Assembly (NCBI GenBank): GCA_964512625.1
Contig: CAZEKG010000003.1
Span: 22,953 to 86,952 of the forward strand
Length of the DNA stretch: 64,000 nucleotides
Direction of reading: 5' to 3'
Origin: an uncultured Gammaproteobacteria bacterium
GTDB taxonomy: Bacteria; Patescibacteriota; Patescibacteriia; 2-01-FULL-39-33
In this document: positions 1 through 64,000 of the stretch, piece after piece
Layout of the letters: each line of letters starts with the position of its first letter
Position numbering within the stretch: the first letter of the stretch is position 1
Program-made: the position numbers and the translations under genes
The notes under the pieces: generated by a model
Seen by the model: the letters and a program-made list of their open reading frames with translations, nothing else
What the model was told of the DNA's origin: nothing
Databases searched by the model: none

Positions 1-1385
1 ATAGAAGTATTAAAAGAAAAGCTAATATGAAACAACTAATAAAAAAAGTAACTCCCGGTTTTATTTTTCCTCTTTATCATAAATCCATGGCTATCTTGGC
101 TAATCTTTATTATAGACGGCCATCGGAAGAGTTGATTGTTATCGGCGTAACTGGAACTAACGGTAAGTCCTCGACTGTCAATCTTATTGCTCGGATATTA
201 GAGGAGGCCGGCTATAAAGTCGGGGCGACCGCTACCAATCTTTTTAAGATTGCCGATCGGGAATGGGTTAATGATAAAAAGATGACCATGCTTGGCCGGT
301 TTGCGCTCCAAGGCTTATTAAGAAAAATGGTTAAGGCTGGTTGCGCTTACGCGGTTATTGAAACTTCCTCTCAAGGCGTTGAGCAGTTCCGCCATTTAGG
401 TATTCATTATGACGCTTGCGTCTTTACTAATCTTACTCCCGAGCATATCGAGGCTCATGGCGGGTTTGAGAATTATAAAAAAGCGAAACTGAAATTATTC
501 AAGCATTTAGAGAAGCTGTCTAACAAGTCTTTTAGAAAAAAATTAATTCCTAAAGCGATTATTGTTAATGGCGACGACGAGCATGCTAAAGATTTTTTGG
601 ATTTCAGGGTTGACAAGAAGATAGCTTATTCAGTTACTAGTTATCAGTTACCAGTTACTAGTGGATTACAAAAAATCTCGGCGGAAAATATTGAATACGG
701 CGTAAGCGGAATCAGCTTTGAAGTTAATGATGTGAAATTCAATATTCATCTTTTCGGGCAATTTAATATTTATAACGCCTTAGCGGCAATTACGACAGCA
801 ATTTCCCAGGGTATCAACTTAGAGACTTGCAAAACGGCGCTGGAGAAAGTTAAAGGCGTTCCGGGCAGGATGGAATTTATTGAGGAGGGTTCCGGCGATC
901 AGGCTTTTACAGTCGTTGTTGATTATGGTTATGAACCGGAAGGTTTAAGGCAGGTTTTTAAAACTATAAAAGATCATAAATTGGTTTTAGAGAATGGAAG
1001 AATAATCCATGTCTTCGGTTCCTGCGGCGGCGGCCGGGATGTTTCGCGCCGGCCGATAATGGGTAAGTTATCAGCTGAAAATGCCGATATCTGTATTGTA
1101 GCTAATGAAGACCCTTATGATGATGATCCATTGGAAATTATCGAACAGGTGGCGAAGGGCGCCGAGGAAGCCGGAAAAATCCTTAATGAAAACTTATTTA
1201 AGATTATGGATCGGCGCGAAGCGATTAACTTCGCAATCAGTCTAGCTAAGCCAGGAGATTTAGTCCTTTTGACAGGCAAGGGTAATGAGCAAGTTATTTG
1301 CGTTGCTAACGATCAGAAAATAAAATGGGATGAGCGGGAAGTGGCGAGAGAAGAATTAAGAAAAATAAAAACCCTTACTCGGTAA
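1..1385 (+). CDS. murE: Mur ligase family protein (MurE-like UDP-MurNAc-tripeptide synthetase); reading frame open to window start, probably 5' partial
   Basis: GVTGTNGKSST P-loop, ETSSQG, FTNLTPEHIEAHG and NEDPYDDDP motifs are typical of Mur ligases. The P-loop lies only ~42 aa after the first in-window Met, which suggests the N-terminal domain starts upstream of the window. Confidence 0.7.
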   Translation, partial: RSIKRKANMKQLIKKVTPGFIFPLYHKSMAILANLYYRRPSEELIVIGVTGTNGKSSTVNLIARILEEAGYKVGATATNLFKIADREWVNDKKMTMLGRFALQGLLRKMVKAGCAYAVIETSSQGVEQFRHLGIHYDACVFTNLTPEHIEAHGGFENYKKAKLKLFKHLEKLSNKSFRKKLIPKAIIVNGDDEHAKDFLDFRVDKKIAYSVTSYQLPVTSGLQKISAENIEYGVSGISFEVNDVKFNIHLFGQFNIYNALAAITTAISQGINLETCKTALEKVKGVPGRMEFIEEGSGDQAFTVVVDYGYEPEGLRQVFKTIKDHKLVLENGRIIHVFGSCGGGRDVSRRPIMGKLSAENADICIVANEDPYDDDPLEIIEQVAKGAEEAGKILNENLFKIMDRREAINFAISLAKPGDLVLLTGKGNEQVICVANDQKIKWDEREVAREELRKIKTLTR

Positions 1386-1394
1386 GGGTCGGGA

Positions 1395-1937
1395 TTAGAC
1401 TCGGATTTTTCTCGGGTCTATTTGGAGATTCTCAGCATTGATCAGTTCGCTGATTTTCGACAGCGCTCTCGCGATGCCGCCAAAGTTAAGATATGATTCC
1501 ACACTGTCGCTAACGCCGGCGATGAGATTCCCGAGTTGATGGCACTCAGTAATCCTCTTCTGAGGGTCTTGATCGTCAAGGAAGCCGAGCGTTTTAGCTT
1601 CCGCTCTTTCCTCTTCCAAGATGGTCTCCTCCATGAAGTCTTCGGCGACTTCTGAGGCTTCTTGGAAATAGGCGGACTTGCTTAGTCGATCGTACATCCT
1701 TAGCTCCTGATCACGAAGCGCTCGGACGATCTTTTTGTTCAGGCCTAGCTTTTCCAGTTTGTCGATGGCTCGATGGAGCTGGTATAAGTCGATGGTCAGG
1801 TGACAGACGATATCGTAACTGTTTAGCCATTCGTAGATGATTTTATTCACAGGGCAATCTCCTAAGTTAAGGATGATGCGGTAATTGGTTGAAGGTACTC
1901 TAAATCTAAACTTACCCAGAGAATGTAATAATGTCAA
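1395..1937 (-). CDS. hypothetical protein on a GC-rich wedge between murE and rlmH
   Basis: Intact 180-aa ORF with clearly higher GC than its flanks. It has <=10 nt to the neighbouring genes on both sides, so its promoter would have to lie inside rlmH. It has no recognisable domain (weak HD-like LHRAID). Confidence 0.35.
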   Translation of the reverse strand: MTLLHSLGKFRFRVPSTNYRIILNLGDCPVNKIIYEWLNSYDIVCHLTIDLYQLHRAIDKLEKLGLNKKIVRALRDQELRMYDRLSKSAYFQEASEVAEDFMEETILEEERAEAKTLGFLDDQDPQKRITECHQLGNLIAGVSDSVESYLNFGGIARALSKISELINAENLQIDPRKIRV

Positions 1938-1947
1938 TCATAAAATT

Positions 1948-2415
1948 ATGCTAAATATAAAAATCGTGACTATTGGCCGGATCAAGGAAGCCGACTTCCA
2001 AACAATGGAAGGGGAATATTTGAAGCGCCTTAAGCCTTATGCCAAAATTGAAATTAGCGAGCTTAAGGCGGAGTCTTTTACTGATTCGACTAGGTTAAAG
2101 GCTAAGTCGGCCGAAGGGGAACGGCTTTTAGCGGCTTTAGCTAGTTACTCTAAGAGCCAGGTTTGGCTTTTAACGGAATTCGGTCAGGAGTTTGATTCTA
2201 TTGGTTTTTCGGAATTGATGAAAAAGAGCTTTCAAGAGCCCTTAGTTTTAGTTCTTGCCGGGACCTTAGGCTTCGATCAGGCGGTTTTAGAAGCTTATTC
2301 TAATCACTTGGCGCTCTCTAAACTGACTTTTACTCATGAAATGGCTCGGGTTATTCTTTTAGAGCAAGTTTATCGTTCCGCCACTATTATCAACGACAAA
2401 AGCTATCATTACTAG
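1948..2415 (+). CDS. rlmH: 23S rRNA (pseudouridine1915-N3)-methyltransferase RlmH (SPOUT family)
   Basis: ~155-aa protein starting MLNIKIVTIGRIK with the YbeA/RlmH architecture. Start chosen at the internal ATG matching the family N-terminus. Confidence 0.8.
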   Translation: MLNIKIVTIGRIKEADFQTMEGEYLKRLKPYAKIEISELKAESFTDSTRLKAKSAEGERLLAALASYSKSQVWLLTEFGQEFDSIGFSELMKKSFQEPLVLVLAGTLGFDQAVLEAYSNHLALSKLTFTHEMARVILLEQVYRSATIINDKSYHY

Positions 2416-2525
2416 TTGAAAAAATAAAACTTAAAAAATATCTAAAATAGGCTAAAATATAAAAATAGCCTATTTTATTTTGTCTTATTTTAGCTAAAAA
2501 AATCGTAAAAATGGGGCTTCGACCA

Positions 2526-2554
2526 TTGACTAAAATCATAAAATTTGCTATAAT
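2526..2554 (+). promoter_or_regulatory. sigma70-type promoter TTGACT-N17-TATAAT, followed by ~85-nt GC-rich leader
   Basis: TTGACT at 2526-2531, 17-nt spacer, TATAAT at 2549-2554; upstream of the 3D-domain gene. Confidence 0.6.
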
Positions 2555-2637
2555 GGTTAGTCCGGTTAAAGGCCGCTTAGTCAGTGGCCGTTGAGGGCTT
2601 AAACTCCCGAAAACTGGGCTAAACAACAACATTTAAT

Positions 2638-3207
2638 ATGTTCAACAAAAACAAGAGAATTATTGGGGGAATCATCGCCGTTTTCGTTTTCCAATTGCTC
2701 TTTCCGCAGTATTCTTATGCTCACGAGCTTACTTCTTCGGAAGTCGGTTTGAAAAAAAGCAATAAGAGTATGGCTAATTTAGTCCAGCCTATTATGTTTG
2801 ATGCCGTTAAAGGCGCTTCAACTGATTCAGTCAAGATGGCTGAAGTGGGTAAGGCTGAAGAAATTACAGCAGTTAACAATCAAAAAACTAACGATAATCA
2901 GGAATATAAAGTCGTAAAAACCGTTAATGTTTCTATGACTGCCTATTCTTCAACTGTTGACCAATGTGATGATGATCCGTTTACGACGGCTCATGGCACC
3001 AAGGTTAGAGACGGTATCGTGGCGGCTAACTTCTTACCTTTTCATACCAAAGTCAGAATCCCCGAATTATTCGGCGATAAGATTTTTGAAGTAGAGGATA
3101 GGATGAATAGCCGTTATACCAATCGAGTTGATATTTGGATGACTACTCGTCAGGAAGCTTTAAGCTTTGGCGTTAGGCGTTCAGTAACTATTGAGGTTTT
3201 AGAGTAA
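2638..3207 (+). CDS. secreted 3D-domain (MltA/YabE-like double-psi beta-barrel) cell-wall protein
   Basis: N-terminal signal/TM segment; C-terminal DDDPFTTAHGTKVRDGIVAANFLPF...DRMNSRYTNRVDIWM with three conserved Asp, typical of the 3D domain. Confidence 0.65.
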   Translation: MFNKNKRIIGGIIAVFVFQLLFPQYSYAHELTSSEVGLKKSNKSMANLVQPIMFDAVKGASTDSVKMAEVGKAEEITAVNNQKTNDNQEYKVVKTVNVSMTAYSSTVDQCDDDPFTTAHGTKVRDGIVAANFLPFHTKVRIPELFGDKIFEVEDRMNSRYTNRVDIWMTTRQEALSFGVRRSVTIEVLE

Positions 3208-3262
3208 AACTAATATAAAACTTAAAATCCCGCCTAGGCGGGATTTTAAGTTTTTCAAAATG

Positions 3263-3334
3263 AGGTCACGGCCGGATTTGAACCGGCGCATAGCGGTTTT
3301 GCAGACCGCTGCCTTACCACTTGGCTACGTGACC
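3263..3334 (-). tRNA. tRNA-Cys (GCA)
   Basis: Manual cloverleaf: acceptor GGTCACG/CGTGACC, anticodon stem GCGGT/ACCGC with loop CTGCAAA, T-arm GCCGG-TTCAAAT-CCGGC, discriminator U. Confidence 0.8.
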
Positions 3335-3451
3335 ACTTGTTTAGCAATATTATCAGAATTGAGGGAATATTTCAATACGCCCCTTGATTTTATTAGAATT
3401 TTATTGTAAAGTAAAGCCAACTTGTTTGCGATTAATACCTAATAAAACTTC

Positions 3452-5431
3452 ATGAATGTTTCAGAGCTGGCTCGACAATTAAAGATTACAACCAATGAAT
3501 TGCTGGAAAAAGCGCCGCAACTCGGTTTTGATATTGGAAGAAGAGCTATAAAAGTTGATGATCGGATAGCTCGCAAGATCATGGATGCCTGGAAGAAGAA
3601 ATCAAAGACTGATCGGGAAATGTCCCGTATTGCTGAGATTAGAGGCGAGGGTAATAAAGAAGAAGTTAATCAGGAAGAAGTTAAACAATTAGAAGTCGAA
3701 GTGCCGTCTATTATTGTCGTTCGCGAGTTTGCCGCTCTTTTAAATGTACCTGTCAATAAAGTTCTAATTCAATTAATGAAGAACGGCGTTCTAACTTCCA
3801 TGAATGAAAGAATAGATTTTGATACCGCTTCCATTATTGGTGAAGAGCTTGGTTTTAAGATTTTGGAAAAGGGCTCTATTAACAGCGAGGAAGCAATCGA
3901 TGAATCTCAGGAAAAATTAAAAAATATCTTAAGCAATAAAGAAGGCAATCTAATTGAGCGTCCCCCCGTTATTGTTGTTATGGGCCACGTCGATCATGGT
4001 AAGACAAAAATCCTTGATGCGATTAGAAAAGCGGATGTCGTTTCAACTGAATCCGGCGGTATAACACAACATATCGGTGCTTATCAAATCCGTAAGAATA
4101 ATCGTTTAATGACTTTTATCGATACGCCAGGCCATGAAGCTTTTACGGCTATGCGTTCTCGTGGCGCTCGTGTCGCGGATGTAGCGATTCTTGTCGTGGC
4201 CGCTGATGATGGCGTTCAGCCTCAAACTAAGGAAGCGATTAAGATCATTCAAGACGCTGGTTTGCCTTTTGTAGTTGCTATCAATAAGATTGATAAGCCG
4301 GAAGCTAATACAGAAAAGACTAAACAGGACTTATCAGCGCTCGGCTTACTGCCGGAGGATTGGGGCGGAGAAACGATTTGTATGCCGGTTTCAGCTAAGG
4401 AAGGTACGGGTATTAATGATTTATTAGAAACAGTTTTATTGGTAGCAGATTTAAATAAGGATACTTTAATGACTGATCCCGATCGCTTGGCTATCGGAAC
4501 GATTATTGAATCCCACATTGATAAGGGCGAAGGTCCGGTGGCGACGATTCTTGTCCAAAGCGGTACTTTAAGAGTTGGCGATGTTTTATGTCTTAAAGAA
4601 AGTTTTTGCGGCAAGGTTAGAATGCTTAAGGATTATAAGGGAGAACAAGTACTTGAGGCATCTCCAGGAACTCCGGCTAAGATTCTTGGTCTTAAGTTGG
4701 CGCCGGAAGTCGGAAGCGTTATGGAAGCCTCCGGAGACATTAAAAAGCTTAATCGCGATATCGAGGATAAAAGGACGAAGTTCGGAACGGATATTTCCCT
4801 TAAGACTTTCGGCAATGAGAGTGACAGCGATAAGATCAAAGCTATAAATCTTATCATTAAGGCTGATGTGCTTGGCTCTTTAGAGGCGATTCTTGAAAGC
4901 TTAGCTAAGTTGGAAACTGATATTATTAAAATAAAAATTATCGGTAAAGGACTTGGTCTTATTACTGAATCAGATATCGCTAAAGCGGAAGTTTCAAACG
5001 CCAAGGTTATCGGCTTCCATGTTAAGCCGAGCGTTGCCGTATCTAATTTAGCTCGCGATAAGAAAGTAGAAATAAAGCAATACGCCGTTATTTATCATTT
5101 GATTGAGGATATTAAAGGAGAAATGGAAACTATGGAAGTTAAAGAGTCGGTTAAGAAGTTAGTTGGAACCCTTAAAGTCCTTAAGATTTTCCGTAAAGAA
5201 ACCAATAGCATGATTGTCGGCGGTCGAGTCGAGGAGGGTCATATTGTTCCGACAGACACAGTTATTATTGTCAGGGATTCGAAAGCGGTTGCTTCCGGAA
5301 AAGTTAAGCGGATCGAATCAGGCAAGCAGCAAACCGAAAGAGTCTCTTCCGGTCAAGAGTGCGGTTTAGGCTTTGAAGGTAAGGCGATTATCGAAGAGGG
5401 CGATATGATAGAATTTTATATTGACGAATAA
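3452..5431 (+). CDS. infB: translation initiation factor IF-2
   Basis: GHVDHGKT G1 motif, [13 protein letters not shown]; 659 aa with the typical IF-2 domain order. Confidence 0.95.
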
Positions 5432-5432
5432 T

Positions 5433-5768
5433 ATGAGCGAGAGAACCATAAAAGTAGCCGAGTTGGTAAAAGAAACTTTAGGCCGGCTGATTATCCGGGA
5501 AATTGAATTTCCGTTAGGCGTTATTGTAACTATAACTAAAGTTAATGTCTCTCCCGATCTTCGCTTAGCTAAGATTTATTTAAGTATTATGCCGGTCGCT
5601 CAAGAAAGGGAAGCGATGAAGATCTTAATCAATGAGGCTAAGAATTTAAGGCATTTGCTCGGCCAAGAGATCGTCCTTCGCGCGACACCTCAGTTAAGGT
5701 TTTTTATTGACGAAGGTGAACGAAAGGCGACGGAAATTAACGAGTTGTTGGATAATTTGAAATATTAA
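5433..5768 (+). CDS. rbfA: ribosome-binding factor A
   Basis: MSERTIKVAELVKETLGRLI... is the RbfA family N-terminus; ATG lies 2 nt after the infB stop. Confidence 0.9.
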   Translation: MSERTIKVAELVKETLGRLIIREIEFPLGVIVTITKVNVSPDLRLAKIYLSIMPVAQEREAMKILINEAKNLRHLLGQEIVLRATPQLRFFIDEGERKATEINELLDNLKY

Positions 5769-5850
5769 TTTATTATATTGCATTAATTAAAGAGAGCCGG
5801 GAGGCTCTTTTTAGGTTGACATTTTACTCTTAATCAGCTAGACTGAAGGA

Positions 5851-6828
5851 TTGGAATTTAAAGAGATTATGTTGGAAAACAGTTTTAAAAATTTAAAAGC
5901 GGTTTTGGATAAAAGCGAGAAGCTGCTTCTTATTAGTCATAGAGGACCGGACGGCGACGCTTGCGGTTCGCTTTTAGCGATGAGAAATTATCTTGATAGC
6001 TTAGGTAAAAAAACCGCTATCTATACTTTTGATAAGCCGTCAGAAAATTATAACTTCCTGCCCGGCCTCGAATTGATTGAAGACAATCCGAAGATTCTTG
6101 AGGAGGAGTTCGATATCATTTTCTTTTTTGACGCTAGTGATTTAACTCATACAGGTACGGAGGCTTATTTTTATGATGGTTTTAAGAAGGCATTTTCTAT
6201 TTGCCTTGATCATCATTTCAGCAATAAGAGATTTACTGATCTTAATCTTATTGATGATAAGGCCAGTTCAACTTGCGAGCTTGTCGCGCGTTTTTTCAAA
6301 GCCGTTGATTATCAAGTTGATGCCAAAACTGCCACTTGTCTTTTAAACGGTATTTTAAGTGATACGGGCGGCTTTACTAACGGGGCGACTAATACCAAGT
6401 CGATGGAAATCGCGGCTGAGCTTATTCGCAGTGGCGCCAAGATGAGAAAAATCATGGATGCAGCTTTGAAGAATAAAACGCTAAGCAGTCTAAGGCTTTG
6501 GGGATTGATTCTTTCCCGTTTAAAGAAAAATAATAAGTATGATGTCGTCTATACTTATGTGACGGAAAACGATCTAAGGCTTTATCAGGCGGCAGAAAAA
6601 GATTTGGAAGGCTTTACTAAACTACTTAATGTTCTCTCCGGCGATAGTATGGTTATGTTTATCCAAATAAGTTATGACCGGGCCAGGTTCAGCTTAAGAA
6701 CGACTGGCAATAAGGTCGATGTCTCTAAATTTGCGTCTTTTTTCGGCGGCGGCGGCCATAAGAAGGCGGCTGGGTTTACTTTAAAGGCGGAAATTGTTGA
6801 AAAAGACGGGGGTTTGGTGGTAGTATAA
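5851..6828 (+). CDS. nrnA: DHH/DHHA1 phosphoesterase (NrnA-like oligoribonuclease/pAp phosphatase)
   Basis: HRGPDGDACGS and DHH-type N-domain plus C-terminal GGGGHKKAAG (DHHA1). TTG start at 5851 has a poorly spaced RBS; an ATG at 5869 is an alternative. Confidence 0.75.
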   Translation: MEFKEIMLENSFKNLKAVLDKSEKLLLISHRGPDGDACGSLLAMRNYLDSLGKKTAIYTFDKPSENYNFLPGLELIEDNPKILEEEFDIIFFFDASDLTHTGTEAYFYDGFKKAFSICLDHHFSNKRFTDLNLIDDKASSTCELVARFFKAVDYQVDAKTATCLLNGILSDTGGFTNGATNTKSMEIAAELIRSGAKMRKIMDAALKNKTLSSLRLWGLILSRLKKNNKYDVVYTYVTENDLRLYQAAEKDLEGFTKLLNVLSGDSMVMFIQISYDRARFSLRTTGNKVDVSKFASFFGGGGHKKAAGFTLKAEIVEKDGGLVVV

Positions 6829-7030
6829 TAGTATATTTACTTTTTCTTTTCTAGAAAAGAAAAAGCTAACAAAAAGAAAAGTCGTTCGCTGTAAAAAATC
6901 ATGGCCAAATTATTCGGCTTCGCTCCTGGAAATTATCTGACGCTCCGCTTGCGATAATTTCCTGTCGCTCTCGCCGAAAATTGGCACAATATTTTTTAAC
7001 GCTCACAATTCAATTCAATAAAATAACAAT

Positions 7031-7606
7031 ATGTATTTGATTCCAACCGTTTTAGAAAAGACCTCGATGGGAGAGCGGGCTTACGATATTTATTCGCGCC
7101 TTTTAAAGGATCGGATCATTTTTTTAGGCTCGCCGATTGACGATGCGGTTGCCAATACCGTTATCGCTCAGCTTTTATTTTTAGACAGCGAGGATAAGAA
7201 AACCGATATTAAGCTTTATATCAATTCTCCGGGCGGCTCGGTTTCGGCTGGTTTGGCGATTTACGATACTATGCAGTATGTTAAAGCTGATGTTTCGACG
7301 ATTTGTATCGGTTTAGCGGCGAGCATGGGGGCGGTTATTCTCGCCGGCGGCCAGCCGGGAAAAAGATCGGCTTTGCCAAATTCGGAAATCATGATTCATC
7401 AAGTCATGGGCGGAGCTGAAGGCCAGGCGAGCGATATTAAGATCCGCGCCGAACACATTTTAAAAGTTAAGAGCAAGCTCGATAAGATTTTAGTCAAGCA
7501 TACTAAGCGAACTCTTTCCCAAATTGAAAAAGATACTGATCGGGATTACTATATGTCGCCGGAAGAAGCGCTGACTTATGGCTTGATTGATAAGATTGTT
7601 AAGTAA
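7031..7606 (+). CDS. clpP: ATP-dependent Clp protease proteolytic subunit
   Basis: [20 protein letters not shown], catalytic GLAASMG Ser motif, MIHQ His. Confidence 0.95.
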
Positions 7607-7618
7607 TTACATTCTCAT

Positions 7619-7649
7619 TTAAAAATACCGGTTTAAGCCGGTATTTTTT
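7619..7649. terminator. bidirectional rho-independent terminator
   Basis: Hairpin ACCGGTTTAAGCCGGT flanked by A-run and T-run, between convergent clpP and the 7671..8357 gene. Confidence 0.6.
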
Positions 7650-7670
7650 TTTAAAATAAAAAACGGCTGA

Positions 7671-8357
7671 TTAGGCCGTTGGGTTTTTCGGAATCTGGAC
7701 TAGGGGAGGCGCTTGGATGAAAGCAAGTCCGAGGCTTATCTCGTCATAATTCGGATCGTCGGTGACTTCCATTAAGAAAGGAATATCCTTCGGTAGGGTA
7801 AAGTCGCTCGCCGCTTTTTCGTTTTCGAAATCGGCGCGGACGATCCAAAGCGCCTGCTTGTCTTCTAAAAGAAACTTGTCGAGGAAAAGGCCACCCGGCA
7901 ATATCCAGCGCACTCTGGTTAAAGCTTTAGCGCCCTCCTTGAGAGGATAGATATCCGCTTCTCTTGATAAGTCCTCGTAGAAACTCTTTTCCTTGATCCG
8001 GAGGAAGACTTGATTGCCACTAACCGATTCGATTAGGCCGAAGACTAGTCCCTCGACCTGTTTCAGGTCTTTAAGGCTGGCGGTTAGCGGAACCGGGAGG
8101 TCGCTTTGCTGGCAGACGGCTTTAAGGAAGCTGTCAGATATCGGAATCTCGACGGTCTCAACCTTCGGGTTGAGGTATTGGGTAGGCCGTCTTTTTACGG
8201 CCAAAAACCAATTATCGTTGTAGCGCCTCATCTCCAGCTTGTCTAGTTTTTCTTGCTCATAGGCATAGAGATAGACTGAGAGCCTAGCTATCTCCCGTTG
8301 TTTTAACTCTTCGGCTGTTTCACTATCAATACGAAAACTTCTTGTAAATCTTATCAT
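7671..8357 (-). CDS. hypothetical protein
   Basis: ORF trimmed to the ATG at 8357 (MIRFTRSF...). No recognisable motif. Confidence 0.45.
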   Translation of the reverse strand: MIRFTRSFRIDSETAEELKQREIARLSVYLYAYEQEKLDKLEMRRYNDNWFLAVKRRPTQYLNPKVETVEIPISDSFLKAVCQQSDLPVPLTASLKDLKQVEGLVFGLIESVSGNQVFLRIKEKSFYEDLSREADIYPLKEGAKALTRVRWILPGGLFLDKFLLEDKQALWIVRADFENEKAASDFTLPKDIPFLMEVTDDPNYDEISLGLAFIQAPPLVQIPKNPTA

Positions 8358-8456
8358 AGCCTCTTTTTCTCCTTGGTTAGAGGTCGAACGGTAAAGGTGC
8401 GTAAAAGACATTATATTAATAACAAAATAATCCCTAAATGTCAACTTCGGCTTGGA

Positions 8457-8485
8457 TTGACTGGCCAGCCTCATTATGGTAAGAT
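8457..8485 (+). promoter_or_regulatory. candidate promoter TTGACT-N17-TAAGAT with ~210-nt leader for rny
   Basis: -35 perfect, -10 4/6; inside a divergent intergenic region. Confidence 0.4.
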
Positions 8486-8697
8486 AAAGGCACATTAATA
8501 ATAAACAAACAAAGAGGAATTGGGACGGGAAAGATCGGGCTTGCCTTTTTGGAACGGAAAATAGACTTAAAATTGTGATTATATCTTCTCTATTTTATCT
8601 AAATTTAGGTAAATTTACTTTAACTCTTCAAGCTTAGCTTGTTTGGAGGTTTTTTGTTTGTCCGATCGCTCAAGCCTCTTTGGTAGAGGAAAAATAT

Positions 8698-10227
8698 ATG
8701 GATACGATACTGCTAGTTTTTGCAGCCGGGACTATTTTCCTGGTTTTTGGTGTTTTTTTAGGTTATTTAGCGAGAAAACAGTGGGCAACTAATCGTCAAG
8801 GTACGGTTGAGTCCACGATTGAAAAAATGTTGGCGGAAGCCAAAGCGAAGCAAAAGGAGATTCTTTTAGTCGCTCAAGAAAAATCCTTAAAGTTTCTTGA
8901 AGATGCTAAAGAGGAAGCTAAGCAATTAAGAAAAGAGACTGAGGAGGCAAAAAGAAGGCTGGAAAAGCGGGAATCGCTTTTTGATCAAAAATTGCTTGAT
9001 TTGGAAAATAAGAAACAGGAACTTATTGATAAGGGCGAGCGTATTAATAAGATGAAGGAGGAAATTGCCGCTATTAGGGAAGAGCAATTTGCCAAGTTAG
9101 AAAAAATTGCCGCCTTGACTAAGCCGGAAGCGGAAAAGATCTTAATGGATAATGTCGAGCGATCAATTTCCGAGAACTTGGTTCACAGGATCAATAAATT
9201 AGAAAACGAGGCTTCTGAGGAACTAGAAAAGAAAAGCAAGGAATTATTATCGACAGTTATCGAGCGCTGCGCTTCTTCGCATGCTCAGGAAACAACTTCT
9301 TCAGTTGTCGATCTTCCAAGTGATGAAATGAAAGGCAGGATTATCGGCCGAGAGGGTAGGAATATTAGGACGATCGAGCAATTGACCGGCGTCGAGATCA
9401 TTATTGATGATACGCCTAACGCCATTACTCTTTCTTCCTTCAGCCCGATTAGAAGACAAGTTGCTAAGAAAGCGATTGAGAAGCTTATTTTTGACGGAAG
9501 AATCCATCCGGCGAGAATCGAAGAAACAATTAACGAAGCGAAAAAAGAAATCGCTTTAGATATTAAGAAGGCTGGTGAAGCGGCAGTTTACGAACTTGGT
9601 ATTGCTGGGCTTGATCCTAAGTTGGTCCAAATCATTGGTCGCTTGAAATATCGAACTAGTTATGGTCAGAACATTTTAAACCATTCAATTGAGGTCGCTC
9701 ATCTTTCAACTTTATTAGCGGAAGAATTGGGGGCTAATATTGATGTAGTGAAAAAAGCCGGCTTACTTCATGACATTGGCAAGGCTGTTGACCATGAAAT
9801 CCAAGGCACTCATCCGGAAATTGGCCGTGATATCGCTAAGAAATTCGGTTTAAGCGAAGAGATTATCCTGCCGATCGTCGCTCATCATGAAGATCATCCG
9901 GGAAGCCTTGAGGCGGTTATCGTTAAGATCGCTGATGCTATTTCAGGCGCTAGGCCGGGAGCGAGAAAAGATTCTTATGAAAATTATTTACAGCGCTTAA
10001 GTGAGTTAGAAAGAATTGCTAAGACTTTCGACGGAGTTGATAAAGTTTATGCCATTCAAGCCGGAAGAGAAGTTCGAGTCTTTGTTAACCCTGATGGCGT
10101 TGATGATTTAGGTTCGATTAAATTAGCTAAGGCGGTAGCAGAAAAAATAGAATCAGAATTGAAATATCCGGGAGAAATTAAAGTTAATGTTATTCGAGAA
10201 AAGCGTGTTGTCGAATACGCTAGATAA
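8698..10227 (+). CDS. rny: ribonuclease Y
   Basis: N-terminal TM helix, coiled-coil, KH domain (GRIIGREGRNIRTIEQLTGV) and HD domain (LLHDIGKAVDHE...HHEDHPGS). ATG at 8698 preceded by GAGG; a TTG at 8680 is also possible. Confidence 0.9.
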   Translation: MDTILLVFAAGTIFLVFGVFLGYLARKQWATNRQGTVESTIEKMLAEAKAKQKEILLVAQEKSLKFLEDAKEEAKQLRKETEEAKRRLEKRESLFDQKLLDLENKKQELIDKGERINKMKEEIAAIREEQFAKLEKIAALTKPEAEKILMDNVERSISENLVHRINKLENEASEELEKKSKELLSTVIERCASSHAQETTSSVVDLPSDEMKGRIIGREGRNIRTIEQLTGVEIIIDDTPNAITLSSFSPIRRQVAKKAIEKLIFDGRIHPARIEETINEAKKEIALDIKKAGEAAVYELGIAGLDPKLVQIIGRLKYRTSYGQNILNHSIEVAHLSTLLAEELGANIDVVKKAGLLHDIGKAVDHEIQGTHPEIGRDIAKKFGLSEEIILPIVAHHEDHPGSLEAVIVKIADAISGARPGARKDSYENYLQRLSELERIAKTFDGVDKVYAIQAGREVRVFVNPDGVDDLGSIKLAKAVAEKIESELKYPGEIKVNVIREKRVVEYAR

Positions 10228-10235
10228 TTTAGTAT

Positions 10236-11033
10236 ATGATGAAGATTATTTTTCTTTCCGATATTGTTGGGAAGATAGGCCGGCAAGCAGTCATTAAACA
10301 ATTGCCGAAATTAAAAAAAGAATTCCAAGCTGACCTAGTTATCGCTAATGTCGAAAACTTAGCTCACGGGATGGGCTTTACTCATAAGACTTTAGCGGAA
10401 ATATTTTCGGCCGGGGTTGATATTTGTACTTCCGGCAATCACGCTTGGGAGAAAGGCGGTACGGATGATATCTTAGATGATCCGGAAACGAAAGTGATCA
10501 GGCCGGCCAATTATTCTTCTAAAAAATCCGGTAGTGGTTGGCAGGAAATTACGGTTGGCCAAAATAAGCTAATCGTGGTAAACTTATTGGGTAAGGTATT
10601 TATTGACGAAGAAGTTGCTTGTCCGTTTAAAACTCTTGAGAAAATATTAGCTAAATTTAAAGATCTTCCTGTTGTAGTCGATTTTCATGCGGAAGCTACT
10701 TCTGAGAAGGCGGCTTTGGCTAATTACTTCGATGGCCGGATTTCGGCTGTTATTGGAACTCATACCCATGTCCAAACTTCCGATGAGCGAATTTTAGAGG
10801 AAGGAACAGGATTTATAACGGATGCGGGCATGATCGGTTATTATGATTCCGTTATTGGGGCAAGAAAAGATCAAGTTTTTAATTTATTTCTTAATAAGGG
10901 CATAAGCTCGAAAAAGCATGATTTGCCTGATTCCGGCAAAGCCTTATTCAATGGAGTTTACTTGGAAATAAATCCAAAAACGAAAAAGACGGTTAAGATA
11001 GAAAGAATTAATAAAATCATAGAAATCAAATAA
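10236..11033 (+). CDS. ymdB: YmdB-family metallophosphoesterase (2',3'-cyclic-nucleotide phosphodiesterase)
   Basis: MKIIFLSDIVGKIGR...NVENLAHGMGFT...TSGNHAWEKGG is the TIGR00282-like signature; rny-ymdB synteny as in Bacillus. Confidence 0.85.
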   Translation: MMKIIFLSDIVGKIGRQAVIKQLPKLKKEFQADLVIANVENLAHGMGFTHKTLAEIFSAGVDICTSGNHAWEKGGTDDILDDPETKVIRPANYSSKKSGSGWQEITVGQNKLIVVNLLGKVFIDEEVACPFKTLEKILAKFKDLPVVVDFHAEATSEKAALANYFDGRISAVIGTHTHVQTSDERILEEGTGFITDAGMIGYYDSVIGARKDQVFNLFLNKGISSKKHDLPDSGKALFNGVYLEINPKTKKTVKIERINKIIEIK

Positions 11034-11068
11034 TTATATAGTGCAGCAAGATAATAACCATTAACTAT

Positions 11069-11353
11069 ATGAACAAAGCTGAACTTGCCGACAAGATCGC
11101 CCAAAAAGTCGGCATCTCTAAGGCGCAAGCTGAGGAAGCTTTAAACGCCTTTACTCAAATCACGACCGAAACCATGAAGGCCGGGAGTGAGGTAACCTTG
11201 ACCGGGTTCGGCACTTTTTCCGCCAGAGCCAGGAAAGGCAGAGAGGGAATCAATCCTCGCAATACCAGCGAGAAGATCGTTATTCCAACGGTCGTAGTTG
11301 CTAAATTCAAAGCCGGTAAGAATCTTAAGGATGCTTTGAAGAAAAAAGACTAA
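11069..11353 (+). CDS. hup: DNA-binding protein HU
   Basis: MNKAELADKIAQK...GFGTFSARARKGREGINPRNTSEKIVIP matches the HU/IHF fold signature. Confidence 0.9.
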   Translation: MNKAELADKIAQKVGISKAQAEEALNAFTQITTETMKAGSEVTLTGFGTFSARARKGREGINPRNTSEKIVIPTVVVAKFKAGKNLKDALKKKD

Positions 11354-11362
11354 ATATTAAAT

Positions 11363-11401
11363 AATCCCGCTTTCTTAGTAACAAGAAAGCGGGATTTTTT
11401 T
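11363..11401 (+). terminator. rho-independent terminator of hup
   Basis: AATCCCGCTTTCTT...AAGAAAGCGGGATT hairpin followed by a T-run. Confidence 0.8.
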
Positions 11402-11420
11402 ATCATATTAAAATTAAAAG

Positions 11421-11444
11421 GCTCAAGTCGGTTGACTTGAGCCT
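11421..11444 (-). terminator. terminator hairpin for GC-rich ORFan 1
   Basis: GGCTCAAGTC-GGTT-GACTTGAGCC followed (minus strand) by a T-rich run. Confidence 0.55.
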
Positions 11445-11451
11445 TGTGTTT

Positions 11452-12105
11452 TCAGTTGCGGAGCATTTCCAGCTCCGCGAGAAAGGTTTCGGGAATGAAG
11501 GGGATGTCCTCTTCGTGGCGATGGGCCTTTGCCCAAAGTTCCGCGAACTCCGGATGATCGAGAAGATAATCTTTCTCCTCCAGCTTCATAACGAAGGGGT
11601 AGCCGTGAGGCATATTGTCGCCTCCGATGTGCTCTTTTAGACTTTGCCCCGCAATTGTCCTTCTGTACAGGACGTCGATTTCCCAGCTCCCGCGACCGTA
11701 GCAGCCGGGGAAAGGATTTTTGCTTTCGCCGACAACGCATCCAAGGTAGAAAGTTGCTTCGGAGCAGAGGCTGAACTTGACCTGCGAGGGATTGCAGATT
11801 ACCCATTCATCCTCTTTGAAGAAATCAATCGGCCTGAGAAACGGGAAGAGCGGCTTTTCTTCGGCCGTCTCCTTGATTTCGAGAAGGTATCTAATGACCT
11901 GTTCGAGATGAGCCTTCTCCATCCGCCAGTCTTCAGGAACCCAGCCTTTACATCCGGATATCTTTCGGCCAATAATCTTTGCCTTTGACCTCCAGTGACG
12001 GATGACTGTTCTGAGGTTTTCTTTCCCCCAAAACTCTAATTCGGCGATGTCATCCGCCTTCATAAAGGACCACGTTATCGGAATTAGTTCTGTTGTTAAA
12101 ATCAT
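11452..12105 (-). CDS. hypothetical protein (GC-rich ORFan cassette 1)
   Basis: ~57% GC in a sample 60-mer. ATG at 12105 with AGGAGG RBS 7 nt upstream, own consensus promoter and terminator. No recognisable domain. Confidence 0.55.
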   Translation of the reverse strand: MILTTELIPITWSFMKADDIAELEFWGKENLRTVIRHWRSKAKIIGRKISGCKGWVPEDWRMEKAHLEQVIRYLLEIKETAEEKPLFPFLRPIDFFKEDEWVICNPSQVKFSLCSEATFYLGCVVGESKNPFPGCYGRGSWEIDVLYRRTIAGQSLKEHIGGDNMPHGYPFVMKLEEKDYLLDHPEFAELWAKAHRHEEDIPFIPETFLAELEMLRN

Positions 12106-12274
12106 CACAGATCCTCCTGTTGCGGCGACGGTTTCTTTACAAACTCGCTTTAGCCGCGAAGACCTCTCTTTTGCAATCCCAACGCAGGATTACAGCCGGT
12201 TAACAGCGGATTGATTCAAATTACTTTGAGCCACTCAGCTGTTAATCGGTTAATTTAAAAGAACTTTACTTATG

Positions 12275-12303
12275 ATAATAGCAGTTTTGTTGTTTTTTGT
12301 CAA
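12275..12303 (-). promoter_or_regulatory. consensus promoter TTGACA-N17-TATTAT driving ORFan 1 through a ~150-nt leader
   Basis: Reverse complement of 12298-12303 is TTGACA, exact 17-nt spacer, reverse complement of 12275-12280 is TATTAT. Confidence 0.6.
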
Positions 12304-12490
12304 GGAGTAGGGGGGGCGCATAAATAAAATAATCCGCTGAAGAGTTGGGTATTTCCTCTCTCGATTGGCGCCGGAATGCGCCAATCTCGCTCGTCCTGGG
12401 TCAGCGTCGAATGACTCCCTTTGGTCGCATCCGCCGACACTCGCTTATTCGCAAAATTTTCCAATTTTGCTCATAGCTCGTTTCTGACCC

Positions 12491-12536
12491 GCGCACAAAT
12501 AAAAAATACCCCTGAGGGTATTTTTTATTTGTGCGC
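12491..12536. repeat. 46-nt perfect palindrome abutting the tRNA-Arg 3' end (probable bidirectional terminator)
   Basis: GCGCACAAATAAAAAATACCC-CTGA-GGGTATTTTTTATTTGTGCGC; its last 5 nt overlap the tRNA-Arg acceptor 3' strand. Confidence 0.6.
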
Positions 12537-12605
12537 CCAGCAGGATTCGAACCCACAACCTTCTGGTCCGAAGCCAGACGCTCTATCCAGCTGAGCTATA
12601 GGCGC
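12532..12605 (-). tRNA. tRNA-Arg (UCG)
   Basis: Acceptor GCGCCTA/TGGGCGC, anticodon stem TCTGG/CCAGA with loop CTTCGGA, T-loop TTCGAAT, discriminator A. Confidence 0.8.
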
Positions 12606-12625
12606 ATTTTTTCATTTATTTTTTG

Positions 12626-12698
12626 TGCCCTCAGTAGGATTCGAACCTACGACCGTTTGCTTAAGAGGCAACTGCTCTACCGACTGAGCTATGGACGC
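12626..12698 (-). tRNA. tRNA-Lys (CUU), acceptor stem with two mismatches
   Basis: D-arm GCTC-AGTCGGTA-GAGC, anticodon stem GTTGC/GCAAA with loop CTCTTAA, T-arm GTAGG-TTCGAAT-CCTAC. Acceptor GCGTCCA vs TGAGGGC gives G3-G70 and C5-A68 mispairs. Confidence 0.55.
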
Positions 12699-12708
12699 TA
12701 ATTTTACA

Positions 12709-12731
12709 AAGTCGCCTAGAAAAGGCGACTT
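12709..12731 (-). terminator. terminator of pilT
   Basis: GTCGCCTAGAAAAGGCGAC hairpin followed by T-run on the minus strand. Confidence 0.55.
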
Positions 12732-12767
12732 TGATATATTAGCAATTTTTTTAAAAAATATCAAGAC

Positions 12768-13793
12768 CTAGGCCGTCAAATTAAGATTATAATCAAGGAC
12801 TTCTTTAGTAATCTTATTATCCTTATATAACTGCATGAGCGAATTATCCATAGTAATCATACCTTCTCTAGCTCCAGTTTGAATAGCGGTTTTGATTTGA
12901 GTAACTTTGTTTTCCCTAATCAAATTGGAGATGGCTGGATTATTGATTAAGATTTCTCTAGCCCCGACTCGTCCGCCGTCTTTTCCTGGTACTAATCTTT
13001 GGGACATGACGGCTTGAAGGGTGATGGAAATCTGCATCCTGATTTGATTTTGCTGATGAGGAGGGAAAGTATCAATAATACGATCAATGGTTTGAGAGGC
13101 GCTATAAGTATGTAAAGTCGCAAAGACTAAATGGCCTGTTTCAGCGAGGGTGATTGTTGTAGCAATTGTTTCTAAGTTTCTCATTTCTCCGACCATGATG
13201 ATATTAGGGTCTTGGCGAAGGACATGGACTAAGCCGTTTTGGAAAGTCAACATATCATAGCCGAGCTGTCTTTGGCGGATGATACTTTTTTCCGGCTTGA
13301 AGATAAATTCAATCGGATCTTCAAGAGTCATGATATTGACTCGGCGATTTTGATTGATGTAATTAATCATGGCGGCCAGAGTCGTTGATTTACCGCAACC
13401 GGTCGGACCAGTAACAAGAATCAAGCCTCGATCCAGTTTACATAGATCATAAGCGACTTGAGGCATGCCGATTTCTTCCATGGTCGGGATAATCGAGGGG
13501 ATTATTCTCGCAGCTAGTCCGATATTACCTTTTTCCCAAAATAAATTGATACGGAAGCGGTAGTTCTCGATTTCATGGGCGAAGTCCAGTTCTTTTTCAA
13601 TTAAGAATTTTTTAAACTGTAATTCGCTTAAGACGGCTTTGACGACATTCTCAATATCTTTCGGAGAAAAGACCTTGTTATCAAGCTCGACCAATTCGCC
13701 GTCAACTCTAACGAAAGCCGGCAAGCCGGCAATTAAATGAAAGTCGGAGGCTCTCATTTTTATGGCCCTTTCGAAAAGGCTGTCTAAATTCAT
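12768..13793 (-). CDS. pilT: type IV pilus retraction ATPase PilT
   Basis: Walker A GPTGCGKSTT, LILVTG, PilT/PilU family length (341 aa) and motif order. Confidence 0.85.
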   Translation of the reverse strand: MNLDSLFERAIKMRASDFHLIAGLPAFVRVDGELVELDNKVFSPKDIENVVKAVLSELQFKKFLIEKELDFAHEIENYRFRINLFWEKGNIGLAARIIPSIIPTMEEIGMPQVAYDLCKLDRGLILVTGPTGCGKSTTLAAMINYINQNRRVNIMTLEDPIEFIFKPEKSIIRQRQLGYDMLTFQNGLVHVLRQDPNIIMVGEMRNLETIATTITLAETGHLVFATLHTYSASQTIDRIIDTFPPHQQNQIRMQISITLQAVMSQRLVPGKDGGRVGAREILINNPAISNLIRENKVTQIKTAIQTGAREGMITMDNSLMQLYKDNKITKEVLDYNLNLTA

Positions 13794-13849
13794 ATGATAT
13801 TTTTTAAATTAAGACTGTTTTATGCCCCGAAAATTCCTAAACTTTTAAG

Positions 13850-14554
13850 TTATTTATTCCAATTCTTCTTTTCTAAACCGTTCTTAGCGGCTTCCGTTTG
13901 GGCTTCTTGCTTACTTAATCCTTCGCCGGTCGCGATTAGTTCGTTTTCAAGATAGACGCCGACTTTGAAAGTCTTGGCGTGATCGGGACCGATGGAGCTG
14001 ATTACTTTATAATTAGGAGTGATACCTAAAGCTTCCTGGGCTTTTTCCTGGAAGAGACTTTTAGCGTCAATGTATGATTTATTCATTAAGATTTCTTCGA
14101 GCTCGGAAACGATATGCTTCATGATAAAATCCTTGGCTTTAGCGATACCTAAATCAAGATAAATAGCGCCGATGATCGCTTCAATGGAGTTGGCGAGAAT
14201 GTATTGCCTAGCCTTGGAATTGCCGTCCTTGGATTCGCCCTTGCTTAAATAAAGGAAAGGTTCGACGCCGATTTCCTGAGCGATCTTTGCTAGGTTCGAG
14301 CCGTTAACTAAGCTAGCGCGCCAATTAGTCAATTCACCTTCAGGGTTCGGGTATTTTTTATAAAGATGCTCGGTTACGATCAGTTCTAAAACGGCATCGC
14401 CTAAAAATTCCAGTCTTTCGTTATGATCTAATTTGAATTCAGGATGTTCGTTGAGGTAAGAACGATGGACAACGGCTTGAGTTAAGAGGGTAGGGTTATT
14501 AAAATTAACGCCAATCTTTTTTTCTAATTGAGAGATGTCGGAAATGCGATTCAT
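13850..14554 (-). CDS. rnc: ribonuclease III
   Basis: ERLEFLGDAVLELIV signature plus C-terminal dsRBD. Confidence 0.9.
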   Translation of the reverse strand: MNRISDISQLEKKIGVNFNNPTLLTQAVVHRSYLNEHPEFKLDHNERLEFLGDAVLELIVTEHLYKKYPNPEGELTNWRASLVNGSNLAKIAQEIGVEPFLYLSKGESKDGNSKARQYILANSIEAIIGAIYLDLGIAKAKDFIMKHIVSELEEILMNKSYIDAKSLFQEKAQEALGITPNYKVISSIGPDHAKTFKVGVYLENELIATGEGLSKQEAQTEAAKNGLEKKNWNK

Positions 14555-14556
14555 GA

Positions 14557-15036
14557 TTATTCAGCTTTTATTTCTTCAGTGACGACGGTCGTCTGCTTTT
14601 CGGCGATTCTTTTATCAATTTCTTTTTCACCGCCGTCTTTATAAATAGCGCCTAAAACGCCGTTGACGAACTTGCCCGATGATTCGCCGCCAAAAGTTTT
14701 TGCCAATTCGATTGATTCGTTTATAGCAACTTTAGCCGGGATATTCTCATCAAAACGGAGCTCGAAGGTTCCGAGTCTTAAGATATTGCGGTCAATAGTT
14801 GTTATTTGGTCCAAAGGCCATTCCGGAGCGAATTTTACGATTAACTGGTCGATAGATTCTTTATTTTCCAAGACGCCGTTAATCAGATGCTCGATAAAAC
14901 CGGCATCGTCGAAGTCGGGCGCGAATTGCTCTTTATCCCGCTTCATGATTTCGATGGCATTGTCCACTTGACCGTTAAAATCCCATTGATAAAGAGCTTG
15001 GACGACGATAGTTCTCGCAAGATGTCGATTAGACAT
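14557..15036 (-). CDS. nusB: transcription antitermination factor NusB
   Basis: [14 protein letters not shown]...; 159 aa in the NusB family. Confidence 0.85.
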
Positions 15037-15114
15037 AGTTATTGTGGATTTAGAGTTGCTTCGTTGATAAGCCAGTCATCATGAATGACAACTGACATGG
15101 CAAAAAAACAATTT

Positions 15115-15381
15115 TTATTTAGTGGCTTTCTTTTTCTTAGTAGCGGCTTTTTCTTTTGTTGCCGTTTTTCTAGCCTGTTCTTTTTGTTTTAAGGTTTTAG
15201 CCTTGGTTTTAATCTCGATGACTTGGCGGCCCTTGTAAGTACCGCAGAAATCACAAGCTTTATGAGGAGCAACCGGTTTTTGGCATTTTGAGCATGTATT
15301 CAAAACTGCTTTCTTAAGGGCAAAATGGGAGGCTCTTCTTTTAGCAGAGGACTTCGTTCTCTTTTGGCTGGGTAAACCCAT
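15115..15381 (-). CDS. rpmF: 50S ribosomal protein L32 with Lys-rich C-terminal extension
   Basis: KRRTSKS..RRASHFALK and CSKC...CDFCGYYKGRQV zinc-ribbon are typical of bL32; a Lys-rich tail follows. Confidence 0.8.
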   Translation of the reverse strand: MGLPSQKRTKSSAKRRASHFALKKAVLNTCSKCQKPVAPHKACDFCGTYKGRQVIEIKTKAKTLKQKEQARKTATKEKAATKKKKATK

Positions 15382-15451
15382 ATCACTTATGAATTATTTT
15401 TTAAGACAATTGAGATGGAAAGTAAAAATAGTTCCTTTTCAATCTTTCTGT

Positions 15452-15480
15452 ATTCTAACAGGTTTTTGCTCGTTTGGCAA
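15452..15480 (-). promoter_or_regulatory. promoter TTGCCA-N17-TAGAAT for rpmF
   Basis: Reverse complement of 15475-15480 is TTGCCA, 17-nt spacer, reverse complement of 15452-15457 is TAGAAT. Confidence 0.45.
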
Positions 15481-15523
15481 GGGAAAAGTGGGGTGGGCTA
15501 TTTTCTGTGGTTAATAAAAATAA

Positions 15524-15548
15524 AAAGGATTGTCTTGCGACAATCCTT
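15524..15548 (-). terminator. terminator of GC-rich ORFan 2
   Basis: AAGGATTGTC-TTGCG-ACAATCCTT followed by a T-run on the minus strand. Confidence 0.55.
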
Positions 15549-15562
15549 GGTTTGAATCAGCT

Positions 15563-16789
15563 CTAGGCTTTCTTCTTGATCCTTATCATGTGTCCCTCGG
15601 GCACGGCATCTTCGGGAAGCAGGTTGCCGCCGACGAAATACTTTCGTACCTTGACGGTTCGAGGCGCGTCGGGGTTGTGGCCCTCGCCTGGCTTCCGTCT
15701 CTTGTGAGCCGAACGGAAGTGCGGCCGGATCAGCCCCGCAATATTGCCTGGACGGCCGGCTTGGCGGGCTTGAGCGAAGGCGTGCCTGGTTTCCGGCGAA
15801 AGGTTGGCGATACTGGTAATTTTACAGACCTCGGCCGGATCAGTTATATAGCCGAAATTCTTCGGTCTTTGAGCCGTGGCTGACTCAAGGAGGTGAAGCG
15901 TCCGGTTTCTTTCCCAAGGAGTCTTTAAGGGAGATCCCTCTGGTAAGACTTCGAGGTACATGCAGAGACTGGAGAGATACTTGAGAGCCAGGTCGAAAGC
16001 TTCGAACGGCAAGTCGCTGTTCGCAAAGTCTTCGTCGTATAAAATTTCCTGGACGGTTTTTGAAATCGCCGATTCCAGGAATCTTTCCTGCTCGAAGACG
16101 ATGACGGGGGCTAGGCCTTTGAGCCGTGCCGGCAACTTGATTATCTTTTCCTTCGCTTCTCTTCCGAGCTCGATCATTTTGCGGTTCTTACCGCTTTTTT
16201 TCGCCGCTTGGAAGTTCACCTCCAAGTCCTTGGCCTGCTTCTCAAGAAAAGAGCATCTCTCGGTCAGCTCTTTCGAAATCAAACGAACCATGATTAGGCT
16301 TTGTTCGACTTTGCAGTTGCGGGCCTGAGAAATTAGGATGCAATCATATTGTCCGGCAATCGGCACATCGAGCAAGAGTGCGAAGCCTTCAAATGGGAAC
16401 GATATGTCGGACCAGGTATGATCCTTTTGGTCCATGGCCTCGAAGAGACATTGCAAATCTTCCCCGACGCAATACATCTTTCTTGATATTCCCCAGCAAG
16501 TGAGGCAAACCGGCGTCAATACGAAATATTGCAGGATCTCCTTCATATCATCGTCGAAGACCATGAAAGGCAGGCGATCATCCCTGATGGTGAAATTCGG
16601 ATTAGTGGCTGCTTCATGGCCGACTTTGATTAGGAAGCGACGAAGCTGTTCGAAAGTCTCAAGCGGCCTGGAATAGCCTTTCTTTGCGCCTTGATTCTGA
16701 GCGAACTCGTCGCCGACCCGACAAATTCGGCAAGCTGCTTCCCAAGTTCTTAACAACTCATCGATTCGCTGTCTGACATGATAGCTCAT
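15563..16789 (-). CDS. hypothetical protein (GC-rich ORFan cassette 2), 408 aa with basic C-terminal tail
   Basis: High GC relative to flanks; ATG at 16789 with GGGAGGGAAG RBS; own terminator. No recognisable domain; C-terminus is KRRKPGEGHNPDAPRTVKVRKYFVGGN. Confidence 0.55.
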   Translation of the reverse strand: MSYHVRQRIDELLRTWEAACRICRVGDEFAQNQGAKKGYSRPLETFEQLRRFLIKVGHEAATNPNFTIRDDRLPFMVFDDDMKEILQYFVLTPVCLTCWGISRKMYCVGEDLQCLFEAMDQKDHTWSDISFPFEGFALLLDVPIAGQYDCILISQARNCKVEQSLIMVRLISKELTERCSFLEKQAKDLEVNFQAAKKSGKNRKMIELGREAKEKIIKLPARLKGLAPVIVFEQERFLESAISKTVQEILYDEDFANSDLPFEAFDLALKYLSSLCMYLEVLPEGSPLKTPWERNRTLHLLESATAQRPKNFGYITDPAEVCKITSIANLSPETRHAFAQARQAGRPGNIAGLIRPHFRSAHKRRKPGEGHNPDAPRTVKVRKYFVGGNLLPEDAVPEGHMIRIKKKA

Positions 16790-16942
16790 CCTTCCCTCCC
16801 CCGAGTTATAGACAATATTTTAATCACCGGCCAACCCGGCAATCATTTCTAAGGTGCGACAAATCAAAGTACAACTTTTCAGGATAACAAAATAAACTCT
16901 TTCAGTCAAGAGTTTATTTTGATGGCCGGTTAAAAGGCCGAG

Positions 16943-17926
16943 TTATTTTTCTTTCAGGGTTTTTAAGAAGGCTCCTAATTTTTCGGGCAGTTCACTAGCA
17001 TAGGTTTTTTCTTCTCCGGAGGGGTCAATAAAGGTTAATTGCCGAGCATGGAGAAAAATACGCTCTGGCAGGCCATTTTTGGCCTTAGAAGGCCCATACA
17101 GACGGTCAGAAACGACAGGATGGCCGTAAGCGAGCATATGGACGCGGATTTGATGGGTTCGGCCGGTCAGGATTTGGACCTCTAAAAGGGTATAGTTTTT
17201 TAATCTTTTCAGGACATGGAAAATCGTTAAAGCCGGCTTGGCCTGAGGATTCATTTCCATTTTACTTATCGCCGCAAAAAGTCCCGGCTTGGTTTTCGAG
17301 CGGGAGATCGGGAAGTTTATTTCGCCTTCGCCGGCAATAACTTCGCCTTCGACTAAAGTCCAATATTTTTTAATGATGGTTTTAGTTTTGAAAAGACGTT
17401 TGAAGTAATCGAACGCTTCCTGATTTCTAGGAATAAGGATTAACCCGGAGACATCCTTATCAAGTCGATGGACAATAGCTGGACGAGAAGGATCTTCGCC
17501 GATTTTTCTCAGTTCCGGATATTTTTCTAACAGCCAATCGACTAAAGTATTGGTTTCATTCTTATCGGTCGGATGGACGAGTAGTCCGGAGGGCTTGTTA
17601 AGGATCAAGTAATCTTTTTCTTCGGCGATTATTTCCGGAATAAGGGTAACGGTATTTTTCCTCGCCGTTTTTTTTGATTTTTTCTGATTCTCGGCGTTTG
17701 ATTTACTTTTTGTTTCTTCAGACTTCTCGATTATTATGATCTCATCGCCGTTTTTTAAAAAGCGGTGGACGCTCGCTTCCTTATTATTGACCTTAACGAG
17801 TCCGTCGAGAATCATTTTCTTGATTTGGGAGCGGGTAATTTCCGGTAAGTTTTCGGAAAGGAAAATATCCAGCCTCATTTTTCCTTCGGCTTCCTGATTG
17901 TCGTAGACAAATTTATTTTTTTGCAT
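16943..17926 (-). CDS. rluD: RluA-family 23S rRNA pseudouridine synthase (RluD-like) with S4 domain
   Basis: N-terminal S4 RNA-binding domain; HRLDKDVSGLILI catalytic motif of the RluA family. Confidence 0.85.
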   Translation of the reverse strand: MQKNKFVYDNQEAEGKMRLDIFLSENLPEITRSQIKKMILDGLVKVNNKEASVHRFLKNGDEIIIIEKSEETKSKSNAENQKKSKKTARKNTVTLIPEIIAEEKDYLILNKPSGLLVHPTDKNETNTLVDWLLEKYPELRKIGEDPSRPAIVHRLDKDVSGLILIPRNQEAFDYFKRLFKTKTIIKKYWTLVEGEVIAGEGEINFPISRSKTKPGLFAAISKMEMNPQAKPALTIFHVLKRLKNYTLLEVQILTGRTHQIRVHMLAYGHPVVSDRLYGPSKAKNGLPERIFLHARQLTFIDPSGEEKTYASELPEKLGAFLKTLKEK

Positions 17927-17930
17927 ATTT

Positions 17931-19451
17931 TTAGTTTTCAGGCTTTGTATTTTTATGTAACAGCCGTTTTCTTTCTTCTCCGTAATATTTAAGATCGGGA
18001 TTCATTTCTTTTAGAGCTTCATTTTCCAAGCCGTTAAGCTCAATCGCCTTAGCGCTTAAATATTCCTTATCATTTTTCTTTGGATCCTCGAGTACCTCGC
18101 CTAAGAGGGCATTAAGGATTAAACCGACCCGCGGTCCTGGAATGATTTTTAAGAGCTCCATCAGTTCGGTACCGTTTAGTTTTAGCATCTTCGGCGCAAT
18201 CGGATCGAGTTGGACTTCCTTTAAGCGTCTTTCTAACTCGATAAGTTTCCAGGGCTTGGCTTTAGGCCGGCCCATACCGAGTCGGTCGCAAATTCTTAGG
18301 TTGATAAAGTCCTCGATATTCTCTTTCCCTAATCGGCTAAGCAATCTTCGGACTCCGGCGTCTGATACGGTATCCATAGCGTAATAAAACATATGATAAC
18401 GGACAAGATGATAAACGGAATTGATAAGCTCATTAGAGTAGCCCAATCTTTTTAAGATATGTTTAGTCATTTTGGCGCCGACCTGGTCATGGTTATGGAA
18501 AGAAGAATCGACACCTTCGCCCTCTTTTGTTTTCGGTTTGCCGATATCATGAAAGAGCGCCGCTAATCTTATTTCCAATTTATAGTCTCGAGCGGCTCCT
18601 GCGCCTAACGCCCGGACGCTATGTTCATATACATCATAAATGTGGGCTTTGTTTTGGGTTATTCCTGCGGCCGAATCAAGTTCCGGAATCAGGATTTTTA
18701 ATAAGCCGATTTCTTTCATTAGCCTTATACCTTCTTCCGCTTTAGGGGAGAGGATAATCTTAGTCAGTTCTTCATTTATTCTTTCAGCCGGGATAGTCGC
18801 GATCTTTTCCGCTTTCTCATTTATAGTTTTTAGAGTATAGGCTTCGATTAAAAAATCCAATTGGCAAGAGAAGCGGATGGCGCGCAGCATGCGAGTATAG
18901 TCTTCTTGAAATCTTTTTTCCGGCTCGCCGATGGCTTTGATGATTTTATTTTTTAAGTCGCTTAAGCCGTTAAAGGGATCGATCAATTTTTTATTCTTTA
19001 AGTCCCAAGCTAAAGCGTTTATAGTAAAGTCGCGACGACCAAGATCTTCTTCGATCGGCAGGTCTTTATCACTTTGGATTTCAAAGTCGCGATAGCCGCC
19101 GCTCATCCCGGCGTTCTCGGTTCGGGGCAGGGCGATATCGAAGGCTTCGAATCTTTCTTCTTTGTTTAACAGGCAATCAGGCATGAATTTAAAAACGCCG
19201 AAGCTTTTGCCGACTAAATTGACTTGGCCTTTACCGGTTAGGAATTTTTCTAAGGTTTTGGGTTCGACTTTGGAGATGACGAAATCGTAGTCTTTAGTCG
19301 GCCTCTCAATAATCAGGTCACGGACAGCGCCGCCGACGAGGTAGATGTTTGCTTCAGGAAATTCTTTAATCAGATCAAAAATAAAACCGAACTCAGCGGA
19401 GCCCTGAATTGATTTTTGCCAAGCGATTAATTTTTTTTCGGCGTTTTTCAT
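17931..19451 (-). CDS. cca: CCA tRNA nucleotidyltransferase / poly(A) polymerase family protein with HD domain
   Basis: GGAVRDLIIERPTKDYDFV head domain, LFHDIGKPKT HD motif; 506 aa. Confidence 0.8.
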   Translation of the reverse strand: MKNAEKKLIAWQKSIQGSAEFGFIFDLIKEFPEANIYLVGGAVRDLIIERPTKDYDFVISKVEPKTLEKFLTGKGQVNLVGKSFGVFKFMPDCLLNKEERFEAFDIALPRTENAGMSGGYRDFEIQSDKDLPIEEDLGRRDFTINALAWDLKNKKLIDPFNGLSDLKNKIIKAIGEPEKRFQEDYTRMLRAIRFSCQLDFLIEAYTLKTINEKAEKIATIPAERINEELTKIILSPKAEEGIRLMKEIGLLKILIPELDSAAGITQNKAHIYDVYEHSVRALGAGAARDYKLEIRLAALFHDIGKPKTKEGEGVDSSFHNHDQVGAKMTKHILKRLGYSNELINSVYHLVRYHMFYYAMDTVSDAGVRRLLSRLGKENIEDFINLRICDRLGMGRPKAKPWKLIELERRLKEVQLDPIAPKMLKLNGTELMELLKIIPGPRVGLILNALLGEVLEDPKKNDKEYLSAKAIELNGLENEALKEMNPDLKYYGEERKRLLHKNTKPEN

Positions 19452-19545
19452 CTTATATCAAGTTTATCATATTATTAGCTGATTTGTTATTATAGCTTAA
19501 AAATCGGGAAAAATCAAGGATAGGGGAAAAGAAAGAAGAAAAATA

Positions 19546-19566
19546 AAACCGCCACTTTTAGTGGCG
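19546..19566 (-). terminator. terminator of GC-rich ORFan 3
   Basis: CCGCCAC-TTTTA-GTGGCGG hairpin overlapping the stop codon, T-run downstream on the minus strand. Confidence 0.5.
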
Positions 19567-20028
19567 GGAGTTTGCTTGGCCCCTTCGGTCAGCGAATTTA
19601 GCGAGGCCGAGTGTCTGAAGTGCAGACCTAAGCCATCCAGGACGAGGCTCTGGCGGCGAAGTATCGTGTTTACCAACCTCTTTTTCCAGTTGTTCTTCGC
19701 GGACTTGTCGCCTCTCTTCCTCTTCGAGTTCGTAGAGATGATCTTGGTCAATCGCGACGAACCAAACCTTGTCTCTTCGCCTCATGAAGAGGGCAGCCTT
19801 CACCTTCGGAAAGCCGCAGTACGACACAAAACCGTAGATCACCCTGGCATTACCTGAGCGGAGATTTTTAATGCAGAACCCCCGATCGACAAGGAAGTCG
19901 TAAGGTCCGGCGCCGTCGCAGGTTCCGACCGAAAGAACTTGACCTTTCTCGGCCGCAAGGAATCGGCTATAGACCGAGGGATTGAGAGAGTTAAGCACTC
20001 TCGAAGTCGAAGTGTAGTTATTTATCAT
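19558..20028 (-). CDS. hypothetical protein (GC-rich ORFan cassette 3)
   Basis: ATG at 20028 with AGGAGA RBS 6 nt upstream; high GC; 185-nt leader from a consensus promoter; lies immediately downstream of the tRNA-Val 3' end. Confidence 0.55.
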   Translation of the reverse strand: MINNYTSTSRVLNSLNPSVYSRFLAAEKGQVLSVGTCDGAGPYDFLVDRGFCIKNLRSGNARVIYGFVSYCGFPKVKAALFMRRRDKVWFVAIDQDHLYELEEEERRQVREEQLEKEVGKHDTSPPEPRPGWLRSALQTLGLAKFADRRGQANSRH

Positions 20029-20210
20029 GATAGGTCTCCTGAGAGCCGCTTGCCGCTTGTGCAGCCATGGCTCGTTGCGGGTTGTTCGTTACGGGATTCT
20101 GGTGCGTTGGTTCGGACTTAGTCTTCTTTGATTAATTTTTATTAAGGATCAAAGTTCTTCGCGGGCTAATATTTATAGCCCATTAAAGGTGTCTTAATTA
20201 AAGACTCCTT

Positions 20211-20239
20211 ATTCTAGTATACTATTATGGATGTGTCAA
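20211..20239 (-). promoter_or_regulatory. promoter TTGACA-N17-TAGAAT for ORFan 3
   Basis: Reverse complement of 20234-20239 is TTGACA, 17-nt spacer, reverse complement of 20211-20216 is TAGAAT. Confidence 0.55.
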
Positions 20240-20257
20240 GATTTTTAGTTTGTTAAA

Positions 20258-20290
20258 TAAAAAAGATGCCTTGAGCGGCATCTTTTTTAT
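20258..20290. terminator. bidirectional terminator after tRNA-Val
   Basis: GATGCC-TTGAGC-GGCATC hairpin flanked by A-run and T-run. Confidence 0.6.
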
Positions 20291-20299
20291 TTTTATCGG

Positions 20300-20373
20300 T
20301 GGACGGCAGAGAATTCGAATCTCTGACCTTCTCGACGTCAACGAGATGCTCTAACCAACTGAGCTAGCCGTCC
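20300..20373 (-). tRNA. tRNA-Val (GAC)
   Basis: Acceptor GGACGGC/GCCGTCC, anticodon stem TCTCG/CGAGA with loop TTGACGT, T-arm AGAGA-TTCGAAT-TCTCT. Confidence 0.8.
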
Positions 20374-20433
20374 TTAAATTTATAGACCAAAGAAATTATA
20401 TGCTTAATAAGGTCTTTTGTCAATCGATCCAAG

Positions 20434-20506
20434 TAGGCCTGGGTGGAATTGAACCACCGACATCTACGTTATAAGCGTAGCGCTCTAACCCCTGAGCTAC
20501 AGGCCC
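20434..20506 (-). tRNA. tRNA with anticodon UAU (putative tRNA-Ile reading AUA)
   Basis: Perfect acceptor GGGCCTG/CAGGCCT, anticodon stem CTACG/CGTAG, loop CTTATAA giving anticodon UAU, T-arm GGTGG-TTCAATT-CCACC. Confidence 0.7.
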
Positions 20507-20645
20507 AAACTAATATTTTTATCGTTAACTAAATGGAATATTAAACCATTTTGGGTATTTTTTCAAGGTCTAATTCTTTTAAAAATTAAAAAAGCCAGCA
20601 AAGTGACATAGTCACTGCCGGCTCTGCGCATTGTACAGTGTAGCC

Positions 20646-20912
20646 CTAATAAAACAGGCAAAGAACGAGTGTTGTCAGGGAAACAATGGCACTGCCTCCC
20701 ATACCTAAAAACATTGATTTAGAGCGCAGGTTCAGAAGCCCATGTAGGCTGATTGCTGCCTGAAATACGAAAAAAAGCAGCCACATCCAAATGGACACGC
20801 CCTCAGTATTTCCGGACTTGATTATCTGAATGGGCTGTGGCAGAAGAGCCACGACATTCAGATACATTCCGAGTCCGAAGATTATCTCGAGTACCTTTTT
20901 GAAAGTTCTCAT
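20646..20912 (-). CDS. SemiSWEET / PQ-loop sugar transporter
   Basis: 88 aa with three predicted TM helices and the LPQPIQIIK PQ-loop motif. Confidence 0.7.
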   Translation of the reverse strand: MRTFKKVLEIIFGLGMYLNVVALLPQPIQIIKSGNTEGVSIWMWLLFFVFQAAISLHGLLNLRSKSMFLGMGGSAIVSLTTLVLCLFY

Positions 20913-21025
20913 TTCCAGAAATCCTCACTAGCTGTTGATTGTAATGTTCCTCGTCATTTTTCATAATAACATATATATCGATTATTGTCAATAGAAGAAA
21001 AAGAAAGTTTAAAGCATGAATTAAT

Positions 21026-22165
21026 TTAAACCAATTTCTTTCGTATCTCCCCAATAACCTCGCGCTCCGCTTCCGGCAGGGAAGTATTGGTAAGCTCGAA
21101 TTTCGCGAACTCCTTATTCCCTTCCGGATTGAATCTTTGGACTAACTCAACGGCGTTGATATTCTTAATCGAGTAGATTAGGGCGTTAATAGTGTTGGAG
21201 CCGTTTAGGCGTTTTTCGTAAAGAAGAACGACGATCTCGGTTTTCGGCATAGAAACAATCAACTCATCGACGACATCGACGATCTCTTCAGGCGTCGTTG
21301 AAGTCTCTAAGAAATCTTGAGTTGAAATTGTCGACCAAACGATTCGATCATTCAAGTCGTTATTAAGTCGAGCTAAGACGCGTCCCCAAAGCTTTAAGGT
21401 TGAAAGGTAACGTGATTGATAGAGGGCTCGGATTATTTGTTCGCGTCTGGCGCCGAGAGCGTTTAAAAGGCTGGCGAGATGGAGCGTTTTGGGAGTCAGG
21501 TTAGCAGTCTTGAAATTCTTGGTGGCCATGATTATTCCGGCGAGGAGATAGGTTGCTATATCTTCGTCAATCAAGCGACTATCCATTTCGCCGATCATTT
21601 CATAAACGATTTCAGCGGTAGCGGCCGCCGTTAAATTGACTAGGTTGATATCGCCGAAGTATTCATTGCCGTTTGAATTGTCGATGTTGATTTTTGGCGT
21701 GTTGTAAAAAAAATCGGCGTTATTAAAATAAGCTTCGCCGAGTGATTCGAGATCCGGCGAATTAATAATGATGATCAAGTCGTATTTATAATCGGCGTAA
21801 GAAGCGCTGATGTCTTGAGTTGAAAATTCGCCCGACAAAGGCGTTAAAAAGAAATCGAAGCGGTTATCTTTTTTCTCATAAGTAAAGTCCTCGAGGGGCG
21901 CTAAGCTTGTATCAATGCTAACGATGAATTGCCTGAGCGGTCCGATCTTATTCTTGACTTCAGTAGTCGGCAGGAACTTTAGATTGCTCGTCGGTTTAAA
22001 ATCCTGACAAACTAAATCAACTTGGCGATCCATTTTTTTAAGGGCCTCACTCAAAGCTAAAGCGCTGGTGAGAGCGTCGCCGGTATAATCTTTTTTAAAG
22101 ACGATAAGGATGGAACGATTTTTTTTAATCAGTTCGAGAGCTTGCTGGTTTTCGGAGAGAGCCAT
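21026..22165 (-). CDS. DHH-family-like protein with degenerate catalytic motifs
   Basis: N-terminal DYTGDALTSAL resembles the DHH metal-binding region, but no DHH triad or GGGH DHHA1 motif. Probable inactive NrnA paralog. Confidence 0.45.
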   Translation of the reverse strand: MALSENQQALELIKKNRSILIVFKKDYTGDALTSALALSEALKKMDRQVDLVCQDFKPTSNLKFLPTTEVKNKIGPLRQFIVSIDTSLAPLEDFTYEKKDNRFDFFLTPLSGEFSTQDISASYADYKYDLIIIINSPDLESLGEAYFNNADFFYNTPKINIDNSNGNEYFGDINLVNLTAAATAEIVYEMIGEMDSRLIDEDIATYLLAGIIMATKNFKTANLTPKTLHLASLLNALGARREQIIRALYQSRYLSTLKLWGRVLARLNNDLNDRIVWSTISTQDFLETSTTPEEIVDVVDELIVSMPKTEIVVLLYEKRLNGSNTINALIYSIKNINAVELVQRFNPEGNKEFAKFELTNTSLPEAEREVIGEIRKKLV

Positions 22166-22347
22166 GAGTAATTTTCATTAACGATTTATGAGCCGAGTCT
22201 TAGCGATTAAGGCAATACCTAAATATATAGGAAAAAGAGAGGCTTGTCAACCTTATGATTTATAGGTTTAATAGCTTGATTTTTAAGCCGATTTTTGTTA
22301 AAGTTTTACCAAGCAAAACCGAATCTTAAAGCAAGAATTTAACATTT

Positions 22348-25017
22348 ATGCCTAAAGTTAAAACCGAATTGGCCAAAGCCTATCAAGCCGAGGAAACCGA
22401 AGACAGGATTTATAAGATCTGGGAGGAGTCGGGTTTTTTTAAGCCGGAAAATCTTCCTAACTCCGCAGCAAAAAAACCGTTCGTCGTTTGCATGCCGCCA
22501 CCTAACGTTACCGGCATCCTTCATCTCGGACACGCTTTAGAAAATACGATCATGGATATCGAGCTTCGCTACCAAAGAATGAAAGGGCGAAGAACGCTTT
22601 TGATTCCCGGAACTGATCACGCGGCAGTCGCGACTCAAGCGCGCGTTGAAAGCGAATTGAAAGCTAAGGGCGTAGCTAATCCGCGCCAGGAGTTAGGCCG
22701 AGAAGGATTGCTTAAAGAAATCAGGACTTTCGCCGAGGAACATAAGTCGATTATTTTAAGTCAGATAAAAAAGATGGGAACGAGCTGTGATTGGACTCGC
22801 TTGGCTTATACTTTTGATGAAACAAGATCGAGAGCGGTAAACGAATTATTTAGAAGAATGTTCGAGGACGGCCTTATTTATAAAGGTTATCGAGTTGTTA
22901 ATTGGTCAGTTAAAGGACAATCGACTTGCTCGGATGATGAGTTGGAATATATCGATCAAAAAACCAAGGTTTACACTTTTAAATACTCAAAAGATTTTCC
23001 GATTCCGATTGCGACGACTCGTCCGGAAACTAAGCTCGGCGATACGGCGGTGGCGGTCAATCCTAAAGATGAAAGATATAAAAAATATATCGGAGAGAAA
23101 TTTACCATTGATGTCGGCGCTAAGAATCCTTTGACAATTACGATTATCGCTGATGAAGCAGTTGATATCGATTACGGTACCGGCGCCGTCGGCGTTACGC
23201 CGGCTCATAGTGCCATTGATTTTGAGATGTATCAAAAGAATAAGGAAATCGGATTGATACAGGTTATCGGTACGGACGGCAAAATGACAGAAAACGCCGG
23301 CGCCGAGTATCAAGGCTTGACTATCCTCGAAGCTCGAGAGAAATTCGTAGCTTGGCTTAAGGAAAACGATTTATATATTTCCGAAGAGGAGATTACCAAT
23401 AGCGTCGGAACTTCCGATCGCTTTAAAGATATCGTCGAAGCCTTGCCGATGGAGCAATGGTTTGTTGATGTTAATAAGACAGTTCCAGAAAGGGGCAAGA
23501 GCCTTAAGGAATTGATGCGCGAAGCGGTAACGGTCGGCCATAACGGCGACGGAGCGCGAAGAGTTAATATTACTCCTGAAAGATATCATGACACTTATCT
23601 TCATTGGATTGATAATCTTCGCGATTGGTGCATTTCCCGCCAGATTTGGTGGGGTCATCGGATTCCGGTTTGGTATTGCGACGATTGCCAGGCGGTTTTT
23701 TACGGCGAAACCAATCCTCTTAGTTGCCCGAAGTGCAGCTCTTCCAATCTAAGGCAGGATGAGGATACGCTTGATACTTGGTTTTCTTCCGGGGCTTGGA
23801 CTTTCTCGACGATGGGTTGGCCGGATGAAACTTCCGATTTATTGGATTATCATCCGACGGATTGGATGCAGATGGGCTATGAAATTCTTTTCTTTTGGAT
23901 GGCTAGGATGATTTTAATGACGACTTACGCGCTCGATGATATCCCTTTCCGCGAAGTTTATATCCATGGCATCTTGCGCGACAAGAACGGCAAGAAGTTT
24001 TCGAAGTCTCTTGGTAACGGCCTTGATCCTTTGGAAATCATCAAGGATTACGGAACGGACGCTTTAAGGCTAAGTTTAATTAAAGGAACGACGCCGGGCA
24101 ATGATTCAAGATTCTATCTTGAGAAAGTTGAAGCGGCTAGGAATTTTATTAATAAATTATGGAATATTTCGCGTTATATCTTCCAATCAGTTTCCGAGGT
24201 TAAAACTGTCGATAACGCGCCGGAAGCGAAGACCTTGTCCGATAAATGGATCTTGAATGAACTTAATCAAGTTATTGCGGTGACGGAAGAAGCGATGAAA
24301 CAATATGAATTCTCTTATGCTGTCGATAAACTCCAGGAATTTACTTGGACGAAATTCGCCGATGCTTATCTCGAGGTGGCGAAAATCGAAGGCGGAAAAG
24401 ATGAAATCCTGCTTTATGTCTTAGAAAATATTTTAAAGCTGTGGCATCCTTTAATTCCTTTTGTGACGGAAGAGATTTGGAGCCAATTCCAATCGGAAAC
24501 GCTGATTATGGTTGAAAATTATCCGACTAATCTTTTAGAAAAAGCGGAAACGGGAGAAGAGTTCGAGTTATTATTAGAAATCAAAACCGCAATCTTGAAT
24601 CTTAGGACGGAAAATAAGATTGAGCCGGCTAAGCTGGTTAATGTTACAATTATAGCAGGCGATAAAAAGGAATTGATCGAGGATCAGGCGGCGATTATTA
24701 AGAAATTGGCTCGCTTAGAAGAATTGATCATCGAAAAACGAGCTGAAAAGCCGGAGGGCAGCGTCGGTTCGGTTATCGGCGGCGTAGAAATTTATCTTTC
24801 TCTTTCCGGACTGATCGATTTAGAGGCGGAAAAGCGAAGGCTGGCTAAGGAAATAGCGGAAATGGAAAAATATCTTAAGGGCTTGGAAGGAAAGTTATCG
24901 AATCAGGAATTTATCTCTAACGCCCCGGAAGTAGTCGTTTCAAAAGAACAGGAAAAGCTTTCTATCGGACGCGATAAGTTGGAAAAGCTTGGCGCTCAGT
25001 TAAAAGATTTAAAATAG
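22348..25017 (+). CDS. valS: valine--tRNA ligase
   Basis: HLGHALENT (HIGH), KFSKSLGN (KMSKS), C-terminal coiled coil; 889 aa. Confidence 0.95.
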   Translation: MPKVKTELAKAYQAEETEDRIYKIWEESGFFKPENLPNSAAKKPFVVCMPPPNVTGILHLGHALENTIMDIELRYQRMKGRRTLLIPGTDHAAVATQARVESELKAKGVANPRQELGREGLLKEIRTFAEEHKSIILSQIKKMGTSCDWTRLAYTFDETRSRAVNELFRRMFEDGLIYKGYRVVNWSVKGQSTCSDDELEYIDQKTKVYTFKYSKDFPIPIATTRPETKLGDTAVAVNPKDERYKKYIGEKFTIDVGAKNPLTITIIADEAVDIDYGTGAVGVTPAHSAIDFEMYQKNKEIGLIQVIGTDGKMTENAGAEYQGLTILEAREKFVAWLKENDLYISEEEITNSVGTSDRFKDIVEALPMEQWFVDVNKTVPERGKSLKELMREAVTVGHNGDGARRVNITPERYHDTYLHWIDNLRDWCISRQIWWGHRIPVWYCDDCQAVFYGETNPLSCPKCSSSNLRQDEDTLDTWFSSGAWTFSTMGWPDETSDLLDYHPTDWMQMGYEILFFWMARMILMTTYALDDIPFREVYIHGILRDKNGKKFSKSLGNGLDPLEIIKDYGTDALRLSLIKGTTPGNDSRFYLEKVEAARNFINKLWNISRYIFQSVSEVKTVDNAPEAKTLSDKWILNELNQVIAVTEEAMKQYEFSYAVDKLQEFTWTKFADAYLEVAKIEGGKDEILLYVLENILKLWHPLIPFVTEEIWSQFQSETLIMVENYPTNLLEKAETGEEFELLLEIKTAILNLRTENKIEPAKLVNVTIIAGDKKELIEDQAAIIKKLARLEELIIEKRAEKPEGSVGSVIGGVEIYLSLSGLIDLEAEKRRLAKEIAEMEKYLKGLEGKLSNQEFISNAPEVVVSKEQEKLSIGRDKLEKLGAQLKDLK

Positions 25018-25035
25018 ATTATAATTATCTATCAT

Positions 25036-26265
25036 ATGAAATTGAAAAACCCAAAAATAATCACGGATGAGAAAATAATCGACTCAATCCTTGAGCGAGG
25101 AGTAGAGAATGTTTATCCGAATAAAGAAGCGCTGAAGAAATTGCTGATGAGCGGTAAGCAGATCACTCTTTACGGCGGTTTTGATCCGACTTCGCCGACG
25201 CTTCACATCGGCCACGGCATCCCGATCCGTAAAATGGCTAAATTCCAAGAGCTCGGCCATAAGGTTATCTTTCTTTTCGGAGATTTTACGGCTCAAATCG
25301 GCGATCCGGATAAGTTAAGTGTTAGAAAACCTTTGACTCATAAGGAAGTCTTGAATAATTTAAAGAGCTGGAAAAAACAAATTGCTAATATCATTGATAC
25401 TAAGAAAATAGAATTCCGTTTTAATTCAAAATGGCTTTCCAAGCTTAACTTCGAGGATTTGATCTTCATTGCTAAGAATTTTACGGCTCAGCAAATGATG
25501 GATCGCGACATGTTCCAGGAAAGGATAAAGCAGGAGCGCCCGATTTATCTTCATGAGTTCTTTTATCCGCTGATGCAGGCGTATGATAGCGTCGCTATGG
25601 ATGTCGATTTGGAAATCGGCGGCAATGACCAGACTTTCAATATGTTAGCTGGTAGGACTTTAATGAAGGCGATGAAGAATAAGGAGAAAATCGTCTTAAC
25701 GACGAAGCTTTTAGCTGATCCGACAGGAACTAAGATGGGTAAGACGATGGGCAATATGATTACTTTAGAAGATTCGGCGGAGGATATGTTCGGAAAAGTC
25801 ATGAGTTGGTCCGACGGTATGATTATGCCGGCTTTCGAGGGCTTAACTGATATTTCCGAAGAGACTTTATTGGAAGTTAAGGATCAGTTGGCGCTTAATA
25901 CGGTTAATCCGAAGGAAATAAAAATGAAGTTAGCTCATCAAGTCGTTCAAGTTTATCTTGGCGCCGCTGCGGCGGATAAAGGCCGCGATTATTTCAAGCG
26001 GGTTTTCGAAGATAAACAGAAGCCGGAAGAAATCAAAGTTGTTGAGATCGAGGATCAGGACGGCAAGCTGGGAGTTCTTGACCTTTTCGTCCGAGCTGGA
26101 CTAGCTTCGTCTAACGGCGAGGTAAGAAGGCTGATTAAAGAGAAGGGGATTAAGATTGATAATGAAATCATTGAACAGGAAAATTCAATCATTGAGCTTA
26201 GTGATAAGGAAATATTGCTCCAAAGAGGGAAGAAGCAGTTTGCGAAGGTGAAGAAGAAAAAATAA
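25036..26265 (+). CDS. tyrS: tyrosine--tRNA ligase
   Basis: HIGHG, KMGKT, C-terminal S4 domain. Confidence 0.9.
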   Translation: MKLKNPKIITDEKIIDSILERGVENVYPNKEALKKLLMSGKQITLYGGFDPTSPTLHIGHGIPIRKMAKFQELGHKVIFLFGDFTAQIGDPDKLSVRKPLTHKEVLNNLKSWKKQIANIIDTKKIEFRFNSKWLSKLNFEDLIFIAKNFTAQQMMDRDMFQERIKQERPIYLHEFFYPLMQAYDSVAMDVDLEIGGNDQTFNMLAGRTLMKAMKNKEKIVLTTKLLADPTGTKMGKTMGNMITLEDSAEDMFGKVMSWSDGMIMPAFEGLTDISEETLLEVKDQLALNTVNPKEIKMKLAHQVVQVYLGAAAADKGRDYFKRVFEDKQKPEEIKVVEIEDQDGKLGVLDLFVRAGLASSNGEVRRLIKEKGIKIDNEIIEQENSIIELSDKEILLQRGKKQFAKVKKKK

Positions 26266-26306
26266 GATAAAATAAAAAAATAGCAGGCTTTAAACCGGCT
26301 ATTTTT

Positions 26307-27035
26307 TTATTTCTTCAGCCAAGCCTTTCTCTCCGGCTCCGGAAATTTTTCAATCGCGTACCTGAGCATGGTTCTTGGCATTTTTCTAATATGTTTATCT
26401 AAGAAGCTCACAAGCTTTTTCCTATCCTTCTTACCTGCTTCCCGTAACATCCAGCCCGTCGCCTTATGCATCAGGTCATGATCTTCGCTAAGGTATTTCT
26501 CGGCTAAGAAGTAGGTCATTTTTAAATTGTTATTCCTAATGAAGGCGAAAGTGGCGAGGATGGCAATTCTTTTTTCCCAAAGATTCTTCGAATCACTCAA
26601 CTTGATCAGGAGCGCTTCGCCGGGGTTATCGATAAGGTAATCGCCGACAATCTTCGGCGCCGTTAAATCGACTAAATCCCAGTTATTTATTTTCTTAGTA
26701 TGCTTAAGATAAAAATCAAAAATTTCTTTCCGTTTCTTAGCGGAGTTTGGGTCAGTTTTCTTTTTCAGGCTTTCATATTTAGCGACCAGGATAAGCAGGG
26801 CGGTCAGGCGGTATTCATGGATTTCACTTGATAGGAGGTTCTTAACTTCCTCTAAACTTAACTGGTCATGAAATTCTTTAGTCGTCTTTCTTTGATCAGG
26901 AACCATAACGCCGATAAACTTATCGCCCTCGCCGTATTGGCCTTTGCCTGTCTTAAAGAAGCGGCTCAGTATTTCGGCCTTATCTTTTTTAGCGTAAGAT
27001 TGCAGTGATTTTTTAATATCTTGAGCAGTAACCAT
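26307..27035 (-). CDS. DNA alkylation repair protein (AlkD/AlkC-like HEAT-repeat glycosylase family)
   Basis: 242 aa with the characteristic conservation pattern of the DNA_alkylation family (WDLVD, ATGWMLRE). Confidence 0.6.
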   Translation of the reverse strand: MVTAQDIKKSLQSYAKKDKAEILSRFFKTGKGQYGEGDKFIGVMVPDQRKTTKEFHDQLSLEEVKNLLSSEIHEYRLTALLILVAKYESLKKKTDPNSAKKRKEIFDFYLKHTKKINNWDLVDLTAPKIVGDYLIDNPGEALLIKLSDSKNLWEKRIAILATFAFIRNNNLKMTYFLAEKYLSEDHDLMHKATGWMLREAGKKDRKKLVSFLDKHIRKMPRTMLRYAIEKFPEPERKAWLKK

Positions 27036-27093
27036 TTTGACAAAAAGTTATTTTTCTTTTGTTACGTAGCAAGTTACGTAATAAAGGCAAGAT

Positions 27094-27756
27094 TTATTTT
27101 TTCTTTTCTTGGCGATAGATAAGATAAGAGTAGGCGAAGGTTCCAAATACTACTCCGAAAACTGAGAGTCCAAATAGGATGCCGGCTAGCATTTCGGGCA
27201 AGTAAGGCGCAATAATAATAATTAAACCGAAAAGCATGAAGAGGTAACCGCCAAGGCGATGGGTTTTATTCCAAACGACTTCTGAAGATAAAGTCCAGGG
27301 CGTCCTAATACCCATAAACCAATTATTTTTTATCTTTCCCATATAATTACCCAAGACGATCATCATCAAACCGATAACGCCGGCGACAATAGCCCCGACA
27401 TTAATATCATAACCAAGATTAAAAATGCCCATAGTGAAATAGACAACAGCCATCACGGCGATAATCATTGTCCTAAAGATTAGGTAAATGCCGGAAAATT
27501 CCGCATACCTTTCTCTTTTCGGATCAAAATAAGGTAGAACGGTAAAAAGAAGATACATGGCCGCTAAAAGTCCGGGAAAGAAAAAGGCGTTGAAAGTCTT
27601 TGAGGAATAAGCGTCGACTTCGCCTTTGAAGTTCCAATGGGAGGCGACTAAATCCGGCCAGTGGGCGTTAAAATAAAAACTGGCGACGAAACAAGCGAGG
27701 ATAATCGCTAGCGGGGCGATTTCTTTTTTGAAGCTAGTTGGTACGGGGTTGCTCAT
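27094..27756 (-). CDS. sdpI: SdpI/YhfL-family membrane protein (DUF1648 + SdpI domain)
   Basis: Multi-TM protein with the GIRTPWTLSSEVVWNKTHRLGG motif conserved in SdpI/YhfL. Confidence 0.65.
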   Translation of the reverse strand: MSNPVPTSFKKEIAPLAIILACFVASFYFNAHWPDLVASHWNFKGEVDAYSSKTFNAFFFPGLLAAMYLLFTVLPYFDPKRERYAEFSGIYLIFRTMIIAVMAVVYFTMGIFNLGYDINVGAIVAGVIGLMMIVLGNYMGKIKNNWFMGIRTPWTLSSEVVWNKTHRLGGYLFMLFGLIIIIAPYLPEMLAGILFGLSVFGVVFGTFAYSYLIYRQEKKK

Positions 27757-27761
27757 ACTTT

Positions 27762-28037
27762 TTATTTATTTTTCTTAGGTTTTAAAAATTTCATTATTTG
27801 CTCGGTAATCTCTTCCATGACGCTTAGATTAAGGGAATAAAAAACCTGCTGACCTTCTTTTCGGCCGGAAATTAGGTTTGATCTCTTAAGGATATCGAGG
27901 TGATGGGAGAGAGTCGGCCCGGTAATGGCTAGATGCCGGCCGATTTCGGAAACCGTCAACTCTTTTTTCTTTAAAAGATCAAGGATCTTGCGGCGGTTTT
28001 CGTCCGATAAGGCGGCAAAGGTCTTAGTCAGCGACAT
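27762..28037 (-). CDS. sdpR: ArsR/SmtB-family transcriptional repressor (SdpR-like)
   Basis: LSDENRRKILDLLKKKELTVSEIGRHLAITGPTLSHHLDILKRSNLI winged-HTH; 5-nt gap to the sdpI-like gene. Confidence 0.75.
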   Translation of the reverse strand: MSLTKTFAALSDENRRKILDLLKKKELTVSEIGRHLAITGPTLSHHLDILKRSNLISGRKEGQQVFYSLNLSVMEEITEQIMKFLKPKKNK

Positions 28038-28054
28038 ACGATAATATTAGATAG

Positions 28055-28070
28055 TTAGATATATATCTAA
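28055..28070. promoter_or_regulatory. 16-nt perfect palindrome TTAGATATATATCTAA, candidate ArsR/SdpR operator
   Basis: Sits ~20 nt upstream of the arsR-like start codon within its promoter region. Confidence 0.45.
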
Positions 28071-28164
28071 TTATATATCAAGGCGGAAAAAATGTCAAGA
28101 GCCTTGAGATAATATTCGTAAAATCATCTAATTAGCTCTTTAAAAAGTCTTTAATTATTAAAAA

Positions 28165-28200
28165 AAAGCCCCGGAAGATCTTCCGAGGCTTTAGGCATTT
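28165..28200 (-). terminator. terminator of the 28209..29801 gene
   Basis: GCCCCGGAAGATCTTCCGAGGC hairpin with flanking T-run on the minus strand. Confidence 0.6.
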
Positions 28201-28208
28201 TTCTTTTT

Positions 28209-29801
28209 TTATTCTACGATTTCTTCCCGTTTTTCTTTAATGAAGGAAACCGCTTTTTCCAGGAATTCTACTAGCATCTTAAAAGGAGTTTCAATAATGA
28301 AGTCTAAAATGTAAATGAAGATATTGACTTTAGAGAAATTGGAAGAGAAGAAGCGGCCGACTCTTACGACCGGCAAGGTTAGGAAGTCGACGAGGAAATT
28401 AGCCAGGTTGTCTTTTCGCGGAATAACCGAAAGTTGATTGGCGATCGTCCTTAGACGGAAGCCGAAGAAACTGATGATCGTTAAGAAGAAGATGAATAGG
28501 GCGCCGCTTAGGATGTTGAAATGGATTTTATTTAGGAAATAAATGACAATACCGAAGGAAATGCCGAACATGATAAGATAAAGGGTATTAAAGACGATGT
28601 AGCTGAGTGAGCCGCGCTTCATCGCTTTCTTCGGTTTAAAAATGACTTCTCTTTCTTGTCCGAAAGCGATCTTTTTCATTTCCTCGATAATGATCTTGGT
28701 ATTTTTAACGCCCGGGACGCGGATTGTAACCGCTACTAAGAACATCAAGATGGGATGAAAGACGACATTTATGCCTAGCGCTTGCCAGTTGATTTCTTTA
28801 GCGATGAAATAGTCATAAGGTAACTCTAATAAGAAGGCTAGGATCGTTTTAGTGAATAGAATATAAATAATGACTCGGAAAATGCTACCGATTAAGCGCG
28901 ATCTGATTCTTTGGTAGTTGTTTTGACAGACATTGCGAATACTCTCTTCCAGGAAAGCTTCTTCCTCAAAAAGAGAATCAATCTTTTCGGAGTTCTTGAT
29001 GATAGTCTCTCGCAATATAGTGAAGAAAACGGATTGAAGCTTGACGATATGAGTCAATTGATAAGCTAACGGATGTTTTAGATGGCCTTCGATCTTATTC
29101 TTAATGACTAAGAGCTGTTCACAGAAATCCATCGTCGCTTTCGTATCGAAGGAACCCCAATTAGGATAGTAAAGCTTAAGAAGTCGGTATCTTAGGGTAG
29201 CAGGGTCGGCTTTGGCGTAGGTTTTTAAAGTAGCGATGTAGAGTTGGAGATTTTTTTCTTTCTCCTCTATCTCCATTTTAACGAATTTAACATCCTTAAC
29301 CATTTCCGCATACATGAAGTTGGTAATAGCTAAATCGCGTTCATTAGGGAAAAGGAATTCATCAAGCTCGCAAATCGCCAGGCCCAAAAACCAATCGGCA
29401 ACTTTTTTCGAATCGTATATTTCACGGCTTTTTAAATATTCAAAGATGGTTAGGTATTTCTTGACAACAACCGCGAGTTCCTCGATAACGGTTTCCGGCA
29501 GGGTATCATTAGGCAAGTATTGAGCTCTAATAAATTCATAAACCAAGGTTTGGGCGATCTTAGAGCTATCTTTTTCGTTTAAAAAAAGCATTTGGCGCCT
29601 TAATAAGCGACCTAAAGAATTGCGCCTGACGAGATGTTCTTCGTTATAATCAATGGCGTTACGGAATTTTTCGTAAAAAAAGCCTAGCTTGGAAACAAGC
29701 TGGTTTAATTTTATTTTTTCGACTCCCTCGGGTACCGGTTTAGTATGATCCTTTTGGTAAGCCTCGAGGAGCCATTGCATTTCTCCTGTGATTTTAGGCA
29801 T
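28209..29801 (-). CDS. hypothetical membrane protein (soluble N-terminal ~300 aa plus 4-5 C-terminal TM helices)
   Basis: 530 aa; hydrophobic C-terminal half; no recognisable motif. Confidence 0.5.
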   Translation of the reverse strand: MPKITGEMQWLLEAYQKDHTKPVPEGVEKIKLNQLVSKLGFFYEKFRNAIDYNEEHLVRRNSLGRLLRRQMLFLNEKDSSKIAQTLVYEFIRAQYLPNDTLPETVIEELAVVVKKYLTIFEYLKSREIYDSKKVADWFLGLAICELDEFLFPNERDLAITNFMYAEMVKDVKFVKMEIEEKEKNLQLYIATLKTYAKADPATLRYRLLKLYYPNWGSFDTKATMDFCEQLLVIKNKIEGHLKHPLAYQLTHIVKLQSVFFTILRETIIKNSEKIDSLFEEEAFLEESIRNVCQNNYQRIRSRLIGSIFRVIIYILFTKTILAFLLELPYDYFIAKEINWQALGINVVFHPILMFLVAVTIRVPGVKNTKIIIEEMKKIAFGQEREVIFKPKKAMKRGSLSYIVFNTLYLIMFGISFGIVIYFLNKIHFNILSGALFIFFLTIISFFGFRLRTIANQLSVIPRKDNLANFLVDFLTLPVVRVGRFFSSNFSKVNIFIYILDFIIETPFKMLVEFLEKAVSFIKEKREEIVE

Positions 29802-29880
29802 ATGTTTTCAACAATATCTTAGCATAAATAAGCCCCTAGGGGAAGAGGCTGGCCGGTAATCTTGCAACTTTTGGCCGATT

Positions 29881-29909
29881 TTGACAATTTATGCTTTTTA
29901 TAATATAAT
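29881..29909 (+). promoter_or_regulatory. consensus promoter TTGACA-N17-TATAAT for pflB
   Basis: Exact -35 and -10 hexamers with 17-nt spacer, ~110 nt upstream of pflB. Confidence 0.6.
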
Positions 29910-30020
29910 GAAGCAGTTACAATCGAATTTTAAGCTAAATCTCCGGCTTGGCGCTGCGGGATTTTAGTTTTACTTCTTGGCGGTGAAAATAGCCGATTAA
30001 TAACTTAAATTAATATAGAG

Positions 30021-32246
30021 ATGTCAAAAAAAGAATTTAAAAGCGGTAAATGGGCTGAGGGAATCGCGGTGCGTGATTTTGTTTTTAATAATTTTACGCC
30101 CTATGACGGCGAGGCCTCTTTTTTAGTCGGACCGACGAGAAAAACTGAAAAACTTTGGAAAGAATGTCAGAAATTAATAAAAAAAGAAATTAAGAAAGGC
30201 GGCGTCCTTGATATCGATACGGAAAACATTTCTAATATTGTCAGTCATAAAGCCGGCTATATCAAGAAAGAGCTGGAAGTTATTTTTGGCTTGCAAACTG
30301 ATGCGCCACTTAAAAGAGGCATCAAGCCTTTCGGTGGCGTTCGAGTCGTAGAGAGAGCTTGCGAAGAGAATGGCCGGAAACTTAATAAGGAAGTAGTTAA
30401 GATGTGCGAGCAATATCGCAAGACTCATAACGATGGCGTTTTTGATGCTTATACGGATGAGATAAGGACTTATCGCAGCGCCGGAATTGTTACTGGCTTA
30501 CCGGATAACTATGCTCGCGGACGCATTATCGGCGACTATCGACGCGTCGCCCTTTATGGTATTGATCGCCTGATCGAGGCGAAAGAAGCTGATCGGAAAA
30601 AACTTGACGGGCCAATGGTTGATGAGCTTATTAGGCTAAGAGAAGATGTTGGCGAACAGATTAAGGCGCTTAAGATGATGAAAGAAATGGCTTTGACTTA
30701 CGGCTTTGATATATCTAGGCCGGCGAAAAATGCCAAGGAAGCCGTTCAATGGACTTACTTCGCTTACCTTTCAGCTTTAAAAGAACATGATGGCGCGGCT
30801 ATGAGTCTTGGCAATGTCAGTAATTTTTTTGATGCTTATATTGAAAGAGATTTGGAAGACGGAAGTTTGACTGAGGAGCAGGCCCAGGAACTTATTGATC
30901 AATTCATTATTAAACTGCGACTAGTCAGGCATCTAAGAATGGATGAGTACAATAAATTATTTGCCGGCGATCCGACTTGGCTGACGGAATCCTTAGCTGG
31001 AGTTTGGCTTAATGGCCAACATAAAGTAACGAAAACCAGTTACCGCTTCCTGCATACTCTTTATAATCTTGGGCCGTCGCCGGAACCGAACTTGACCGTT
31101 CTTTGGTCGGAAAAATTGCCGGAGAATTTTAAGAAATATTGCGCCAAAGTTTCTATTGATACTTCTTCCGTCCAATACGAGAATGATGATCTTATGAGGC
31201 AGGTCAGCTGTTCTGATGATTACGGTATTAGTTGTTGTGTTTCCTTGCTTCGAACTGGAGAGCAGATGCAATTTTTCGGTGCTCGCTGCAATCTTGCTAA
31301 AACTTTACTTTTAGCTATCAATCAAGGCTACGACGAAATAACAGGCAAGCTTATTGTTAAAGATCTTAAGCCGCTTATTAATGAAACCCTTGAGTATGAG
31401 GAAGTTTTAGAACGCTTTAAGGCAGCGATGGCGGAAGTGGCGCGCACTTATGTTAATACTATGAATGTCATCCATTACATGCATGACAAATATTATTACG
31501 AGCGGGCACAGATGGCTCTTTTAAATACTAATGTCGATCGAGTCATGGCTTTCGGGATCGCCGGTCTTTCTGTTGTTGCTGATTCACTTTCAGCTATGAA
31601 GTACGCTAAGGTTACAGCGATTAGGAATGAGAATAAGATCACGACTGAATTCAAAGTTGAAGGCGAGTATCCGAAGTACGGCAATGATGATAATCGAGTT
31701 GATGATATCGCGAAAATGCTCGTCGACCTTTTTAATGAAGAGCTAAAGAAGCATCATATTTATCGCGACGCTAAGCCGACCCTTTCCGTCTTAACTATTA
31801 CTTCTAATGTAGTTTATGGAAAGAAAACCGGTTCTACTCCTGATGGCCGTAAAGCGGGGGAAGCCTTTGCTCCCGGCGCTAATCCGATGCATGGCCGGGA
31901 TACTTCCGGCGCCATCGCTTCGCTTAATTCCGTCGCTAAGCTAAGTTATGAAAATGCTCAGGACGGCATTTCTAATACTTTTTCCATGGTGCCTCAATCC
32001 TTAGGTAAGAATGAAGAGGAGAGGATCAATAATCTTTGCAGTTTGCTTGACGGTTATTTCAATAAGAAAGCCCACCATCTTAATGTTAATATTTTAAATA
32101 AAGAGACTTTGCTCGATGCTATGGCGCACCCGGAAAATTATCCGCAATTAACGATTCGGGTTTCTGGCTATGCGGTTAATTTCATCAAGTTGACGCCGGA
32201 ACAGCAACAGGAAGTCTTAGCTCGGACCTTTTTTGAAAAAATGTAA
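30021..32246 (+). CDS. pflB: formate C-acetyltransferase (pyruvate formate-lyase, glycyl-radical enzyme)
   Basis: 741 aa with C-terminal RVSGYAVNF glycyl-radical motif and the active-site Cys-Cys region. Confidence 0.9.
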
Positions 32247-32248
32247 TT

Positions 32249-32974
32249 ATGTTAAAGGTCCATTCTATAGAAACTTTCGGTACACATGAAGGCCCGGGCA
32301 TCCGTTTGGTCATTTTTCTCCAAGGTTGCAATTATAAGTGTCTTTATTGCCATAATCCTGATACTCAAAGCCTTGAGGGCGGAAAGGAAATGGCGATTGA
32401 GGAAATCGTCGAGTTAGCTTTAGGCGAACAGCCATATTTTAAGAACGGCGGCGGCGTTACTATTTCCGGCGGCGAACCCTTGTTGCAAGCGAAAGAGTTG
32501 ATAGAGTTGTTTAAGAAATTAAAGGAGGCGGGAATAAGTACGGCGCTCGATACGAACGGCTCGATTCTTTCTCAGGAGGTTAAGGAACTGCTCGATTTGA
32601 CGGATTTGGTCTTATTGGATATAAAGCATATCGAGGAAGCGGGGCATAAGAAGATTACCGGCGCTTCAAGGGCGGTTCCGGAAGCATTCGCTAAGTACTT
32701 AAAGGAAGTTGGTAAGCCGGTTTGGCTTAGGTATGTCCTAGTTCCCGGCTATACCGATAAGGCTCAGGAGATGGAAGCGACGGGATTATTTTTCAAGGCT
32801 TTTGAGAATATCGAGCGCTTGGAAGTCCTGCCTTACCATACTCTCGGGATTCATAAGTACGAACATCTAGGAATGGATTATGCTCTTAAGGATTCAGCGG
32901 TTCCGACGAAGGCGGAAGTTGAAAAGGCGAAAGAGATTTTTGATAGATATTTCAAGAAGGTTTTAGTCGGGTAA
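32249..32974 (+). CDS. pflA: pyruvate formate-lyase activating enzyme (radical SAM)
   Basis: CNYKCLYCHNPDT radical-SAM cluster motif; 2 nt after pflB. Confidence 0.9.
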   Translation: MLKVHSIETFGTHEGPGIRLVIFLQGCNYKCLYCHNPDTQSLEGGKEMAIEEIVELALGEQPYFKNGGGVTISGGEPLLQAKELIELFKKLKEAGISTALDTNGSILSQEVKELLDLTDLVLLDIKHIEEAGHKKITGASRAVPEAFAKYLKEVGKPVWLRYVLVPGYTDKAQEMEATGLFFKAFENIERLEVLPYHTLGIHKYEHLGMDYALKDSAVPTKAEVEKAKEIFDRYFKKVLVG

Positions 32975-33004
32975 AAATAATTAGATAAAAATGAAAAACG
33001 CAAA

Positions 33005-33532
33005 TCAGCGTTTTTTATTTTTCTTTATTTTTAAGGGTTCGAATTGCCGGCCAAGATCGAATGATTTTTTTGATATGATCATGAGCCAATGGCCGTGTTT
33101 TTCAAAGCCACTATGCCAGCGAGCTAAGAAGACGGTTTCATCTAATTTGAAATTCTTGCCATTCCAAGGATCATTAAGGGTTAGGCTTTTTGTAAAACGG
33201 TTATAGCCAGAGATGACGGCGAAATGGCCCTGATCATCGGATGGTTCTATATAATTAACTAAGATTGGTAATTTCAAGTTAATGTAATATTTTATCTCCT
33301 CAAGATTGGATTTTGAATTGACATAAACGAAGAATTTGGAATTTCGAGCGGCTTCAATCATCTTTTCATTATTAATGCCATTTTTCTTTATCTCAGTCAG
33401 GGTCAACCCTGTCATTTTAGCCAATTCTTTTTGAGATTTGAATTTGCCGAAGAAAGACATTAGCATTTGAAGCGAGGCAGCGCCACAAAAATAATCTCTC
33501 TTTTGTCGGTAATAAGGTACTTTTATTTTCAT
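33005..33532 (-). CDS. peptidase C39-like (papain-fold) domain protein
   Basis: YYRQKRDYFCGAASLQM (Cys) and GHFAVISGY (His) in the spacing of C39-like peptidases. Confidence 0.55.
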   Translation of the reverse strand: MKIKVPYYRQKRDYFCGAASLQMLMSFFGKFKSQKELAKMTGLTLTEIKKNGINNEKMIEAARNSKFFVYVNSKSNLEEIKYYINLKLPILVNYIEPSDDQGHFAVISGYNRFTKSLTLNDPWNGKNFKLDETVFLARWHSGFEKHGHWLMIISKKSFDLGRQFEPLKIKKNKKR

Positions 33533-33613
33533 AAAGCATTTATTTAACTTTCTTTGATATCTTATTATATTTTATTTTAAATAGATCTTTAATACAAGGG
33601 TTTTTTGTCTATA

Positions 33614-33642
33614 TTGACAAGAATTTTTTTCAATGATACGAT
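33614..33642 (+). promoter_or_regulatory. promoter TTGACA-N17-TACGAT for ORFan 4
   Basis: Perfect -35, 17-nt spacer, 4/6 -10; ~55-nt leader ends in an AAGGAGG RBS. Confidence 0.5.
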
Positions 33643-33697
33643 TACTAGCGCATTTTGGTTTCTATGGAGTTGGTTCTTTAGAAGGAGGATTTGCCCT

Positions 33698-34228
33698 ATG
33701 ATTGCAGTTCGGGGGGAAGCGAAACAATCGCCAATCATTCAATCACCAGAGAAGGGAGAACGGAAAAGCAGGATTATTGAGCAGATTGTCGATCACTTGC
33801 AAACTTCGCACAGCAGTGCGCACGAAAGTTTGCGAGTCGTACAATCTCATATCGCCCAACGGGGAGACAAGCACCATGAAGAGGATAGTAGCGGAGCAAA
33901 CTCCTCTTTGCCTAATACCCTTGAGGTATGTGGAAAGAGAAGAGTCTTCATCTCTCGTCAGATTGAAGCTTTAAACCGTCGGGGAGTAACGCTTCACTCT
34001 GTGGTCGAGATCGGCGCTATTGTTAAGTTGGACAATGGCGGCCAGGTTATCCATCTTCTCATTACCGAGCATCTTGGCGGGGAGCAGATTGAGATCGTCG
34101 ACGATCCGATCGGAACTCTCAACCTGGTCAAGGTCGATGCGCCGATCGCTGTTTCTATCGCCGGCCTCGCTCAGGGAGGGCAAGGCGGATTCCGGGATCA
34201 TTCCATCAAAGTCCTGGAAGTCTTCTAG
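33698..34228 (+). CDS. hypothetical protein (GC-rich ORFan cassette 4)
   Basis: ATG 9 nt after AAGGAGGA; elevated GC; own terminator; no recognisable domain. Confidence 0.55.
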   Translation: MIAVRGEAKQSPIIQSPEKGERKSRIIEQIVDHLQTSHSSAHESLRVVQSHIAQRGDKHHEEDSSGANSSLPNTLEVCGKRRVFISRQIEALNRRGVTLHSVVEIGAIVKLDNGGQVIHLLITEHLGGEQIEIVDDPIGTLNLVKVDAPIAVSIAGLAQGGQGGFRDHSIKVLEVF

Positions 34229-34243
34229 GCTTCGAACAAATAC

Positions 34244-34271
34244 AATCCATCGTTGATTCGATGGATTTTTA
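34244..34271 (+). terminator. rho-independent terminator of ORFan 4
   Basis: AATCCATCG-TTGATT-CGATGGATT followed by TTTTT. Confidence 0.7.
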
Positions 34272-34330
34272 ATTTGCCAATTAAGCCATTTAAGTGATAA
34301 TATGCGCTTAAGAGTAATGAGATAAAAAAT

Positions 34331-35449
34331 ATGTCTCAAAAAGTAAAAGATTGGGTCAATTATGTAATTGAGCCGACGGGCGTAGTTATTGACGGTCCCA
34401 ACCCTTGGGATCCGCAAGTTAAGAATCAGGAGTTGTTCAATCGCGTTAAAGCCCAGGGATCTCTCGGTCTCGGCGAGGCTTATATGGAGGGTTGGTGGGA
34501 GTGTGAAAAGCTGGATGAATTTTTTTATCGGCTGCTCTCGACTGATATTTATTCGCGCCTTGGATTATCGCTGCCGGTCGTTCTAAGTTTCTTAGAAGCG
34601 AAGCTTATTAACATGCAGGCGAAGCGCCGGGCTTTCCAAGTCGGAGAAAAGCATTACGATATCGGCAATGACTTGTTTGTTGCTATGCTGGGAGAAAGCA
34701 TGACTTACAGTTGTGGTTATTTTAAAGAAACAGCTGATTTAACCGAAGCGGAATATGCCAAGTTGGATTTAATTTGTCGCAAGCTCGATCTTAAGCCCGG
34801 CCAGCGCGTTTTGGATATCGGTTGCGGTTGGGGCAGTTTCGCGCGTCATGCGGCCAAGAATTATGGCGTTAAGGTTGTAGGTATTACTATTTCCAAGGAA
34901 CAGAAAAGGTTAGCCGAAGAGTTGTGCGCCGGATTGGATGTGGAAATAAGATTGACTGACTATCGAGAAATGAATGAGAAGTTCGATCATATCGTTTCAG
35001 TCGGCATGATCGAGCATGTTGGCGTTAAGAATTACAGGACCTATATGGAAGTGGCGAGAAGATGCTTAAAAGAAGACGGCCTATTTCTTCTTCATACTAT
35101 CGGCAGTTTAAAATCGGGCAATAATACCGACCCATGGATTGGCAAGTATATTTTCCCTAACGGCATGTTGCCGTCCTTGAGGCAATTGACTGAGAGTGTT
35201 GAAAAATTATTTGTTATTGAAGATGTCCATAACTTTGGCGCTGATTACGATAAGACTTTAATGGCTTGGCATAAGAATTTCGTCGTCGCTTGGCCGGAGT
35301 TGAAGAAGGATTATGATGAAAGATTTTATCGCATGTGGGTTTATTATCTTCTTTGCTGCGCTGGCGGCTTTAGGGCGCGTTCAATCCAGCTTTGGCAGAT
35401 TGTTTTATCGCCTAAGGGCGTCCCGGACGGGTATAGGTCGGTGAGGTAG
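34331..35449 (+). CDS. cfa: cyclopropane-fatty-acyl-phospholipid synthase
   Basis: VLDIGCGWGSFARHAA SAM-binding motif and CFA synthase family architecture. Confidence 0.9.
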   Translation: MSQKVKDWVNYVIEPTGVVIDGPNPWDPQVKNQELFNRVKAQGSLGLGEAYMEGWWECEKLDEFFYRLLSTDIYSRLGLSLPVVLSFLEAKLINMQAKRRAFQVGEKHYDIGNDLFVAMLGESMTYSCGYFKETADLTEAEYAKLDLICRKLDLKPGQRVLDIGCGWGSFARHAAKNYGVKVVGITISKEQKRLAEELCAGLDVEIRLTDYREMNEKFDHIVSVGMIEHVGVKNYRTYMEVARRCLKEDGLFLLHTIGSLKSGNNTDPWIGKYIFPNGMLPSLRQLTESVEKLFVIEDVHNFGADYDKTLMAWHKNFVVAWPELKKDYDERFYRMWVYYLLCCAGGFRARSIQLWQIVLSPKGVPDGYRSVR

Positions 35450-35490
35450 GGGGATCGCGCTCGCAAATACGAATAAGGATAAATTAAAAG

Positions 35491-35523
35491 ACCGCATGGA
35501 AGAACCATGCGGTTTGTGTTTTT
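35491..35523. terminator. bidirectional terminator (cfa and ORFan 5)
   Basis: ACCGCATGG-AAGAA-CCATGCGGT with T-runs on both strands. Confidence 0.7.
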
Positions 35524-35534
35524 CTGATTTCGAG

Positions 35535-35945
35535 CTAGTTGTTACTCGCGTTGTCGCTGGAGAGCTGTGGGCCGAAGACGAGCGATACGGAATTTTCGGG
35601 AGCGCCATTGACTCGGACATCAGTACTCTCGAAGAAAAACCAGACATCGAGAGTTCCTTTAGGCATGAGGCTCATGAGGAGTTCGAGGCTGGCGACATCA
35701 TCTCTACTGATGACGGCCGTGAGGACGAGCTTTTGAATAGTGGGTTCGTCGCGATAAATGTGGATCAAGACACTCTTTCCCCTGTTCTCTTTTCGCATAT
35801 GATAAGCTGATTGAGCCTTCATATTCTCCGCTAGGCGACTCGTAACTTCTGCGCCCTTTTCGTCTATGGGCGCGAAATGGAAGAGCTTGTCAAGCATATC
35901 ATTCTCTTCCATGACCATCTTAATTTCTGGTGCGGTTTTTGGCAT
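35535..35945 (-). CDS. hypothetical protein (GC-rich ORFan cassette 5)
   Basis: ATG at 35945 with AGGGAG RBS 7 nt upstream; ~50% GC; shares the hairpin terminator. Confidence 0.5.
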   Translation of the reverse strand: MPKTAPEIKMVMEENDMLDKLFHFAPIDEKGAEVTSRLAENMKAQSAYHMRKENRGKSVLIHIYRDEPTIQKLVLTAVISRDDVASLELLMSLMPKGTLDVWFFFESTDVRVNGAPENSVSLVFGPQLSSDNASNN

Positions 35946-36036
35946 TTTTCTTCTCCCTCTTGTTATCCCGTTTTTGGCGTGAAAATGTGCTGTGCTTTTA
36001 GCTGACTTCTCATATTAGCACTTTACTGCTTTTTTG

Positions 36037-36912
36037 TCAATATCTCCTAGTATGATTAATATTAAAACTAATGCTAAAATCAACGCCATCCGCGTAATCG
36101 ACTATGCCTTCATGGCCATTTAAATTCCTCTTTGATGATTCTTTGGCGTATTCTTCAACTCTTTTTTTCTTCTCTTTTTCCCCCAGCGCTTTATTATTCA
36201 GGCATGGTCCGCCGATGCAGCCGCCCGGACAGTTTAAGATATCAATGAAGCGATAAGGGCTTTGCCCGGATTTTATTTCTTCAAGAGCTGTTTTAATATT
36301 AGTTATTCCATCGGTAATTAAAATTTCCTCAGGCTTGAAAAAATGATTGATGTGAGCGGTATTGGCTAGGCCGCCGGAAATGGGATAAACCTTAGTATAT
36401 TCACGAATGAAAGAATCAAAAAAATAATCTCGATTGAAGTCCTCGTTTTTAATTCCCTCCGCCTCAAAAATATTTTTTAATTCCTCGAAGGTTAGGACGA
36501 GGTCAACAAAGCCGGGATATTTAGGGGCTTCGACATTTTTCTTAGCTAGGCACGGGGAGACAAAAACCACCTTATGATCAGGGTGATGTTTTTTATAAAT
36601 CTTGGCCATGGAAGCCATCGGAGAAACTATAGGTATCAGATATTTTTTTAATTCGGGATATTGATTTTCGATAAGAGAGACGACCATCGGACAAGGGGAG
36701 GCGATGAAATACTTTTGATCCTTATTATCCTCGATGTATTTCGCATAACTCCAATTGACCATCCTAGCGCCGTAGGTTAGTTCAGTCACAAAATCAAATC
36801 CTAGTTCGCGAAGCATACCGATGATACTTGGATATTTAAAATCAATCGGAAAAGCCGGTGCTAACATGACGATTGATTTGTGATTTTTTATAGTATTGAT
36901 TATTTGATCCAT
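36037..36912 (-). CDS. [FeFe]-hydrogenase H-domain-like protein (minimal, altered L1 motif)
   Basis: L2-like SPCLAKKNVE and L3-like NCPGGCIGGPC H-cluster motifs. L1 reads ASPCPMV rather than TSCCPxW (single Cys). Only 291 aa and no ferredoxin-like domains. Confidence 0.6.
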   Translation of the reverse strand: MDQIINTIKNHKSIVMLAPAFPIDFKYPSIIGMLRELGFDFVTELTYGARMVNWSYAKYIEDNKDQKYFIASPCPMVVSLIENQYPELKKYLIPIVSPMASMAKIYKKHHPDHKVVFVSPCLAKKNVEAPKYPGFVDLVLTFEELKNIFEAEGIKNEDFNRDYFFDSFIREYTKVYPISGGLANTAHINHFFKPEEILITDGITNIKTALEEIKSGQSPYRFIDILNCPGGCIGGPCLNNKALGEKEKKKRVEEYAKESSKRNLNGHEGIVDYADGVDFSISFNINHTRRY

Positions 36913-37002
36913 GGCTTTTAGACATTTTTAGTTAGGGTTATCTTAGCATAAAATCGGCGGAAGCTCTATAGCTTATTGAAAGGATTTAGTTCATATCTAA
37001 AT

Positions 37003-37032
37003 TAAAAAAGAGCCTGTTTAAGAGGCTCTTTC
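37003..37032. terminator. bidirectional terminator
   Basis: AGAGCCT-GTTTAAG-AGGCTCT hairpin with flanking A-run and T-run. Confidence 0.55.
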
Positions 37033-37124
37033 CAGTATTTTCGATCGTAATTTATTAATATTAAGGTTATTAGTGAAAATTGGCTTATTGAAAATTACTT
37101 TTAGATATTTTTATGTTCTTGATT

Positions 37125-38135
37125 TCATTTCCATAAGCTCATGAAATCAATCCATTGACTTAGCTCGCTTTTATTTTGGACATAACCGAGAATGTTTACG
37201 GTCGCGCCCTTATGGACACCTAGGTGTAGATGTTTTCTCTCGCCGCCAGTTTCCGTACTGTAGCCTTTGCCGAGAATGCCGATCAGATCGCCTTGATTTA
37301 AGTTTTTATTTAAGGAAATGGTGATGCTTTCTAGTTTAAGATGGCCGTAAATAACAGTAATATTTTCTTGATTAATCTTGCAAGATTGGACGGCGACGCC
37401 GCCATAGCCAGTTGCAGATTTTTTTAGGATTAAAGGTCCGGAGCATATGGCATAAATCGGTACATCAATATTTTGTTCTGATGGTGTTGTCTCAAAGTCA
37501 ACGCCCGTATGGTAGCCGGTAAAATGTTCAGGATTTATTGGTGAATTATCGGGCGTAGTGTAGATGCCGAAAGGTTTTTTAGTAACGCGGGTTAAAGCGT
37601 CACTTATTGGTAGAGAAATATCGGAACTTGAAGATGAGATTGCTTGATTATTTACGATTGGTAAAGCAATTTTGAATCTTACAGGAATTTGTAGTTCGTT
37701 ATCATTTTTTGGCAAACCGGAGGGATTGTCTTTTTGCAAAATAATTTCTCCGGAAGTTGAACTGCCAGGATTAAAGTCGATTGTTGAGGTAAAGGAGACA
37801 TAATCATTAGTCATCCAATCACTCTCAGTCATACCTTGGCCGCGTCCTATTATTTCTTTTTTATCATTGATAATTTGAATCGGGAAAACCGCTTCAAAAT
37901 ACCAAACGCCTCTGGCCTGGCCTTTTATAGTTATTGGGCTGGTTATTTCCTGATTCGGTAAAATATTAGTAACTTTTATTAAGTCATCTTTAGCGGGATA
38001 GGTTGGTGGAGTAGTAGTTTGATTTTGACTTGGAAGGATGGGGGGAATCGGTTTAAAGAGGTTATAACTAAGCAGTCCTAAAATGATTAGAATAGCTAAA
38101 ATAACTATAATTATAATAATATTGGCTATTTTCAT
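37125..38135 (-). CDS. M23-family (LytM-like) peptidase with N-terminal TM anchor
   Basis: HTGVDFE and HLHLGVHKG zinc-binding motifs of peptidase M23; N-terminal hydrophobic helix. Confidence 0.8.
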   Translation of the reverse strand: MKIANIIIIIVILAILIILGLLSYNLFKPIPPILPSQNQTTTPPTYPAKDDLIKVTNILPNQEITSPITIKGQARGVWYFEAVFPIQIINDKKEIIGRGQGMTESDWMTNDYVSFTSTIDFNPGSSTSGEIILQKDNPSGLPKNDNELQIPVRFKIALPIVNNQAISSSSSDISLPISDALTRVTKKPFGIYTTPDNSPINPEHFTGYHTGVDFETTPSEQNIDVPIYAICSGPLILKKSATGYGGVAVQSCKINQENITVIYGHLKLESITISLNKNLNQGDLIGILGKGYSTETGGERKHLHLGVHKGATVNILGYVQNKSELSQWIDFMSLWK

Positions 38136-38317
38136 ATTTTTAACTTAATTTATGTAATTAGGTCTTACTGCCTGGTAATACCTTTAGCTGAGCGGTTTTG
38201 TTTTAAATTAAAATAAAAAGGGGCTATTTCTTCTTTTAAGGGTTTAATTGTGTATAATTGAAACTTTTGGCTACTTTCAGCAATATTACCGATTATTAAC
38301 TAAAACTAAATAAATTT

Positions 38318-38467
38318 ATGTTAGTTACTATCGCCATTGTTTTAATCGTTTTGTGGCTTATAGGATTAGTTACATCTTACACTATTGGAGGCTTTATCCA
38401 TGTCCTTCTCGTTCTGGCCATTATTATGATCTTAATAAGGTTGATTAGGGGCCAGAGAGTTATTTGA
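38318..38467 (+). CDS. lmo0937-family small membrane protein (49 aa)
   Basis: MLVTIAIVLIVLWLIGLVTSYTIGGFIHVLLVLAIIMILIRLIRGQRVI matches the lmo0937 family pattern. Preceded by an extended -10 TGTGTATAAT. Not in the ORF track because it is <60 aa. Confidence 0.55.
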   Translation: MLVTIAIVLIVLWLIGLVTSYTIGGFIHVLLVLAIIMILIRLIRGQRVI

Positions 38468-38501
38468 GATTTTTTTGTGATTAATCCTTAAAAAACAAAA
38501 A

Positions 38502-38531
38502 CCCCGCCGCGAGAAATCGGGCGGGGTTTTT
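38502..38531. terminator. bidirectional terminator
   Basis: CCCCGCCGCGAGAAATCGGGCGGGG followed by TTTTT, between the small membrane protein gene and cspA. Confidence 0.75.
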
Positions 38532-38545
38532 GTGAGTTTAGGCTA

Positions 38546-38749
38546 TTAAGCGGCCATTTGGACGTTAACGGCATTCATACCCTTAGGAGATGATTCTGTT
38601 TCGAAAGAAACAGCATCGCCTTCGTGTAAATCAGAGAATTGAACTCCGACCAATGAATTGGCGTGGAAGAACAAATCTTTCTCTTGGCCTTCGGCAGTAA
38701 TGAAACCGAAGTTTTTCTCTTTTAATAGGGTTTTGATAGTACCTGTCAT
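38546..38749 (-). CDS. cspA: cold-shock protein (CspA family)
   Basis: GTIKTLLKEKNFGFITAEGQEKDLFFH RNP1/RNP2 motifs; 67 aa. Confidence 0.9.
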   Translation of the reverse strand: MTGTIKTLLKEKNFGFITAEGQEKDLFFHANSLVGVQFSDLHEGDAVSFETESSPKGMNAVNVQMAA

Positions 38750-38950
38750 AGAGTTGAGGCTTAGTTTTTAAAATTGTTTAAATAAAGATTTTAAAACCGA
38801 CAATTTTAAAACGCGATATTTCTCAGTTATTCTAGCATTTAAAGCTGGGAGTGTCAATGTTAATTTTTTTTGATTTTAGGCTAGCTTAAAAAAGTTTGCT
38901 TGATTTGACAAATAAGAGGTAAGATACTATTCTATTAAGATGGTTATTTT

Positions 38951-40702
38951 ATGGAATCAGAGACTAAAAAAATAAAAATTCAACCCAATCCAGGCTTGGT
39001 TAGCTTATTAAAAAGGTATTCCGGGCTGATTTTGTTATTGATTTTTTTAGCTCTTTTAAGCAATGGTTTGACTTTATGGGTTCCGATAATTATTTCCCGC
39101 GGCATCGACAGTTTTCTTCGCGGGCAATTCGCTTTTGCGAGCGTCATGACAGAGTTTTCTTTAGCCGCTATTTTAATTTTTATCTTTACTTATCTTCAAA
39201 GTATAGCCCAGACTTACGCTTCGGAGAAAGTGGCTCGCGATTTGCGCCGGGACTTGTCGGATAAGATCGCCGGCCAAAGCTATCTTGCCGTCCAAAAGAT
39301 TACGCCGGCTAAGCTCCTTACCAACCTGACTTCCGATATCAATGCGGTTAAGAATCTTGTTTCCCAGGCGATTGTCAGTATTGTTTCCTCAATCTTTATA
39401 ATTATTGGAACAACGATTCTATTGCTGATGATCGATTGGCAATTGGCTTTAGCTGTTTTAACGATTGTCCCGATTATCGGCGGAACTTTCTTTTTTGTCC
39501 TTTCTAAGCTCAGGCCGTTATTCCTTAAGACTCGCGAAGTCATCGATTGGCTTAACAAGGTTATTAATGAGAGCATTTTAGGATCGTCGCTTATCCGGGT
39601 TCTTAATTCCCAACAGCCGGAATACGAAAAATTCTTGGCGGCTAATACGGAAGCGAAAAATTTAGGTTTAAAAATTTTAATGCTTTTTGCCAGTATGATT
39701 CCGATTATTATGTTCGTTTCCAACCTGGCTATTTTAATCATCTTGGTTTTAGGCGGCCATTTTGTTATGACTGGCGACCTGACTTTAGGCAACTTTACCG
39801 CATTTAACGGTTATTTAGCGATTCTAATTTTCCCGATCTTAATTATCGGTTTCATGAGTAATGTTATCGCTCAAGCCCAGGCTTCATATAGCCGAGTAGC
39901 CGCCGTTCTTATATCGCCGGAGATAAAAAGGCGAGGAAAATTATCCGGCCAGTTGCGCGGCGAAATAAAATTAACTGAAGTAAATCTTAATTATGGCGAA
40001 AAGCCGGCTTTGAAAGATATTTCCCTAATAATTAAGCCGGGAACAAGGACGGCGATTATTGGTCCTGCGGCGGCGGGAAAAACTCAGTTATTATATCTTC
40101 TAATCGGTTTGATCGAACCTGATTCCGGCCGTATTGAGTATGACGGCCAAGATATTAAGGAGTATGATCAGGAGAATCTTCATAAACAGGTAGGATTAGT
40201 TTTTCAGGATAGCATTATTTTCAATATGAGCTTAAGGGAGAATATCGCTTTCAATAGCGAAGTTAAAGAAGGCGATTGGCGTAAGGCGATTGAAACCGCC
40301 GAGCTCCAGGATTTTATCGAAGCTTTGCCGGAGGGATTGGAGACGATTGTTTCCGAAAGGGGAGCTAGTCTTTCCGGTGGCCAAAAACAGCGAGTCATGT
40401 TGGCTCGAGCTCTCTCTCTTAATCCTAAGATATTGCTCCTTGATGATTTTACGGCGCGAGTCGATAGTATTACCGAACAGAAGATTTTAAGCAATATCAG
40501 TAAGAATTATCCCGGACTCACTCTCTTATCCGTTACTCAAAAAATCTCGGCCGTAGAAAATTATGATCAGATTATCCTACTTATGGAAGGGGAGATAATC
40601 GCCTCCGGTTCGCATGATCAGCTATTAGCTACTTCGCCCGAGTACGCTCAAATTTACGATTCACAGCAAAGCACCAGTTCTTATGAATTACAACCTGAAT
40701 AA
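38951..40702 (+). CDS. ABC exporter, fused permease/ATP-binding subunit (heterodimer partner 1)
   Basis: Six-TM N-terminal domain, Walker A GPAAAGKT, signature LSGGQKQR, Walker B ILLLDD. Confidence 0.85.
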   Translation: MESETKKIKIQPNPGLVSLLKRYSGLILLLIFLALLSNGLTLWVPIIISRGIDSFLRGQFAFASVMTEFSLAAILIFIFTYLQSIAQTYASEKVARDLRRDLSDKIAGQSYLAVQKITPAKLLTNLTSDINAVKNLVSQAIVSIVSSIFIIIGTTILLLMIDWQLALAVLTIVPIIGGTFFFVLSKLRPLFLKTREVIDWLNKVINESILGSSLIRVLNSQQPEYEKFLAANTEAKNLGLKILMLFASMIPIIMFVSNLAILIILVLGGHFVMTGDLTLGNFTAFNGYLAILIFPILIIGFMSNVIAQAQASYSRVAAVLISPEIKRRGKLSGQLRGEIKLTEVNLNYGEKPALKDISLIIKPGTRTAIIGPAAAGKTQLLYLLIGLIEPDSGRIEYDGQDIKEYDQENLHKQVGLVFQDSIIFNMSLRENIAFNSEVKEGDWRKAIETAELQDFIEALPEGLETIVSERGASLSGGQKQRVMLARALSLNPKILLLDDFTARVDSITEQKILSNISKNYPGLTLLSVTQKISAVENYDQIILLMEGEIIASGSHDQLLATSPEYAQIYDSQQSTSSYELQPE

Positions 40703-42449
40703 GTCATCGGATGGCTTAAAAAATAAAACCTCTAACTTGGAAGCGGCGAAAACGATTTGGCCGTTCATTCGGACTGAGAGAAAAATAATCCTAATCGCTT
40801 TAGTTGCTATTATTATTAATGCGGGCATGAATTTATTGGCGCCGCGACTAATCGCTCATGTGGTTGATACTTTTATTCCGTCTAAAGATTATCAAAGCCT
40901 CTTGATGTATGCTGGTATTATCTTAGTCATGTATTTATTATCTTTGGTTGCCAGTTACGCCCAAACAAGATTGATGGGCAGTGCCGGCCAGCGAATGATT
41001 TTCCGCTTGCGCAATGCCATTTTCGGTAAGTTGCAGGAATTACCAGTCGCTTTTTTCAATCAAAACAAGGCCGGAGACCTTATCTCTCGCATCAATAATG
41101 ATACGGAAAATATCAATCAGTTCTTTTCCCAGTCTTTAGTCCAATTTATGGGCAGCATTTTCTTGATGTTCGGCGCTGCCATTTTTTTACTTAGTATAAA
41201 CCTTGAATTGGGAGCGGCTTCTTTAACACCGGCTGTGTTGTTGATAATTTTTACGCAAGTCCTTTCGCCTTGGGTTAAGAAAAAAAATCTGAAGAGTATG
41301 CAATCTTTAGGCGGCCTCAGTTCCGAGATCCAGGAAAGTCTCAATAATTTTAAGGTTATCATCGCTTTCAATCGCCGCGATTATTTTAAGAAGCGATTCC
41401 AGGAAGTTAATGAAGATAATTACCATGCTTCGGTTAAGGCGGGCATTGCTAATAACATCTTCGCGCCTGTTTACGGCTTAGCGGCGAGCGTCGGGCAGCT
41501 GATTGTTCTTGGCTTCGGCCTTTATCTTATTTCGACCGGCCAATTTACTATTGGCTTATTGATTAGCTTCCTCGTTTATATTAATAATTTTTATAACCCT
41601 TTGCGCCAGTTAGCGGCTCTTTGGGCTAGCTTCCAAGCTTCCTTGGCTAGTTGGGATCGTGTCAATGAAATACTAGCTTTAGAAACAGATTTAACTTTAT
41701 GGCCGGCGAGCGAATCGATTAGGGCTGAGGCACCTTTATTGGAATTTAAGCATGTTAATTTTAAATATCCCGACGGCAATGAAATTCTTCATAATATCAA
41801 TCTTGAATTAGAGCGAGGAAAAACTTATGCCTTAGTCGGGCCGACTGGCGGCGGAAAAACGACGACGGCTTCTTTAATGGCTAGGCTGTATGACCCGACT
41901 TCGGGCGAAGTCAGTCTCTTAGGGCGGGATATCCGCTCTTACGAGTCGAAGGCAAGAACGAAGAAAATCGGCTTTATTCTTCAGGAGCCTTTCCTTTTCA
42001 GCGGAACCATTCGCGATAATATAGTATATGGCAATGAAACTTATGCCGATTTTTCAAACGAGGAATTGGAGGCGGTTATTAAGCAAGCCGGGCTGGAATC
42101 GCTGTTGTCGAGGTTTGATCAGGGCTTAGAAACTAAAGTCGCGGCTTCCGGCGAAACGATCAGTTTAGGCCAGAAGCAACTCATCGCTTTTATTCGCGCT
42201 TTTTTACGACAGCCGGAACTTTTAATTCTCGATGAGGCGACCGCCAATATCGATACGGTGACGGAGAGCTTATTGGAAGAGATTCTAAAAAAATTGCCGG
42301 CTTCGACGACGAAAGTCATTATCGCTCATCGCCTTAATACGATTGCTAGTGCCGATGAAATATTTTTTGTTAATGCCGGCCAGGTTATAAAAGCCGGGTC
42401 GATGGAACATGCGGTTGAAATGCTGCTTCATGGGAAGCGGGGGAGTTAA
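40683..42449 (+). CDS. ABC exporter, fused permease/ATP-binding subunit (heterodimer partner 2)
   Basis: Walker A GPTGGGKTT, signature ISLGQKQL, Walker B LILDEAT; 20-nt overlap with the upstream partner. Confidence 0.85.
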   Translation: MNYNLNKSSDGLKNKTSNLEAAKTIWPFIRTERKIILIALVAIIINAGMNLLAPRLIAHVVDTFIPSKDYQSLLMYAGIILVMYLLSLVASYAQTRLMGSAGQRMIFRLRNAIFGKLQELPVAFFNQNKAGDLISRINNDTENINQFFSQSLVQFMGSIFLMFGAAIFLLSINLELGAASLTPAVLLIIFTQVLSPWVKKKNLKSMQSLGGLSSEIQESLNNFKVIIAFNRRDYFKKRFQEVNEDNYHASVKAGIANNIFAPVYGLAASVGQLIVLGFGLYLISTGQFTIGLLISFLVYINNFYNPLRQLAALWASFQASLASWDRVNEILALETDLTLWPASESIRAEAPLLEFKHVNFKYPDGNEILHNINLELERGKTYALVGPTGGGKTTTASLMARLYDPTSGEVSLLGRDIRSYESKARTKKIGFILQEPFLFSGTIRDNIVYGNETYADFSNEELEAVIKQAGLESLLSRFDQGLETKVAASGETISLGQKQLIAFIRAFLRQPELLILDEATANIDTVTESLLEEILKKLPASTTKVIIAHRLNTIASADEIFFVNAGQVIKAGSMEHAVEMLLHGKRGS

Positions 42450-42473
42450 AATTATAAAAAAGAGATATATAAA

Positions 42474-42500
42474 AATCCCCGTTGAGAGGGGATTTTTATT
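42474..42500 (+). terminator. terminator of the ABC exporter operon
   Basis: AAAATCCCCGTTGAGAGGGGATTTTT hairpin followed by a T-run. Confidence 0.7.
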
Positions 42501-42812
42501 TTTGGGTCAGGCACTGTCGGGTCTTATAACAGTGCTCGAGGATAAAGAGTATATGGTTACTTTACGGGAAAAAATGAATAATATCAAGAAAGTTGCCAAG
42601 TTTTACAATTACGACCTCCTGCTAGCCAAAAAGTAAAACGTTATTGCCCCTTGTCTGCCCTTGGGGCGAGCTTTGTACCCCGGGTAGACCTTTGACACCT
42701 CCTGCGACATAGCCCACCGGTTTGACGAATTTTGAAAGCTTGGGACGATTTGCTTAACTTCGGAAAAGTTAAGCAAATATGACTCCGCTAGACTTGTTCT
42801 CCGGGCGAGCGT

Positions 42813-43136
42813 ATGTTCTTGCTTGCTATGGAAGACGATGACATTGAGGCGATCCTTCGGGACGCTAAAAACATAAGAATGCCACATCGACGCGGATCAT
42901 TTAATCCGTTATCTTCACTTCCGGAACCTAAAGCCAAGATCAAACAAGCGATTAAAGAACGAATCAGACTCTTGGCTGGTGCTTATATCTCGCTCGCTGG
43001 ATTTGTTGATGATGACGATATCAGGTTTGCCGAGGATAATCCAAAGTCAAAGAAAACTCGAGCAATATATCTCAAAGTGCTCGAGGACATGGAAATAGCA
43101 AAGAAAGAGATGCGGGAGTTCAAACTGTTAAATTAA
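42813..43136 (+). CDS. hypothetical protein (GC-rich segment at the left edge of the defense/mobile island)
   Basis: 107-aa ORF in a ~500-nt GC-rich patch; weak RBS; converges on the STAND gene with a 33-nt gap. Confidence 0.3.
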   Translation: MFLLAMEDDDIEAILRDAKNIRMPHRRGSFNPLSSLPEPKAKIKQAIKERIRLLAGAYISLAGFVDDDDIRFAEDNPKSKKTRAIYLKVLEDMEIAKKEMREFKLLN

Positions 43137-43169
43137 ATACCCCTTAGTTTAATCGTAATTTGTTTCTTT

Positions 43170-46100
43170 CTAAATTATATTTTCCCTCAAAATATATCCA
43201 ACAACAGAGCCTTTTACTATTAAGAAATCTAGTACCACCAAAACCTCGTCTTTCAATTTTTTGGTTTCTCTTATTTTTGTGCGGTTTTTATAAATATACT
43301 TTCTGATCAGATTTTCAATATAGAAAAGAGTATTGACTTCAAGCTTAACAGTAAGCAGATTTTGATTTTTTACCAGCATATCTGACACCCAGAGTACGCC
43401 ATCATCCATATAATTACTTCCGATATCGTTCAGTAGTTTTGAAATTGCGTAAAGGGTTGAGGCACATTGTCCTATACTCTCTGAAATTTCTTTAAAAAAA
43501 ATTTTATCGTCATCTCTGAACGTATGCCATTCGGTAGCAGATTCCTTCCACGGATTTTGAGCAAAAAGATAGCTTTTAATAATTTTATCAACGTACCAAT
43601 ATCCATCTCCCTTTTTGCAAACCTCAACTATCTTCTCCTTAAACATTCTCCAGACTTCCCAAAATACCTCATACGAATTTAAGTAATCCTCAGCAGATAT
43701 AAATTCTTCAAAGAGATTAGCGATTGCCTCTGAACTATTAAATTTATCCAGAAATGGTTTAAGATATTCTCGAATTTCTTCTTTTGGAGAACTTAAGACG
43801 AAATAGGCTAATTTTTCTAGAAAACCATGCCTGACCTCATAATCAACCCTGTCTTCTCTGTCGCTTGAAATTAATTTTTCGGCAAAAGCAGAAATAATTT
43901 TTTTGACTATTATTTTATGTTCTTCATTTTTTGTTTTTAGAGGAACTAATTGGAAAGCTGTTTTTAATGTATGCAAATCTACCTGCTCAATATTTCCTAC
44001 ATCACTGATTAATAATTGATTGTTTTGGATTTTCTCTAAATAAGCCTTGTTTTCTTTCAAGAACTTTTTCATTACATCACCGTCTTTTATATCGTACTGA
44101 TTCTTTTTATATTTTTCTTGGCGTATCTTTTCTCTCAGGCCATCAAATTTTGGTTTCAATAATAGATAACCCAATAATACTGACTGGGTATCATCAAAGT
44201 TGGTGCCCCATAGTTTATGAATGGCTGTAATTGAAAATGCGTTAAAACTTGTACCAGCCATATCAATTGGGTAATAGTTGAACAAGTTAAACAACAAAAT
44301 TTCTTTTATTTTTGCTTTTTCTTTTGGAAATTTCTCAAATAGAAGTGGTAATACCGAGATTGCAGATTGTGCACCATCGATTGTCTGATATCGGTAATTG
44401 GGTCCAGAAGACAAAGACACTACTTCTAAAACGATTCGGTTGCAAAACTCAGCTTCTTCTTTTGAAAGCTTTTCAAAAAAATCTCTAATCATGACAGAAC
44501 AAACTTCTACTGGGATAGAATTATTTAAAAGATAGAAACCTTCTTCTTCAGAATGCTGAAGTTTAAAAGACTCGGGTTTCTTTGATGCTTTTAATTTTGC
44601 AAGGATTTCTTCGGCTTCTTTAAGCGCAAGGCTTGGGTTGTCTTCATACTGTTTGTACTGCTTATATTTTTCATCATTTACGAACCTAAAATTTGCCCAT
44701 AATTTTAATTGCAGGTATTTAGAAGATTCGGAATTCTTTTCTAAAGATTTTTCACTGTACTCTTTTAATTCCGGATCAATTTGAGGATTAAAATTAATCA
44801 AATATCCATCGTCAGTTTTTTCTGAGACAAGATTCATCTTCCTTCTATCCATTCTTGCCAAATAAAGTCTCCAGGTTTTATCCTGTTCTGTCTCCGCTGA
44901 TGGATTGGGTAATTTTTTATAGTAATCATCCAAAATTTCCCATAATACCCGTTGTCTGTTTTTTGACTCTTCTTCGTTTAAACCCTCGTTTCGAAATAAT
45001 TGGTAATTTAAAAATAGATTTTCTAAAGACAATTTTCTGTGCTTATCATCACAAGCCTGTAGTCTTTCTGACTCATGAAATTCATTCTTTGAGTTACCAC
45101 CAAATGCTTTTAGTGATAAAAGCATACTCTTGTGCCCTTGGTCTAAAACCAACCTACTCGTATCGTAAAGGAAAAAGTTTTTCGTTTTAAAAAGAATTTT
45201 AGCGATATTAAAGGTCTTTTCAGGATATGCCAAAACAATGCTTGCTATTATGCCTGAGATAGAAGCTGATTTTGAATTTCTGAGAAGATACAAGAGCCAG
45301 CTTTCCAAGGTCTCTGAATTGGCAACCTTCCCATTTTCAAGAAAAAACTTTTCTAAAGCCATATGAATGGATTCTAGAACATGGGGAGAAGTTTGCGTTC
45401 CTCTGAATGTACACCAAAGTCTACAACTTATGTATTGCTTTATTGATTTATCTTTTTCAATAATAACTTCAACTTCTTCGACTTCGTATTTAGCAAATTC
45501 GGACTTAGCAAAATATTCGACTGTTTTATTTGTAAATTTTAATATGAAGTCTATTGTTTCTTGAAGCGAGGATTGAAGAAGCCAGTAAATCGGAGTCTGA
45601 TATGAACTGGCTGGGAAATAATCCAAATGGTCGTCTTCCATGTCAAAATACTCTTCTACTCCCATCCCCGAACGGGTATGGAAATGATCTTTAGGGGGCG
45701 TAAAAGACCAAAAAAGATCGGCTATTTGCAAAACATATTTTGGAAGGATCTTGGCAATTGTTGCACCTTCGAATTTAGTCAAAATAATTTCAGACAAATC
45801 ATGATATGGATCCCTATGGTTTTTCCACTTATTTTTTACGACTTCTTTAAAAATCTCCTCTAACTCATTTTTAATTTCAGCAGAGCTATAAATAATAGTT
45901 TGTAAGAGATTATTTTTTGTATCATCATCGGAAATATAAACATCTTTTTCTATAGTCCATTGATAGTATTTTAGTGCCATTAAGCCGGAATATTTTGTCG
46001 TTTCTCCCTCTTTAAATTTACTAGTCCAGTCGTGGATTATCGGTAAGATAAAATGGATATTTTGAATACCAACTTGATCAAAATTATCAAAAACAAATTT

Positions 46101-47975
46101 AATAAGGCATTTCCACCCCTGTCCTTTCGGTCTCGTTAAAATGTATTTGAGAGAAAAGATATTTAAATTTTGAACTCCTAATTGTTTGAAAAAGTCATCG
46201 TCAACTTCCTTACAAGCAATCCTTAAAAGGAAAAATATTCTATGTAATAAGCTTTCTTCGTATTTATAGTTGACGGTTAGAGATTGTACGACTTTGGATG
46301 AATTGTCGTACTTAACTACTTTTTCAGGTACACTTAGCAATTCATTTTTAAACAATTCAAAGAAAACAGAGGAGAAATCGGAAAGTAAAACCGAGACCAA
46401 TATTTCATCTTTCCAAAAAGATTTTATATCTTTATCCTTAATAGTTTGTTCGATAAAACTTTTGATCTCACTATTTTGTAACAACAACTTTTCCGATACC
46501 CATTTCCTGAAAGCACGACGCAAAGGCAAAGAGCTGCCTAGATTTTGAAAAAAAGTTTTATTGTCAGTCTTTTTCCCGAATTCAATCTCAATATTTTTCT
46601 CAAGTGCCCACTCCTCATAGATATCATGAGTGATGAAATATCCGTGAGGTGACTCATATCCTAAAATCCCGTCCTTCTTTAGCTCGTTATCTAGAATCCC
46701 TGATTCACAATCTGTATTAATAAAGAATTGTCCATCAGTTGCTCTCTGCAATGCCATTTTTAAAAAGCATTGTTCTCTCGCGGGTTTAGATTTAATGATT
46801 ATCTTATTCCACAGTTTGTCTTTAAAATCAGTATAGTTTATTTGTTCACCGTCCTTGTAGTATTTCAAATATTCGTTTAAGTAAAATGGATTTTTAATAA
46901 GGTCTACTAATTTTTCATCGTTGGGGAGAGAAAAATGATATATTTCAGAAAGTTTACTTAGTTCTTTTGCTTCTAAATTTTGTAAATTGATGTTTAAAGG
47001 GGCAATTTTATAAATCTCAAAAAACTGATAATTTAAATCTTCTAGATAATTATCTCTTGTTGTAAAAATAACTTTCCAATTTTCCTTAACCGCTATAGAT
47101 AAAAACTCCTTAAAGGGATCGGGGTTTTTTAAATCCAACAGTTTTTCTGCGGAATCAATTACGATAATTTTATCGCCATCATTTTTATGCCCATCTAGAA
47201 AATTCTGAAAACTGTATCCTGTAAAAAATTCGCTTATATTTCTCAGCTCAAATTCGGTTGCCTTAAAAATATAGAAGGGCATCTTACCTTTTGTTTCTTC
47301 ATAGAAGTCTTTGATGGTCGCTGTCTTTCCAACCCCACCAACACCACTTAAAATTAAAACTTTTTCTGGGCTGACCTTTATTTTTTCCAAGTCGCCACTT
47401 CTGTCTATTTTAATATTTTGACCATTAAAGATTATGGCCGTTTGTATCTCATTTAAAATATTTTCTGAATGTTCCTGTTGATTTTTTATGAGGTCAAATA
47501 TACTTTTGTCTAAACTAAAAAAATGTTTAGCTATTATTTCATTATCAACAGAAACAAAATTTGATTCAAAAAAACTAGCAGTTCTCCATTCTAATTTGAT
47601 ATTAAGTGTATTCGCCTTGCTTTCTATGTCTTTTTTCCCTTGAGGTTCTTTGCCTTTATTTTGTCCCCACTCCTCATTGGTATACAAGATTAATTTCGTA
47701 ATATTTATATAATCTCTCTTTGTCTTTTCAAGGATATTGATTAATTCAGTTGAGTGATTTGATAATGATGTACTATAAAATTTAGCCTGCCAACCTATTA
47801 CTTCTTCTTTTTCTTGAATAGGATCTGTTTCTATGGCAGATTGATTTTTATAACGAAAAATCCCAGTTGTTTTATTAAACTCTCTACAAAACAACGAATA
47901 GCAAAACCACTCAAAGTTATTTTGAGGATTTTCGCTAAATTTTGCTCTAAAGATGTCCCATGATGGCTTAATCAT
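43170..47975 (-). CDS. NB-ARC/STAND NTPase, 1601 aa: N-terminal putative nuclease-like effector + P-loop NTPase + ~1100-aa helical C-terminal region (Avs/bacterial-NLR-like antiphage candidate)
   Basis: Walker A GVGGVGKT (aa 211-218), Walker B KIIVIDSAE (aa ~270), RNBS-B-like VIFTTRD (aa 302-308), GLPL-like NPFYL. N-terminus has E22...D51...Q63-A-K65, reminiscent of PD-(D/E)xK. Last gene of an RM operon, 5-nt gap to the upstream gene. Confidence 0.7.
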   Translation of the reverse strand: MIKPSWDIFRAKFSENPQNNFEWFCYSLFCREFNKTTGIFRYKNQSAIETDPIQEKEEVIGWQAKFYSTSLSNHSTELINILEKTKRDYINITKLILYTNEEWGQNKGKEPQGKKDIESKANTLNIKLEWRTASFFESNFVSVDNEIIAKHFFSLDKSIFDLIKNQQEHSENILNEIQTAIIFNGQNIKIDRSGDLEKIKVSPEKVLILSGVGGVGKTATIKDFYEETKGKMPFYIFKATEFELRNISEFFTGYSFQNFLDGHKNDGDKIIVIDSAEKLLDLKNPDPFKEFLSIAVKENWKVIFTTRDNYLEDLNYQFFEIYKIAPLNINLQNLEAKELSKLSEIYHFSLPNDEKLVDLIKNPFYLNEYLKYYKDGEQINYTDFKDKLWNKIIIKSKPAREQCFLKMALQRATDGQFFINTDCESGILDNELKKDGILGYESPHGYFITHDIYEEWALEKNIEIEFGKKTDNKTFFQNLGSSLPLRRAFRKWVSEKLLLQNSEIKSFIEQTIKDKDIKSFWKDEILVSVLLSDFSSVFFELFKNELLSVPEKVVKYDNSSKVVQSLTVNYKYEESLLHRIFFLLRIACKEVDDDFFKQLGVQNLNIFSLKYILTRPKGQGWKCLIKFVFDNFDQVGIQNIHFILPIIHDWTSKFKEGETTKYSGLMALKYYQWTIEKDVYISDDDTKNNLLQTIIYSSAEIKNELEEIFKEVVKNKWKNHRDPYHDLSEIILTKFEGATIAKILPKYVLQIADLFWSFTPPKDHFHTRSGMGVEEYFDMEDDHLDYFPASSYQTPIYWLLQSSLQETIDFILKFTNKTVEYFAKSEFAKYEVEEVEVIIEKDKSIKQYISCRLWCTFRGTQTSPHVLESIHMALEKFFLENGKVANSETLESWLLYLLRNSKSASISGIIASIVLAYPEKTFNIAKILFKTKNFFLYDTSRLVLDQGHKSMLLSLKAFGGNSKNEFHESERLQACDDKHRKLSLENLFLNYQLFRNEGLNEEESKNRQRVLWEILDDYYKKLPNPSAETEQDKTWRLYLARMDRRKMNLVSEKTDDGYLINFNPQIDPELKEYSEKSLEKNSESSKYLQLKLWANFRFVNDEKYKQYKQYEDNPSLALKEAEEILAKLKASKKPESFKLQHSEEEGFYLLNNSIPVEVCSVMIRDFFEKLSKEEAEFCNRIVLEVVSLSSGPNYRYQTIDGAQSAISVLPLLFEKFPKEKAKIKEILLFNLFNYYPIDMAGTSFNAFSITAIHKLWGTNFDDTQSVLLGYLLLKPKFDGLREKIRQEKYKKNQYDIKDGDVMKKFLKENKAYLEKIQNNQLLISDVGNIEQVDLHTLKTAFQLVPLKTKNEEHKIIVKKIISAFAEKLISSDREDRVDYEVRHGFLEKLAYFVLSSPKEEIREYLKPFLDKFNSSEAIANLFEEFISAEDYLNSYEVFWEVWRMFKEKIVEVCKKGDGYWYVDKIIKSYLFAQNPWKESATEWHTFRDDDKIFFKEISESIGQCASTLYAISKLLNDIGSNYMDDGVLWVSDMLVKNQNLLTVKLEVNTLFYIENLIRKYIYKNRTKIRETKKLKDEVLVVLDFLIVKGSVVGYILRENII

Positions 47976-47980
47976 CGTAA

Positions 47981-48745
47981 TTACTTTATTTTTTGAAATA
48001 CAAAAAGGTGCTCGTGCATTATTAATAAAAAGTTAGCGGCCTTAGACTTATCTACCCAGAAACCTGTCGCCTTGCAGTTAAACTGTCTCTTAATTATGTC
48101 CTCCTTTAAAAGAAAGCCTGCTTTCAAGAAACGGTCCATAACCTTATAAGCTAGTGGCTGATACATCTTATTTCGTCTGGTATCTCCCATTAAAATAGAA
48201 CAAAATTTGCCGGGCTTCAAAACCCTAAAAAATTCCTTAGCAACCTTTTCCATTTCATCACAAAAAGCTTCGATGTCGTGGATATTTGATAAATCATCAA
48301 CCAGCTTGCCCTCGCTGTATTTGATGATATCTACATACGGAGGATGAGTAAGAACAAAATCAACGGTATTGTCTTTTATTTTCTCAAGATTGCGAGAATC
48401 CCATTTAAAGCCTCTTTGCCAGCTTTTATTCTCAACTTTAAAATCCAAACATTTCTTTGTCCGGTCCAAAGCTTCTTGATTTACATCAGAGTAAACAATA
48501 TTCCTATTGAGAATTTTTGCTTCGATTGCGGTCGTGCCACCACCAATCATAGAATCGAGCAAAATATCACCTTCCTTTGAATATCGCAAAATGAGATTTC
48601 GAGCCACTTCAGGCGACCAATTTCCTCTCCAATCTGAAGTATGTGTTGCCCAATTACCTCGGCGAGGAAAAGCCCAAACCGTGGTACATTCTAGCTCGAA
48701 GTCATCAGGATGTAATTTTATTTCTGTATCCTTTTTCGTTGTCAT
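47981..48745 (-). CDS. SAM-dependent DNA methyltransferase (N6-adenine/N4-cytosine type; motif I GGGTT before motif IV HPPY)
   Basis: ILLDSMIGGGTT (motif I) ~75 aa before LTHPPYVD (motif IV). Third gene of the M-R-M cassette, analogous in position to M.MboC/DpnA. Confidence 0.7.
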   Translation of the reverse strand: MTTKKDTEIKLHPDDFELECTTVWAFPRRGNWATHTSDWRGNWSPEVARNLILRYSKEGDILLDSMIGGGTTAIEAKILNRNIVYSDVNQEALDRTKKCLDFKVENKSWQRGFKWDSRNLEKIKDNTVDFVLTHPPYVDIIKYSEGKLVDDLSNIHDIEAFCDEMEKVAKEFFRVLKPGKFCSILMGDTRRNKMYQPLAYKVMDRFLKAGFLLKEDIIKRQFNCKATGFWVDKSKAANFLLIMHEHLFVFQKIK

Positions 48746-48751
48746 AATGAG

Positions 48752-49609
48752 TTACCATGTTAGTTTGTCCAAGGCACCAGCCTCGAGCATGTTCAAATTA
48801 AAAACATACTCATTATGGTTATAAGTTTCTTCAAGAGGTCTCTTCGTTGTGTTCCAACCCAAGCCATCAGTTATCCAAATGAAGTCGATATTTTGTTCTT
48901 TAAGTTCGCTATACAAACTTTTGAATTCACCGCATACGGCTTTTAGCTTTGATCCGCCACCATTATAAAAATTGGTTTCAAATAATTTAATCTTTTTATT
49001 TTTAGGGTTATATACGGCGAAATCAAAACTTCTTTCTGATTTATCTATTTTTACATCCACGCCCCACTTACTTTTTATATTAGTGGCACGAGCCTGTGCC
49101 ATGTATTCAAACCCGTTTTTATTACAAAAATCACTGATGAATGTTCCAACAATTTCTTCCATCAAAGAACCGCCCCGGTTCTTTCGGCCATTACTATCAA
49201 GACCGACTTCAACTCCCATAACATAATCGACTAAGTTTTTAACGCCGTCTTTTTTGAATAAACGAGCGAGACCAGATTTATCTAAAAATTCATAATATTT
49301 CTCTGAATCTTGTTCCTTACCTGAAAAATCAAAGAAGTCTGAGTTCTTAGTAACCTTATCAAATACCTCAAGCTTGTTTTCTCTGACCGCCAAAAGCACG
49401 GGCAAAGCCTTAACAATGTCTGGGTTAGAGCTATAGAGTTTCTTAAATTCGCCCTCGAGGTCATCTTTACCAAGAAGATAATTGAGTTTATTAAGAGCAA
49501 TTTCTAAATCCGAGCTGTTTGAAAAAACCTTCTTCCAGTTTACGAAATAATCCCAAGTCTTAATTGAGCTTTTAAAGGTAGCTATTAGGTTATTAAAATC
49601 TTTTTGCAT
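48752..49609 (-). CDS. type II restriction endonuclease, DpnII/MboI family (GATC)
   Basis: NLVDYVMGVEVGLDSNGRKNRGG, FDFAVYN...TNFYNGGGSKL, FIWITDGLGW closely track the R.DpnII family sequence as I recall it. Confidence 0.8.
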   Translation of the reverse strand: MQKDFNNLIATFKSSIKTWDYFVNWKKVFSNSSDLEIALNKLNYLLGKDDLEGEFKKLYSSNPDIVKALPVLLAVRENKLEVFDKVTKNSDFFDFSGKEQDSEKYYEFLDKSGLARLFKKDGVKNLVDYVMGVEVGLDSNGRKNRGGSLMEEIVGTFISDFCNKNGFEYMAQARATNIKSKWGVDVKIDKSERSFDFAVYNPKNKKIKLFETNFYNGGGSKLKAVCGEFKSLYSELKEQNIDFIWITDGLGWNTTKRPLEETYNHNEYVFNLNMLEAGALDKLTW

Positions 49610-49616
49610 ATTATAT

Positions 49617-50573
49617 TTAGTAATTAGTTATTAAGACTTCCGTGACTTTTCCTCTTCCTGAACCATTGGAATTAATGGCTCGGCCAGCCTGAACCTTATT
49701 AATGCGTACCCCTTTAATTCCAGAATATATTTTATTGATGAATGGAGTGTCAGAATTTGAAAGCATAACGAAACAACCTCTTTTATTTAACTCAACAAGA
49801 GTATTACGAAGTTCTGTCTGCTCTTTATCCAAAAATGATTCAGCCGTGTACGAAGTAAAAGAAGCAGTCTTACTAACTGGGTAATATGGTGGATCAAAAT
49901 AAATAAAGTCACCCTTTTTTGCTTTTTTAAGAACTTCTTTATAATCCTGATGTTTTATATCAATATTCTGAAGTGCCTTTGATACCTTTCGCAAATTATC
50001 TTCATCGCAAATAAGAGGATTGGTATATTTACCAAACGGCACATTAAATCCTCCCTTACTATTTACCCGATACATTCCATTAAAACAGGTGCGATTGAGG
50101 AATATAAAACGAGAAGCTACTGCAACATCGCTTAGCTTGTTTGGGTCCTGAGCACGAACTTCCAAAAAGTAGTCCTTATCGGTTTTGTGCTTCTTAAGTG
50201 AAACGATTAATTTTTCAAGGTCATTTTTTATGACATTATATGTGACAACAAGTTCTTTGTTTAAATCAGAGAGAAACCCTTCTTCTGGGAGAAGATCAAA
50301 GAATACCGCACCACCACCGACAAACGGTTCAAAGTACCTGCTTTTCTTAGGATCAAAGTTTTCTGGTGGATAAAGATTCATCCTTCTGAATTGAGCGAGA
50401 AGTTGTCGCTTGCCACCAACCCATTTAACAAACGGCTTCGGCTTCTCTGCAATGATGCGTGCCGAATCATCGAGTAGGTTTGTTTTATCAGCAAGAGAAA
50501 AAACTCTGCGAGCAAAAATCGCATTTATATCGAAAGTTTTTTGAATAGTTAGAATTGATTGTTTTGTTGTCAT
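49617..50573 (-). CDS. Dam-family (D12 class) N6-adenine DNA methyltransferase, GATC-type
   Basis: KWVGGKRQLL, FEPFVGGGAVFFDL (motif I), DFIYFDPPYYPVS (motif IV), and overall colinearity with M.DpnII/Dam. Confidence 0.85.
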   Translation of the reverse strand: MTTKQSILTIQKTFDINAIFARRVFSLADKTNLLDDSARIIAEKPKPFVKWVGGKRQLLAQFRRMNLYPPENFDPKKSRYFEPFVGGGAVFFDLLPEEGFLSDLNKELVVTYNVIKNDLEKLIVSLKKHKTDKDYFLEVRAQDPNKLSDVAVASRFIFLNRTCFNGMYRVNSKGGFNVPFGKYTNPLICDEDNLRKVSKALQNIDIKHQDYKEVLKKAKKGDFIYFDPPYYPVSKTASFTSYTAESFLDKEQTELRNTLVELNKRGCFVMLSNSDTPFINKIYSGIKGVRINKVQAGRAINSNGSGRGKVTEVLITNY

Positions 50574-50581
50574 AAATCTTT

Positions 50582-50782
50582 TTACTTTTTATTTGACTTA
50601 CCAGAAATGTTGCTGGTATTTTCCAAAAACTTTTGCAAATCCACTTCCGTTATTCTCCAACTTCCAATTTTTGATGCCTTTAGTTTCCCAGAGTCAATAT
50701 AACGGTTTATAGAGCGACAACTAACTCTTAATATTTTGGCGGTTTCCTCGATAGTGAAGAGTTTATCAATTTTGGTAGTCAT
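50582..50782 (-). CDS. excisionase-family (AlpA/Xis-like, MerR-superfamily) HTH protein, first gene of the RM-STAND operon
   Basis: 66 aa, IEETAKILRVSCRSINRYIDSGKLKASKIGSWRI is the typical excisionase-family HTH; 8-nt gap to the Dam gene. Confidence 0.6.
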   Translation of the reverse strand: MTTKIDKLFTIEETAKILRVSCRSINRYIDSGKLKASKIGSWRITEVDLQKFLENTSNISGKSNKK

Positions 50783-51015
50783 AAAAGATTTCTTTGCTTA
50801 TAAGTTTATACTTACATTTTACCGCTTACGGATTTCATTGTCAAAAGTGGCAGATTTTGTCATAATACACTTGTAAGCTTTGTTAATCGGATATAATCAA
50901 CTACATACGATTATATTCATAAGTATCCGAAAGTTAGTGAATGGGAGGCATAAAATGGGCCCGATTCACTAAAAAGCTAACTGGAAGTAAGGATTAAGCT
51001 TATATCCAGTAAAAA

Positions 51016-51696
51016 ATGAGTATGAAAATGAAAAAGGCCTCCATGGCCACTAAATACAAATTTAATATAAGAAAAGCGGTGGAATTTGCATCGACCTATC
51101 GGTTATCTATTGCCACCACTGAAAAGATTTTGCGATCTTCAATGAAGTCTGCTGGCATAGCTGATGGCGATCAGATTATAAAGCACAACCAACCGGCGAT
51201 CGGACTTCTTACCAAAGAAATCATTGAGACGAAACTCGAAGTAAAAGGTATCCGGTCCCTCTTGGAACGCCGAACCAGTAAATTTGAGGGGCTGACCGAA
51301 TATGATCAGCAATTTATAAAAACATTTGCTCGGGAGGCGGCGATTTCTTTTGCTGAATATTTTGCAAAGAGCACAAATACTCCAGCCGGCAAGACCATCG
51401 TATACATCTCATCCGACTGCGAACTGTATCGTGAGCCAAAGAGTCAGTATTGTTTTAGAATGGAAGCCCCGAGTAAAAGAATGAAGCTAATCACCGCAAT
51501 GATGGCCACCAAAAAATACATACCGACCCAAACATTGGCTGACATCACTGGATTGGCAAGCATTAAATCGGTTCAAAGTGCGGTCCAAGCAATAAGGCGA
51601 TCCGCAGAAAAGAAACTTGGGCTCTTAAAATTTATCGACGGCTGGCAGGATTCCGGGTACCGCATCAATCCAAACATAATGTTGAAAAAAGAATAA
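51016..51696 (+). CDS. putative winged-helix (OmpR/CadC-type C-terminal) DNA-binding protein
   Basis: C-terminus TQTLADITGLASIKSVQSAVQAIRRSAEKKLG...GYRIN resembles the trans_reg_C winged helix. Confidence 0.4.
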   Translation: MSMKMKKASMATKYKFNIRKAVEFASTYRLSIATTEKILRSSMKSAGIADGDQIIKHNQPAIGLLTKEIIETKLEVKGIRSLLERRTSKFEGLTEYDQQFIKTFAREAAISFAEYFAKSTNTPAGKTIVYISSDCELYREPKSQYCFRMEAPSKRMKLITAMMATKKYIPTQTLADITGLASIKSVQSAVQAIRRSAEKKLGLLKFIDGWQDSGYRINPNIMLKKE

Positions 51697-51839
51697 AGCT
51701 CGTAAGGTACTCTTAAGACCCCTGTTAATAACTTTTTACAAAAGCGACCAAAGCGGTCGTTTTTTTGTTTTGAAAATTCAATCAAAGAGTATGTAAAGAG
51801 GCGCAACTCGATTGGTATAAAGAATATGCAAACATCTTT

Positions 51840-52022
51840 ATGCCGAAGCCAATAATCACAAAGAAAATACCGCCTCTCACCCCAGCTCAAATGGAGGAAA
51901 TTTTCATGGACAGATTAGCCGATCTGATTGTCCGACTTTTGGATTATCGCTACGAGCAAAAAGAGAAAGAAAAACAATCTAATAATCAAAATGAATATGA
52001 AAAACCAAACACCAGACAATAA
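51840..52022 (+). CDS. small hypothetical protein (60 aa)
   Basis: ATG ORF with protein-like helical composition; overlaps the next gene by ~30 nt in another frame. Confidence 0.3.
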   Translation: MPKPIITKKIPPLTPAQMEEIFMDRLADLIVRLLDYRYEQKEKEKQSNNQNEYEKPNTRQ

Positions 52023-52254
52023 TTTTATTACCAGCGACTTCTACACGGCCTGTCTGCTCTTGGCCAACGACTATCACCTTGTCGGCATAAACAAGACCGA
52101 CAGCCGACGCTTCCGCTTTATCTTCACTGATGAACCGGATCGGGTCCAAATCGTTGCCGGATACTTTGACGGCCTAACGAGCGTTAACACTCGCAAGTTT
52201 GTAAACGCCATTAAAGAGCTGAAGTCGCTCATGTATAACGACGCGATCAGTTGA
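51991..52254 (+). CDS. small island-associated protein (DUF5659-like by memory)
   Basis: MNMKNQTPDNNFITSDFYTACLLLANDYHLVGINKTDSRRFRFIFTDEPDRVQIVAGYFDG; start placed at the internal ATG because the upstream part is Lys-rich junk. Confidence 0.35.
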   Translation: MNMKNQTPDNNFITSDFYTACLLLANDYHLVGINKTDSRRFRFIFTDEPDRVQIVAGYFDGLTSVNTRKFVNAIKELKSLMYNDAIS

Positions 52255-52273
52255 AAATAATCAAATATGAAAT

Positions 52274-53050
52274 ATGGAAAATTTGCCATTCGAAATAGAT
52301 AACAATGATTACGTAAAGCTTCCACGAAGCATCAAAACCGCCCTTGTGGACGGCTATTTGAGTTTTGAGGAATACTCGGTCCTCGTCTGGCTGTGGATCA
52401 CTGCCAACCCACGAATGGGTAAAGCACACGTAAGTTATGCCGGGCTGTCCAAGGACTTCAAAGAAAAGTATTCCAAGAATCACATCAATCGACTAATGCT
52501 GAACTTGAAGCATAAGAAGTGGGTATGGTTTGCTGGACAGCAAGGTCGCAGAAGTTCGTTCCATGTTGATATCGCCAATTACCCCTTATCAAATGGTGGT
52601 TTTGTCAACATTGAAGTACGACAGAAACAGAAGTTCGGCAGAAGTGAGGATGATATTACAGAGCATTCACCAGCAGAAGTGCCGACAGAAGTTAGCGACG
52701 TTCAGCAGAAGTTGAAAGACGACAAAAACGCTTTAGTGGATAGGTTTTCTTTCAATTCTGAAAGTTCGCTCGGCAGAAGTTCCAAGAACGATAACGAAAA
52801 AGAAAATAAAAACAACCGATCGAATCGTGGTCGACAGCCGGTAAGAGAATTCTCTCCCAAGTCTTACGAGGAACAAAAATGCTGTGAGATCGCCCAAGAG
52901 CTGGGAGAAAAGGATATGACCTTCATCCTATCGGCTCTGAAAAGGTACGGACTGACGAGAATTGAGGAAGCTTACCGGTCTGTAATGGATCAACCGAGCG
53001 ATAAGGTTAAAAACAGGGGTGCATACTTTAATCGTTTGCTAAATCTTTAA
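52274..53050 (+). CDS. putative replication-initiator-like / winged-helix DNA-binding protein
   Basis: N-terminal LSFEEYSVLVWLWITANPRMGKAHVSYAGLSKDF...NHINRLMLNLKHKKWVWF looks like a rep/replisome-organiser winged helix; sits next to iteron-like repeats. Confidence 0.35.
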   Translation: MENLPFEIDNNDYVKLPRSIKTALVDGYLSFEEYSVLVWLWITANPRMGKAHVSYAGLSKDFKEKYSKNHINRLMLNLKHKKWVWFAGQQGRRSSFHVDIANYPLSNGGFVNIEVRQKQKFGRSEDDITEHSPAEVPTEVSDVQQKLKDDKNALVDRFSFNSESSLGRSSKNDNEKENKNNRSNRGRQPVREFSPKSYEEQKCCEIAQELGEKDMTFILSALKRYGLTRIEEAYRSVMDQPSDKVKNRGAYFNRLLNL

Positions 53051-53051
53051 A

Positions 53052-53447
53052 ATGCCCAAGCTTAATTACTTAAGACCAAAACATAAGCGAGCGATTGAGA
53101 TGAGGTGGCAGAGTATTCACTACGATGAAATTGCTAGTGAGGTGGGAGTCACTCTTGATGCGATTAAGTCGTGGTTCAGAGCCAATGGATTTTTGAGAGA
53201 AGCCTACAACCAATACGCCGAGGATCAGATTTTGATCCGAAAACTTCAGGACAAACAGGAAAGAATAAATACACTTAACAGCAACAATCAGCAACAGGAC
53301 GCAACAAATTCGGCTAATTTGCCGGTTTTCAAAGCCTTTCAGAAACTGTCGCCAAAAGATCAAGATGATGTTATGAAAAGATTTAACGAACTAAACAGAG
53401 GGGCCGAAAAGAAAATAAATACACTAAATGGAATTAAACGGAACTAA
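53052..53447 (+). CDS. HTH protein (terminase-small-subunit-like / sigma70 region-4-like N-terminus)
   Basis: LRPKHKRAIEMRWQSIHYDEIASEVGVTLDAIKSWFRANGFLREAYNQY helix-turn-helix pattern; 2 nt after the upstream gene. Confidence 0.35.
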   Translation: MPKLNYLRPKHKRAIEMRWQSIHYDEIASEVGVTLDAIKSWFRANGFLREAYNQYAEDQILIRKLQDKQERINTLNSNNQQQDATNSANLPVFKAFQKLSPKDQDDVMKRFNELNRGAEKKINTLNGIKRN

Positions 53448-53614
53448 AGTACACCAAATCACACCAACTTACACTAACTAACACCAAAAAATGAAAAGAA
53501 TAAATACACTTAGACCCGATAAAATCCAACATTATCCAACAATAGAGCGGAAAAATCGCCAGGCCACCTAATCCGATCCTAAATAACCGGTGAAAGTGGA
53601 AATAAATACACTTA
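53264..53614 (+). repeat. four iteron-like direct repeats GAAA(GA)ATAAATACACTTA
   Basis: Copies at 53264-53277, 53414-53427 (one mismatch), 53499-53512, 53601-53614. Also CAGTTAAAT(G/A)CAG x2 and ACACCA-rich motif at 53450-53490. Confidence 0.6.
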
Positions 53615-53760
53615 GATACAGTTAAATGCAGTTAAATACAGCGTTTAGAGAAAAATCTGAACTGTGGGCAACTCAAGCTTAGCTTGTCGACAAAATTAGT
53701 ATAGGGTGTCAGTGAAAGGTCTCTTAATAAAAATTAAACGATAATTAAAATGAAAATAAT

Positions 53761-55461
53761 ATGGAACATGCATTAATTTACTGCCGAGTCTCAACTGAGG
53801 AACAAGCCGAGGACGGCCACCATTCCCTAGCGACTCAGCTCAAGCTCTGCAAGCGAGCGATCGAGGAAAGCAACAAATATAAATTAGCCGAGGACGGCGT
53901 CTTTGAAGACCCGGGCCGATCAGCCACCAATATGAATCGCCCCGGACTGCAAGATATGCTACTGCGAATTCAAGACGACAAAGCGATCAAGGCAGTTTTT
54001 ATTCAAGACACTGACCGACTGGCGAGAAATGCTCTTGATCACATGCAGATCAAGGCAATCATGAAAAAGCATGATGTTGAATTATTTTCTGTCTCCCAGC
54101 CGGGCATTACTGATAGCCCCGAGGGAAACTTTATGGACTTGGTTATTGCCGGTGTGAACCAACTCCAATCACAAATAACCTCCAGAAAGACCCTGAAAAG
54201 CCTTGAACAAAAATTCTGGGAGGGTTGGTGGCCGACTGGTGTGGCCGTTGGATATTTAAATGCTGGCGAACCGGACGATGAGAAAAAGAGAATTATTATT
54301 GTAGACGAAGAACGAGCCCCACTTATTCAAGAGGCATTTAAAATGTATGTGACCGGAGATTATTCAGTCTTTGAAGTTCGTGACGCTTTATACAAAAAAG
54401 GTTTTAGAACTCACGCCGACAAACGACTGGCTCACAGCAAGATGATTGAGATCTTAAAAAATCCTTTTTATTACGGTGAGATGAGGTGGCGAGGATTAGT
54501 TAACACCGGAAAACATAAACCACTTATAGATAAAGATTTGTGGGAACGAGTCCAGCTGGTTATGGCCGAACATAACCGCTATGCCTGCCGACGGCAAAAG
54601 TTTAACTTTATTCTGCGAGGCCTAACCTTTTGTGCCAACTGCGGACAAAGATACACCGCCGAACACCACCCTAAGAAAAATAAATCTTATTACCACTGCA
54701 ACCGGTCCGGAGATCAGATTAAATGCAGTGATAAATACGTGGAAGTTTGGGATATAGAACAGCAGGTCGCTGATTTATTTAAGTACATAGAATTTACTCC
54801 TGATTTTACCGACAGACTGGTGGCCAAAATTGAAAAGATTTACAGCGGTCGCAAAGAAGTGATTAATAAAGATAAGAAAGCCCTGAACACTCAAAAGATG
54901 ATGTTTGAAAAGAAACGAGACACTGCCGAGGAAAAACTATTTGCCGGACTTATCACGGATGACGACTTCTCCAGAGTAAAAGTAAAAATCAAAGAACAGC
55001 TCGAGTTATTGCAAGACGAACTGTACGCTCAAGATAAAAAGCTAAACATGAGAATAGACGAATTGCAGGATATGCTTTTATTCGTCCGCAACGCTTACGA
55101 AGCCTATACCAAATCGCCGGATGAAATGAAGAGATTATTTCTCGGTCTTTATTGGGAGAGGTTTGAAGTAGCCGACAAAAAAATCCAAACCGTAATACCA
55201 TCACCAATCATCAGAGGTCTGATGCAAGCGGAGGATCTAGTCTTTACCAAGAAATACAAGGAGATTGCCGGTCCGAGGATAATAACCGACTTAGCCGTAG
55301 AATTTACACCATTCATAGCTGGTAAATCAAAATCCAAGATTGCCCCTAAAACGCAAAAATCCCGACAAATTGCCGAGATTCCTGCAATGATATCCAATCA
55401 ACCGAACTCGGTTATATTAGATACCGTTTGGGGTGGCTATCGAGAATTGAACTCGAGTTAA
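53761..55461 (+). mobile_element. large serine recombinase (integrase)
   Basis: Resolvase catalytic domain ALIYCRVSTEEQ (Ser nucleophile), recombinase domain, zinc-ribbon CANCGQRY...YYHCNRS, C-terminal coiled-coil; 566 aa. Confidence 0.85.
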
Positions 55462-55535
55462 CGGTACCACAAACCGCTGTGTTAACCACTACACCATAGC
55501 CACCAAATTATTACATCGGCATAGACCGATATTTG

Positions 55536-55607
55536 TGTCCCCGCCAGGAATCGAACCTGGATAGCCAGCTTAGAAGGCTGGTGTTCTATCCATTGAACTA
55601 CAGGGAC
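55536..55607 (-). tRNA. tRNA-Arg (UCU)
   Basis: Acceptor GTCCCTG/CGGGGAC, anticodon stem CCAGC/GCTGG with loop CTTCTAA, T-arm CCAGG-TTCGATT-CCTGG. Its 3' end faces the recombinase gene 75 nt away. Confidence 0.8.
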
Positions 55608-55774
55608 TTATTCTGATCTTGAGTAATTTACGGTTGTTTTTATTATTGCCGGCAAATATAGTCAATAGCCTCATAATAGCAGGAAATTTCGTTAAAGTCA
55701 ATAGTAATAAGGTTGCTATCACTCTAGTAATCTGCTATTATAATCTTGTTTAATCTTTATTATTAGATAAAACT

Positions 55775-56275
55775 ATGATTGAAGCCATAAAAAAGCGTCG
55801 TTCTGTTCGCGGTTATTTGGCGGAAAATGTGGGAGAAGAAAAAATAAAAGAAATCCTTTTGGCAGCTTCTTATGCGCCCTCAGCTAACGCCAAGTATCCT
55901 TGGAAGTTAGTAGTCGTAAAGGATCCTCAAACGAGGGAAATCCTTTCTAAGGCGACGCCTTGGTCGCTCCATGTTAAGGATGCGCCAATCGTCATTGTCG
56001 TTATTGGAGATGAGAAAGAGAGTCCCGATTGGGTGGAGGATTGCTCGGTTGTAGCTGAACATATTTGGTTGGAAGCGGAAAATCAAGGTTTAGCTAGTTG
56101 CTGGACTCAAATCAGGGGCAATGAGAACGCGGAGAAAGAAATTAAGAAAACCTTGGAATTGCCCGAGGAATTACGGGTTCTATGTCTTATGCCTATCGGT
56201 ATTCCGGCAAGCGTTGAGCCGGAACATAACGAAGAAGAGTTTGATAAAAGCCGTATAAGTTACGAGAAATACTAA
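55775..56275 (+). CDS. nitroreductase-family protein
   Basis: KKRRSVRGY...LLAASYAPSANAKYPWK FMN-binding nitroreductase signature. Confidence 0.8.
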   Translation: MIEAIKKRRSVRGYLAENVGEEKIKEILLAASYAPSANAKYPWKLVVVKDPQTREILSKATPWSLHVKDAPIVIVVIGDEKESPDWVEDCSVVAEHIWLEAENQGLASCWTQIRGNENAEKEIKKTLELPEELRVLCLMPIGIPASVEPEHNEEEFDKSRISYEKY

Positions 56276-56366
56276 AAATCAGCTGAAATAGTAAAAAATC
56301 CCTTCTCGAGGGATTTTTTAATTGCCTAAATTTAGATATTTTAATAAATAAAATGGCTTAATAATA

Positions 56367-56395
56367 TTGACACAATATTGCAAATATGATATAAT
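56367..56395 (+). promoter_or_regulatory. consensus promoter TTGACA-N17-TATAAT for ORFan 7
   Basis: Exact hexamers at 56367-56372 and 56390-56395. Confidence 0.6.
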
Positions 56396-56456
56396 AAGAG
56401 TGAGTATTTATGAGTACCTTTGTAATTTAAACCGGGCTTGGCCCAAGGAGGAAAAG

Positions 56457-56804
56457 TTGTCTAATCAACTTTACGACTTTGAGATCAGGCGCCGGGTGGA
56501 TGATTTACTAGCATTGGATCGTTCCGGCCAGCCGGTTCCCCGAATAGCCGCTTTTTCCGAGGAGCAGGCAGTTGGTCACTATGTGACCAATATACTTAAG
56601 GAAAGGCACCGGCGGGCCGAATTTTATGCTAAGAGGTTGGCCCTCTCGTCGCATAAGCTGAGCAAAGGCAAGTCTCCTAAGGTTGATAAGGATAGCTGCC
56701 CGAATTGTGGATACCTTGACCCGGCTCTGGCGCCGACCTGCCCGATGTGCGACCTGGAGATTGAGCGGCCCTTTAAGCCGTTTAACCCCATGCCGCTTCG
56801 ATAG
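56457..56804 (+). CDS. hypothetical zinc-ribbon protein (GC-rich ORFan cassette 7)
   Basis: TTG start 4 nt after AAGGAGG; CPNCGYLDPALAPTCPMCD CxxC-N9-CxxC; ~55% GC; hairpin terminator at 56820-56847. Confidence 0.5.
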   Translation: MSNQLYDFEIRRRVDDLLALDRSGQPVPRIAAFSEEQAVGHYVTNILKERHRRAEFYAKRLALSSHKLSKGKSPKVDKDSCPNCGYLDPALAPTCPMCDLEIERPFKPFNPMPLR

Positions 56805-57036
56805 CCCCTCGCTCTTACGGCGCAGGTTCTCCAACGAGGACCTGCGCTATTCATTTTCCCTGATTTTTACCTCGCTTTTCTCCCTTTTATAGCAAGGCCT
56901 TAAAAAGGCCAATATTTCCCAGCTTCATTGACTTTTTTCGATTTTTGTAATAGAATGAAAGCACTAATTATTAAGGCGATTTTCTTGGTTGCGGCCTTTT
57001 GGCCGAGTTACTGGGAGATTCGTGACAGGAGTCAAC

Positions 57037-57381
57037 ATGATTGACAAAAAGAAAAAGGCGCAGCTTATTAAAAAGTATGCGACTCATGACAAGGATACCG
57101 GTTCTTCCGAGGTCCAAATCGCTCTTCTAACCGAAGAGATCAAGAACTTAACCGACCATTTGAAAATTCACAAAAAAGATTTTTCTTCAAGGCGCGGTTT
57201 GTTACGCAAAGTTTCCGAGAGAAGAAAATTGTTGAAATATCTCGAAAGAGAAAATCCTGAAAGCTTTGGCGAATTAGCCAAGAGGTTAAAGCTTAAGGTC
57301 GCTAAGAGATTAGGGGAAACCCCGAAGCTTTTAGAAGAGATGGAAGAAACCATGGACGAGATCGTAAAAGAGGAGGAATAA
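57037..57381 (+). CDS. rpsO: 30S ribosomal protein S15 with acidic C-terminal extension
   Basis: DTGSSEVQIALLTEEIKNLTDHLKIHKKDFSSRRGLLRKVSERRKLLKYL; start trimmed to MIDKKKK. Confidence 0.85.
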   Translation: MIDKKKKAQLIKKYATHDKDTGSSEVQIALLTEEIKNLTDHLKIHKKDFSSRRGLLRKVSERRKLLKYLERENPESFGELAKRLKLKVAKRLGETPKLLEEMEETMDEIVKEEE

Positions 57382-57613
57382 TTTTATTTCTCCTTTTTTG
57401 CTTTTTCGCCGTTCTTAGATAAGAATTCTATTCTCCGCGGGGACATGTTAATCGCATGTCTTCGCGAAGTTTGGAAAAATAGCAACTTAAAATTAATAAT
57501 ATTAAATTATCCGGGCAGATGTTTATTTGAATGCAAGCGTTTTGGAAATCAAGAGGATTCCAGGCCGGCTGTTTTCAAATAAAACTCAAGCTCCGGAAAT
57601 GAAGGAGAATCGT

Positions 57614-59851
57614 ATGTTTAAAAACCAAGTTTTTGAAACAGAGTTTGCCGGGCGAAAATTCAGCGTTGAAGTCGGCAAGCTGGCTTTGCAAACCAACGCT
57701 TCCTGCTTAGTCAGGTATGGCGATACCGTCGTTCTCGCTACTGCCGTTATGGGCAAGGAACCGAGAATGGGAATTGATTTTTTTCCGTTGACTATCGAAG
57801 TCCAGGAAAAAATGTATGCTGTCGGAAAAATCAAAGGCTCGCGCTTCGTTAAGCGTGATGGCCGACCGACCGATAATGCCGTTTTAGACGGCCGTATGAT
57901 TGATCGAGGCCTTCGGCCGCTTTTCAATCCTGAAATGAGAAACGAAGTCCAGGTCGTTTCCACTATTCTTTCTTATGATGAAGAAAATGAAGCTGACTTA
58001 TTAGCTATTACTGCTTCGGCGATCGCGCTTCATATTTCTGATATTCCTTGGAACGGTCCTTTGGCCGGAATTTGTGTTGGCCGAATCAATGGCGAATTAT
58101 TTATCAACCCGACTATCAAGCAATTGGAAGAGTCTGACTTGAAGTTAGTTTTTTCAGTCGGTTACGATAAGGTTTTAATGGTTGATGCGGAAGCGGCAGA
58201 AGTGTCTGAAGTGGATATGGAAAAGGCTTTTGCTTTTGGCCTTGAAAAAGTAAAGCCGCTTTTGGATTTCATCGAGAAGATAAGAAAAGAAATCGGCTTA
58301 GAAAAACAGGATGTTAACGCACTGATCGAATTGGCTCAGGCGACCGGAGAGATTTCCATTGCCGAGAAGAAATCCGCTTTTGAGGAAGCTAAAAAATTCT
58401 TTGCGCCTCAGCTTGATAAATATTTATTCAATCAGCCAAGAGGTACTAAGCGCGAAAGGAAAGAAATTGCTAAAGAGCTTTTGAAAAAGTTAGTAGAAGA
58501 ACTTAAATCGAAAGAAACTAACGAGGAAATAATCAGTTACATCAAAGATAATTTCGAAGCCTATCTTGAGGAAGAAGTGACGAAAGCAATCTTAGATAAA
58601 GATTTAAGAATCGACGGAAGAAAGATTGATCAAATCAGGCCGCTTAGCTCGGAAGTAAGTATTCTTCCAAGGACTCATGGTAGCGCTATTTTTATGCGCG
58701 GAGAAACTCAAGTTCTTTCTATTGTTACTCTTGGTTCGCCGGGCGATGCTCAAATATTAGATGAGATGACCGAGAGCGATACGAAAAAAAGATATATGCA
58801 TTTTTATAACAGCCCGCCTTTCGCTTTCGGCGAGCCTGGAGCTTTCCGTGGCGCTGGCCGAAGAGAAATTGGCCATGGGGCTTTAGCGGAGAAAGCTTTG
58901 ATACCGGTTTTACCGGAGAAGGAAGTCTTTCCTTATACGATCAGCTTAGTTTCTGAGGTTATGGGCTCTAATGGCTCATCTTCTATGGCCTCGACTTGCG
59001 CTTCGACCTTAGCTCTTATGGATGCTGGCGTACCGATTAAAAAACCGGTGGCTGGAATCGCGATGGGCTTAGCCTCAGACGGCAAGAGATGGAAGGTTAT
59101 TACTGATCTTCAAGATCTTGAAGATGGCCAAGGCGGTATGGATTTTAAAGTTACCGGAACTAAGGACGGCGTAACCGCTATCCAAATGGATACGAAGACG
59201 GAAGGCTTGAGTCTTGATATTTGCACTCAAGCTTTAAACCAAGCTTTGGCTGCTAGATTGACTATTCTTGAGGATATGGCGAAAGCGATTGCCGAGCCAA
59301 GGAAAGAATTGTCGCCTTATGCTCCAAGGATTGTTTCCTTCATGATTAATCCGGAAAAAATCCGCGAGGTTATTGGTTCAGGCGGGAAAGTCATTAACGG
59401 CATTATTGATGAATGCAAAGTTGAAATCGATATCGAAGATGATGGTTCAGTCGCGGTTACCGGTACGGATGCTCGCGGCGTAGAAAATGCTGTTAATTGG
59501 ATCCAGGCTATCGTTAAGGATGTTGAAGTTGGAGAAATCTATAATGGTACCGTTACTAGACTGATGGATTTCGGCGCTTTCGTTGAAATCTTGCCGGGCA
59601 AAGAAGGTTTAGTCCATATTTCCGAATTCTCTAATGAGAGAGTTGATAAGGTTACTGATGTCGCTAAAGTCGGCCAGGAATTAACTGTTAAAGTTTTTGA
59701 AATAGATTCTCAAGGAAGAGTAAATCTTTCCGTCAAGCGCGCTAGGCCGGATTACAATCCGGATAATGATCAAAGAGGCGGCGGCAGTGATCGCGGTAAT
59801 GGTTCCAGAGGCGGATTTAATGCCGCTCCGAGAAGAGACCGAAGGTTCTAA
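57614..59851 (+). CDS. pnp: polyribonucleotide nucleotidyltransferase (PNPase)
   Basis: Two RNase PH domains, KH and S1 domains; ATG with AAGGAGA RBS; Gly/Arg-rich C-terminal tail. Confidence 0.9.
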   Translation: MFKNQVFETEFAGRKFSVEVGKLALQTNASCLVRYGDTVVLATAVMGKEPRMGIDFFPLTIEVQEKMYAVGKIKGSRFVKRDGRPTDNAVLDGRMIDRGLRPLFNPEMRNEVQVVSTILSYDEENEADLLAITASAIALHISDIPWNGPLAGICVGRINGELFINPTIKQLEESDLKLVFSVGYDKVLMVDAEAAEVSEVDMEKAFAFGLEKVKPLLDFIEKIRKEIGLEKQDVNALIELAQATGEISIAEKKSAFEEAKKFFAPQLDKYLFNQPRGTKRERKEIAKELLKKLVEELKSKETNEEIISYIKDNFEAYLEEEVTKAILDKDLRIDGRKIDQIRPLSSEVSILPRTHGSAIFMRGETQVLSIVTLGSPGDAQILDEMTESDTKKRYMHFYNSPPFAFGEPGAFRGAGRREIGHGALAEKALIPVLPEKEVFPYTISLVSEVMGSNGSSSMASTCASTLALMDAGVPIKKPVAGIAMGLASDGKRWKVITDLQDLEDGQGGMDFKVTGTKDGVTAIQMDTKTEGLSLDICTQALNQALAARLTILEDMAKAIAEPRKELSPYAPRIVSFMINPEKIREVIGSGGKVINGIIDECKVEIDIEDDGSVAVTGTDARGVENAVNWIQAIVKDVEVGEIYNGTVTRLMDFGAFVEILPGKEGLVHISEFSNERVDKVTDVAKVGQELTVKVFEIDSQGRVNLSVKRARPDYNPDNDQRGGGSDRGNGSRGGFNAAPRRDRRF

Positions 59852-59933
59852 GACTTTTTCTTAGCTAGGCTCCGATTGGGATCGGAACAACTTGTTTTTT
59901 ACATAAAGAATTCGATTAAATTTTAATTTAGGA

Positions 59934-61319
59934 ATGTTTCTTTTATTTCTAAAAGTCATCGCCAGTCTAAAAAAAATCTCCTTGCGCCGCACCGGCTTAA
60001 TCGCCCTTGCGGCGGGAGGGATTTTTTTATTATTGAGCTCGATTTATTGGCAAAAAAATGTCGGTGATAATTTAACCGGTCGAATCCCTTCCGGCGTTGA
60101 GGTTTATTTTCGCTTGAGCTATCCGCGGACCGCAATCATGCCTCAGCTTAAGGCGTTAAACCGCCAGATTTTTAATGACTTAGGGATTGGAGAAATTCCT
60201 GATTGGCAATTAGCTCGTGAACTGGGAGTTTTTAGTTTTGATGCCGCCAAGGCTGATAAGTATTATCTTATTTTAACGACTGATTCGAAATCGGCGCTGG
60301 AAGATTTTATAAAAAGCAAAAATTGGTCTTATTATTTTTTAAATCGGCGGACGGTTTTAGTTTGTTTCAGTCCTGATTGCCTTAATCTTTATAATCAGGC
60401 GTTAGCTAAGGGCAGGCTTATTAAAACGGCTAAAGTTGGTAAACCTCTTAGCTTATCAACGATGAATCTTTATCTTAATTCTTCGGCAACTCAATACTTT
60501 TCTCTTGAAAATGGCGGCTGGCCTCAGCTACTTTGGCAATTATATGGCAATGATCAGGGGTTTTGGTTAAATGCTAAGGCGCAAAAGACGGGTTTGAAAA
60601 TTATTTTGTCTAATGCTAAATCTGAAAGGAAGGTAAGGTTGCCTCAATCGGCCGATAATTACGATTTGATTTATAGCCTTGATCACTCTAAGCAGGCAGG
60701 GTTTTTAGGGGATTATTTTAGTTTGACAGCTAAGCAAAGCGGTTTGGAGGTTGATAGCCAATTAGCAAAGAAATTAATGTCTGGCCAAGCCTTATTTTTA
60801 ATTAGTAAGAAGGCTTTCATATCAAGTTCGACTCTCGCTTCTTCAACATCTTCGACGGCCGTATCATTAGCGACTTCGACTAGGTTTTTTGTGGAAAATG
60901 ACTTTTGCTTAAAGTTTAAGCCGGGAGAAGTCGTTTTAAACGGGGAAATCAAGGAGTTGGAGGAAAGTCTTAAGTCTTTGATAGCTTTGGGTAGGGTAGG
61001 TAGGAAGCGGGTTTGGCTAAGCGATAATTCCTCGGTTATAGAATTAGTCCCAGATAAGGAGGGTATCGCCTTTAATCTCGAGAATGGTTATTTTATGTCC
61101 GATTTTAAGGATCAGGCTTTTAAGCTTGGCTATAAAACAGAAAAAGGGGAGGTTTATGTGACTAATAACTCAGAATTTTGTAATAATAGCCTAAATTACA
61201 TAAAATATGATTATTGGCAATTAAAAAAGGCGCTCTGGCCAAATAGTCCTATTTTTACTAAATATTTAAGCCAGTTTAATGTTTTAAGTGTGAACGGTGA
61301 GTTCATTTATTTAAAGTAG
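59934..61319 (+). CDS. hypothetical membrane-anchored protein with Ser/Thr-rich linker
   Basis: N-terminal TM helix, SSSTLASSTSSTAVSLATST low-complexity tract; no recognisable domain. Confidence 0.5.
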   Translation: MFLLFLKVIASLKKISLRRTGLIALAAGGIFLLLSSIYWQKNVGDNLTGRIPSGVEVYFRLSYPRTAIMPQLKALNRQIFNDLGIGEIPDWQLARELGVFSFDAAKADKYYLILTTDSKSALEDFIKSKNWSYYFLNRRTVLVCFSPDCLNLYNQALAKGRLIKTAKVGKPLSLSTMNLYLNSSATQYFSLENGGWPQLLWQLYGNDQGFWLNAKAQKTGLKIILSNAKSERKVRLPQSADNYDLIYSLDHSKQAGFLGDYFSLTAKQSGLEVDSQLAKKLMSGQALFLISKKAFISSSTLASSTSSTAVSLATSTRFFVENDFCLKFKPGEVVLNGEIKELEESLKSLIALGRVGRKRVWLSDNSSVIELVPDKEGIAFNLENGYFMSDFKDQAFKLGYKTEKGEVYVTNNSEFCNNSLNYIKYDYWQLKKALWPNSPIFTKYLSQFNVLSVNGEFIYLK

Positions 61320-61468
61320 TTTTATAAACAGGTTGTGGATAAGTTGTTTAAAATCAGTCATATACCTGAGGTTAAACTGTTGATAACTTTTGTTGTTATG
61401 ACAATTTTATCTAAAATTAGATAAAGTTAATTATTGTTGACATGTTCAAAATATGCTATAATTACTTA

Positions 61469-61919
61469 TGTAAGAAAGTTCTTTAAATTGATTCCAGCCA
61501 GGAAGTTGCGAAAAAGGGAAGATAAACTTTTTTCTCAGGTTCCTATCATTTACTCTGCGAGACGTAAACGGGAGACAACAGGCTTATCCCACGCCTTTTA
61601 TGCATTTTGCATATACGTCTTTCAGTTAGCACTGATTTAGCTCTCAGCCCACAAAGAGGCTTGCTTGATCCTTGCAACTGTTGCGAGGTAGATGATACGT
61701 ACATGTCCAAACGATGTATACCGCCTGAGTATACCCAAGACAATCCCAAGATTTGAATCCTTTGGCCGTTGCCAACGACCTTTTCCGCTCCCCCTAGGAG
61801 CAACTCCAGTCGGCGATAGCCAAAGCAAATCCGCAAGGATTTCGAAGGCGTCATGAGACCCTCACAAAGTAATACTTAGGAGGCTAGCTCTCGGGCGCCT
61901 ATTCTTTTTCTTTTTTTTT
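61469..61919 (+). ncRNA. candidate structured non-coding RNA (unassigned family), GC-rich
   Basis: -10 TATAAT at 61457-61462 (with TTGACA/TTGTTG -35). ~450 nt with no credible ORF or RBS, GC far above flanks, T-rich terminator tract at 61903-61919. Contains a T-arm-like CCAAGA-TTTGAAT-CCTTTGG element and several short hairpins. Confidence 0.4.
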
Positions 61920-62018
61920 AAAAACTATTGTGCTATAATCCGGTTATGAATCGCGGTGCTCAGTAGGGCATCAATAAGAAAAGGGGAAGGCCTTTTCCAA
62001 TATGAATAATTAAAAATC

Positions 62019-62387
62019 ATGGATCAACAAACTCTAAGCGAATTTAAAGCTTTATTGGAAGCTAAGAAGGCTCGCTTGAAAGAACAATTGGAAAGCGTAA
62101 GCGTTAAGTCGGAAAACGGCGATGGATATGAGGCGGAGTTTCCTCAGTACGGCGATTCGATGGAAGACAACGCGAGCGAAGTCGCTGATTATACTAAGAA
62201 CCTGACTTTCGAAAGGGATTTATCTAAAGAGTATGAAGATGTTGAAAAATCCTTAAAAAAGATCGAGGAAGGCAAGTACGGCATTTGCTCTCATTGCGAA
62301 GAAGAAATAGAAATCGAAAGGTTGCGCGTCCGCCCCGAGTCCAGTTCCTGCGTCAAATGCAAGATGAAGCTCAAGGGTATTGCTTAA
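62019..62387 (+). CDS. DksA/TraR-family C4-type zinc-finger protein
   Basis: CSHCEEEI...17 aa...CVKC zinc finger at the C-terminus after a coiled-coil; own TATAAT at 61933-61938. Confidence 0.75.
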   Translation: MDQQTLSEFKALLEAKKARLKEQLESVSVKSENGDGYEAEFPQYGDSMEDNASEVADYTKNLTFERDLSKEYEDVEKSLKKIEEGKYGICSHCEEEIEIERLRVRPESSSCVKCKMKLKGIA

Positions 62388-62393
62388 TTTAAT

Positions 62394-62861
62394 ATGTCTG
62401 ATTATAAAAAGCTTCTCTTAGTCAGTATCGTTCCTGCGTTGCTTTTTATAGTCGATCGTTTTTTTAAATATCTTTTCTTAGTCCCGCTTTATGATTCAAA
62501 CGGGATTTTGATTTTTCAGGATTGGTTTCGTTTGAAATTGGCTTTCAATCCGGGCATTGCTTTCGGTATTGGGGTTAATTTTTATTTGATTATCATCTCG
62601 TATATTTTTATCTTGAGCGGTTTGGGATTTTTAACGATTCGAGCCGTTAAGGAAAAGGCCTGGTCGGAGATATTTTTTCTTTTCTTGATTATTCTCGGCG
62701 CGCTCTCCAACCTTGCCGATCGGCTGGGCGCGGGCGCGGTTATCGATTATTTTGATCTTAAGTATTATAGCGTTTTTAACCTTGCCGATGTGATGATCGT
62801 CGGCGGAGCGATTGGGGTTTTTGTATTGTTATTCAAGCGGGATAGGCTGAAAAAAAGTTAA
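62394..62861 (+). CDS. lspA: lipoprotein signal peptidase II
   Basis: FNPGIAFGIG and NLADRLGAGAVIDYFD...FNLADVMIVGGAIG signature regions. Confidence 0.85.
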   Translation: MSDYKKLLLVSIVPALLFIVDRFFKYLFLVPLYDSNGILIFQDWFRLKLAFNPGIAFGIGVNFYLIIISYIFILSGLGFLTIRAVKEKAWSEIFFLFLIILGALSNLADRLGAGAVIDYFDLKYYSVFNLADVMIVGGAIGVFVLLFKRDRLKKS

Positions 62862-62942
62862 GATATTTTTCAACAAGAAGCTCGGAATTTTCCGAGCTTT
62901 TTATTATGTTATAATTAAGTAAAATAAAGTAATTTTAATCTT

Positions 62943-64000
62943 ATGTCAGTCAAGGTTCTGTCCGCAGCCGCGATCGGCTTGGACTGTGAACTGGTGGAGG
63001 TTGAAACTGACAATTCTCCTTTCGGTAATCCGGGAATTTTTATTGTTGGCTTGCCGGATAAGGCGGTTGATGAGTCGAAAAGCCGGGTTCGCAGCGCCAT
63101 AAAAAATTCTGAGCTCGATTTTCCTCGGGGCAATGTAACAGTCAATTTAGCGCCGGCTGATTTAAGAAAATACGGAACGCATTACGATTTACCAATCGCT
63201 ATCAGCTGCTTACTCCAGGCCGGCGAGATAAAAGCGGTTTTCGACTATCTTAAGGCTGGAGTTTTTGCTGGCGAGTTAGCGCTTGATGGCGGCCTGCGAT
63301 CGGTTAACGGCGTTCTTTCAATGGCTTTAATGTGCCAGAAAAACGGCATCGCTAATTTATTCATTCCCGAGAGTAACGCTCGGGAAGCCTCTTTAGTTGA
63401 AGGCTTGAATATTTATCCAGTTAAGAATCTTAGACAGTTATTCGAGCATTTGATCGGCCGGCAGGAAATTCCAGTTTACGAAAATGAATTGAGCGCCGAA
63501 ACTATTGCGGATGAATTTTCTTTTGATATGGCTTTTGTAAGAGGTCAGGAAATGGTTAAGCGGGCGCTTGAGATTGCCGCCGCCGGCTCTCATAATATTC
63601 TCATGTCTGGTTCGCCCGGATCAGGCAAATCACTTTTAGCGAAAACTATGCCTTCGATTTTACCGAAAATGACTCTCGCTGAAAAATTGGAAGTAACAAA
63701 GATTTATAGCGTCGCCGGCGCTCTACCCTCCGGCAAAGCTTTATTGACTCAAAGGCCTTTCAGATCGCCTCATCATACGGCTTCGGGCGTCGCTCTAGTC
63801 GGCGGCGGAGCTTGGCCGAGGCCGGGAGAGATTTCCCTTTCCCACCGAGGGGTCTTATTCCTTGATGAATTTTTGGAATTCCCGAAAATGGTTTTAGAGA
63901 ATTTACGCCAGCCGTTAGAGGACGGGATTATTTCTGTTTCCCGCGCCAGCAGTTCGGTAAGCTTTCCAGCTAAGTTTATTTTAGTCGCTGCCATGAACCC
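62943..64000 (+). CDS. comM: YifB/ComM-family Mg-chelatase-like AAA+ ATPase (3' partial)
   Basis: Translated by hand: N-terminal Lon-like domain, Walker A GSPGSGKS, VLFLDEFLEF Walker B; ORF runs off the window end. Confidence 0.8.
   Translation, partial: MSVKVLSAAAIGLDCELVEVETDNSPFGNPGIFIVGLPDKAVDESKSRVRSAIKNSELDFPRGNVTVNLAPADLRKYGTHYDLPIAISCLLQAGEIKAVFDYLKAGVFAGELALDGGLRSVNGVLSMALMCQKNGIANLFIPESNAREASLVEGLNIYPVKNLRQLFEHLIGRQEIPVYENELSAETIADEFSFDMAFVRGQEMVKRALEIAAAGSHNILMSGSPGSGKSLLAKTMPSILPKMTLAEKLEVTKIYSVAGALPSGKALLTQRPFRSPHHTASGVALVGGGAWPRPGEISLSHRGVLFLDEFLEFPKMVLENLRQPLEDGIISVSRASSSVSFPAKFILVAAMN

Follow-up and report, generated by a model that had tools for sequence, protein, structure and literature searches.

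What is a GC-rich gene with its own predicted promoter and terminator doing directly downstream of a pair of tRNA genes in a low-GC chromosome, and what connects it to the other GC-rich patches scattered around it? The window analyzed, a stretch of 64,000 nucleotides, is a piece of a Patescibacteria (CPR) chromosome near Candidatus Buchananbacteria, which bears out an early guess that this is an episymbiont-type genome. An initial annotation made from the sequence alone had listed eight GC-rich patches plus a noncoding segment, most of them described as carrying one ORFan gene, and had suggested that they were acquired from a high-GC donor.

The mean GC content of the window is 40.7%, and the standard deviation (SD) of 400-bp windows is 0.048. 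Across the whole window, nine runs of 400-bp windows lie above the mean plus 2 SD. The patches, previously put at ∼50 to 57% GC, are real, but their whole-patch averages span just 45 to 52% (46.4% for 1395-1937, 48.1% for 11452-12530, 51.6% for 15563-16800, 48.8% for 19558-20250, 51.0% for 33698-34228, 49.1% for 35535-35945, 45.3% for 42640-43136, 50.8% for 56367-56850, and 48.5% for 61540-61900), and 51 to 57% is reached only by peak 400-bp windows. The list also needed amending. Patches 1395-1937 and 42640-43136 are not among the runs above the mean plus 2 SD, and those runs take in 7671-8495, which had been missed, as well as the end of the window (63551-63950). Patch 42640-43136 is not confirmed as a cassette because its ORF (42813-43136) has a GC content of only 42% and no Shine-Dalgarno site.

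Among genes lacking a Pfam domain, 8 of 15 had a GC content of ≥0.46, versus 1 of 43 among those with one (Fisher p = 2.6e−5). Cassette GC3 is 0.51 to 0.61, compared to a gene median of 0.456 across the window. The use of C-ending codons (Y3), which is 0.31 ± 0.10 in backbone genes, is raised to 0.46 to 0.68 in all but one of the eight cassette ORFs; the exception is the 56.4-kb gene, with a Y3 of 0.38 to 0.39. CTC, GTC, CAC, and GAC are used more often in the cassettes and TTA less often. The cassettes are about 0.7 to 1.1 kb in size, and their products, apart from the 408-aa protein described below, are small, soluble, and mostly acidic.

At the focal locus, genes for tRNA-Lys(CUU) (12625-12698, minus strand) and tRNA-Arg(UCG) (12531-12605, minus strand), both called by ARAGORN and Rfam, lie immediately upstream of the cassette, and their order is reversed in the relative L002. 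The tRNA operon terminator on the same strand is a perfect inverted repeat with 21-nt arms that are 100% complementary (12491-12536), the first arm of which takes in the 3′ end of tRNA-Arg. It is followed by a GC-rich noncoding spacer of ∼150 nt (12316-12515, minus strand) bracketed by an imperfect 25-nt direct repeat (12316-12340 and 12491-12515, 80% identical). This repeat is a copy of the terminator's descending arm, and what it encloses is the 150-nt spacer, not the cassette. The stretch from 12310 to 12498 folds with a z score of −2.7, and the spacer has no match in Rfam. The cassette itself, also on the minus strand, has a predicted promoter (TTGACA-N17-TATTAT, 12275-12303) that matches consensus at 11 of 12 positions and has a TG ahead of the −10 element. 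A 5′ leader of ∼163 nt (12106-12268), which folds with a z score of −3.5 that none of 200 shuffled sequences equaled, closes with AGGAGG, 8 nt ahead of the ATG. The gene (11452-12105) encodes a soluble, acidic protein of 217 amino acids (aa) (pI 5.5) with a GC content of 50%, a GC3 of 0.61, and a Y3 of 0.62; its annotated frame scores best. A predicted terminator with a 12-bp stem followed by a T-run closes the unit (11418-11445).

The 217-aa protein had no match in Pfam, NCBIfam, PHROGs, PADLOC, or PDB sequences; tblastn against phages and scans of metagenome and viral contigs were all negative, and in a word-indexed search of 5.8 billion proteins the query was the sole match. A comparison by hhalign with the AcrVA2-like family described below was negative too. 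The protein is without a family assignment in these searches, which are less sensitive than the HMMER search described below. A single-sequence AlphaFold model reached a pLDDT of 41.

Most other patches are likewise self-contained, as had been claimed: one ORF is preceded by a Shine-Dalgarno site and followed by a hairpin terminator, and in many cases a promoter close to consensus is present as well, all of these signals being predicted. Hairpin terminators are predicted in all eight cassettes and Shine-Dalgarno sites 5 to 9 nt ahead of the start in six ORFs. Consensus promoters are predicted for four cassettes, all at the coordinates first reported, with the first two on the minus strand; weaker ones precede 15563-16789 and 1395-1937. 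The three long leaders noted earlier are also present in the sequence, at ∼163, 177, and 55 nt.

Directly downstream of tRNA-Val, the 156-aa cassette (19549-20239, minus strand) has a promoter matching at 11 of 12 positions (20239-20211), a leader of ∼177 nt, a coding sequence (CDS) at 19558-20028, and a terminator at 19567-19549. On the plus strand, the 176-aa cassette (33614-34267) consists of a promoter matching at 10 of 12 positions (33614-33642), an AAGGAGG site, a CDS at 33698-34228, and a terminator at 34244-34267, and the 115-aa zinc-ribbon cassette (56367-56848) consists of a perfect 12-of-12 promoter (56367-56395), an AAGGAGG-N5-TTG start at 56457, a stop at 56804, and a terminator at 56819-56848. 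The zinc-ribbon motif reported for the latter is present, but its spacing is CPNC-N10-CPMC rather than N9, and its zinc-ribbon matches are all subthreshold. The 136-aa cassette (35491-36040, minus strand) has a promoter at 36040-36012, a CDS at 35535-35945, and a bidirectional terminator (35491-35513). The GC-rich gene omitted from the initial annotation (7662-8495, minus strand) is a 274-aa ORF with a terminator at 7680-7662; its likely start is ATG 8357, preceded by AAGGAG, which gives a 228-aa protein. Neither a consensus promoter nor a family match was found for it. A 30-residue match of the 228-aa protein to viral contig L050 (33.5 bits) was treated as chance because it had been seeded by an exact 8-mer in a scan of 2.9 million contigs, and a 21.5-bit PDB match to “CAG1” was likewise taken as chance. 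Last, a modestly GC-rich gene (46%; 1370-1937, minus strand) is a 180-aa ORF with a terminator at 1390-1370 and a likely start at GTG 1850, preceded by TAGGAG, which gives 151 aa. The ORF beside it (1885-2415) is a real SPOUT methyltransferase gene.

All five cassettes that could be tested by synteny, the fetched relative loci not covering those at 1.4, 7.7, and 56.4 kb, are absent from the equivalent sites in relatives. The 408-aa cassette is wedged between an rluD-like gene (16943-17926) and rpmF (15115-15381): these genes are 86 bp apart in L002 versus about 1.56 kb in the window. The other testable cassettes lie in slots or blocks that differ among relatives, and two follow tRNA genes directly, in slots whose content changes from genome to genome. 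At the site flanked by the CCA-adding enzyme gene and tRNA-Val, L001 has a serine recombinase and L003 a heavy-metal ATPase island, while L002 and L005 have PBP and other genes. A 7.3-kb block at ∼29.8 to 37.1 kb that contains the 176-aa and 136-aa cassettes is missing from L001, L002, and L003. ValRS identity to the nearest relatives is only about 70%, so that absence in relatives can neither separate gain from loss nor date the event. The window also contains a classical island at 43.2 to 55.5 kb, with a serine recombinase adjoining tRNA-His and tRNA-Arg.

One cassette protein of the eight has detected homologs. The cassette encoding the 408-aa protein (15525-16909, minus strand; CDS 15563-16789, GC 51%, GC3 0.61) has a promoter-like site (16909-16881), a GGGAGG ribosome-binding site, and a terminator (15548-15525). 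Far from being a domainless ORFan, as had been thought, the protein has 440 relatives by exhaustive HMMER search, 218 of them at E ≤ 1e−10 and mostly full length, and these include members labeled PF26125. By phmmer it matches P0008 (E = 6.9e−31) and P0053 (E = 7e−19), both recorded as PF26125 (“AcrVA2-like”), an assignment also recorded for P0159, P0011, and the L024 array. The closest relative is 34% identical. The Pfam copy searched gave no match for the 408-aa protein and none for P0053, itself recorded as PF26125, so the model is apparently missing from it. An AlphaFold model (pLDDT 84) had AcrVA2 structures as its top three PDB matches (probability 0.97 to 0.99), and the E value of the next match was ∼500 times worse; TM-scores against AcrVA2 were only 0.3 to 0.4. 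The fold is also common to phage proteins, with twelve matches at probabilities of 0.41 to 1.0, nine of them at ≥0.84.

Near its C terminus, the protein carries the sequence H357-F-R359-S-A-H362, an HxRxxH motif in which H357 and R359 are ≥90% conserved in the family alignment. Residues H286, R288, and H291 of AcrVA2 are essential (bioRxiv 10.1101/2022.11.29.518452), and H357, R359, and H362 may correspond to them, as judged by identical spacing rather than by alignment. The 408-aa protein differs from AcrVA2 (PF26125; 7CI1 and 7CI2) in being ∼90 residues longer and in having no direct sequence match to an AcrVA2 PDB entry in PDB sequence searches with alignments A1 and A2. Full-length homology to PF26125-labeled proteins and the fold place it in the AcrVA2/FinQ-like family of mobile-element counterdefense proteins.

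Unlike AcrVA2/FinQ genes, the 408-aa gene lies in the chromosome as a lone gene with housekeeping neighbors, off any recognizable mobile element. No recombinase or phage genes lie near it, its flanks being the rluD-like gene and rpmF, and no cas12a was found in the Pfam annotation of the window. Searches for the protein by tblastn against plasmids and phages, by a viral contig scan, and by a viral scan with alignment A2 were negative. Stand-alone family genes occur in other Patescibacteria chromosomes, including L048, where the context is again housekeeping; carriage by an identifiable mobile element is not seen in either place. One relative, which lies in a housekeeping context, carries a Patescibacteria annotation; several more are on low-GC contigs, some from 0.1- to 0.2-μm groundwater filtrates. 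The P0011 contig and L024 have diverged paralogs in arrays of two to about ten. In the window, the family HMM matches only one ORF. Family GC3 follows neighbor GC3 with a slope of 0.52 (r = 0.71, p = 0.003) and lies above that of low-GC hosts and below that of high-GC hosts, as expected of a mobile gene. The excess over neighbors is largest in the window copy (+0.18).

The other seven cassette proteins had no detected homologs. Pfam, NCBIfam, PHROGs, and PADLOC gave only subthreshold noise for the cassette proteins, in agreement with the statement that they contain no recognizable domains, a statement that was wrong in substance for the 408-aa protein. Searches of phages by tblastn were negative for the other cassettes, and exact-product lookups for window proteins returned no record. 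Their ORFan status is unproven because the word-indexed search used for them missed the AcrVA2-like family: with the 408-aa protein as query it returned only that protein among 5.8 billion, and with the family alignment at least two proteins.

The patches are unrelated single genes, probably gained sideways by this CPR chromosome. We consider it reasonably likely that they are a mixed set of single-gene islets, added singly from a higher-GC mobile pool, with the 408-aa protein working like AcrVA2. The islets would have entered a ∼41% GC chromosome one at a time and would have yet to drift to host composition; some would have landed in tRNA-side slots, putative integration or replacement hotspots in this lineage, and others between housekeeping genes. 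The 408-aa protein would recognize a specific target polypeptide, probably during its translation, and trigger loss of the target mRNA via its conserved C-terminal HxRxxH region; the target may be a defense or mobile-element protein. The seven remaining small proteins may be mobile or conflict-related functions, cargo left by mobile elements. As for the proposed high-GC donor, atypical composition and absence in relatives fit a higher-GC pool, but no near-identical copy or donor was found for any cassette in the databases searched, and no observation singles out a host as the source.

Phage morons and genomic islets are laterally inserted single genes of atypical composition, each equipped with its own promoter and terminator. 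The cassettes resemble them in being autonomous transcription units, by their predicted signals, with a composition unlike that of their flanks and, for the 408-aa cassette, in being wedged between genes that are adjacent in L002. They differ in lying in a cellular chromosome outside any recognizable prophage and in being GC-richer than the host, whereas laterally acquired and ORFan bacterial genes are more often AT-richer. The two cassettes directly downstream of tRNA genes, and the variable tRNA-Val slot with its serine recombinase in L001, recall tRNA-adjacent genomic islands. However, neither of these cassettes has an integrase, no clear att duplication of a tRNA 3′ end is present, and the cassettes are far smaller than typical islands.

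The cassettes could instead be native, fast-evolving, lineage-specific genes with quick turnover, their GC content set by amino acid makeup or mRNA selection, which we regard as unlikely. In their proteins, Arg, Pro, Cys, and His are overrepresented and Lys, Ile, and Asn underrepresented. Most low-GC genomes with an AcrVA2-like gene show it to exceed its surroundings in GC content, an effect due in part to the conserved motif, which is rich in Arg, Pro, and Gly. Relatives carry GC-rich genes of their own, a pattern like that of the window that also fits lateral gain: among ten such variable genes in L002, L003, and L005, nine lack a Pfam domain, and the tenth encodes a Cro/C1-type helix-turn-helix (HTH) regulator. 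No mobility genes adjoin the cassettes, and no recombinase, transposase, att site, or target-site duplication was found flanking them. However, synonymous sites are shifted too (Y3 of 0.54 to 0.68 in five cassettes), the 408-aa family is patchy and present in phages, and intrinsic composition does not predict a family GC3 below that of neighbors in high-GC hosts.

It is rather improbable that the patches reflect spurious ORFs, that is, structured noncoding RNA or decayed DNA with open frames that arose by chance because GC-rich DNA has few stop codons. This description does suit the segment at 61540-61900, which proved to be noncoding, as first described, but not a gene cassette. A candidate noncoding RNA of ∼440 nt (61457-61920, plus strand) with a GC-rich body has its own predicted promoter (extended −10 element TGCTATAAT, ∼61457-61465) and a T-run at 61903-61920. 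It folds with a z score of −4.46 (none of 100 shuffled sequences folded as well), and the coding score of the ORF within it (61546-61854) is negative. At this position, RNase P RNA and tmRNA were considered and rejected for lack of Rfam or ARAGORN support. At gathering and permissive thresholds alike, Rfam gave only tRNAs and chance matches, and noncoding segments compared with all fetched loci gave only chance matches of 18 to 21 nt. The 19.6-, 33.7-, 35.5-, and 56.4-kb ORFs have weak or ambiguous support as coding sequences. The 19.6- and 56.4-kb ORFs score slightly negative (−0.05 for the former), the frame of the 176-aa ORF is ambiguous relative to an antisense ORF (33971-34417), and the 136-aa ORF and its antisense ORF score nearly equally (0.07 against 0.08 for the antisense). 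Compared with shuffled sequence, the leaders and the spacer are more strongly folded. Against chance frames stand the six Shine-Dalgarno sites, the 440 homologs of the 408-aa ORF, the absence of an Rfam family for any patch, and the 151-, 228-, 217-, and 408-aa ORFs, in which the annotated frame scores best and GC1 exceeds GC2.

Direct capture from a high-GC bacterial host of an episymbiont is very unlikely. The genome is that of a CPR bacterium and the cassettes are GC-richer than its backbone, but the two cassettes tested have no close homolog among 5.8 billion proteins, the best relatives of the 408-aa protein are at most 34% identical and include the one annotated as Patescibacteria and those on low-GC contigs, and a cassette GC content of ∼50% is not unusual for Buchananbacteria, other members of which have similar values (L005, 47%; L020, 50%).

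A single cassette system, integron-like or one mobile family, is largely refuted and hardly credible: the recurrent layout of promoter, leader, strong ribosome-binding site, one ORF, and terminator, and the likeness to integron cassettes as small single-gene units of unassigned function, are outweighed by patches that are dispersed instead of forming an array, carry promoters of their own, and share no similarity in proteins (the AcrVA2-like HMM finding its single ORF), no leader or flank similarity beyond A/T-rich 9- to 14-mers, no direct or inverted repeats, and no attC-like sites, with no IntI integron integrase among the Pfam matches of the window. This all-versus-all comparison agrees with the original impression, by eye, that the cassettes are dissimilar.

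Overall, the single-gene islets amount to ordinary lateral acquisition plus one informative family assignment, and they leave the current understanding of gene transfer unchanged. The assignment illustrates that ORFan calls in poorly sampled lineages such as the CPR depend heavily on search sensitivity, since a word-indexed search gave only the query where exhaustive HMMER gave 440 relatives and a named family. The literature describes the AcrVA2/FinQ-like family as mobile-element cargo, and our literature search found no paper pairing AcrVA2 with Patescibacteria; here the family is found inside Patescibacteria chromosomes in housekeeping contexts. It is conceivable, though improbable, that Patescibacteria took up AcrVA2-like genes, singly or in arrays, as their own polypeptide-specific mRNA silencers, the other islets being conflict genes from the same pool. 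If so, the family would be a cell-owned silencer repertoire against phages, plasmids, or even host functions rather than a mobile-element tool. Accessory genes in this lineage exceed the core in GC content, opposite to the AT-rich bias usual for acquired genes, and GC content may thus serve as a practical flag for accessory, possibly conflict-related genes.

The best-supported reading of the GC-rich single-ORF segments (cassettes) in the window is that they are a mixed set of moron-like single-gene islets gained laterally. The window has an overall GC content of 40.7% (SD 0.048 across 400-bp windows). The patches listed in the initial annotation are raised, but not to the 50 to 57% claimed there: means over its coordinates are 45 to 52%, with 400-bp peaks of 51 to 57%. 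Nine runs exceed the mean plus 2 SD, including 7671-8495, which was not listed; the listed patches 1395-1937 and 42640-43136 fall outside such runs. ORF 42813-43136 has a GC content of 42% and no ribosome-binding site. Pfam annotation covered 58 window genes, and a GC content of ≥0.46 was found in 8 of 15 domain-free genes versus 1 of 43 domain-bearing genes, the latter being HU (Fisher P = 2.6e-5). Use of C-ending codons was far above backbone in seven of eight cassette ORFs (Y3 of 0.46 to 0.68 versus 0.31 ± 0.10), with a value of 0.38 to 0.39 for the 56.4-kb gene. A stretch of ∼50% GC at the right edge (63551-63950) has a single ORF (63773-63994, minus strand), which has non-coding-like position-specific GC and is truncated at the window boundary.

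The window comes from a bacterial chromosome and carries housekeeping genes (IF-2, RNase Y, ClpP, ValRS, TyrRS, PNPase, S15, L32, NusB, and RNase III). ValRS-based retrieval placed it in the Patescibacteria/CPR; its nearest relatives are MAGs of Candidatus Buchananbacteria, with ValRS identities of ≤70%. Even ValRS had no relative at ≥90% identity among 15 billion proteins, indicating that the lineage is thinly sampled, and synteny comparisons rest on distant nearest genomes. From 12.5 to 29.8 kb, the window is collinear with the related locus L002. The cassette for a 408-aa protein (15563-16789, minus strand) is wedged between an rluD-like gene and rpmF, which lie 86 bp apart in L002. Between the CCA-adding enzyme gene and tRNA-Val, the window has a 156-aa cassette (19558-20028, minus strand). 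In the same slot, L001 has a large serine recombinase, L003 has a heavy-metal ATPase island together with a gene of 53% GC that lacks a Pfam domain, and L002 and L005 have a PBP gene with others. Variable content of this kind is typical of an integration or replacement hotspot. The neighboring tRNA-Ile(UAU) (20433-20506), an unusual route for reading AUA without lysidine-modified tRNA-Ile(CAU), adjoins tRNA-Val(GAC), and this pair is kept in four related genomes (L001, L002, L003, and L005). A 7.3-kb block (about 29800-37125) missing at the matching position in L001, L002, and L003 encodes pyruvate formate-lyase and its radical-SAM activase, together with a C39 peptidase, cyclopropane-fatty-acid synthase, and an Fe-hydrogenase-like protein. 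The block, which encloses two GC-rich cassettes, was probably acquired as a larger metabolic island. The relatives have GC-rich non-conserved genes of their own, nine of ten without a Pfam domain and the other encoding a Cro/C1-type HTH regulator.

The 408-aa protein had been described as an ORFan, a status that did not survive exhaustive HMMER searching of 1.84 billion representatives. A word-indexed search returned the query alone, while HMMER found 440 relatives (218 at E ≤ 1e−10), most of them full length (about 390 aa) and 27 to 34% identical. Their alignment keeps several motifs, e.g., HFRxGHWRRPPGxGxDPxAPKTVxVRP. The precomputed Pfam annotation of four relatives (P0053, P0008, P0159, and P0011) is PF26125, “AcrVA2-like,” a model apparently absent from the Pfam copy used for annotation. 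AlphaFold modeling with the family alignment gave a pLDDT of 84 and a pTM of 0.80. The top three PDB matches of the model were AcrVA2 crystal structures (probability 0.97 to 0.99, though at low TM-scores, 0.3 to 0.4), and the fourth had an E value about 500 times worse. The same fold was matched by 12 phage proteins, several of them encoded by jumbo phages, at probabilities of 0.41 to 1.0 (≥0.84 for nine of the 12). The link to AcrVA2 is transitive, via sequence and fold, and not a direct HMM match. As Cas12a is being synthesized, AcrVA2 binds its nascent N terminus, leading to loss of Cas12a mRNA; AcrVA2 requires H286, R288, and H291 for this. Homologs of AcrVA2, FinQ among them, occur widely on mobile elements, mostly without Cas12a (bioRxiv 10.1101/2022.11.29.518452). 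On an inferred residue mapping, the spacing of these residues is identical to that of H357-x-R359-x-x-H362 in the window protein.

The main rivals to lateral gain are that the cassettes are native, fast-evolving genes of intrinsically GC-rich composition and that the weaker patches are spurious ORFs. Bearing on the former, GC3 of the AcrVA2-like genes at 15 loci followed neighbor GC3 (slope 0.52, r = 0.71, P = 0.003) while lying above low-GC hosts and below high-GC hosts, the pattern expected of a gene moving among genomes and partly ameliorated; the window copy had the largest excess (+0.18). The gene for P0159, annotated as a Patescibacteria MAG protein (MEK7562608.1), has 46% GC versus 37% for its locus. 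It is solitary in L048 and L049 among GroEL/ES, UvrA, RNase J, and S6-SSB-S18 genes, the same stand-alone arrangement amid housekeeping genes as in the window. Elsewhere in the family, about nine or ten diverged paralogs form a tandem array in L024 (8260-19483; ENA ERZ28533575 NODE_3614) at 53 to 58% GC versus 47% in the remainder of the locus, adjoining HTH_3-Peptidase_M78, DUF4411, and MOSC genes, and the P0011 contig has two tandem copies amid glycosyltransferase genes. Such arrays were not described in the AcrVA2 study (bioRxiv 10.1101/2022.11.29.518452).

As to spurious ORFs, the annotated frame outscored the alternatives for the 151-, 228-, 217-, and 408-aa ORFs. For the 176-aa (33698-34228, plus strand) and 136-aa (35535-35945, minus strand) ORFs, coding evidence was ambiguous; it was slightly negative for the 156-aa and 115-aa (56457-56804, plus strand) ORFs, and negative for ORF 61546-61854. 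Internal starts were better supported for ORFs 7671-8495 (8357) and 1395-1937 (1850). Shine-Dalgarno motifs lie 5 to 9 nt ahead of six cassette starts. All four predicted promoters quoted in the initial annotation are present, hairpin terminators are predicted behind eight ORFs, and the long leaders were borne out at about 163, 177, and 55 nt. The segment at 61457-61920 (plus strand), upstream of a DksA-like gene, is a separate matter, a candidate novel promoter-driven non-coding RNA of ∼440 nt with a predicted extended −10 promoter (TGCTATAAT), GC-rich body, terminal T-run, and strong fold (z = −4.46); it had no match in Rfam or ARAGORN.

A single coherent cassette system, also raised initially, is largely refuted: all-against-all BLASTP, leader and flank comparison, and a repeat search found no similarity beyond short A/T-rich terminator words, so the cassettes are neither paralogous nor integron-like. 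Capture from a high-GC host has no support, and no donor was found.

The focal locus (11420-12530) holds the cassette gene at 11452-12105. On the minus strand, tRNA-Lys(CUU) and tRNA-Arg(UCG) (12531-12698), which lie downstream of a PilT-like ATPase gene, are followed by a terminator with perfect 21-bp arms built partly from the tRNA 3′ end. Between this terminator and the cassette promoter, 12316-12515 comprises a GC-rich 150-nt spacer (fold z = −2.7) between 25-nt direct repeats (80% identical), possibly a small inserted element or what is left of an att duplication. The predicted promoter (TTGACA-N17-TATTAT) is followed by a structured 163-nt leader (z = −3.5), an AGGAGG site, the ATG at 12105, and, after the gene, a terminator at 11445-11418. 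In L002 (538-699), the closest syntenic relative, the tRNA order is reversed and a different gene follows on the opposite strand, indicating local rearrangement at this site. The product is a soluble, acidic 217-aa protein for which no relative was detected in Pfam, NCBIfam, PHROGs, PADLOC, word-indexed search, phage tblastn, metagenome and viral contigs, PDB, or hhalign against the AcrVA2-like family; its single-sequence structure model was unusable.

The window also has a classical integrated defense island (43170-55607) with a full-length Avs4 STAND NTPase (1601 aa, PADLOC 2300 bits), an N4/N6 methyltransferase, DpnII endonuclease, a Dam-type methyltransferase, an HTH_17 excisionase-like gene, and several unknowns, including DUF5659 and sigma-70 region-4-like genes; its large serine recombinase (53761-55461) directly borders tRNA-His and tRNA-Arg. 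In the island's Avs4 and restriction-modification portion, GC content is 30 to 35%, under the backbone, so foreign DNA in the window departs from backbone composition in both directions.

The remaining cassette proteins are small, soluble, and mostly acidic, and the seven other than the 408-aa protein were searched only by methods that demonstrably missed its family. Where relatives are ≤35% identical, word-indexed negatives are not proof of ORFan status. Among these probable lateral gains, the reading best supported by sequence and modeled fold is that one would encode an AcrVA2/FinQ-like protein of counter-defense or inter-element conflict.

Follow-up and report, generated by a model that had tools for sequence, protein, structure and literature searches.

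Does a GATC restriction-modification (RM) cassette whose last gene is followed within a few nucleotides by a giant STAND NTPase gene constitute a dedicated composite immune system, or do two defences share the locus for another reason? The question arises at a chromosomal locus in a 64,000-nt stretch of DNA (the window), the host of which is a Patescibacteria (CPR) bacterium, so that the reduced-genome organism supposed in the initial annotation is correct. That annotation had described a single operon that coupled the two defences in a composite arrangement. We followed it up through the identity of the five proteins, the expression signals around their genes, and the neighbourhoods of their relatives in other genomes.

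Identity of the five gene products

The five co-directional minus-strand ORFs and their gaps were reproduced exactly as first reported, with spacers of 8, 7, 6, and 5 nt in order (Table 1). Their start codons are credible: homologues or family models align from residues 1–9 in all five proteins, and the N-terminus of the largest protein reads MIKPSWD, compared with MVKPNWD in EcAvs4.

By its profile matches, this largest protein is a bona fide full-length Avs4, a single-gene system catalogued in PADLOC and NCBIfam. It reaches 2120.9 bits against the NCBIfam equivalog NF041815 (cutoff 1500; residues 6–1601 aligned to profile positions 2–1579), phmmer yields one collinear alignment with EcAvs4 (8dgf_A; query 1–1601, target 1–1587; 1879 bits), and the identity to enterobacterial orthologues is ~52–53%. 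Its domains are an N-terminal nuclease (~aa 1–170) with E49...Q63-A-K65, the STAND NTPase, and a C-terminal sensor (~aa 520–1601). The motifs quoted initially are all present, namely Walker A GVGGVGKT (aa 211–218), Walker B IIVIDSAE (270–277), and VIFTTRD (TTR at 305–307), and G211, G214–T218, D274, S275, E277, T305–R307, E49, and K65 are invariant across 21 Avs4 homologues, with Q63 nearly so. IGWQAKFY aligns with IGWQSKFY of EcAvs4, the E...QxK positions of which we take to be its catalytic nuclease residues. The earlier view of an NLR/Avs-like sensor stands insofar as the protein is a STAND NTPase related to Avs, but it is the already known Avs4 and not a new sensor type. The NB-ARC label had to be dropped: Pfam PF00931 is not matched, and the sole Pfam match is AAA_14 (2.5e-4, below the cutoff); some Avs4 homologues carry precomputed PF00931 or PF20720 matches. 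Avs4 senses the portal protein, and its nuclease is switched on by tetramerisation (PMC11897194, PMC13601566). Portal sensing and abortive nuclease action would be expected of the window protein from knowledge of this family, portal sensing, like the GATC specificity predicted below, being extrapolated from relatives ~50–60% identical or at family level only.

For the three RM proteins, Pfam, PADLOC, NCBIfam, and PDB matches agree with one another and with the Dam-type methyltransferase, R.DpnII-like endonuclease, and second methyltransferase proposed at first. The Dam-family methyltransferase (M1) scores 296.8 bits against TIGR00571 (dam), has M.DpnII 1 (2dpm, 234 bits) as its best PDB match, and carries an N-terminal extension of ~43 aa. 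Residues 4–281 of the endonuclease (R) cover positions 1–277 of the 278 in the PF04556 profile, PADLOC assigns it to REase_II (327 bits), and its GATC specificity is predicted from the family. The second methyltransferase (M2) matches PADLOC MTase_II PDLC03376 over its full length (280 bits), and its position and family would make it DpnA/M.MboIC-like. The M-R-M order is found in the window and in about 60 related cassettes; it is presumably also the gene order of MboI. The window shows no depletion of GATC (264 sites vs. 271 ± 15), a count that speaks neither for nor against activity but means that protecting the host from an active R would need full methylation. A scan of viral contigs with R retrieved no relatives.

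The first gene product is Xis-like, as initially annotated: besides Pfam HTH_17, it matches NCBIfam TIGR01764 (excise; 32.3 bits, cutoff 28.8), with weak matches to PADLOC mad1 (3.7e-7, 28 bits) and phage Gp37 (PDB 4j2n). Between islands with recombinases only 30% identical, the gene accompanies the RM block and not the recombinase, and similar islands that carry other RM clades lack it. Its product is probably the regulator of the operon.

Other roles considered for this protein were rejected. It is of the HTH_17/excisionase type, not the Xre type, and its gene precedes M1, not R, which speaks against a classical C protein, and its movement with the RM block among islands having unrelated recombinases speaks against an island excisionase as the main reading. 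Membership in MADS was likewise discarded: the mad1 (HTH protein) and mad2 (M2) matches are weak, the NCBIfam MAD1 cutoff is not reached, and the cluster holds no other mad genes.

Table 1. Positions of the gene cluster, its regulatory elements, and the surrounding island features in the window.
Feature	Position	Strand	Basis
Distal island end segment	42500..42812		Similarity with L090 (91.6%), L008, L094, L146, L001
107-aa ORF, convergent with Avs4	42813..43136	+	In several elements, conserved at the distal side of the cargo slot
Avs4 (AVAST type 4), 1601 aa, current cargo-slot occupant	43170..47975	-	PADLOC Avs4, 2299.9 bits over 1-1601
M2, permuted N6_N4 methyltransferase, 254 aa	47981..48745	-	Pfam N6_N4_Mtase (PF01555) 8.9e-22, two permuted stretches
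R, DpnII-family type II restriction endonuclease, 285 aa	48752..49609	-	Pfam DpnII PF04556 1.4e-94
M1, Dam-family (D12, alpha-class) N6-adenine methyltransferase, DpnM-like, 318 aa	49617..50573	-	Pfam MethyltransfD12 1.5e-63
HTH_17/excisionase-family DNA-binding protein, 66 aa, first gene	50582..50782	-	Pfam HTH_17 1.1e-14
Conserved promoter block	50816..50866	-	ATTATGACAAAAT-N3-GCCAC-TTTTGACAAtGA-N8-aGCGGTAAAAT
Inverted repeat AGTGAATcGG-N15-CCcATTCACT, between divergent genes and upstream of the promoter	50936..50970		Read from sequence
Island ORFs of 226, 108, 258, and 131 aa	51016..53447	+	Homologues syntenic in L008, L090, L094
Large serine recombinase (integrase)	53761..55461	+	Pfam Resolvase + Recombinase + Zn_ribbon_recom; PHROG integrase 3.1e-82
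tRNA-His(GTG), overlaps the recombinase 3' end, proximal island border	55429..55503	-	ARAGORN, Rfam

The island and its cargo slot

The cluster block is the low-GC cargo (GC falling from ~0.42 to 0.31–0.36 across 43–51 kb) of a ~13-kb island with a serine recombinase that adjoins tRNA-His. The arrangement at tRNA-His is the same in a related locus (L008; L numbers denote loci compared with the window), and further relatives lie at tRNA-Asn (L001, L089, L146) or tRNA-Leu (L094). Among the island proteins, the one of 131 aa matches Sigma70_r4_2 (9e-4) and a PHROG terminase small subunit (1.1e-6), a weak resemblance to small terminase subunits or DNA-binding proteins; those of 107, 226, 108, and 258 aa had no match in Pfam, PHROG, PADLOC, or NCBIfam. 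Copies of the 107-aa ORF flank other cargo at 89%–93% identity (L001–L004, L089, L092, L093) or 46%–49% identity (L005, L128). The distal segment contains a hairpin, TTGCTTAAC-N9-GTTAAGCAA at 42750–42776, with an invariant stem and a variable loop, as well as GCACTGT-N11-ACAGTGC at 42511–42535, and the similarity between elements ends at 42499–42504, beside the terminator of an ABC-transporter gene (42469–42499). Searches for att-type direct repeats between the island ends (repeat search; local alignment of 42460–42580 against 55380–55640) gave only chance-level matches, so that the island borders are approximate. Rfam, at the gathering threshold, detected only tRNAs in the whole window.

Behind M2, gene content turns over rapidly. 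Avs4 is present in none of the 80 contigs bearing relatives of R, and the genes downstream of M2 belong to at least 15 unrelated families, with a co-directional gene starting ≤25 nt after M2 in 17 of 45 evaluable cassettes. Six cassettes at ≥88% nucleotide identity carry five different cargoes, and in cassettes that share 88%–99% identity, other genes take precisely the place of Avs4, their starts lying ≤25 nt after the M2 stop. The proximal breakpoint of this exchange lies in the last 2–4 codons of M2; for example, a 3085-nt stretch of the RM block is 99.3% identical between L001 and L089, which then diverge ~10 nt before the M2 stop. The window is 94% identical to L001 from 42782 to 51068, whereas the flanking island proteins are only 27%–30% identical, and the HTH-M-R-M-cargo block moves as a unit. 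Annotated cargo includes GajA (708 bits), a retron RT-protease (467 bits), PDC-S53 (1330 bits), PDC-S06, an AriA/PtuA-like ATPase, a C5-methyltransferase and endonuclease pair, a NACHT STAND protein, and an HTH-helicase resembling type IV restriction endonucleases/PbeA. Unannotated large proteins of ~650–1260 aa from five to six families occupy the slot in L090, L093, L092/L128/L158, L110, L133, and L146; PHROGs, Pfam, PADLOC, and NCBIfam gave no match for six cargo proteins. The locus has the marks of a defence hotspot: a conserved RM flank, exchange of cargo at a fixed position, and cargo made up of defence genes.

The cluster is therefore not the dedicated RM-NLR fusion system that the initial annotation had envisaged: none of the 80 contigs with an R relative carries Avs4, and near-identical cassettes hold unrelated cargo at the same position. 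Its view that the architecture has no name as a defence subtype was upheld, in that the composite is absent from the libraries searched, in which Avs4 alone is catalogued, and the search for homologous operons that it had proposed recovered the HTH-M-R-M-Avs4 layout in only two other element lineages. We regard it as likely that the locus is an RM-anchored slot for defence cargo on a tRNA-targeting serine-recombinase island, in which two independent layers of defence make up one transcription unit.

Expression signals and alternative readings

The best sigma-70-like site within 10 kb (42–52 kb), TTGACA-17-TAAAAT (11/12), lies directly upstream of the HTH gene, with the -35 hexamer at 50844–50839 and the -10 hexamer at 50821–50816. 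Promoter-like matches are no more frequent than in shuffled sequence (28 vs. 32 ± 5), and these scans, like those for terminators, report consensus matches with a consensus that may not fit CPR bacteria, so that weight rests only on where this site lies and on how well it is conserved across loci. The promoter block is nearly invariant in 12 loci, the coding DNA of which is 75%–94% identical, whereas the adjacent ~70 nt are highly variable. Within it, two TnTGACAA direct repeats 19 nt apart, the second of which overlaps the -35 hexamer, may, judged by their conservation, serve as the operator to which the HTH protein binds. Farther upstream, the inverted repeat is kept in most aligned loci, including L008, L090, and L094 despite their different flanks, and is degenerate in L128 and L146.

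Inside the cluster, the coding strand offers no convincing terminator candidate in the scan but only two weak hairpins (5 pairs at 50523–50507 and 7 pairs at 44189–44169), consistent with the initial claim that no terminator intervenes. A "translational fusion" of the STAND protein into the RM operon, as the same source put it, is not what the DNA encodes: the STAND protein has an ORF of its own, 5 nt beyond that of M2. The most economical reading is a single polycistronic mRNA from the HTH-headed promoter, and we infer that co-transcription and autoregulation by the HTH protein are both probable.

The conserved 3' end of M2 contains a weak promoter-like stretch (~8/12, read by eye) from which transcription of the cargo could start. 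The lack of Shine-Dalgarno motifs was rejected as a peculiarity of the operon, as host genes also lack them: a Shine-Dalgarno-like motif precedes 5 of 36 host genes in the window, and their leaders are short and A/T-rich.

Alternatively, the RM cassette and Avs4 would be independent transcription units, which adjoin only owing to the dense packing of genome and island. CPR genomes are indeed compact, the leaders of host genes are short as described, the M2 3' end has its weak promoter-like stretch, and some other clades of the cassette have their cargo at a distance of 37–88 nt downstream (GajA, retron, HTH-helicase) or encoded on the other strand, so that tight coupling is not universal. We nevertheless consider mere adjacency unlikely: the 5-nt spacer is too short for a promoter outside M2, cargo of five families in the window's clade is without exception co-directional with M2 and begins between -4 and 21 nt from its stop, and the only strongly conserved promoter is the one upstream of the HTH gene.

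A true composite, in which Avs4 and the GATC RM system depend on each other as one new system (m6A-GATC shielding the host from the Avs4 nuclease, or cross-signalling between the two), is highly improbable. In its favour, the tight junction is kept in three element lineages, and the composite is retained through divergence: in L008 (78%–81% nucleotide identity to the window), Avs4 is 84%, M2 89%, R 86%, the Dam methyltransferase 83%, and the HTH protein 71% identical, and the junction again measures 5 nt. Avs4, moreover, presumably has an N-terminal effector of the Mrr-like restriction-endonuclease fold. Avs4 also repeatedly abuts other RM systems, namely ResIII (L005, L042), type I M/S with HsdR on both sides (L016), HsdS (L079), a MmeI/TaqI-type TRD (L020), and a C5 methyltransferase (L010). 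Against mutual dependence, however, these partners are of unrelated types (I, IIG, III, and C5-methylase), others are LexA-like repressors, most Avs4 genes stand alone, and EcAvs4 functions as a single gene (PMC11897194). The RM type of the window adjoins Avs4 in only one of 80 Avs4 loci from genomes, the median spacer upstream of Avs4 is 197 nt, with >100 nt or a divergent neighbour in 50 of 71 evaluable loci, and the RM cassette carries unrelated cargo even at 88%–99% identity. Equally hard to credit, and the weakest of the alternatives, is an RM cassette that mainly stabilises the island as an addiction module, retaining island and cargo in the host through post-segregational killing, with defence a by-product and the HTH protein the island excisionase. 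Selfish addiction is a known behaviour of type II RM systems, the matches of the HTH protein include excisionase families, and the cassette is a conserved core beside a fast-changing cargo region, but between islands the HTH gene follows the RM block as described above, Xis-type HTH proteins usually partner tyrosine and not serine integrases, and roles in addiction and defence are not mutually exclusive.

Proposed mechanism and relation to known systems

Under the reading of an RM-anchored cargo slot, the promoter upstream of the HTH gene would drive one mRNA for M1, R, M2, and then the cargo (here Avs4) after the M2 stop, and the HTH protein would autoregulate the operon via the two TnTGACAA repeats. 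As a first layer, M1 and M2 would methylate chromosomal GATC sites, and R would cut incoming unmethylated GATC. As a second layer, the portal protein, expressed late by phages that escape restriction, would be bound by the C-terminal sensor of Avs4, which would tetramerise through its ATPase, activating the N-terminal nuclease and aborting the infection. Recombination in the conserved flanks, i.e. in the M2 3' end and in the 107-aa gene or the island end, would exchange cargo among related elements, and Avs4 would thus be one of many alternative second layers. A bolder extension, which we put forward only tentatively, is that HTH-M-R-M is a docking and expression platform that captures promoter-less defence genes at the M2 stop, that read-through or translational coupling under the HTH regulator of the operon lets the RM system set when, and how much of, a toxic abortive-infection effector such as Avs4 is made, and that the five to six unannotated slot proteins (~650–1260 aa) are new CPR anti-phage systems.

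The components closely resemble known systems. Avs4 shares with EcAvs4 (PDB 8DGF) the full-length collinearity, the nuclease-STAND-sensor order, Walker A and B, and the E...QxK residues; in contrast, it is encoded in a CPR bacterium and lacks a spacer of its own, only 5 nt lying between its start and the end of a methyltransferase gene, whereas most Avs4 genes have >100 nt upstream. With DpnII/MboI-type GATC systems, the cassette shares a DpnII-family endonuclease, a DpnM-like Dam methyltransferase, and a second N6_N4 methyltransferase; DpnII likewise has two methyltransferases, of which DpnA acts on ssDNA (PMC4471560). It differs in its M-R-M order (dpnM-dpnA-dpnB in DpnII), the HTH_17 gene in front, the cargo gene behind, and the 43-aa extension of M1. 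C-protein-controlled type II RM systems also have a co-oriented small HTH gene and a conserved repeat overlapping the promoter, a combination that suggests autoregulation, but here the HTH_17 protein is not of the Xre type (HTH_3), its gene precedes M1, and the repeats are direct rather than a C-box palindrome.

Passengers in RM operons have precedents in PrrC, embedded in the EcoprrI RM operon (PMC12707154), and in RptR-type I RM-DarTG2 (PMC12255303). Both share with our locus a small DNA-binding protein with one promoter, an RM system, an abortive-infection-type passenger, and an insertion point that is a recombination hotspot. Here, however, a GATC system of type II replaces the type I anchor, the slot lies at the 3' end of the operon and not between hsdS and hsdR, the regulator is an HTH_17 protein and not RptR, and the host is a CPR bacterium; moreover, PrrC guards its RM system, whereas Avs4 is not known to do so. 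P2/P4 hotspots, satellites, pipolins, and ICE hotspots likewise combine conserved flanks, exchanged and mostly defensive cargo, and an integrative element at a tRNA gene (PMC9122126, PMC11551731), and the weakly terminase-small-subunit-like island protein is a further point of resemblance, but in the window one flank is itself an RM operon, and the cargo is apparently promoter-less and lies ≤21 nt from the M2 stop in this clade. We found no description of this ~13-kb CPR element family, with its large serine recombinase overlapping a tRNA, in the literature searched.

The locus thus contains no new kind of immune protein, Avs4 and DpnII-type RM being familiar systems. Its novelty lies in the arrangement, in which a type II RM operon forms the conserved anchor of a slot with rapid turnover of defence cargo and probably supplies its promoter. 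The slot lies on a small tRNA-integrating element in CPR/Patescibacteria, which have long been regarded as defence-poor. It offers an inexpensive guilt-by-position screen for new defence genes in this uncultivated phylum, and several large proteins that lack any annotation already occupy it. It also extends the theme of an RM operon with an embedded abortive-infection passenger from type I (PrrC, DarTG2/RptR) to type II, and Avs4 recurs as the last gene of RM operons belonging to four different types.

Components and host of the five-gene cluster

The initial annotation had described five minus-strand genes in series, and an ORF listing returned all of them at precisely the positions given there (66, 318, 285, 254, and 1601 aa; coordinates in the table), separated by spacers of 8, 7, 6, and 5 nt. 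Their start codons are credible: in every protein, alignment to a family model or homologue begins within the first few residues (e.g. MIKPSWD in the window Avs4 vs. MVKPNWD in EcAvs4). The HTH, M1, and M2 proteins share MTTK at the N-terminus. Four of the proposed identities were borne out: gene 1 (HTH), read as Xis-like, is an HTH_17/excisionase-family DNA-binding protein (Pfam, 1.1e-14; NCBIfam TIGR01764 above cutoff) with weak matches to mad1 (PADLOC) and phage Xis (PDB 4j2n); M1 is a methyltransferase of the Dam family, with M.DpnII-1 (2dpm, 234 bits) as its best relative of solved structure; R aligns end to end with the DpnII endonuclease family (1.4e-94); and M2, the second methyltransferase, is a permuted N6_N4 enzyme. 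DpnII-type systems have two methylases, of which DpnA acts on single-stranded DNA (PMC4471560). M1 carries a ~43-aa N-terminal extension preceding the region covered by family models and DpnM, and this extension is kept in all related cassettes.

For the giant STAND protein, the proposed relation to Avs was right; gene 5 is Avs4 and not an unclassified NLR. It matches Avs4 over its whole length in PADLOC (2300 bits), scores above the Avs4 equivalog cutoff of NCBIfam (2121 vs. 1500 bits), and can be aligned over residues 1-1601 to chain 8dgf_A, the solved EcAvs4 (1879 bits). The motifs GVGGVGKT, IIVIDSAE, and VIFTTRD are present with core residues invariant in 21 homologues. The Pfam NB-ARC model itself has no match in this protein. 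Avs4 senses the phage portal protein, and its N-terminal nuclease is activated by tetramerisation (PMC11897194, PMC13601566). The five-gene arrangement is confirmed and its interpretation in the initial annotation partly supported; the components are catalogued.

The window, which encodes, among others, ValRS, IF-2, PNPase, RNase Y, and MurE, is bacterial chromosome. A 100% identical NCBI protein exists for its ValRS, the nearest named relatives of which are from Candidatus Buchananbacteria and other Patescibacteria (65-70%), and the closest Avs4, at 97% identity, comes from a MAG annotated as Candidatus Paceibacterota. Both place the host among the CPR bacteria, in agreement with the earlier guess. 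Bacteria usually decode AUA with a lysidine-modified CAU tRNA, and a UAU anticodon is uncommon; the window encodes a tRNA-Ile with this anticodon (tat). GC content drops from about 0.42 to 0.31-0.36 across 43-51 kb. Shine-Dalgarno motifs precede only 5/36 host genes of the window, so that their absence from the operon is not special.

Island architecture and regulatory region

The cluster lies on an island with a large serine recombinase gene at its end, the 3' end of which overlaps tRNA-His. Related islands in the comparison loci (L-numbers, from genomes and metagenomes) are found at tRNA-His (L008), tRNA-Asn (L001, L089, L146), and tRNA-Leu (L094). In this family, the recombinase gene overlaps or directly adjoins the tRNA gene, and recombinase identity is 25-30% across the different tRNA target types. 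A search for att repeats at the island ends detected none. The island may be a phage-satellite-like element, since it combines a weakly terminase-like protein with an integrase and structural genes are missing.

Features of the window and of comparison loci (bare coordinates are window positions)
Feature	Coordinates	Remark
tRNA-Ile (UAU)	20433-20506	
Island	about 42500-55503	~13 kb; holds the five-gene cluster
Inverted repeat GCACTGT-N11-ACAGTGC	42511-42535	adjoins island border, conserved distal end
Inverted repeat TTGCTTAAC-N9-GTTAAGCAA	42750-42776	conserved distal island end; stem invariant, loop variable; about 35 nt upstream of 107-aa gene
Avs4	43170-47975	minus strand
M2	47981-48745	minus strand
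R	48752-49609	minus strand
M1	49617-50573	minus strand
HTH	50582-50782	minus strand
Sigma-70-like site	50844-50816	TTGACA-17-TAAAAT
Conserved block	50866-50816	ATTATGACAAAAT-N3-GCCAC-TTTTGACAAcGA-N8-aGCGGTAAAAT
Inverted repeat AGTGAATcGG-N15-CCcATTCACT	50970-50936	between divergent 226-aa gene and HTH promoter
131-aa protein	53052-53447	weak small terminase subunit match (PHROG 7344, 1.1e-6); also Sigma70_r4_2
AATAAATACACTTA(A/G), four copies	53264-53615	spacings 150, 85, 102 nt; from 131-aa gene end through spacer ahead of recombinase gene; look iteron-like, or like candidate recombinase/regulator binding sites
tRNA-associated islands	55429-55503; L001:2829-2904; L089:2127-2201; L094:16-102	
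Avs4 in type I RM operon	L016:2432-12623	
S24 repressor genes	L006:2422-2802; L007:9347-9982; L014:9347-9988	
Unannotated slot proteins	L090:5303-9055; L093:3474-7265; L092:3545-7102; L128:9644-13144; L158:7920-10943; L110:4791-6770; L133:9570-11987; L146:9810-12089	

The top sigma-70-like site within 42-52 kb (11/12) lies directly 5' of the HTH gene. As promoter-like matches are in total no more numerous than in shuffles, the case for this site is its position and conservation. When the 250 nt 5' of the HTH start were aligned for 12 loci, a block including the -35 and -10 hexamers was nearly invariant, while the adjoining ~70 nt were highly variable. Also within the block are two direct repeats of TnTGACAA at a distance of 19 nt, candidate sites of the HTH protein, one of which overlaps the -35 hexamer in the pattern expected of an autoregulated promoter. 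The inverted repeat further upstream is kept in most of the 12 loci, even with differing flanks, and is degenerate in L128 and L146.

Neighbours of Avs4 and cargo of the RM cassette

Among 80 Avs4 loci (one genome per species), spanning many bacterial phyla, CPR lineages, and archaea, the HTH-Dam-DpnII-M2-Avs4 layout recurs in only one, a Saccharibacteria MAG (L008; identities to the window: Avs4 84%, M2 89%, R 86%, Dam 83%, HTH 71%, recombinase 88%). Crude gene calls made 71 loci evaluable; in these, the spacer 5' of Avs4 has a median of 197 nt, and the upstream neighbour is co-directional at >100 nt in 36/71 and divergent in 14/71. A co-directional neighbour within 20 nt was found in 12/71 loci, one of them an artefact, and RM genes of unrelated types occupy 6/11 of the real tight junctions: the same M2 as in the window cassette (L008), a C5 methylase (L010), a type I/IIG M-S fusion (N6_Mtase/Methylase_S) at 13 nt (L016), a MmeI/TaqI-type TRD (L020), ResIII (L042), and HsdS (L079). 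In L016, Avs4 is embedded in a type I RM operon, with an HsdR-like ResIII+EcoEI_R_C gene 6 nt downstream; in L079, it is flanked by hsdS and a Schlafen/AlbA_2 ATPase. In a metagenomic locus (L005, Avs4 86%), ResIII overlaps the Avs4 start, and DNA similarity to the window is limited to exactly the Avs4 ORF. In sum, Avs4 is a mobile single gene; it often lies at the end of an RM operon, though in most loci it does not. Three CPR or metagenomic loci carry a same-strand LexA-like/Peptidase_S24 repressor gene 12-19 nt 5' of Avs4, which suggests damage-responsive control in this lineage.

Searching metagenomes with R yielded 80 loci (49-99% identity), about 60 of which retain the Dam-R-M2 order and none of which contains Avs4 (0/80). 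Of 45 cassettes with complete M2 and enough sequence beyond it, 17 have a co-directional gene starting within 25 nt of M2, and in another 7 such a gene starts 26-100 nt away. These downstream genes belong to at least 15 unrelated families, including a 1954-aa NACHT STAND protein (L089; Pfam NACHT and NPHP3_N), GajA (L124/L125, 708 bits), a type XI retron RT-protease (L109/L111, 467 bits), PDC-S53 (L121, 1330 bits), PDC-S06 (L113, 94 bits), and a C5-MTase and REase pair (L097, PADLOC). PADLOC and NCBIfam also identified an AriA/PtuA-like ATPase (L100), an HTH-fused helicase resembling type IV REase/PbeA (L094-L096), and a RecQ/DpdF-like helicase (L123). Further proteins of about 650-1260 aa directly after M2 are, by position, candidate new defence genes: those of L090, L093, L110, L133, and L146 have no match in Pfam, NCBIfam, or PADLOC, and the family of L158, L092, and L128 has none in Pfam or NCBIfam and only a weak C-terminal Dsr1 match in PADLOC (L158, 57 bits).

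In a tree of Dam-R-M2 DNA, cargo is replaced at a far higher rate than the cassette sequence changes, with five different cargoes in six cassettes of at least 88% nucleotide identity. L001 (Avs4) and L089 (NACHT) share 99.3% identity across 3085 nt of the RM block and diverge from about 10 nt ahead of the M2 stop. Proximal breakpoints fall in the last 2-4 M2 codons, after ...MHEHLFVFQK; distal ones map to about 43136, at the 107-aa gene, or to the end segment of the island (about 42785-42500). Several variants stem from a single metagenome (Ga0172379), the contigs of which also break within M2, consistent with strain-level slot variation. The five-gene "composite operon" represents one state of a slot for defence cargo that is anchored by the RM cassette.

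That RM and Avs4 are independent transcription units that merely abut is unlikely, although a weak promoter-like sequence readable within the 3' end of M2 and the looser or inverted cargo of other cassette clades would fit this. Within the window cluster, just two weak same-strand terminator-like hairpins were found, in line with the previously noted absence of an intervening terminator. A truly interdependent RM-Avs4 system is highly improbable, because partners are promiscuous on both sides.

Proposed mechanism and implications of the defence-cargo slot

The HTH gene is part of the RM block and not of the integration module, because it lies within the segment (42782-51068) that has a 94% identical counterpart in L001, despite only 30% identity between the two recombinases. 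Among R-relative loci, its presence is restricted to the window's nearest clades, and more distant ones lack it. Addiction or excisionase function of the RM/HTH genes is a possible additional role and very unlikely as the main explanation.

For the cargo slot, we propose that one HTH-controlled promoter would produce an HTH-M1-R-M2 transcript with read-through into the cargo. The RM layer would restrict unmethylated GATC DNA on entry, and Avs4 would act late against escaped phages via portal recognition and nuclease activation; the layers would be mechanistically independent and share inheritance, regulation, and movement. The window shows no depletion of GATC (264 vs. 271 +/- 15), so an active endonuclease would imply complete methylation.

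The combination of a small regulator, an RM operon, and an abortive-infection passenger has known precedents in PrrC of EcoprrI and in RptR-type I RM-DarTG2; for the latter, the hsdS-hsdR junction was proposed as a recombination hotspot (PMC12707154, PMC12255303). Defence hotspots are established on satellites, P2/P4 phages, and pipolins (PMC9122126, PMC11551731), and dense defence repertoires with defence-enriched horizontal transfer have been reported for CPR bacteria (PMC12259885, PMC12455944). Compared to PrrC/EcoprrI and RptR-DarTG2, the window extends RM-embedded passengers to type II RM systems, and the cargo slot offers a filter for finding new defence genes in CPR bacteria.

Follow-up and report, generated by a model that had tools for sequence, protein, structure and literature searches.

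A full-length Avs4 anti-phage receptor adjoining a DpnII-type restriction-modification system on a low-GC serine-recombinase island

Results

Gene content of the island

Within the window, by which we mean the whole 64,000-nucleotide stretch that was analysed, an island of about 13 kb stands out by its GC content of 36.8% against 41.6-41.8% in the flanks. The flanking genes are of the housekeeping kind, with ABC transporters to one side and nitroreductase, S15 and PNPase to the other. The giant gene examined here, avs4 (GC 32.1%), is cargo of this mobile, low-GC defence island, the main features of which are the following.

43170..47975, minus strand: avs4, encoding an AVAST type 4 protein of 1601 aa (PADLOC and NCBIfam models, PDB 8dgf_A alignment)
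47981..48745, minus strand: N6_N4 (DpnA-like) DNA methyltransferase, 5 bp upstream of avs4 (Pfam PF01555, E=8.9e-22; PADLOC MTase_II, E=3.8e-84)
48752..49609, minus strand: DpnII-family type II restriction endonuclease (Pfam PF04556, E=1.4e-94; PADLOC REase_II, E=2.2e-98)
49617..50573, minus strand: D12-class (Dam/DpnM-like) N6-adenine methyltransferase (Pfam PF02086, E=1.5e-63; PADLOC MTase_II, E=2.3e-99)
50582..50782, minus strand: 66-aa helix-turn-helix (HTH) ORF, first of the string, 8 bp upstream of the D12 methyltransferase
53761..55461, plus strand: large serine recombinase at the island edge, its 3' end overlapping tRNA-His (Pfam Resolvase, Recombinase, Zn_ribbon_recom)
55429-55503, minus strand: tRNA-His

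The HTH gene is followed by the methyltransferase-endonuclease-methyltransferase (M-R-M) set of a DpnII-type restriction-modification (RM) system and, last, by avs4, all on the minus strand and separated by gaps of 5-8 bp. The original prediction had thus placed the giant gene correctly in an RM gene string, with the D12 methyltransferase, the DpnII endonuclease and the N6_N4 methyltransferase upstream on the same strand. The strongest promoter-like site of the region (50844-50816, 11/12 positions) lies just upstream of the HTH gene, promoter-like sites showing no overall enrichment across the region, and no terminator-like sites were found between the genes of the string. The avs4 gene is probably co-transcribed with the DpnII-type RM system. 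The 66-aa HTH protein may serve the RM-Avs4 string as a controller or as an excisionase-like regulator; its counterpart in metagenome contig L023 carries the annotation PF12728 HTH_17.

The right edge of the island is marked by the recombinase and tRNA-His. Near its left edge, a search for an att-like repeat of the tRNA-His end gave no match longer than 10 nt (E about 0.7), which is within chance expectation, and the left boundary was therefore set by the loss of similarity to L023 and to the Saccharibacteria metagenome-assembled genome (MAG) L001, together with a bidirectional terminator-like hairpin at 42469-42499.

Several smaller genes accompany these elements. A 107-aa ORF at 42813-43136 (plus strand), convergent to avs4 and matching nothing in Pfam, PADLOC or NCBIfam, remains the neighbour of avs4 in contigs L023-L026, which are 97% identical, but not in L001. 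Between the RM system and the recombinase, the interval 51016-53447 (plus strand) holds small island genes partly conserved in L001 and L023: a 226-aa and a 258-aa ORF, both without a match, a DUF5659 protein (51928-52254) and a 131-aa protein weakly matching sigma-70 region 4.

The giant open reading frame and its family

The ORF at 43170..47975 opens with ATG and ends with the stop codon at 43170-43172. Its reality is borne out by shuffling: over 200 shuffles of the avs4 sequence (32% GC) the longest stop-free run reaches 173 codons, against the 1601 observed, so that the frame cannot be attributed to chance.

Curated family profiles match the protein above threshold and over its full length. 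The PADLOC Avs4 model PDLC02169 scores 2299.9 bits (E=0), aligning residues 1-1601 with all 1570 positions of the profile (1-1570), and no other PADLOC model, those of other Avs types included, matches the protein. The equivalog NCBIfam model NF041815, 'AVAST type 4 anti-phage nuclease Avs4', scores 2120.9 bits (cutoff 1500). Among PDB sequences the only match is 8dgf_A, 'ATP-binding protein Avs4' (1879 bits, E=0), which aligns in a single colinear stretch, residues 1-1601 against 1-1587. This is the Escherichia coli protein EcAvs4, solved with the portal of phage PhiV-1 (PDB 8DGF). The two proteins, 1601 and 1587 aa long and about 52-56% identical, are colinear throughout; relative to EcAvs4, the protein of the window lacks about 19 residues near residue 117 and carries about 23 extra residues at 549-572. 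Both consist of an Mrr-like nuclease, a STAND NTPase and an alpha-solenoid sensor, and E22, E49, the QxK motif and the Walker residues are common to both.

A search of a collection of 5.8 billion proteins returned at least 1688 homologues, and the best 120 of them are without exception full length, at 58-97% identity, several being named Avs4 at NCBI. An exact-sequence lookup of the protein of the window found no identical record, and the 97%-identical relative P0001 was used in its place; a 97%-identical relative, in an NCBI Paceibacterota MAG, already carries the name Avs4. For a defence protein, conservation in this clade is unusually high, with 58-97% identity over all 1600 residues among these best 120 homologues, the named sources of which include Paceibacterota, Levybacteria, Nitrospirota, Alphaproteobacteria and a Methylococcales symbiont. 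Such conservation across phyla is consistent with frequent horizontal transfer combined with a strongly constrained ligand interface.

Generic domain libraries give a different picture. Pfam, run on the whole protein and on three pieces of it, returned only sub-threshold P-loop matches, and no Mrr_cat, TPR or WD40. The tripartite architecture of Avs4, with an N-terminal nuclease, a STAND NTPase with intact Walker A and B motifs and a long C-terminal repeat sensor, is nevertheless complete, and its parts lie as follows.

47376..47975, minus strand: N-terminal Mrr-like PD-(D/E)xK nuclease effector, residues 1-200
47910-47912, minus strand: motif I, E22
47829-47831, minus strand: likely motif II, E49
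47781-47789, minus strand: motif III, Q63-A-K65
46419..47375, minus strand: central STAND NTPase module, residues about 201-519, aligning with the NTPase of 8DGF
47322-47345, minus strand: Walker A GVGGVGKT, residues 211-218, including K217
47142-47168, minus strand: Walker B IIVIDSAEK
47052-47066, minus strand: FTTRD motif, with R307
43173..46418, minus strand: alpha-solenoid sensor at the C-terminus, residues 520-1601, a homologue of the EcAvs4 domain that binds the portal (AF2 and Foldseek)

The N-terminal nuclease

The original prediction, which left the type of the N-terminal effector unclear, named E22, D51, Q63-A-K65 and K217 of Walker A, and all of these residues are present. It also suggested, cautiously, a PD-(D/E)xK core and called for fold prediction and Foldseek comparison of the first 200 residues. 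The AF2 model of residues 1-200 (pLDDT 84.6, residues 38-44 below 50) displays an alpha-beta-beta-beta-alpha-beta core, and Foldseek aligns it with 8dgf_A at E=2.8e-22 and TMq 0.71. The domain thus has a restriction-endonuclease-like fold, nearest to Mrr-type structures, and with its motifs I and III conserved it is best read as the Mrr-like effector of Avs4. The nuclease suggestion is thereby upheld, even though Pfam records no match to Mrr_cat, nor to any other family, for residues 1-200 at E<=10.

Conservation was counted over the query aligned with its 120 best homologues (n=121). F21 is kept in 120/121 sequences and E22 in 119/121; Q63 is present in 112 of the 121 (E in 8) and K65 in 115 (R in 5). 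The original prediction had regarded the QxK variant as a weakness of the nuclease assignment, whereas Q-x-K is the defining motif III of the Mrr family: in all Mrr-like enzymes the E of this motif is replaced by Q, and a conserved Phe stands beside the Glu of motif I (PMC2790908). Both signatures, Q-x-K in motif III and F-E in motif I, are found here. In these respects, and in its core fold, the domain resembles E. coli Mrr, the nuclease domain of LlaGI/LlaBIII and AF1548.

Motif II departs from the family pattern. Mrr enzymes have D-G-x-x-x-D with an invariant catalytic Asp. The original prediction singled out D51, but that position is D in 43/121 sequences and N in 69/121; EcAvs4 has N there, and since the nuclease of EcAvs4 has been characterised experimentally, D51 cannot be an essential catalytic residue. 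The conserved acid is a Glu rather than an Asp, namely E49 (119/121), which, judging from the alignment, is likely to be the motif II acid, two residues upstream of D51. The loop bearing E49 (residues 38-50) is of low confidence in the monomer model, so that it is conservation, not the model, that places E49 in the active site. Mrr has a further conserved Asp, D199, which is without a clear counterpart here; N44 is conserved instead. Unlike Mrr, the nuclease of Avs4 forms one chain with a STAND NTPase, and oligomerisation, rather than a reader of DNA modification, switches it on. The domain is, in sum, the known Mrr-like effector of Avs4, in keeping with the label 'EcAvs4-Mrr-portal' given to 8DGF (bioRxiv 10.64898/2026.08.25.746987), and the residues worth mutating are E49 or Q63/K65, not D51.

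The STAND NTPase module

The P-loop begins at residue 211, so that about 210 residues precede it and not the 190 or so first estimated. Within the module K217, D274 and E277 are invariant (121/121), and R307 is kept in 120/121 sequences. The original prediction spoke of a STAND/NB-ARC protein, and the first half of that description holds: the module is a STAND-type NTPase, in agreement with the classification of Avs proteins as STAND NTPases (PMC11897194; bioRxiv 10.64898/2026.08.25.746987). The second half does not, in that NB-ARC appears only below threshold in Pfam (14.7 bits, cutoff 23.5) and covers the P-loop alone, so that the protein does not belong to PF00931. The other Pfam matches to this region, AAA_14 (25.4 bits) and nSTAND3 (18.9 bits, cutoff 27.2), are likewise sub-threshold. 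Searches of Pfam, PADLOC, PDB sequences and NCBIfam gave no matches to SNF2, Lhr or AAA helicases.

The C-terminal sensor

The description of the C-terminal region as helix-rich and devoid of TPR or WD40 signatures was accurate. The AF2 model of residues 520-1601 (pLDDT 83.1) is nearly all helix with two beta-hairpins, and Pfam finds no match in this region at E<=10 and no repeat family. The suggestion that the sensor may be a novel repeat type did not survive the structural comparison proposed along with it. Foldseek superposes the sensor model on 8dgf_A with TMq 0.83 and E=4.7e-76, at 52% identity over 1081 columns, while the remaining matches are generic karyopherin/HEAT solenoids with TM about 0.2; on the evidence of the model, the sensor thus corresponds to the EcAvs4 solenoid already described and is no new repeat type. 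The least conserved segments of the sensor are 551-600 (0.44) and 1301-1350 (0.49) (n=121).

Relatives of the island

The Saccharibacteria MAG L001 carries the same island adjoining its own tRNA-His, with 81% DNA identity over window positions 43170-50866 and a recombinase 88% identical in protein sequence to that of the window. In L023 the cargo is closer still, at 94% identity between window positions 42782-51068 and L023 positions 6919-15194, a segment comprising the HTH gene, the M-R-M genes, avs4 and the 107-aa ORF. There, this cargo is joined to an unrelated serine recombinase adjoining tRNA-Asn, and the recombinase modules show no DNA similarity to that of the window. The defence cassette has apparently been swapped between different integrative elements.

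In all three loci the recombinase gene and a convergent tRNA gene overlap at their 3' ends (window 53761-55503, L001 1061-2802, L023 2829-4506), the tRNA being tRNA-His in the window and in L001 and tRNA-Asn in L023. This suggests tRNA-targeted integration, with the att site inside the end of the recombinase gene itself. L001 and L023-L025 also contain the M-R-M-Avs4 string. Among the 22 genome loci found with this Avs4, 21 lack a DpnII RM homologue beside it, and the RM-Avs4 linkage is therefore a trait of this island lineage and not of Avs4 generally.

Discussion

The protein encoded at 43170-47975 is almost certainly orthologous to Avs4, which acts as a single-protein pattern-recognition receptor against phage and belongs to the STAND NTPase class. 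The effector and the sensor, which the original prediction took to be possibly undescribed, are those of an equivalog-level Avs4 that aligns end to end with a cryo-EM structure; the protein thus belongs to a known family, an outcome the prediction itself had listed as counting against it. The locus contributes one further copy of a well-characterised receptor, of a kind that PADLOC and NCBI PGAP name automatically, and the gene, although real, is not new. Pfam detects neither the Mrr-like nuclease of Avs4 nor its portal-binding solenoid, which explains the uncertainty of the first reading. This copy also differs from EcAvs4 in genomic setting, as it lies behind a DpnII RM system on an island with a serine recombinase, outside the enterobacteria.

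What could be the mode of action of this protein? Our own results cover the family to which the protein belongs, the layout of its domains, how the effector and the sensor fold, and which catalytic and NTPase residues are conserved; a portal trigger, assembly into tetramers, the degradation of DNA and the abortion of infection are inferred by carrying over published work on EcAvs4. By homology, Avs4 would be an inactive monomer in the uninfected cell. Upon infection, the alpha-solenoid (residues about 520-1601) would bind the phage portal protein, and portal binding together with ATP held at Walker A and B (K217, D274/E277) would lead to a tetramer. Tetramerisation would pair the N-terminal Mrr-like PD-(D/E)xK domains (E22, E49, Q63-x-K65) into active nuclease dimers, and these might then cut DNA non-specifically and abort the infection. 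In the published work the phage portal activates Avs4, and tetramers join the N-terminal nucleases for DNA binding and hydrolysis (PMC11897194; PMC10952240). Oligomerisation of Avs4 requires ATP but not its hydrolysis (PMC12236752), and Avs3 and Avs4 are both described as phage-activated endonucleases that degrade DNA non-specifically (PMC11564622). The same logic is seen in SeAvs3 (AVAST type 3, PDB 8DGC), likewise a tripartite STAND receptor, in which binding of a conserved phage protein leads to a tetramer with an active N-terminal nuclease. The nuclease of SeAvs3 is Cap4-like and its trigger is the terminase, whereas that of Avs4 is the portal, and neither the Avs3 models nor 8DGC gave a sequence match to the protein of the window.

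The arrangement of the locus invites a broader proposal, in which the HTH gene, the DpnII-type M-R-M genes and avs4 would form one transcription unit that acts as a swappable cassette among the tRNA-targeting serine-recombinase islands of Patescibacteria-like genomes, with one version at tRNA-His and another at tRNA-Asn. Taken as a whole, this proposal is in our judgement rather unlikely to be correct. If co-transcription did reflect functional coupling, the locus would represent a modestly new form of layered defence in bacteria with ultra-small genomes, for example with the RM system as the first line and Avs4 as an abortive backup under a single regulator. The locus is in any event a tidy case of RM and Avs4 stacked on a tRNA-linked serine-recombinase island that is also present in candidate-phyla-radiation MAGs.

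Another possibility concerns the trigger. The protein might be a true Avs4 orthologue of the same function whose sensor has drifted to a non-portal phage protein, or which recognises only the portals found in its own Patescibacteria-like host range. The sensor shares 52% identity with that of EcAvs4, its conservation is lowest in the two segments given above, and Avs families other than Avs4 display trigger diversification (PMC13581612). The range of portals recognised could indeed differ from that of EcAvs4, given an overall identity of only about 52-56%. Against such drift stand the superposition of the sensor over all 1081 columns with a TM of 0.83 and the unusual full-length conservation of the best 120 homologues across phyla, which argues for a conserved ligand. 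We consider a drifted trigger improbable and retain the portal as the expected ligand of this Avs4.

A further reading would have the RM genes and avs4 constitute one obligate multi-gene system, in which the nuclease or the methylases are needed for the function of Avs4, rather than two independent systems on one island. The short gaps of 5-8 bp, the shared strand, the lack of terminator-like sites between the genes and the single strong promoter-like site ahead of the HTH gene would all suit such a system, as would the recurrence of the M-R-M-Avs4 string in L001 and L023-L025. The loci that share the string are, however, close relatives of one island (81-94% DNA identity), so that the recurrence reflects inheritance and not independent association, and Avs4 occurs without an adjoining DpnII RM in 21 of the 22 genome loci. 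By itself EcAvs4 reportedly confers defence, a finding ascribed to Gao et al. in 2022. The literature, moreover, treats Avs4 as a single-protein receptor (PMC11897194; PMC10952240). Obligate dependence of Avs4 on the RM genes is accordingly very improbable. Least credible of all is a novel bacterial NLR with an undescribed effector and/or sensor, which the protein resembles only when viewed through generic libraries, Pfam being blank for residues 1-200 and 520-1601 and sub-threshold at the P-loop, since dedicated models and a solved structure span every residue, both predicted domains superpose on 8DGF, and the name Avs4 is already attached to a 97%-identical protein.

A last observation concerns the translation apparatus. 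The window encodes, at 20433-20506 (minus strand), a tRNA-Ile with the anticodon UAU, and a tRNA of the same kind is found at 17064-17135 of the Vogelbacteria MAG locus L009. Taken with the relatives of the island, it hints at a Patescibacteria-like genome as a possible source of the window. A tRNA-Ile with a UAU anticodon is an uncommon route to the decoding of AUA in bacteria.
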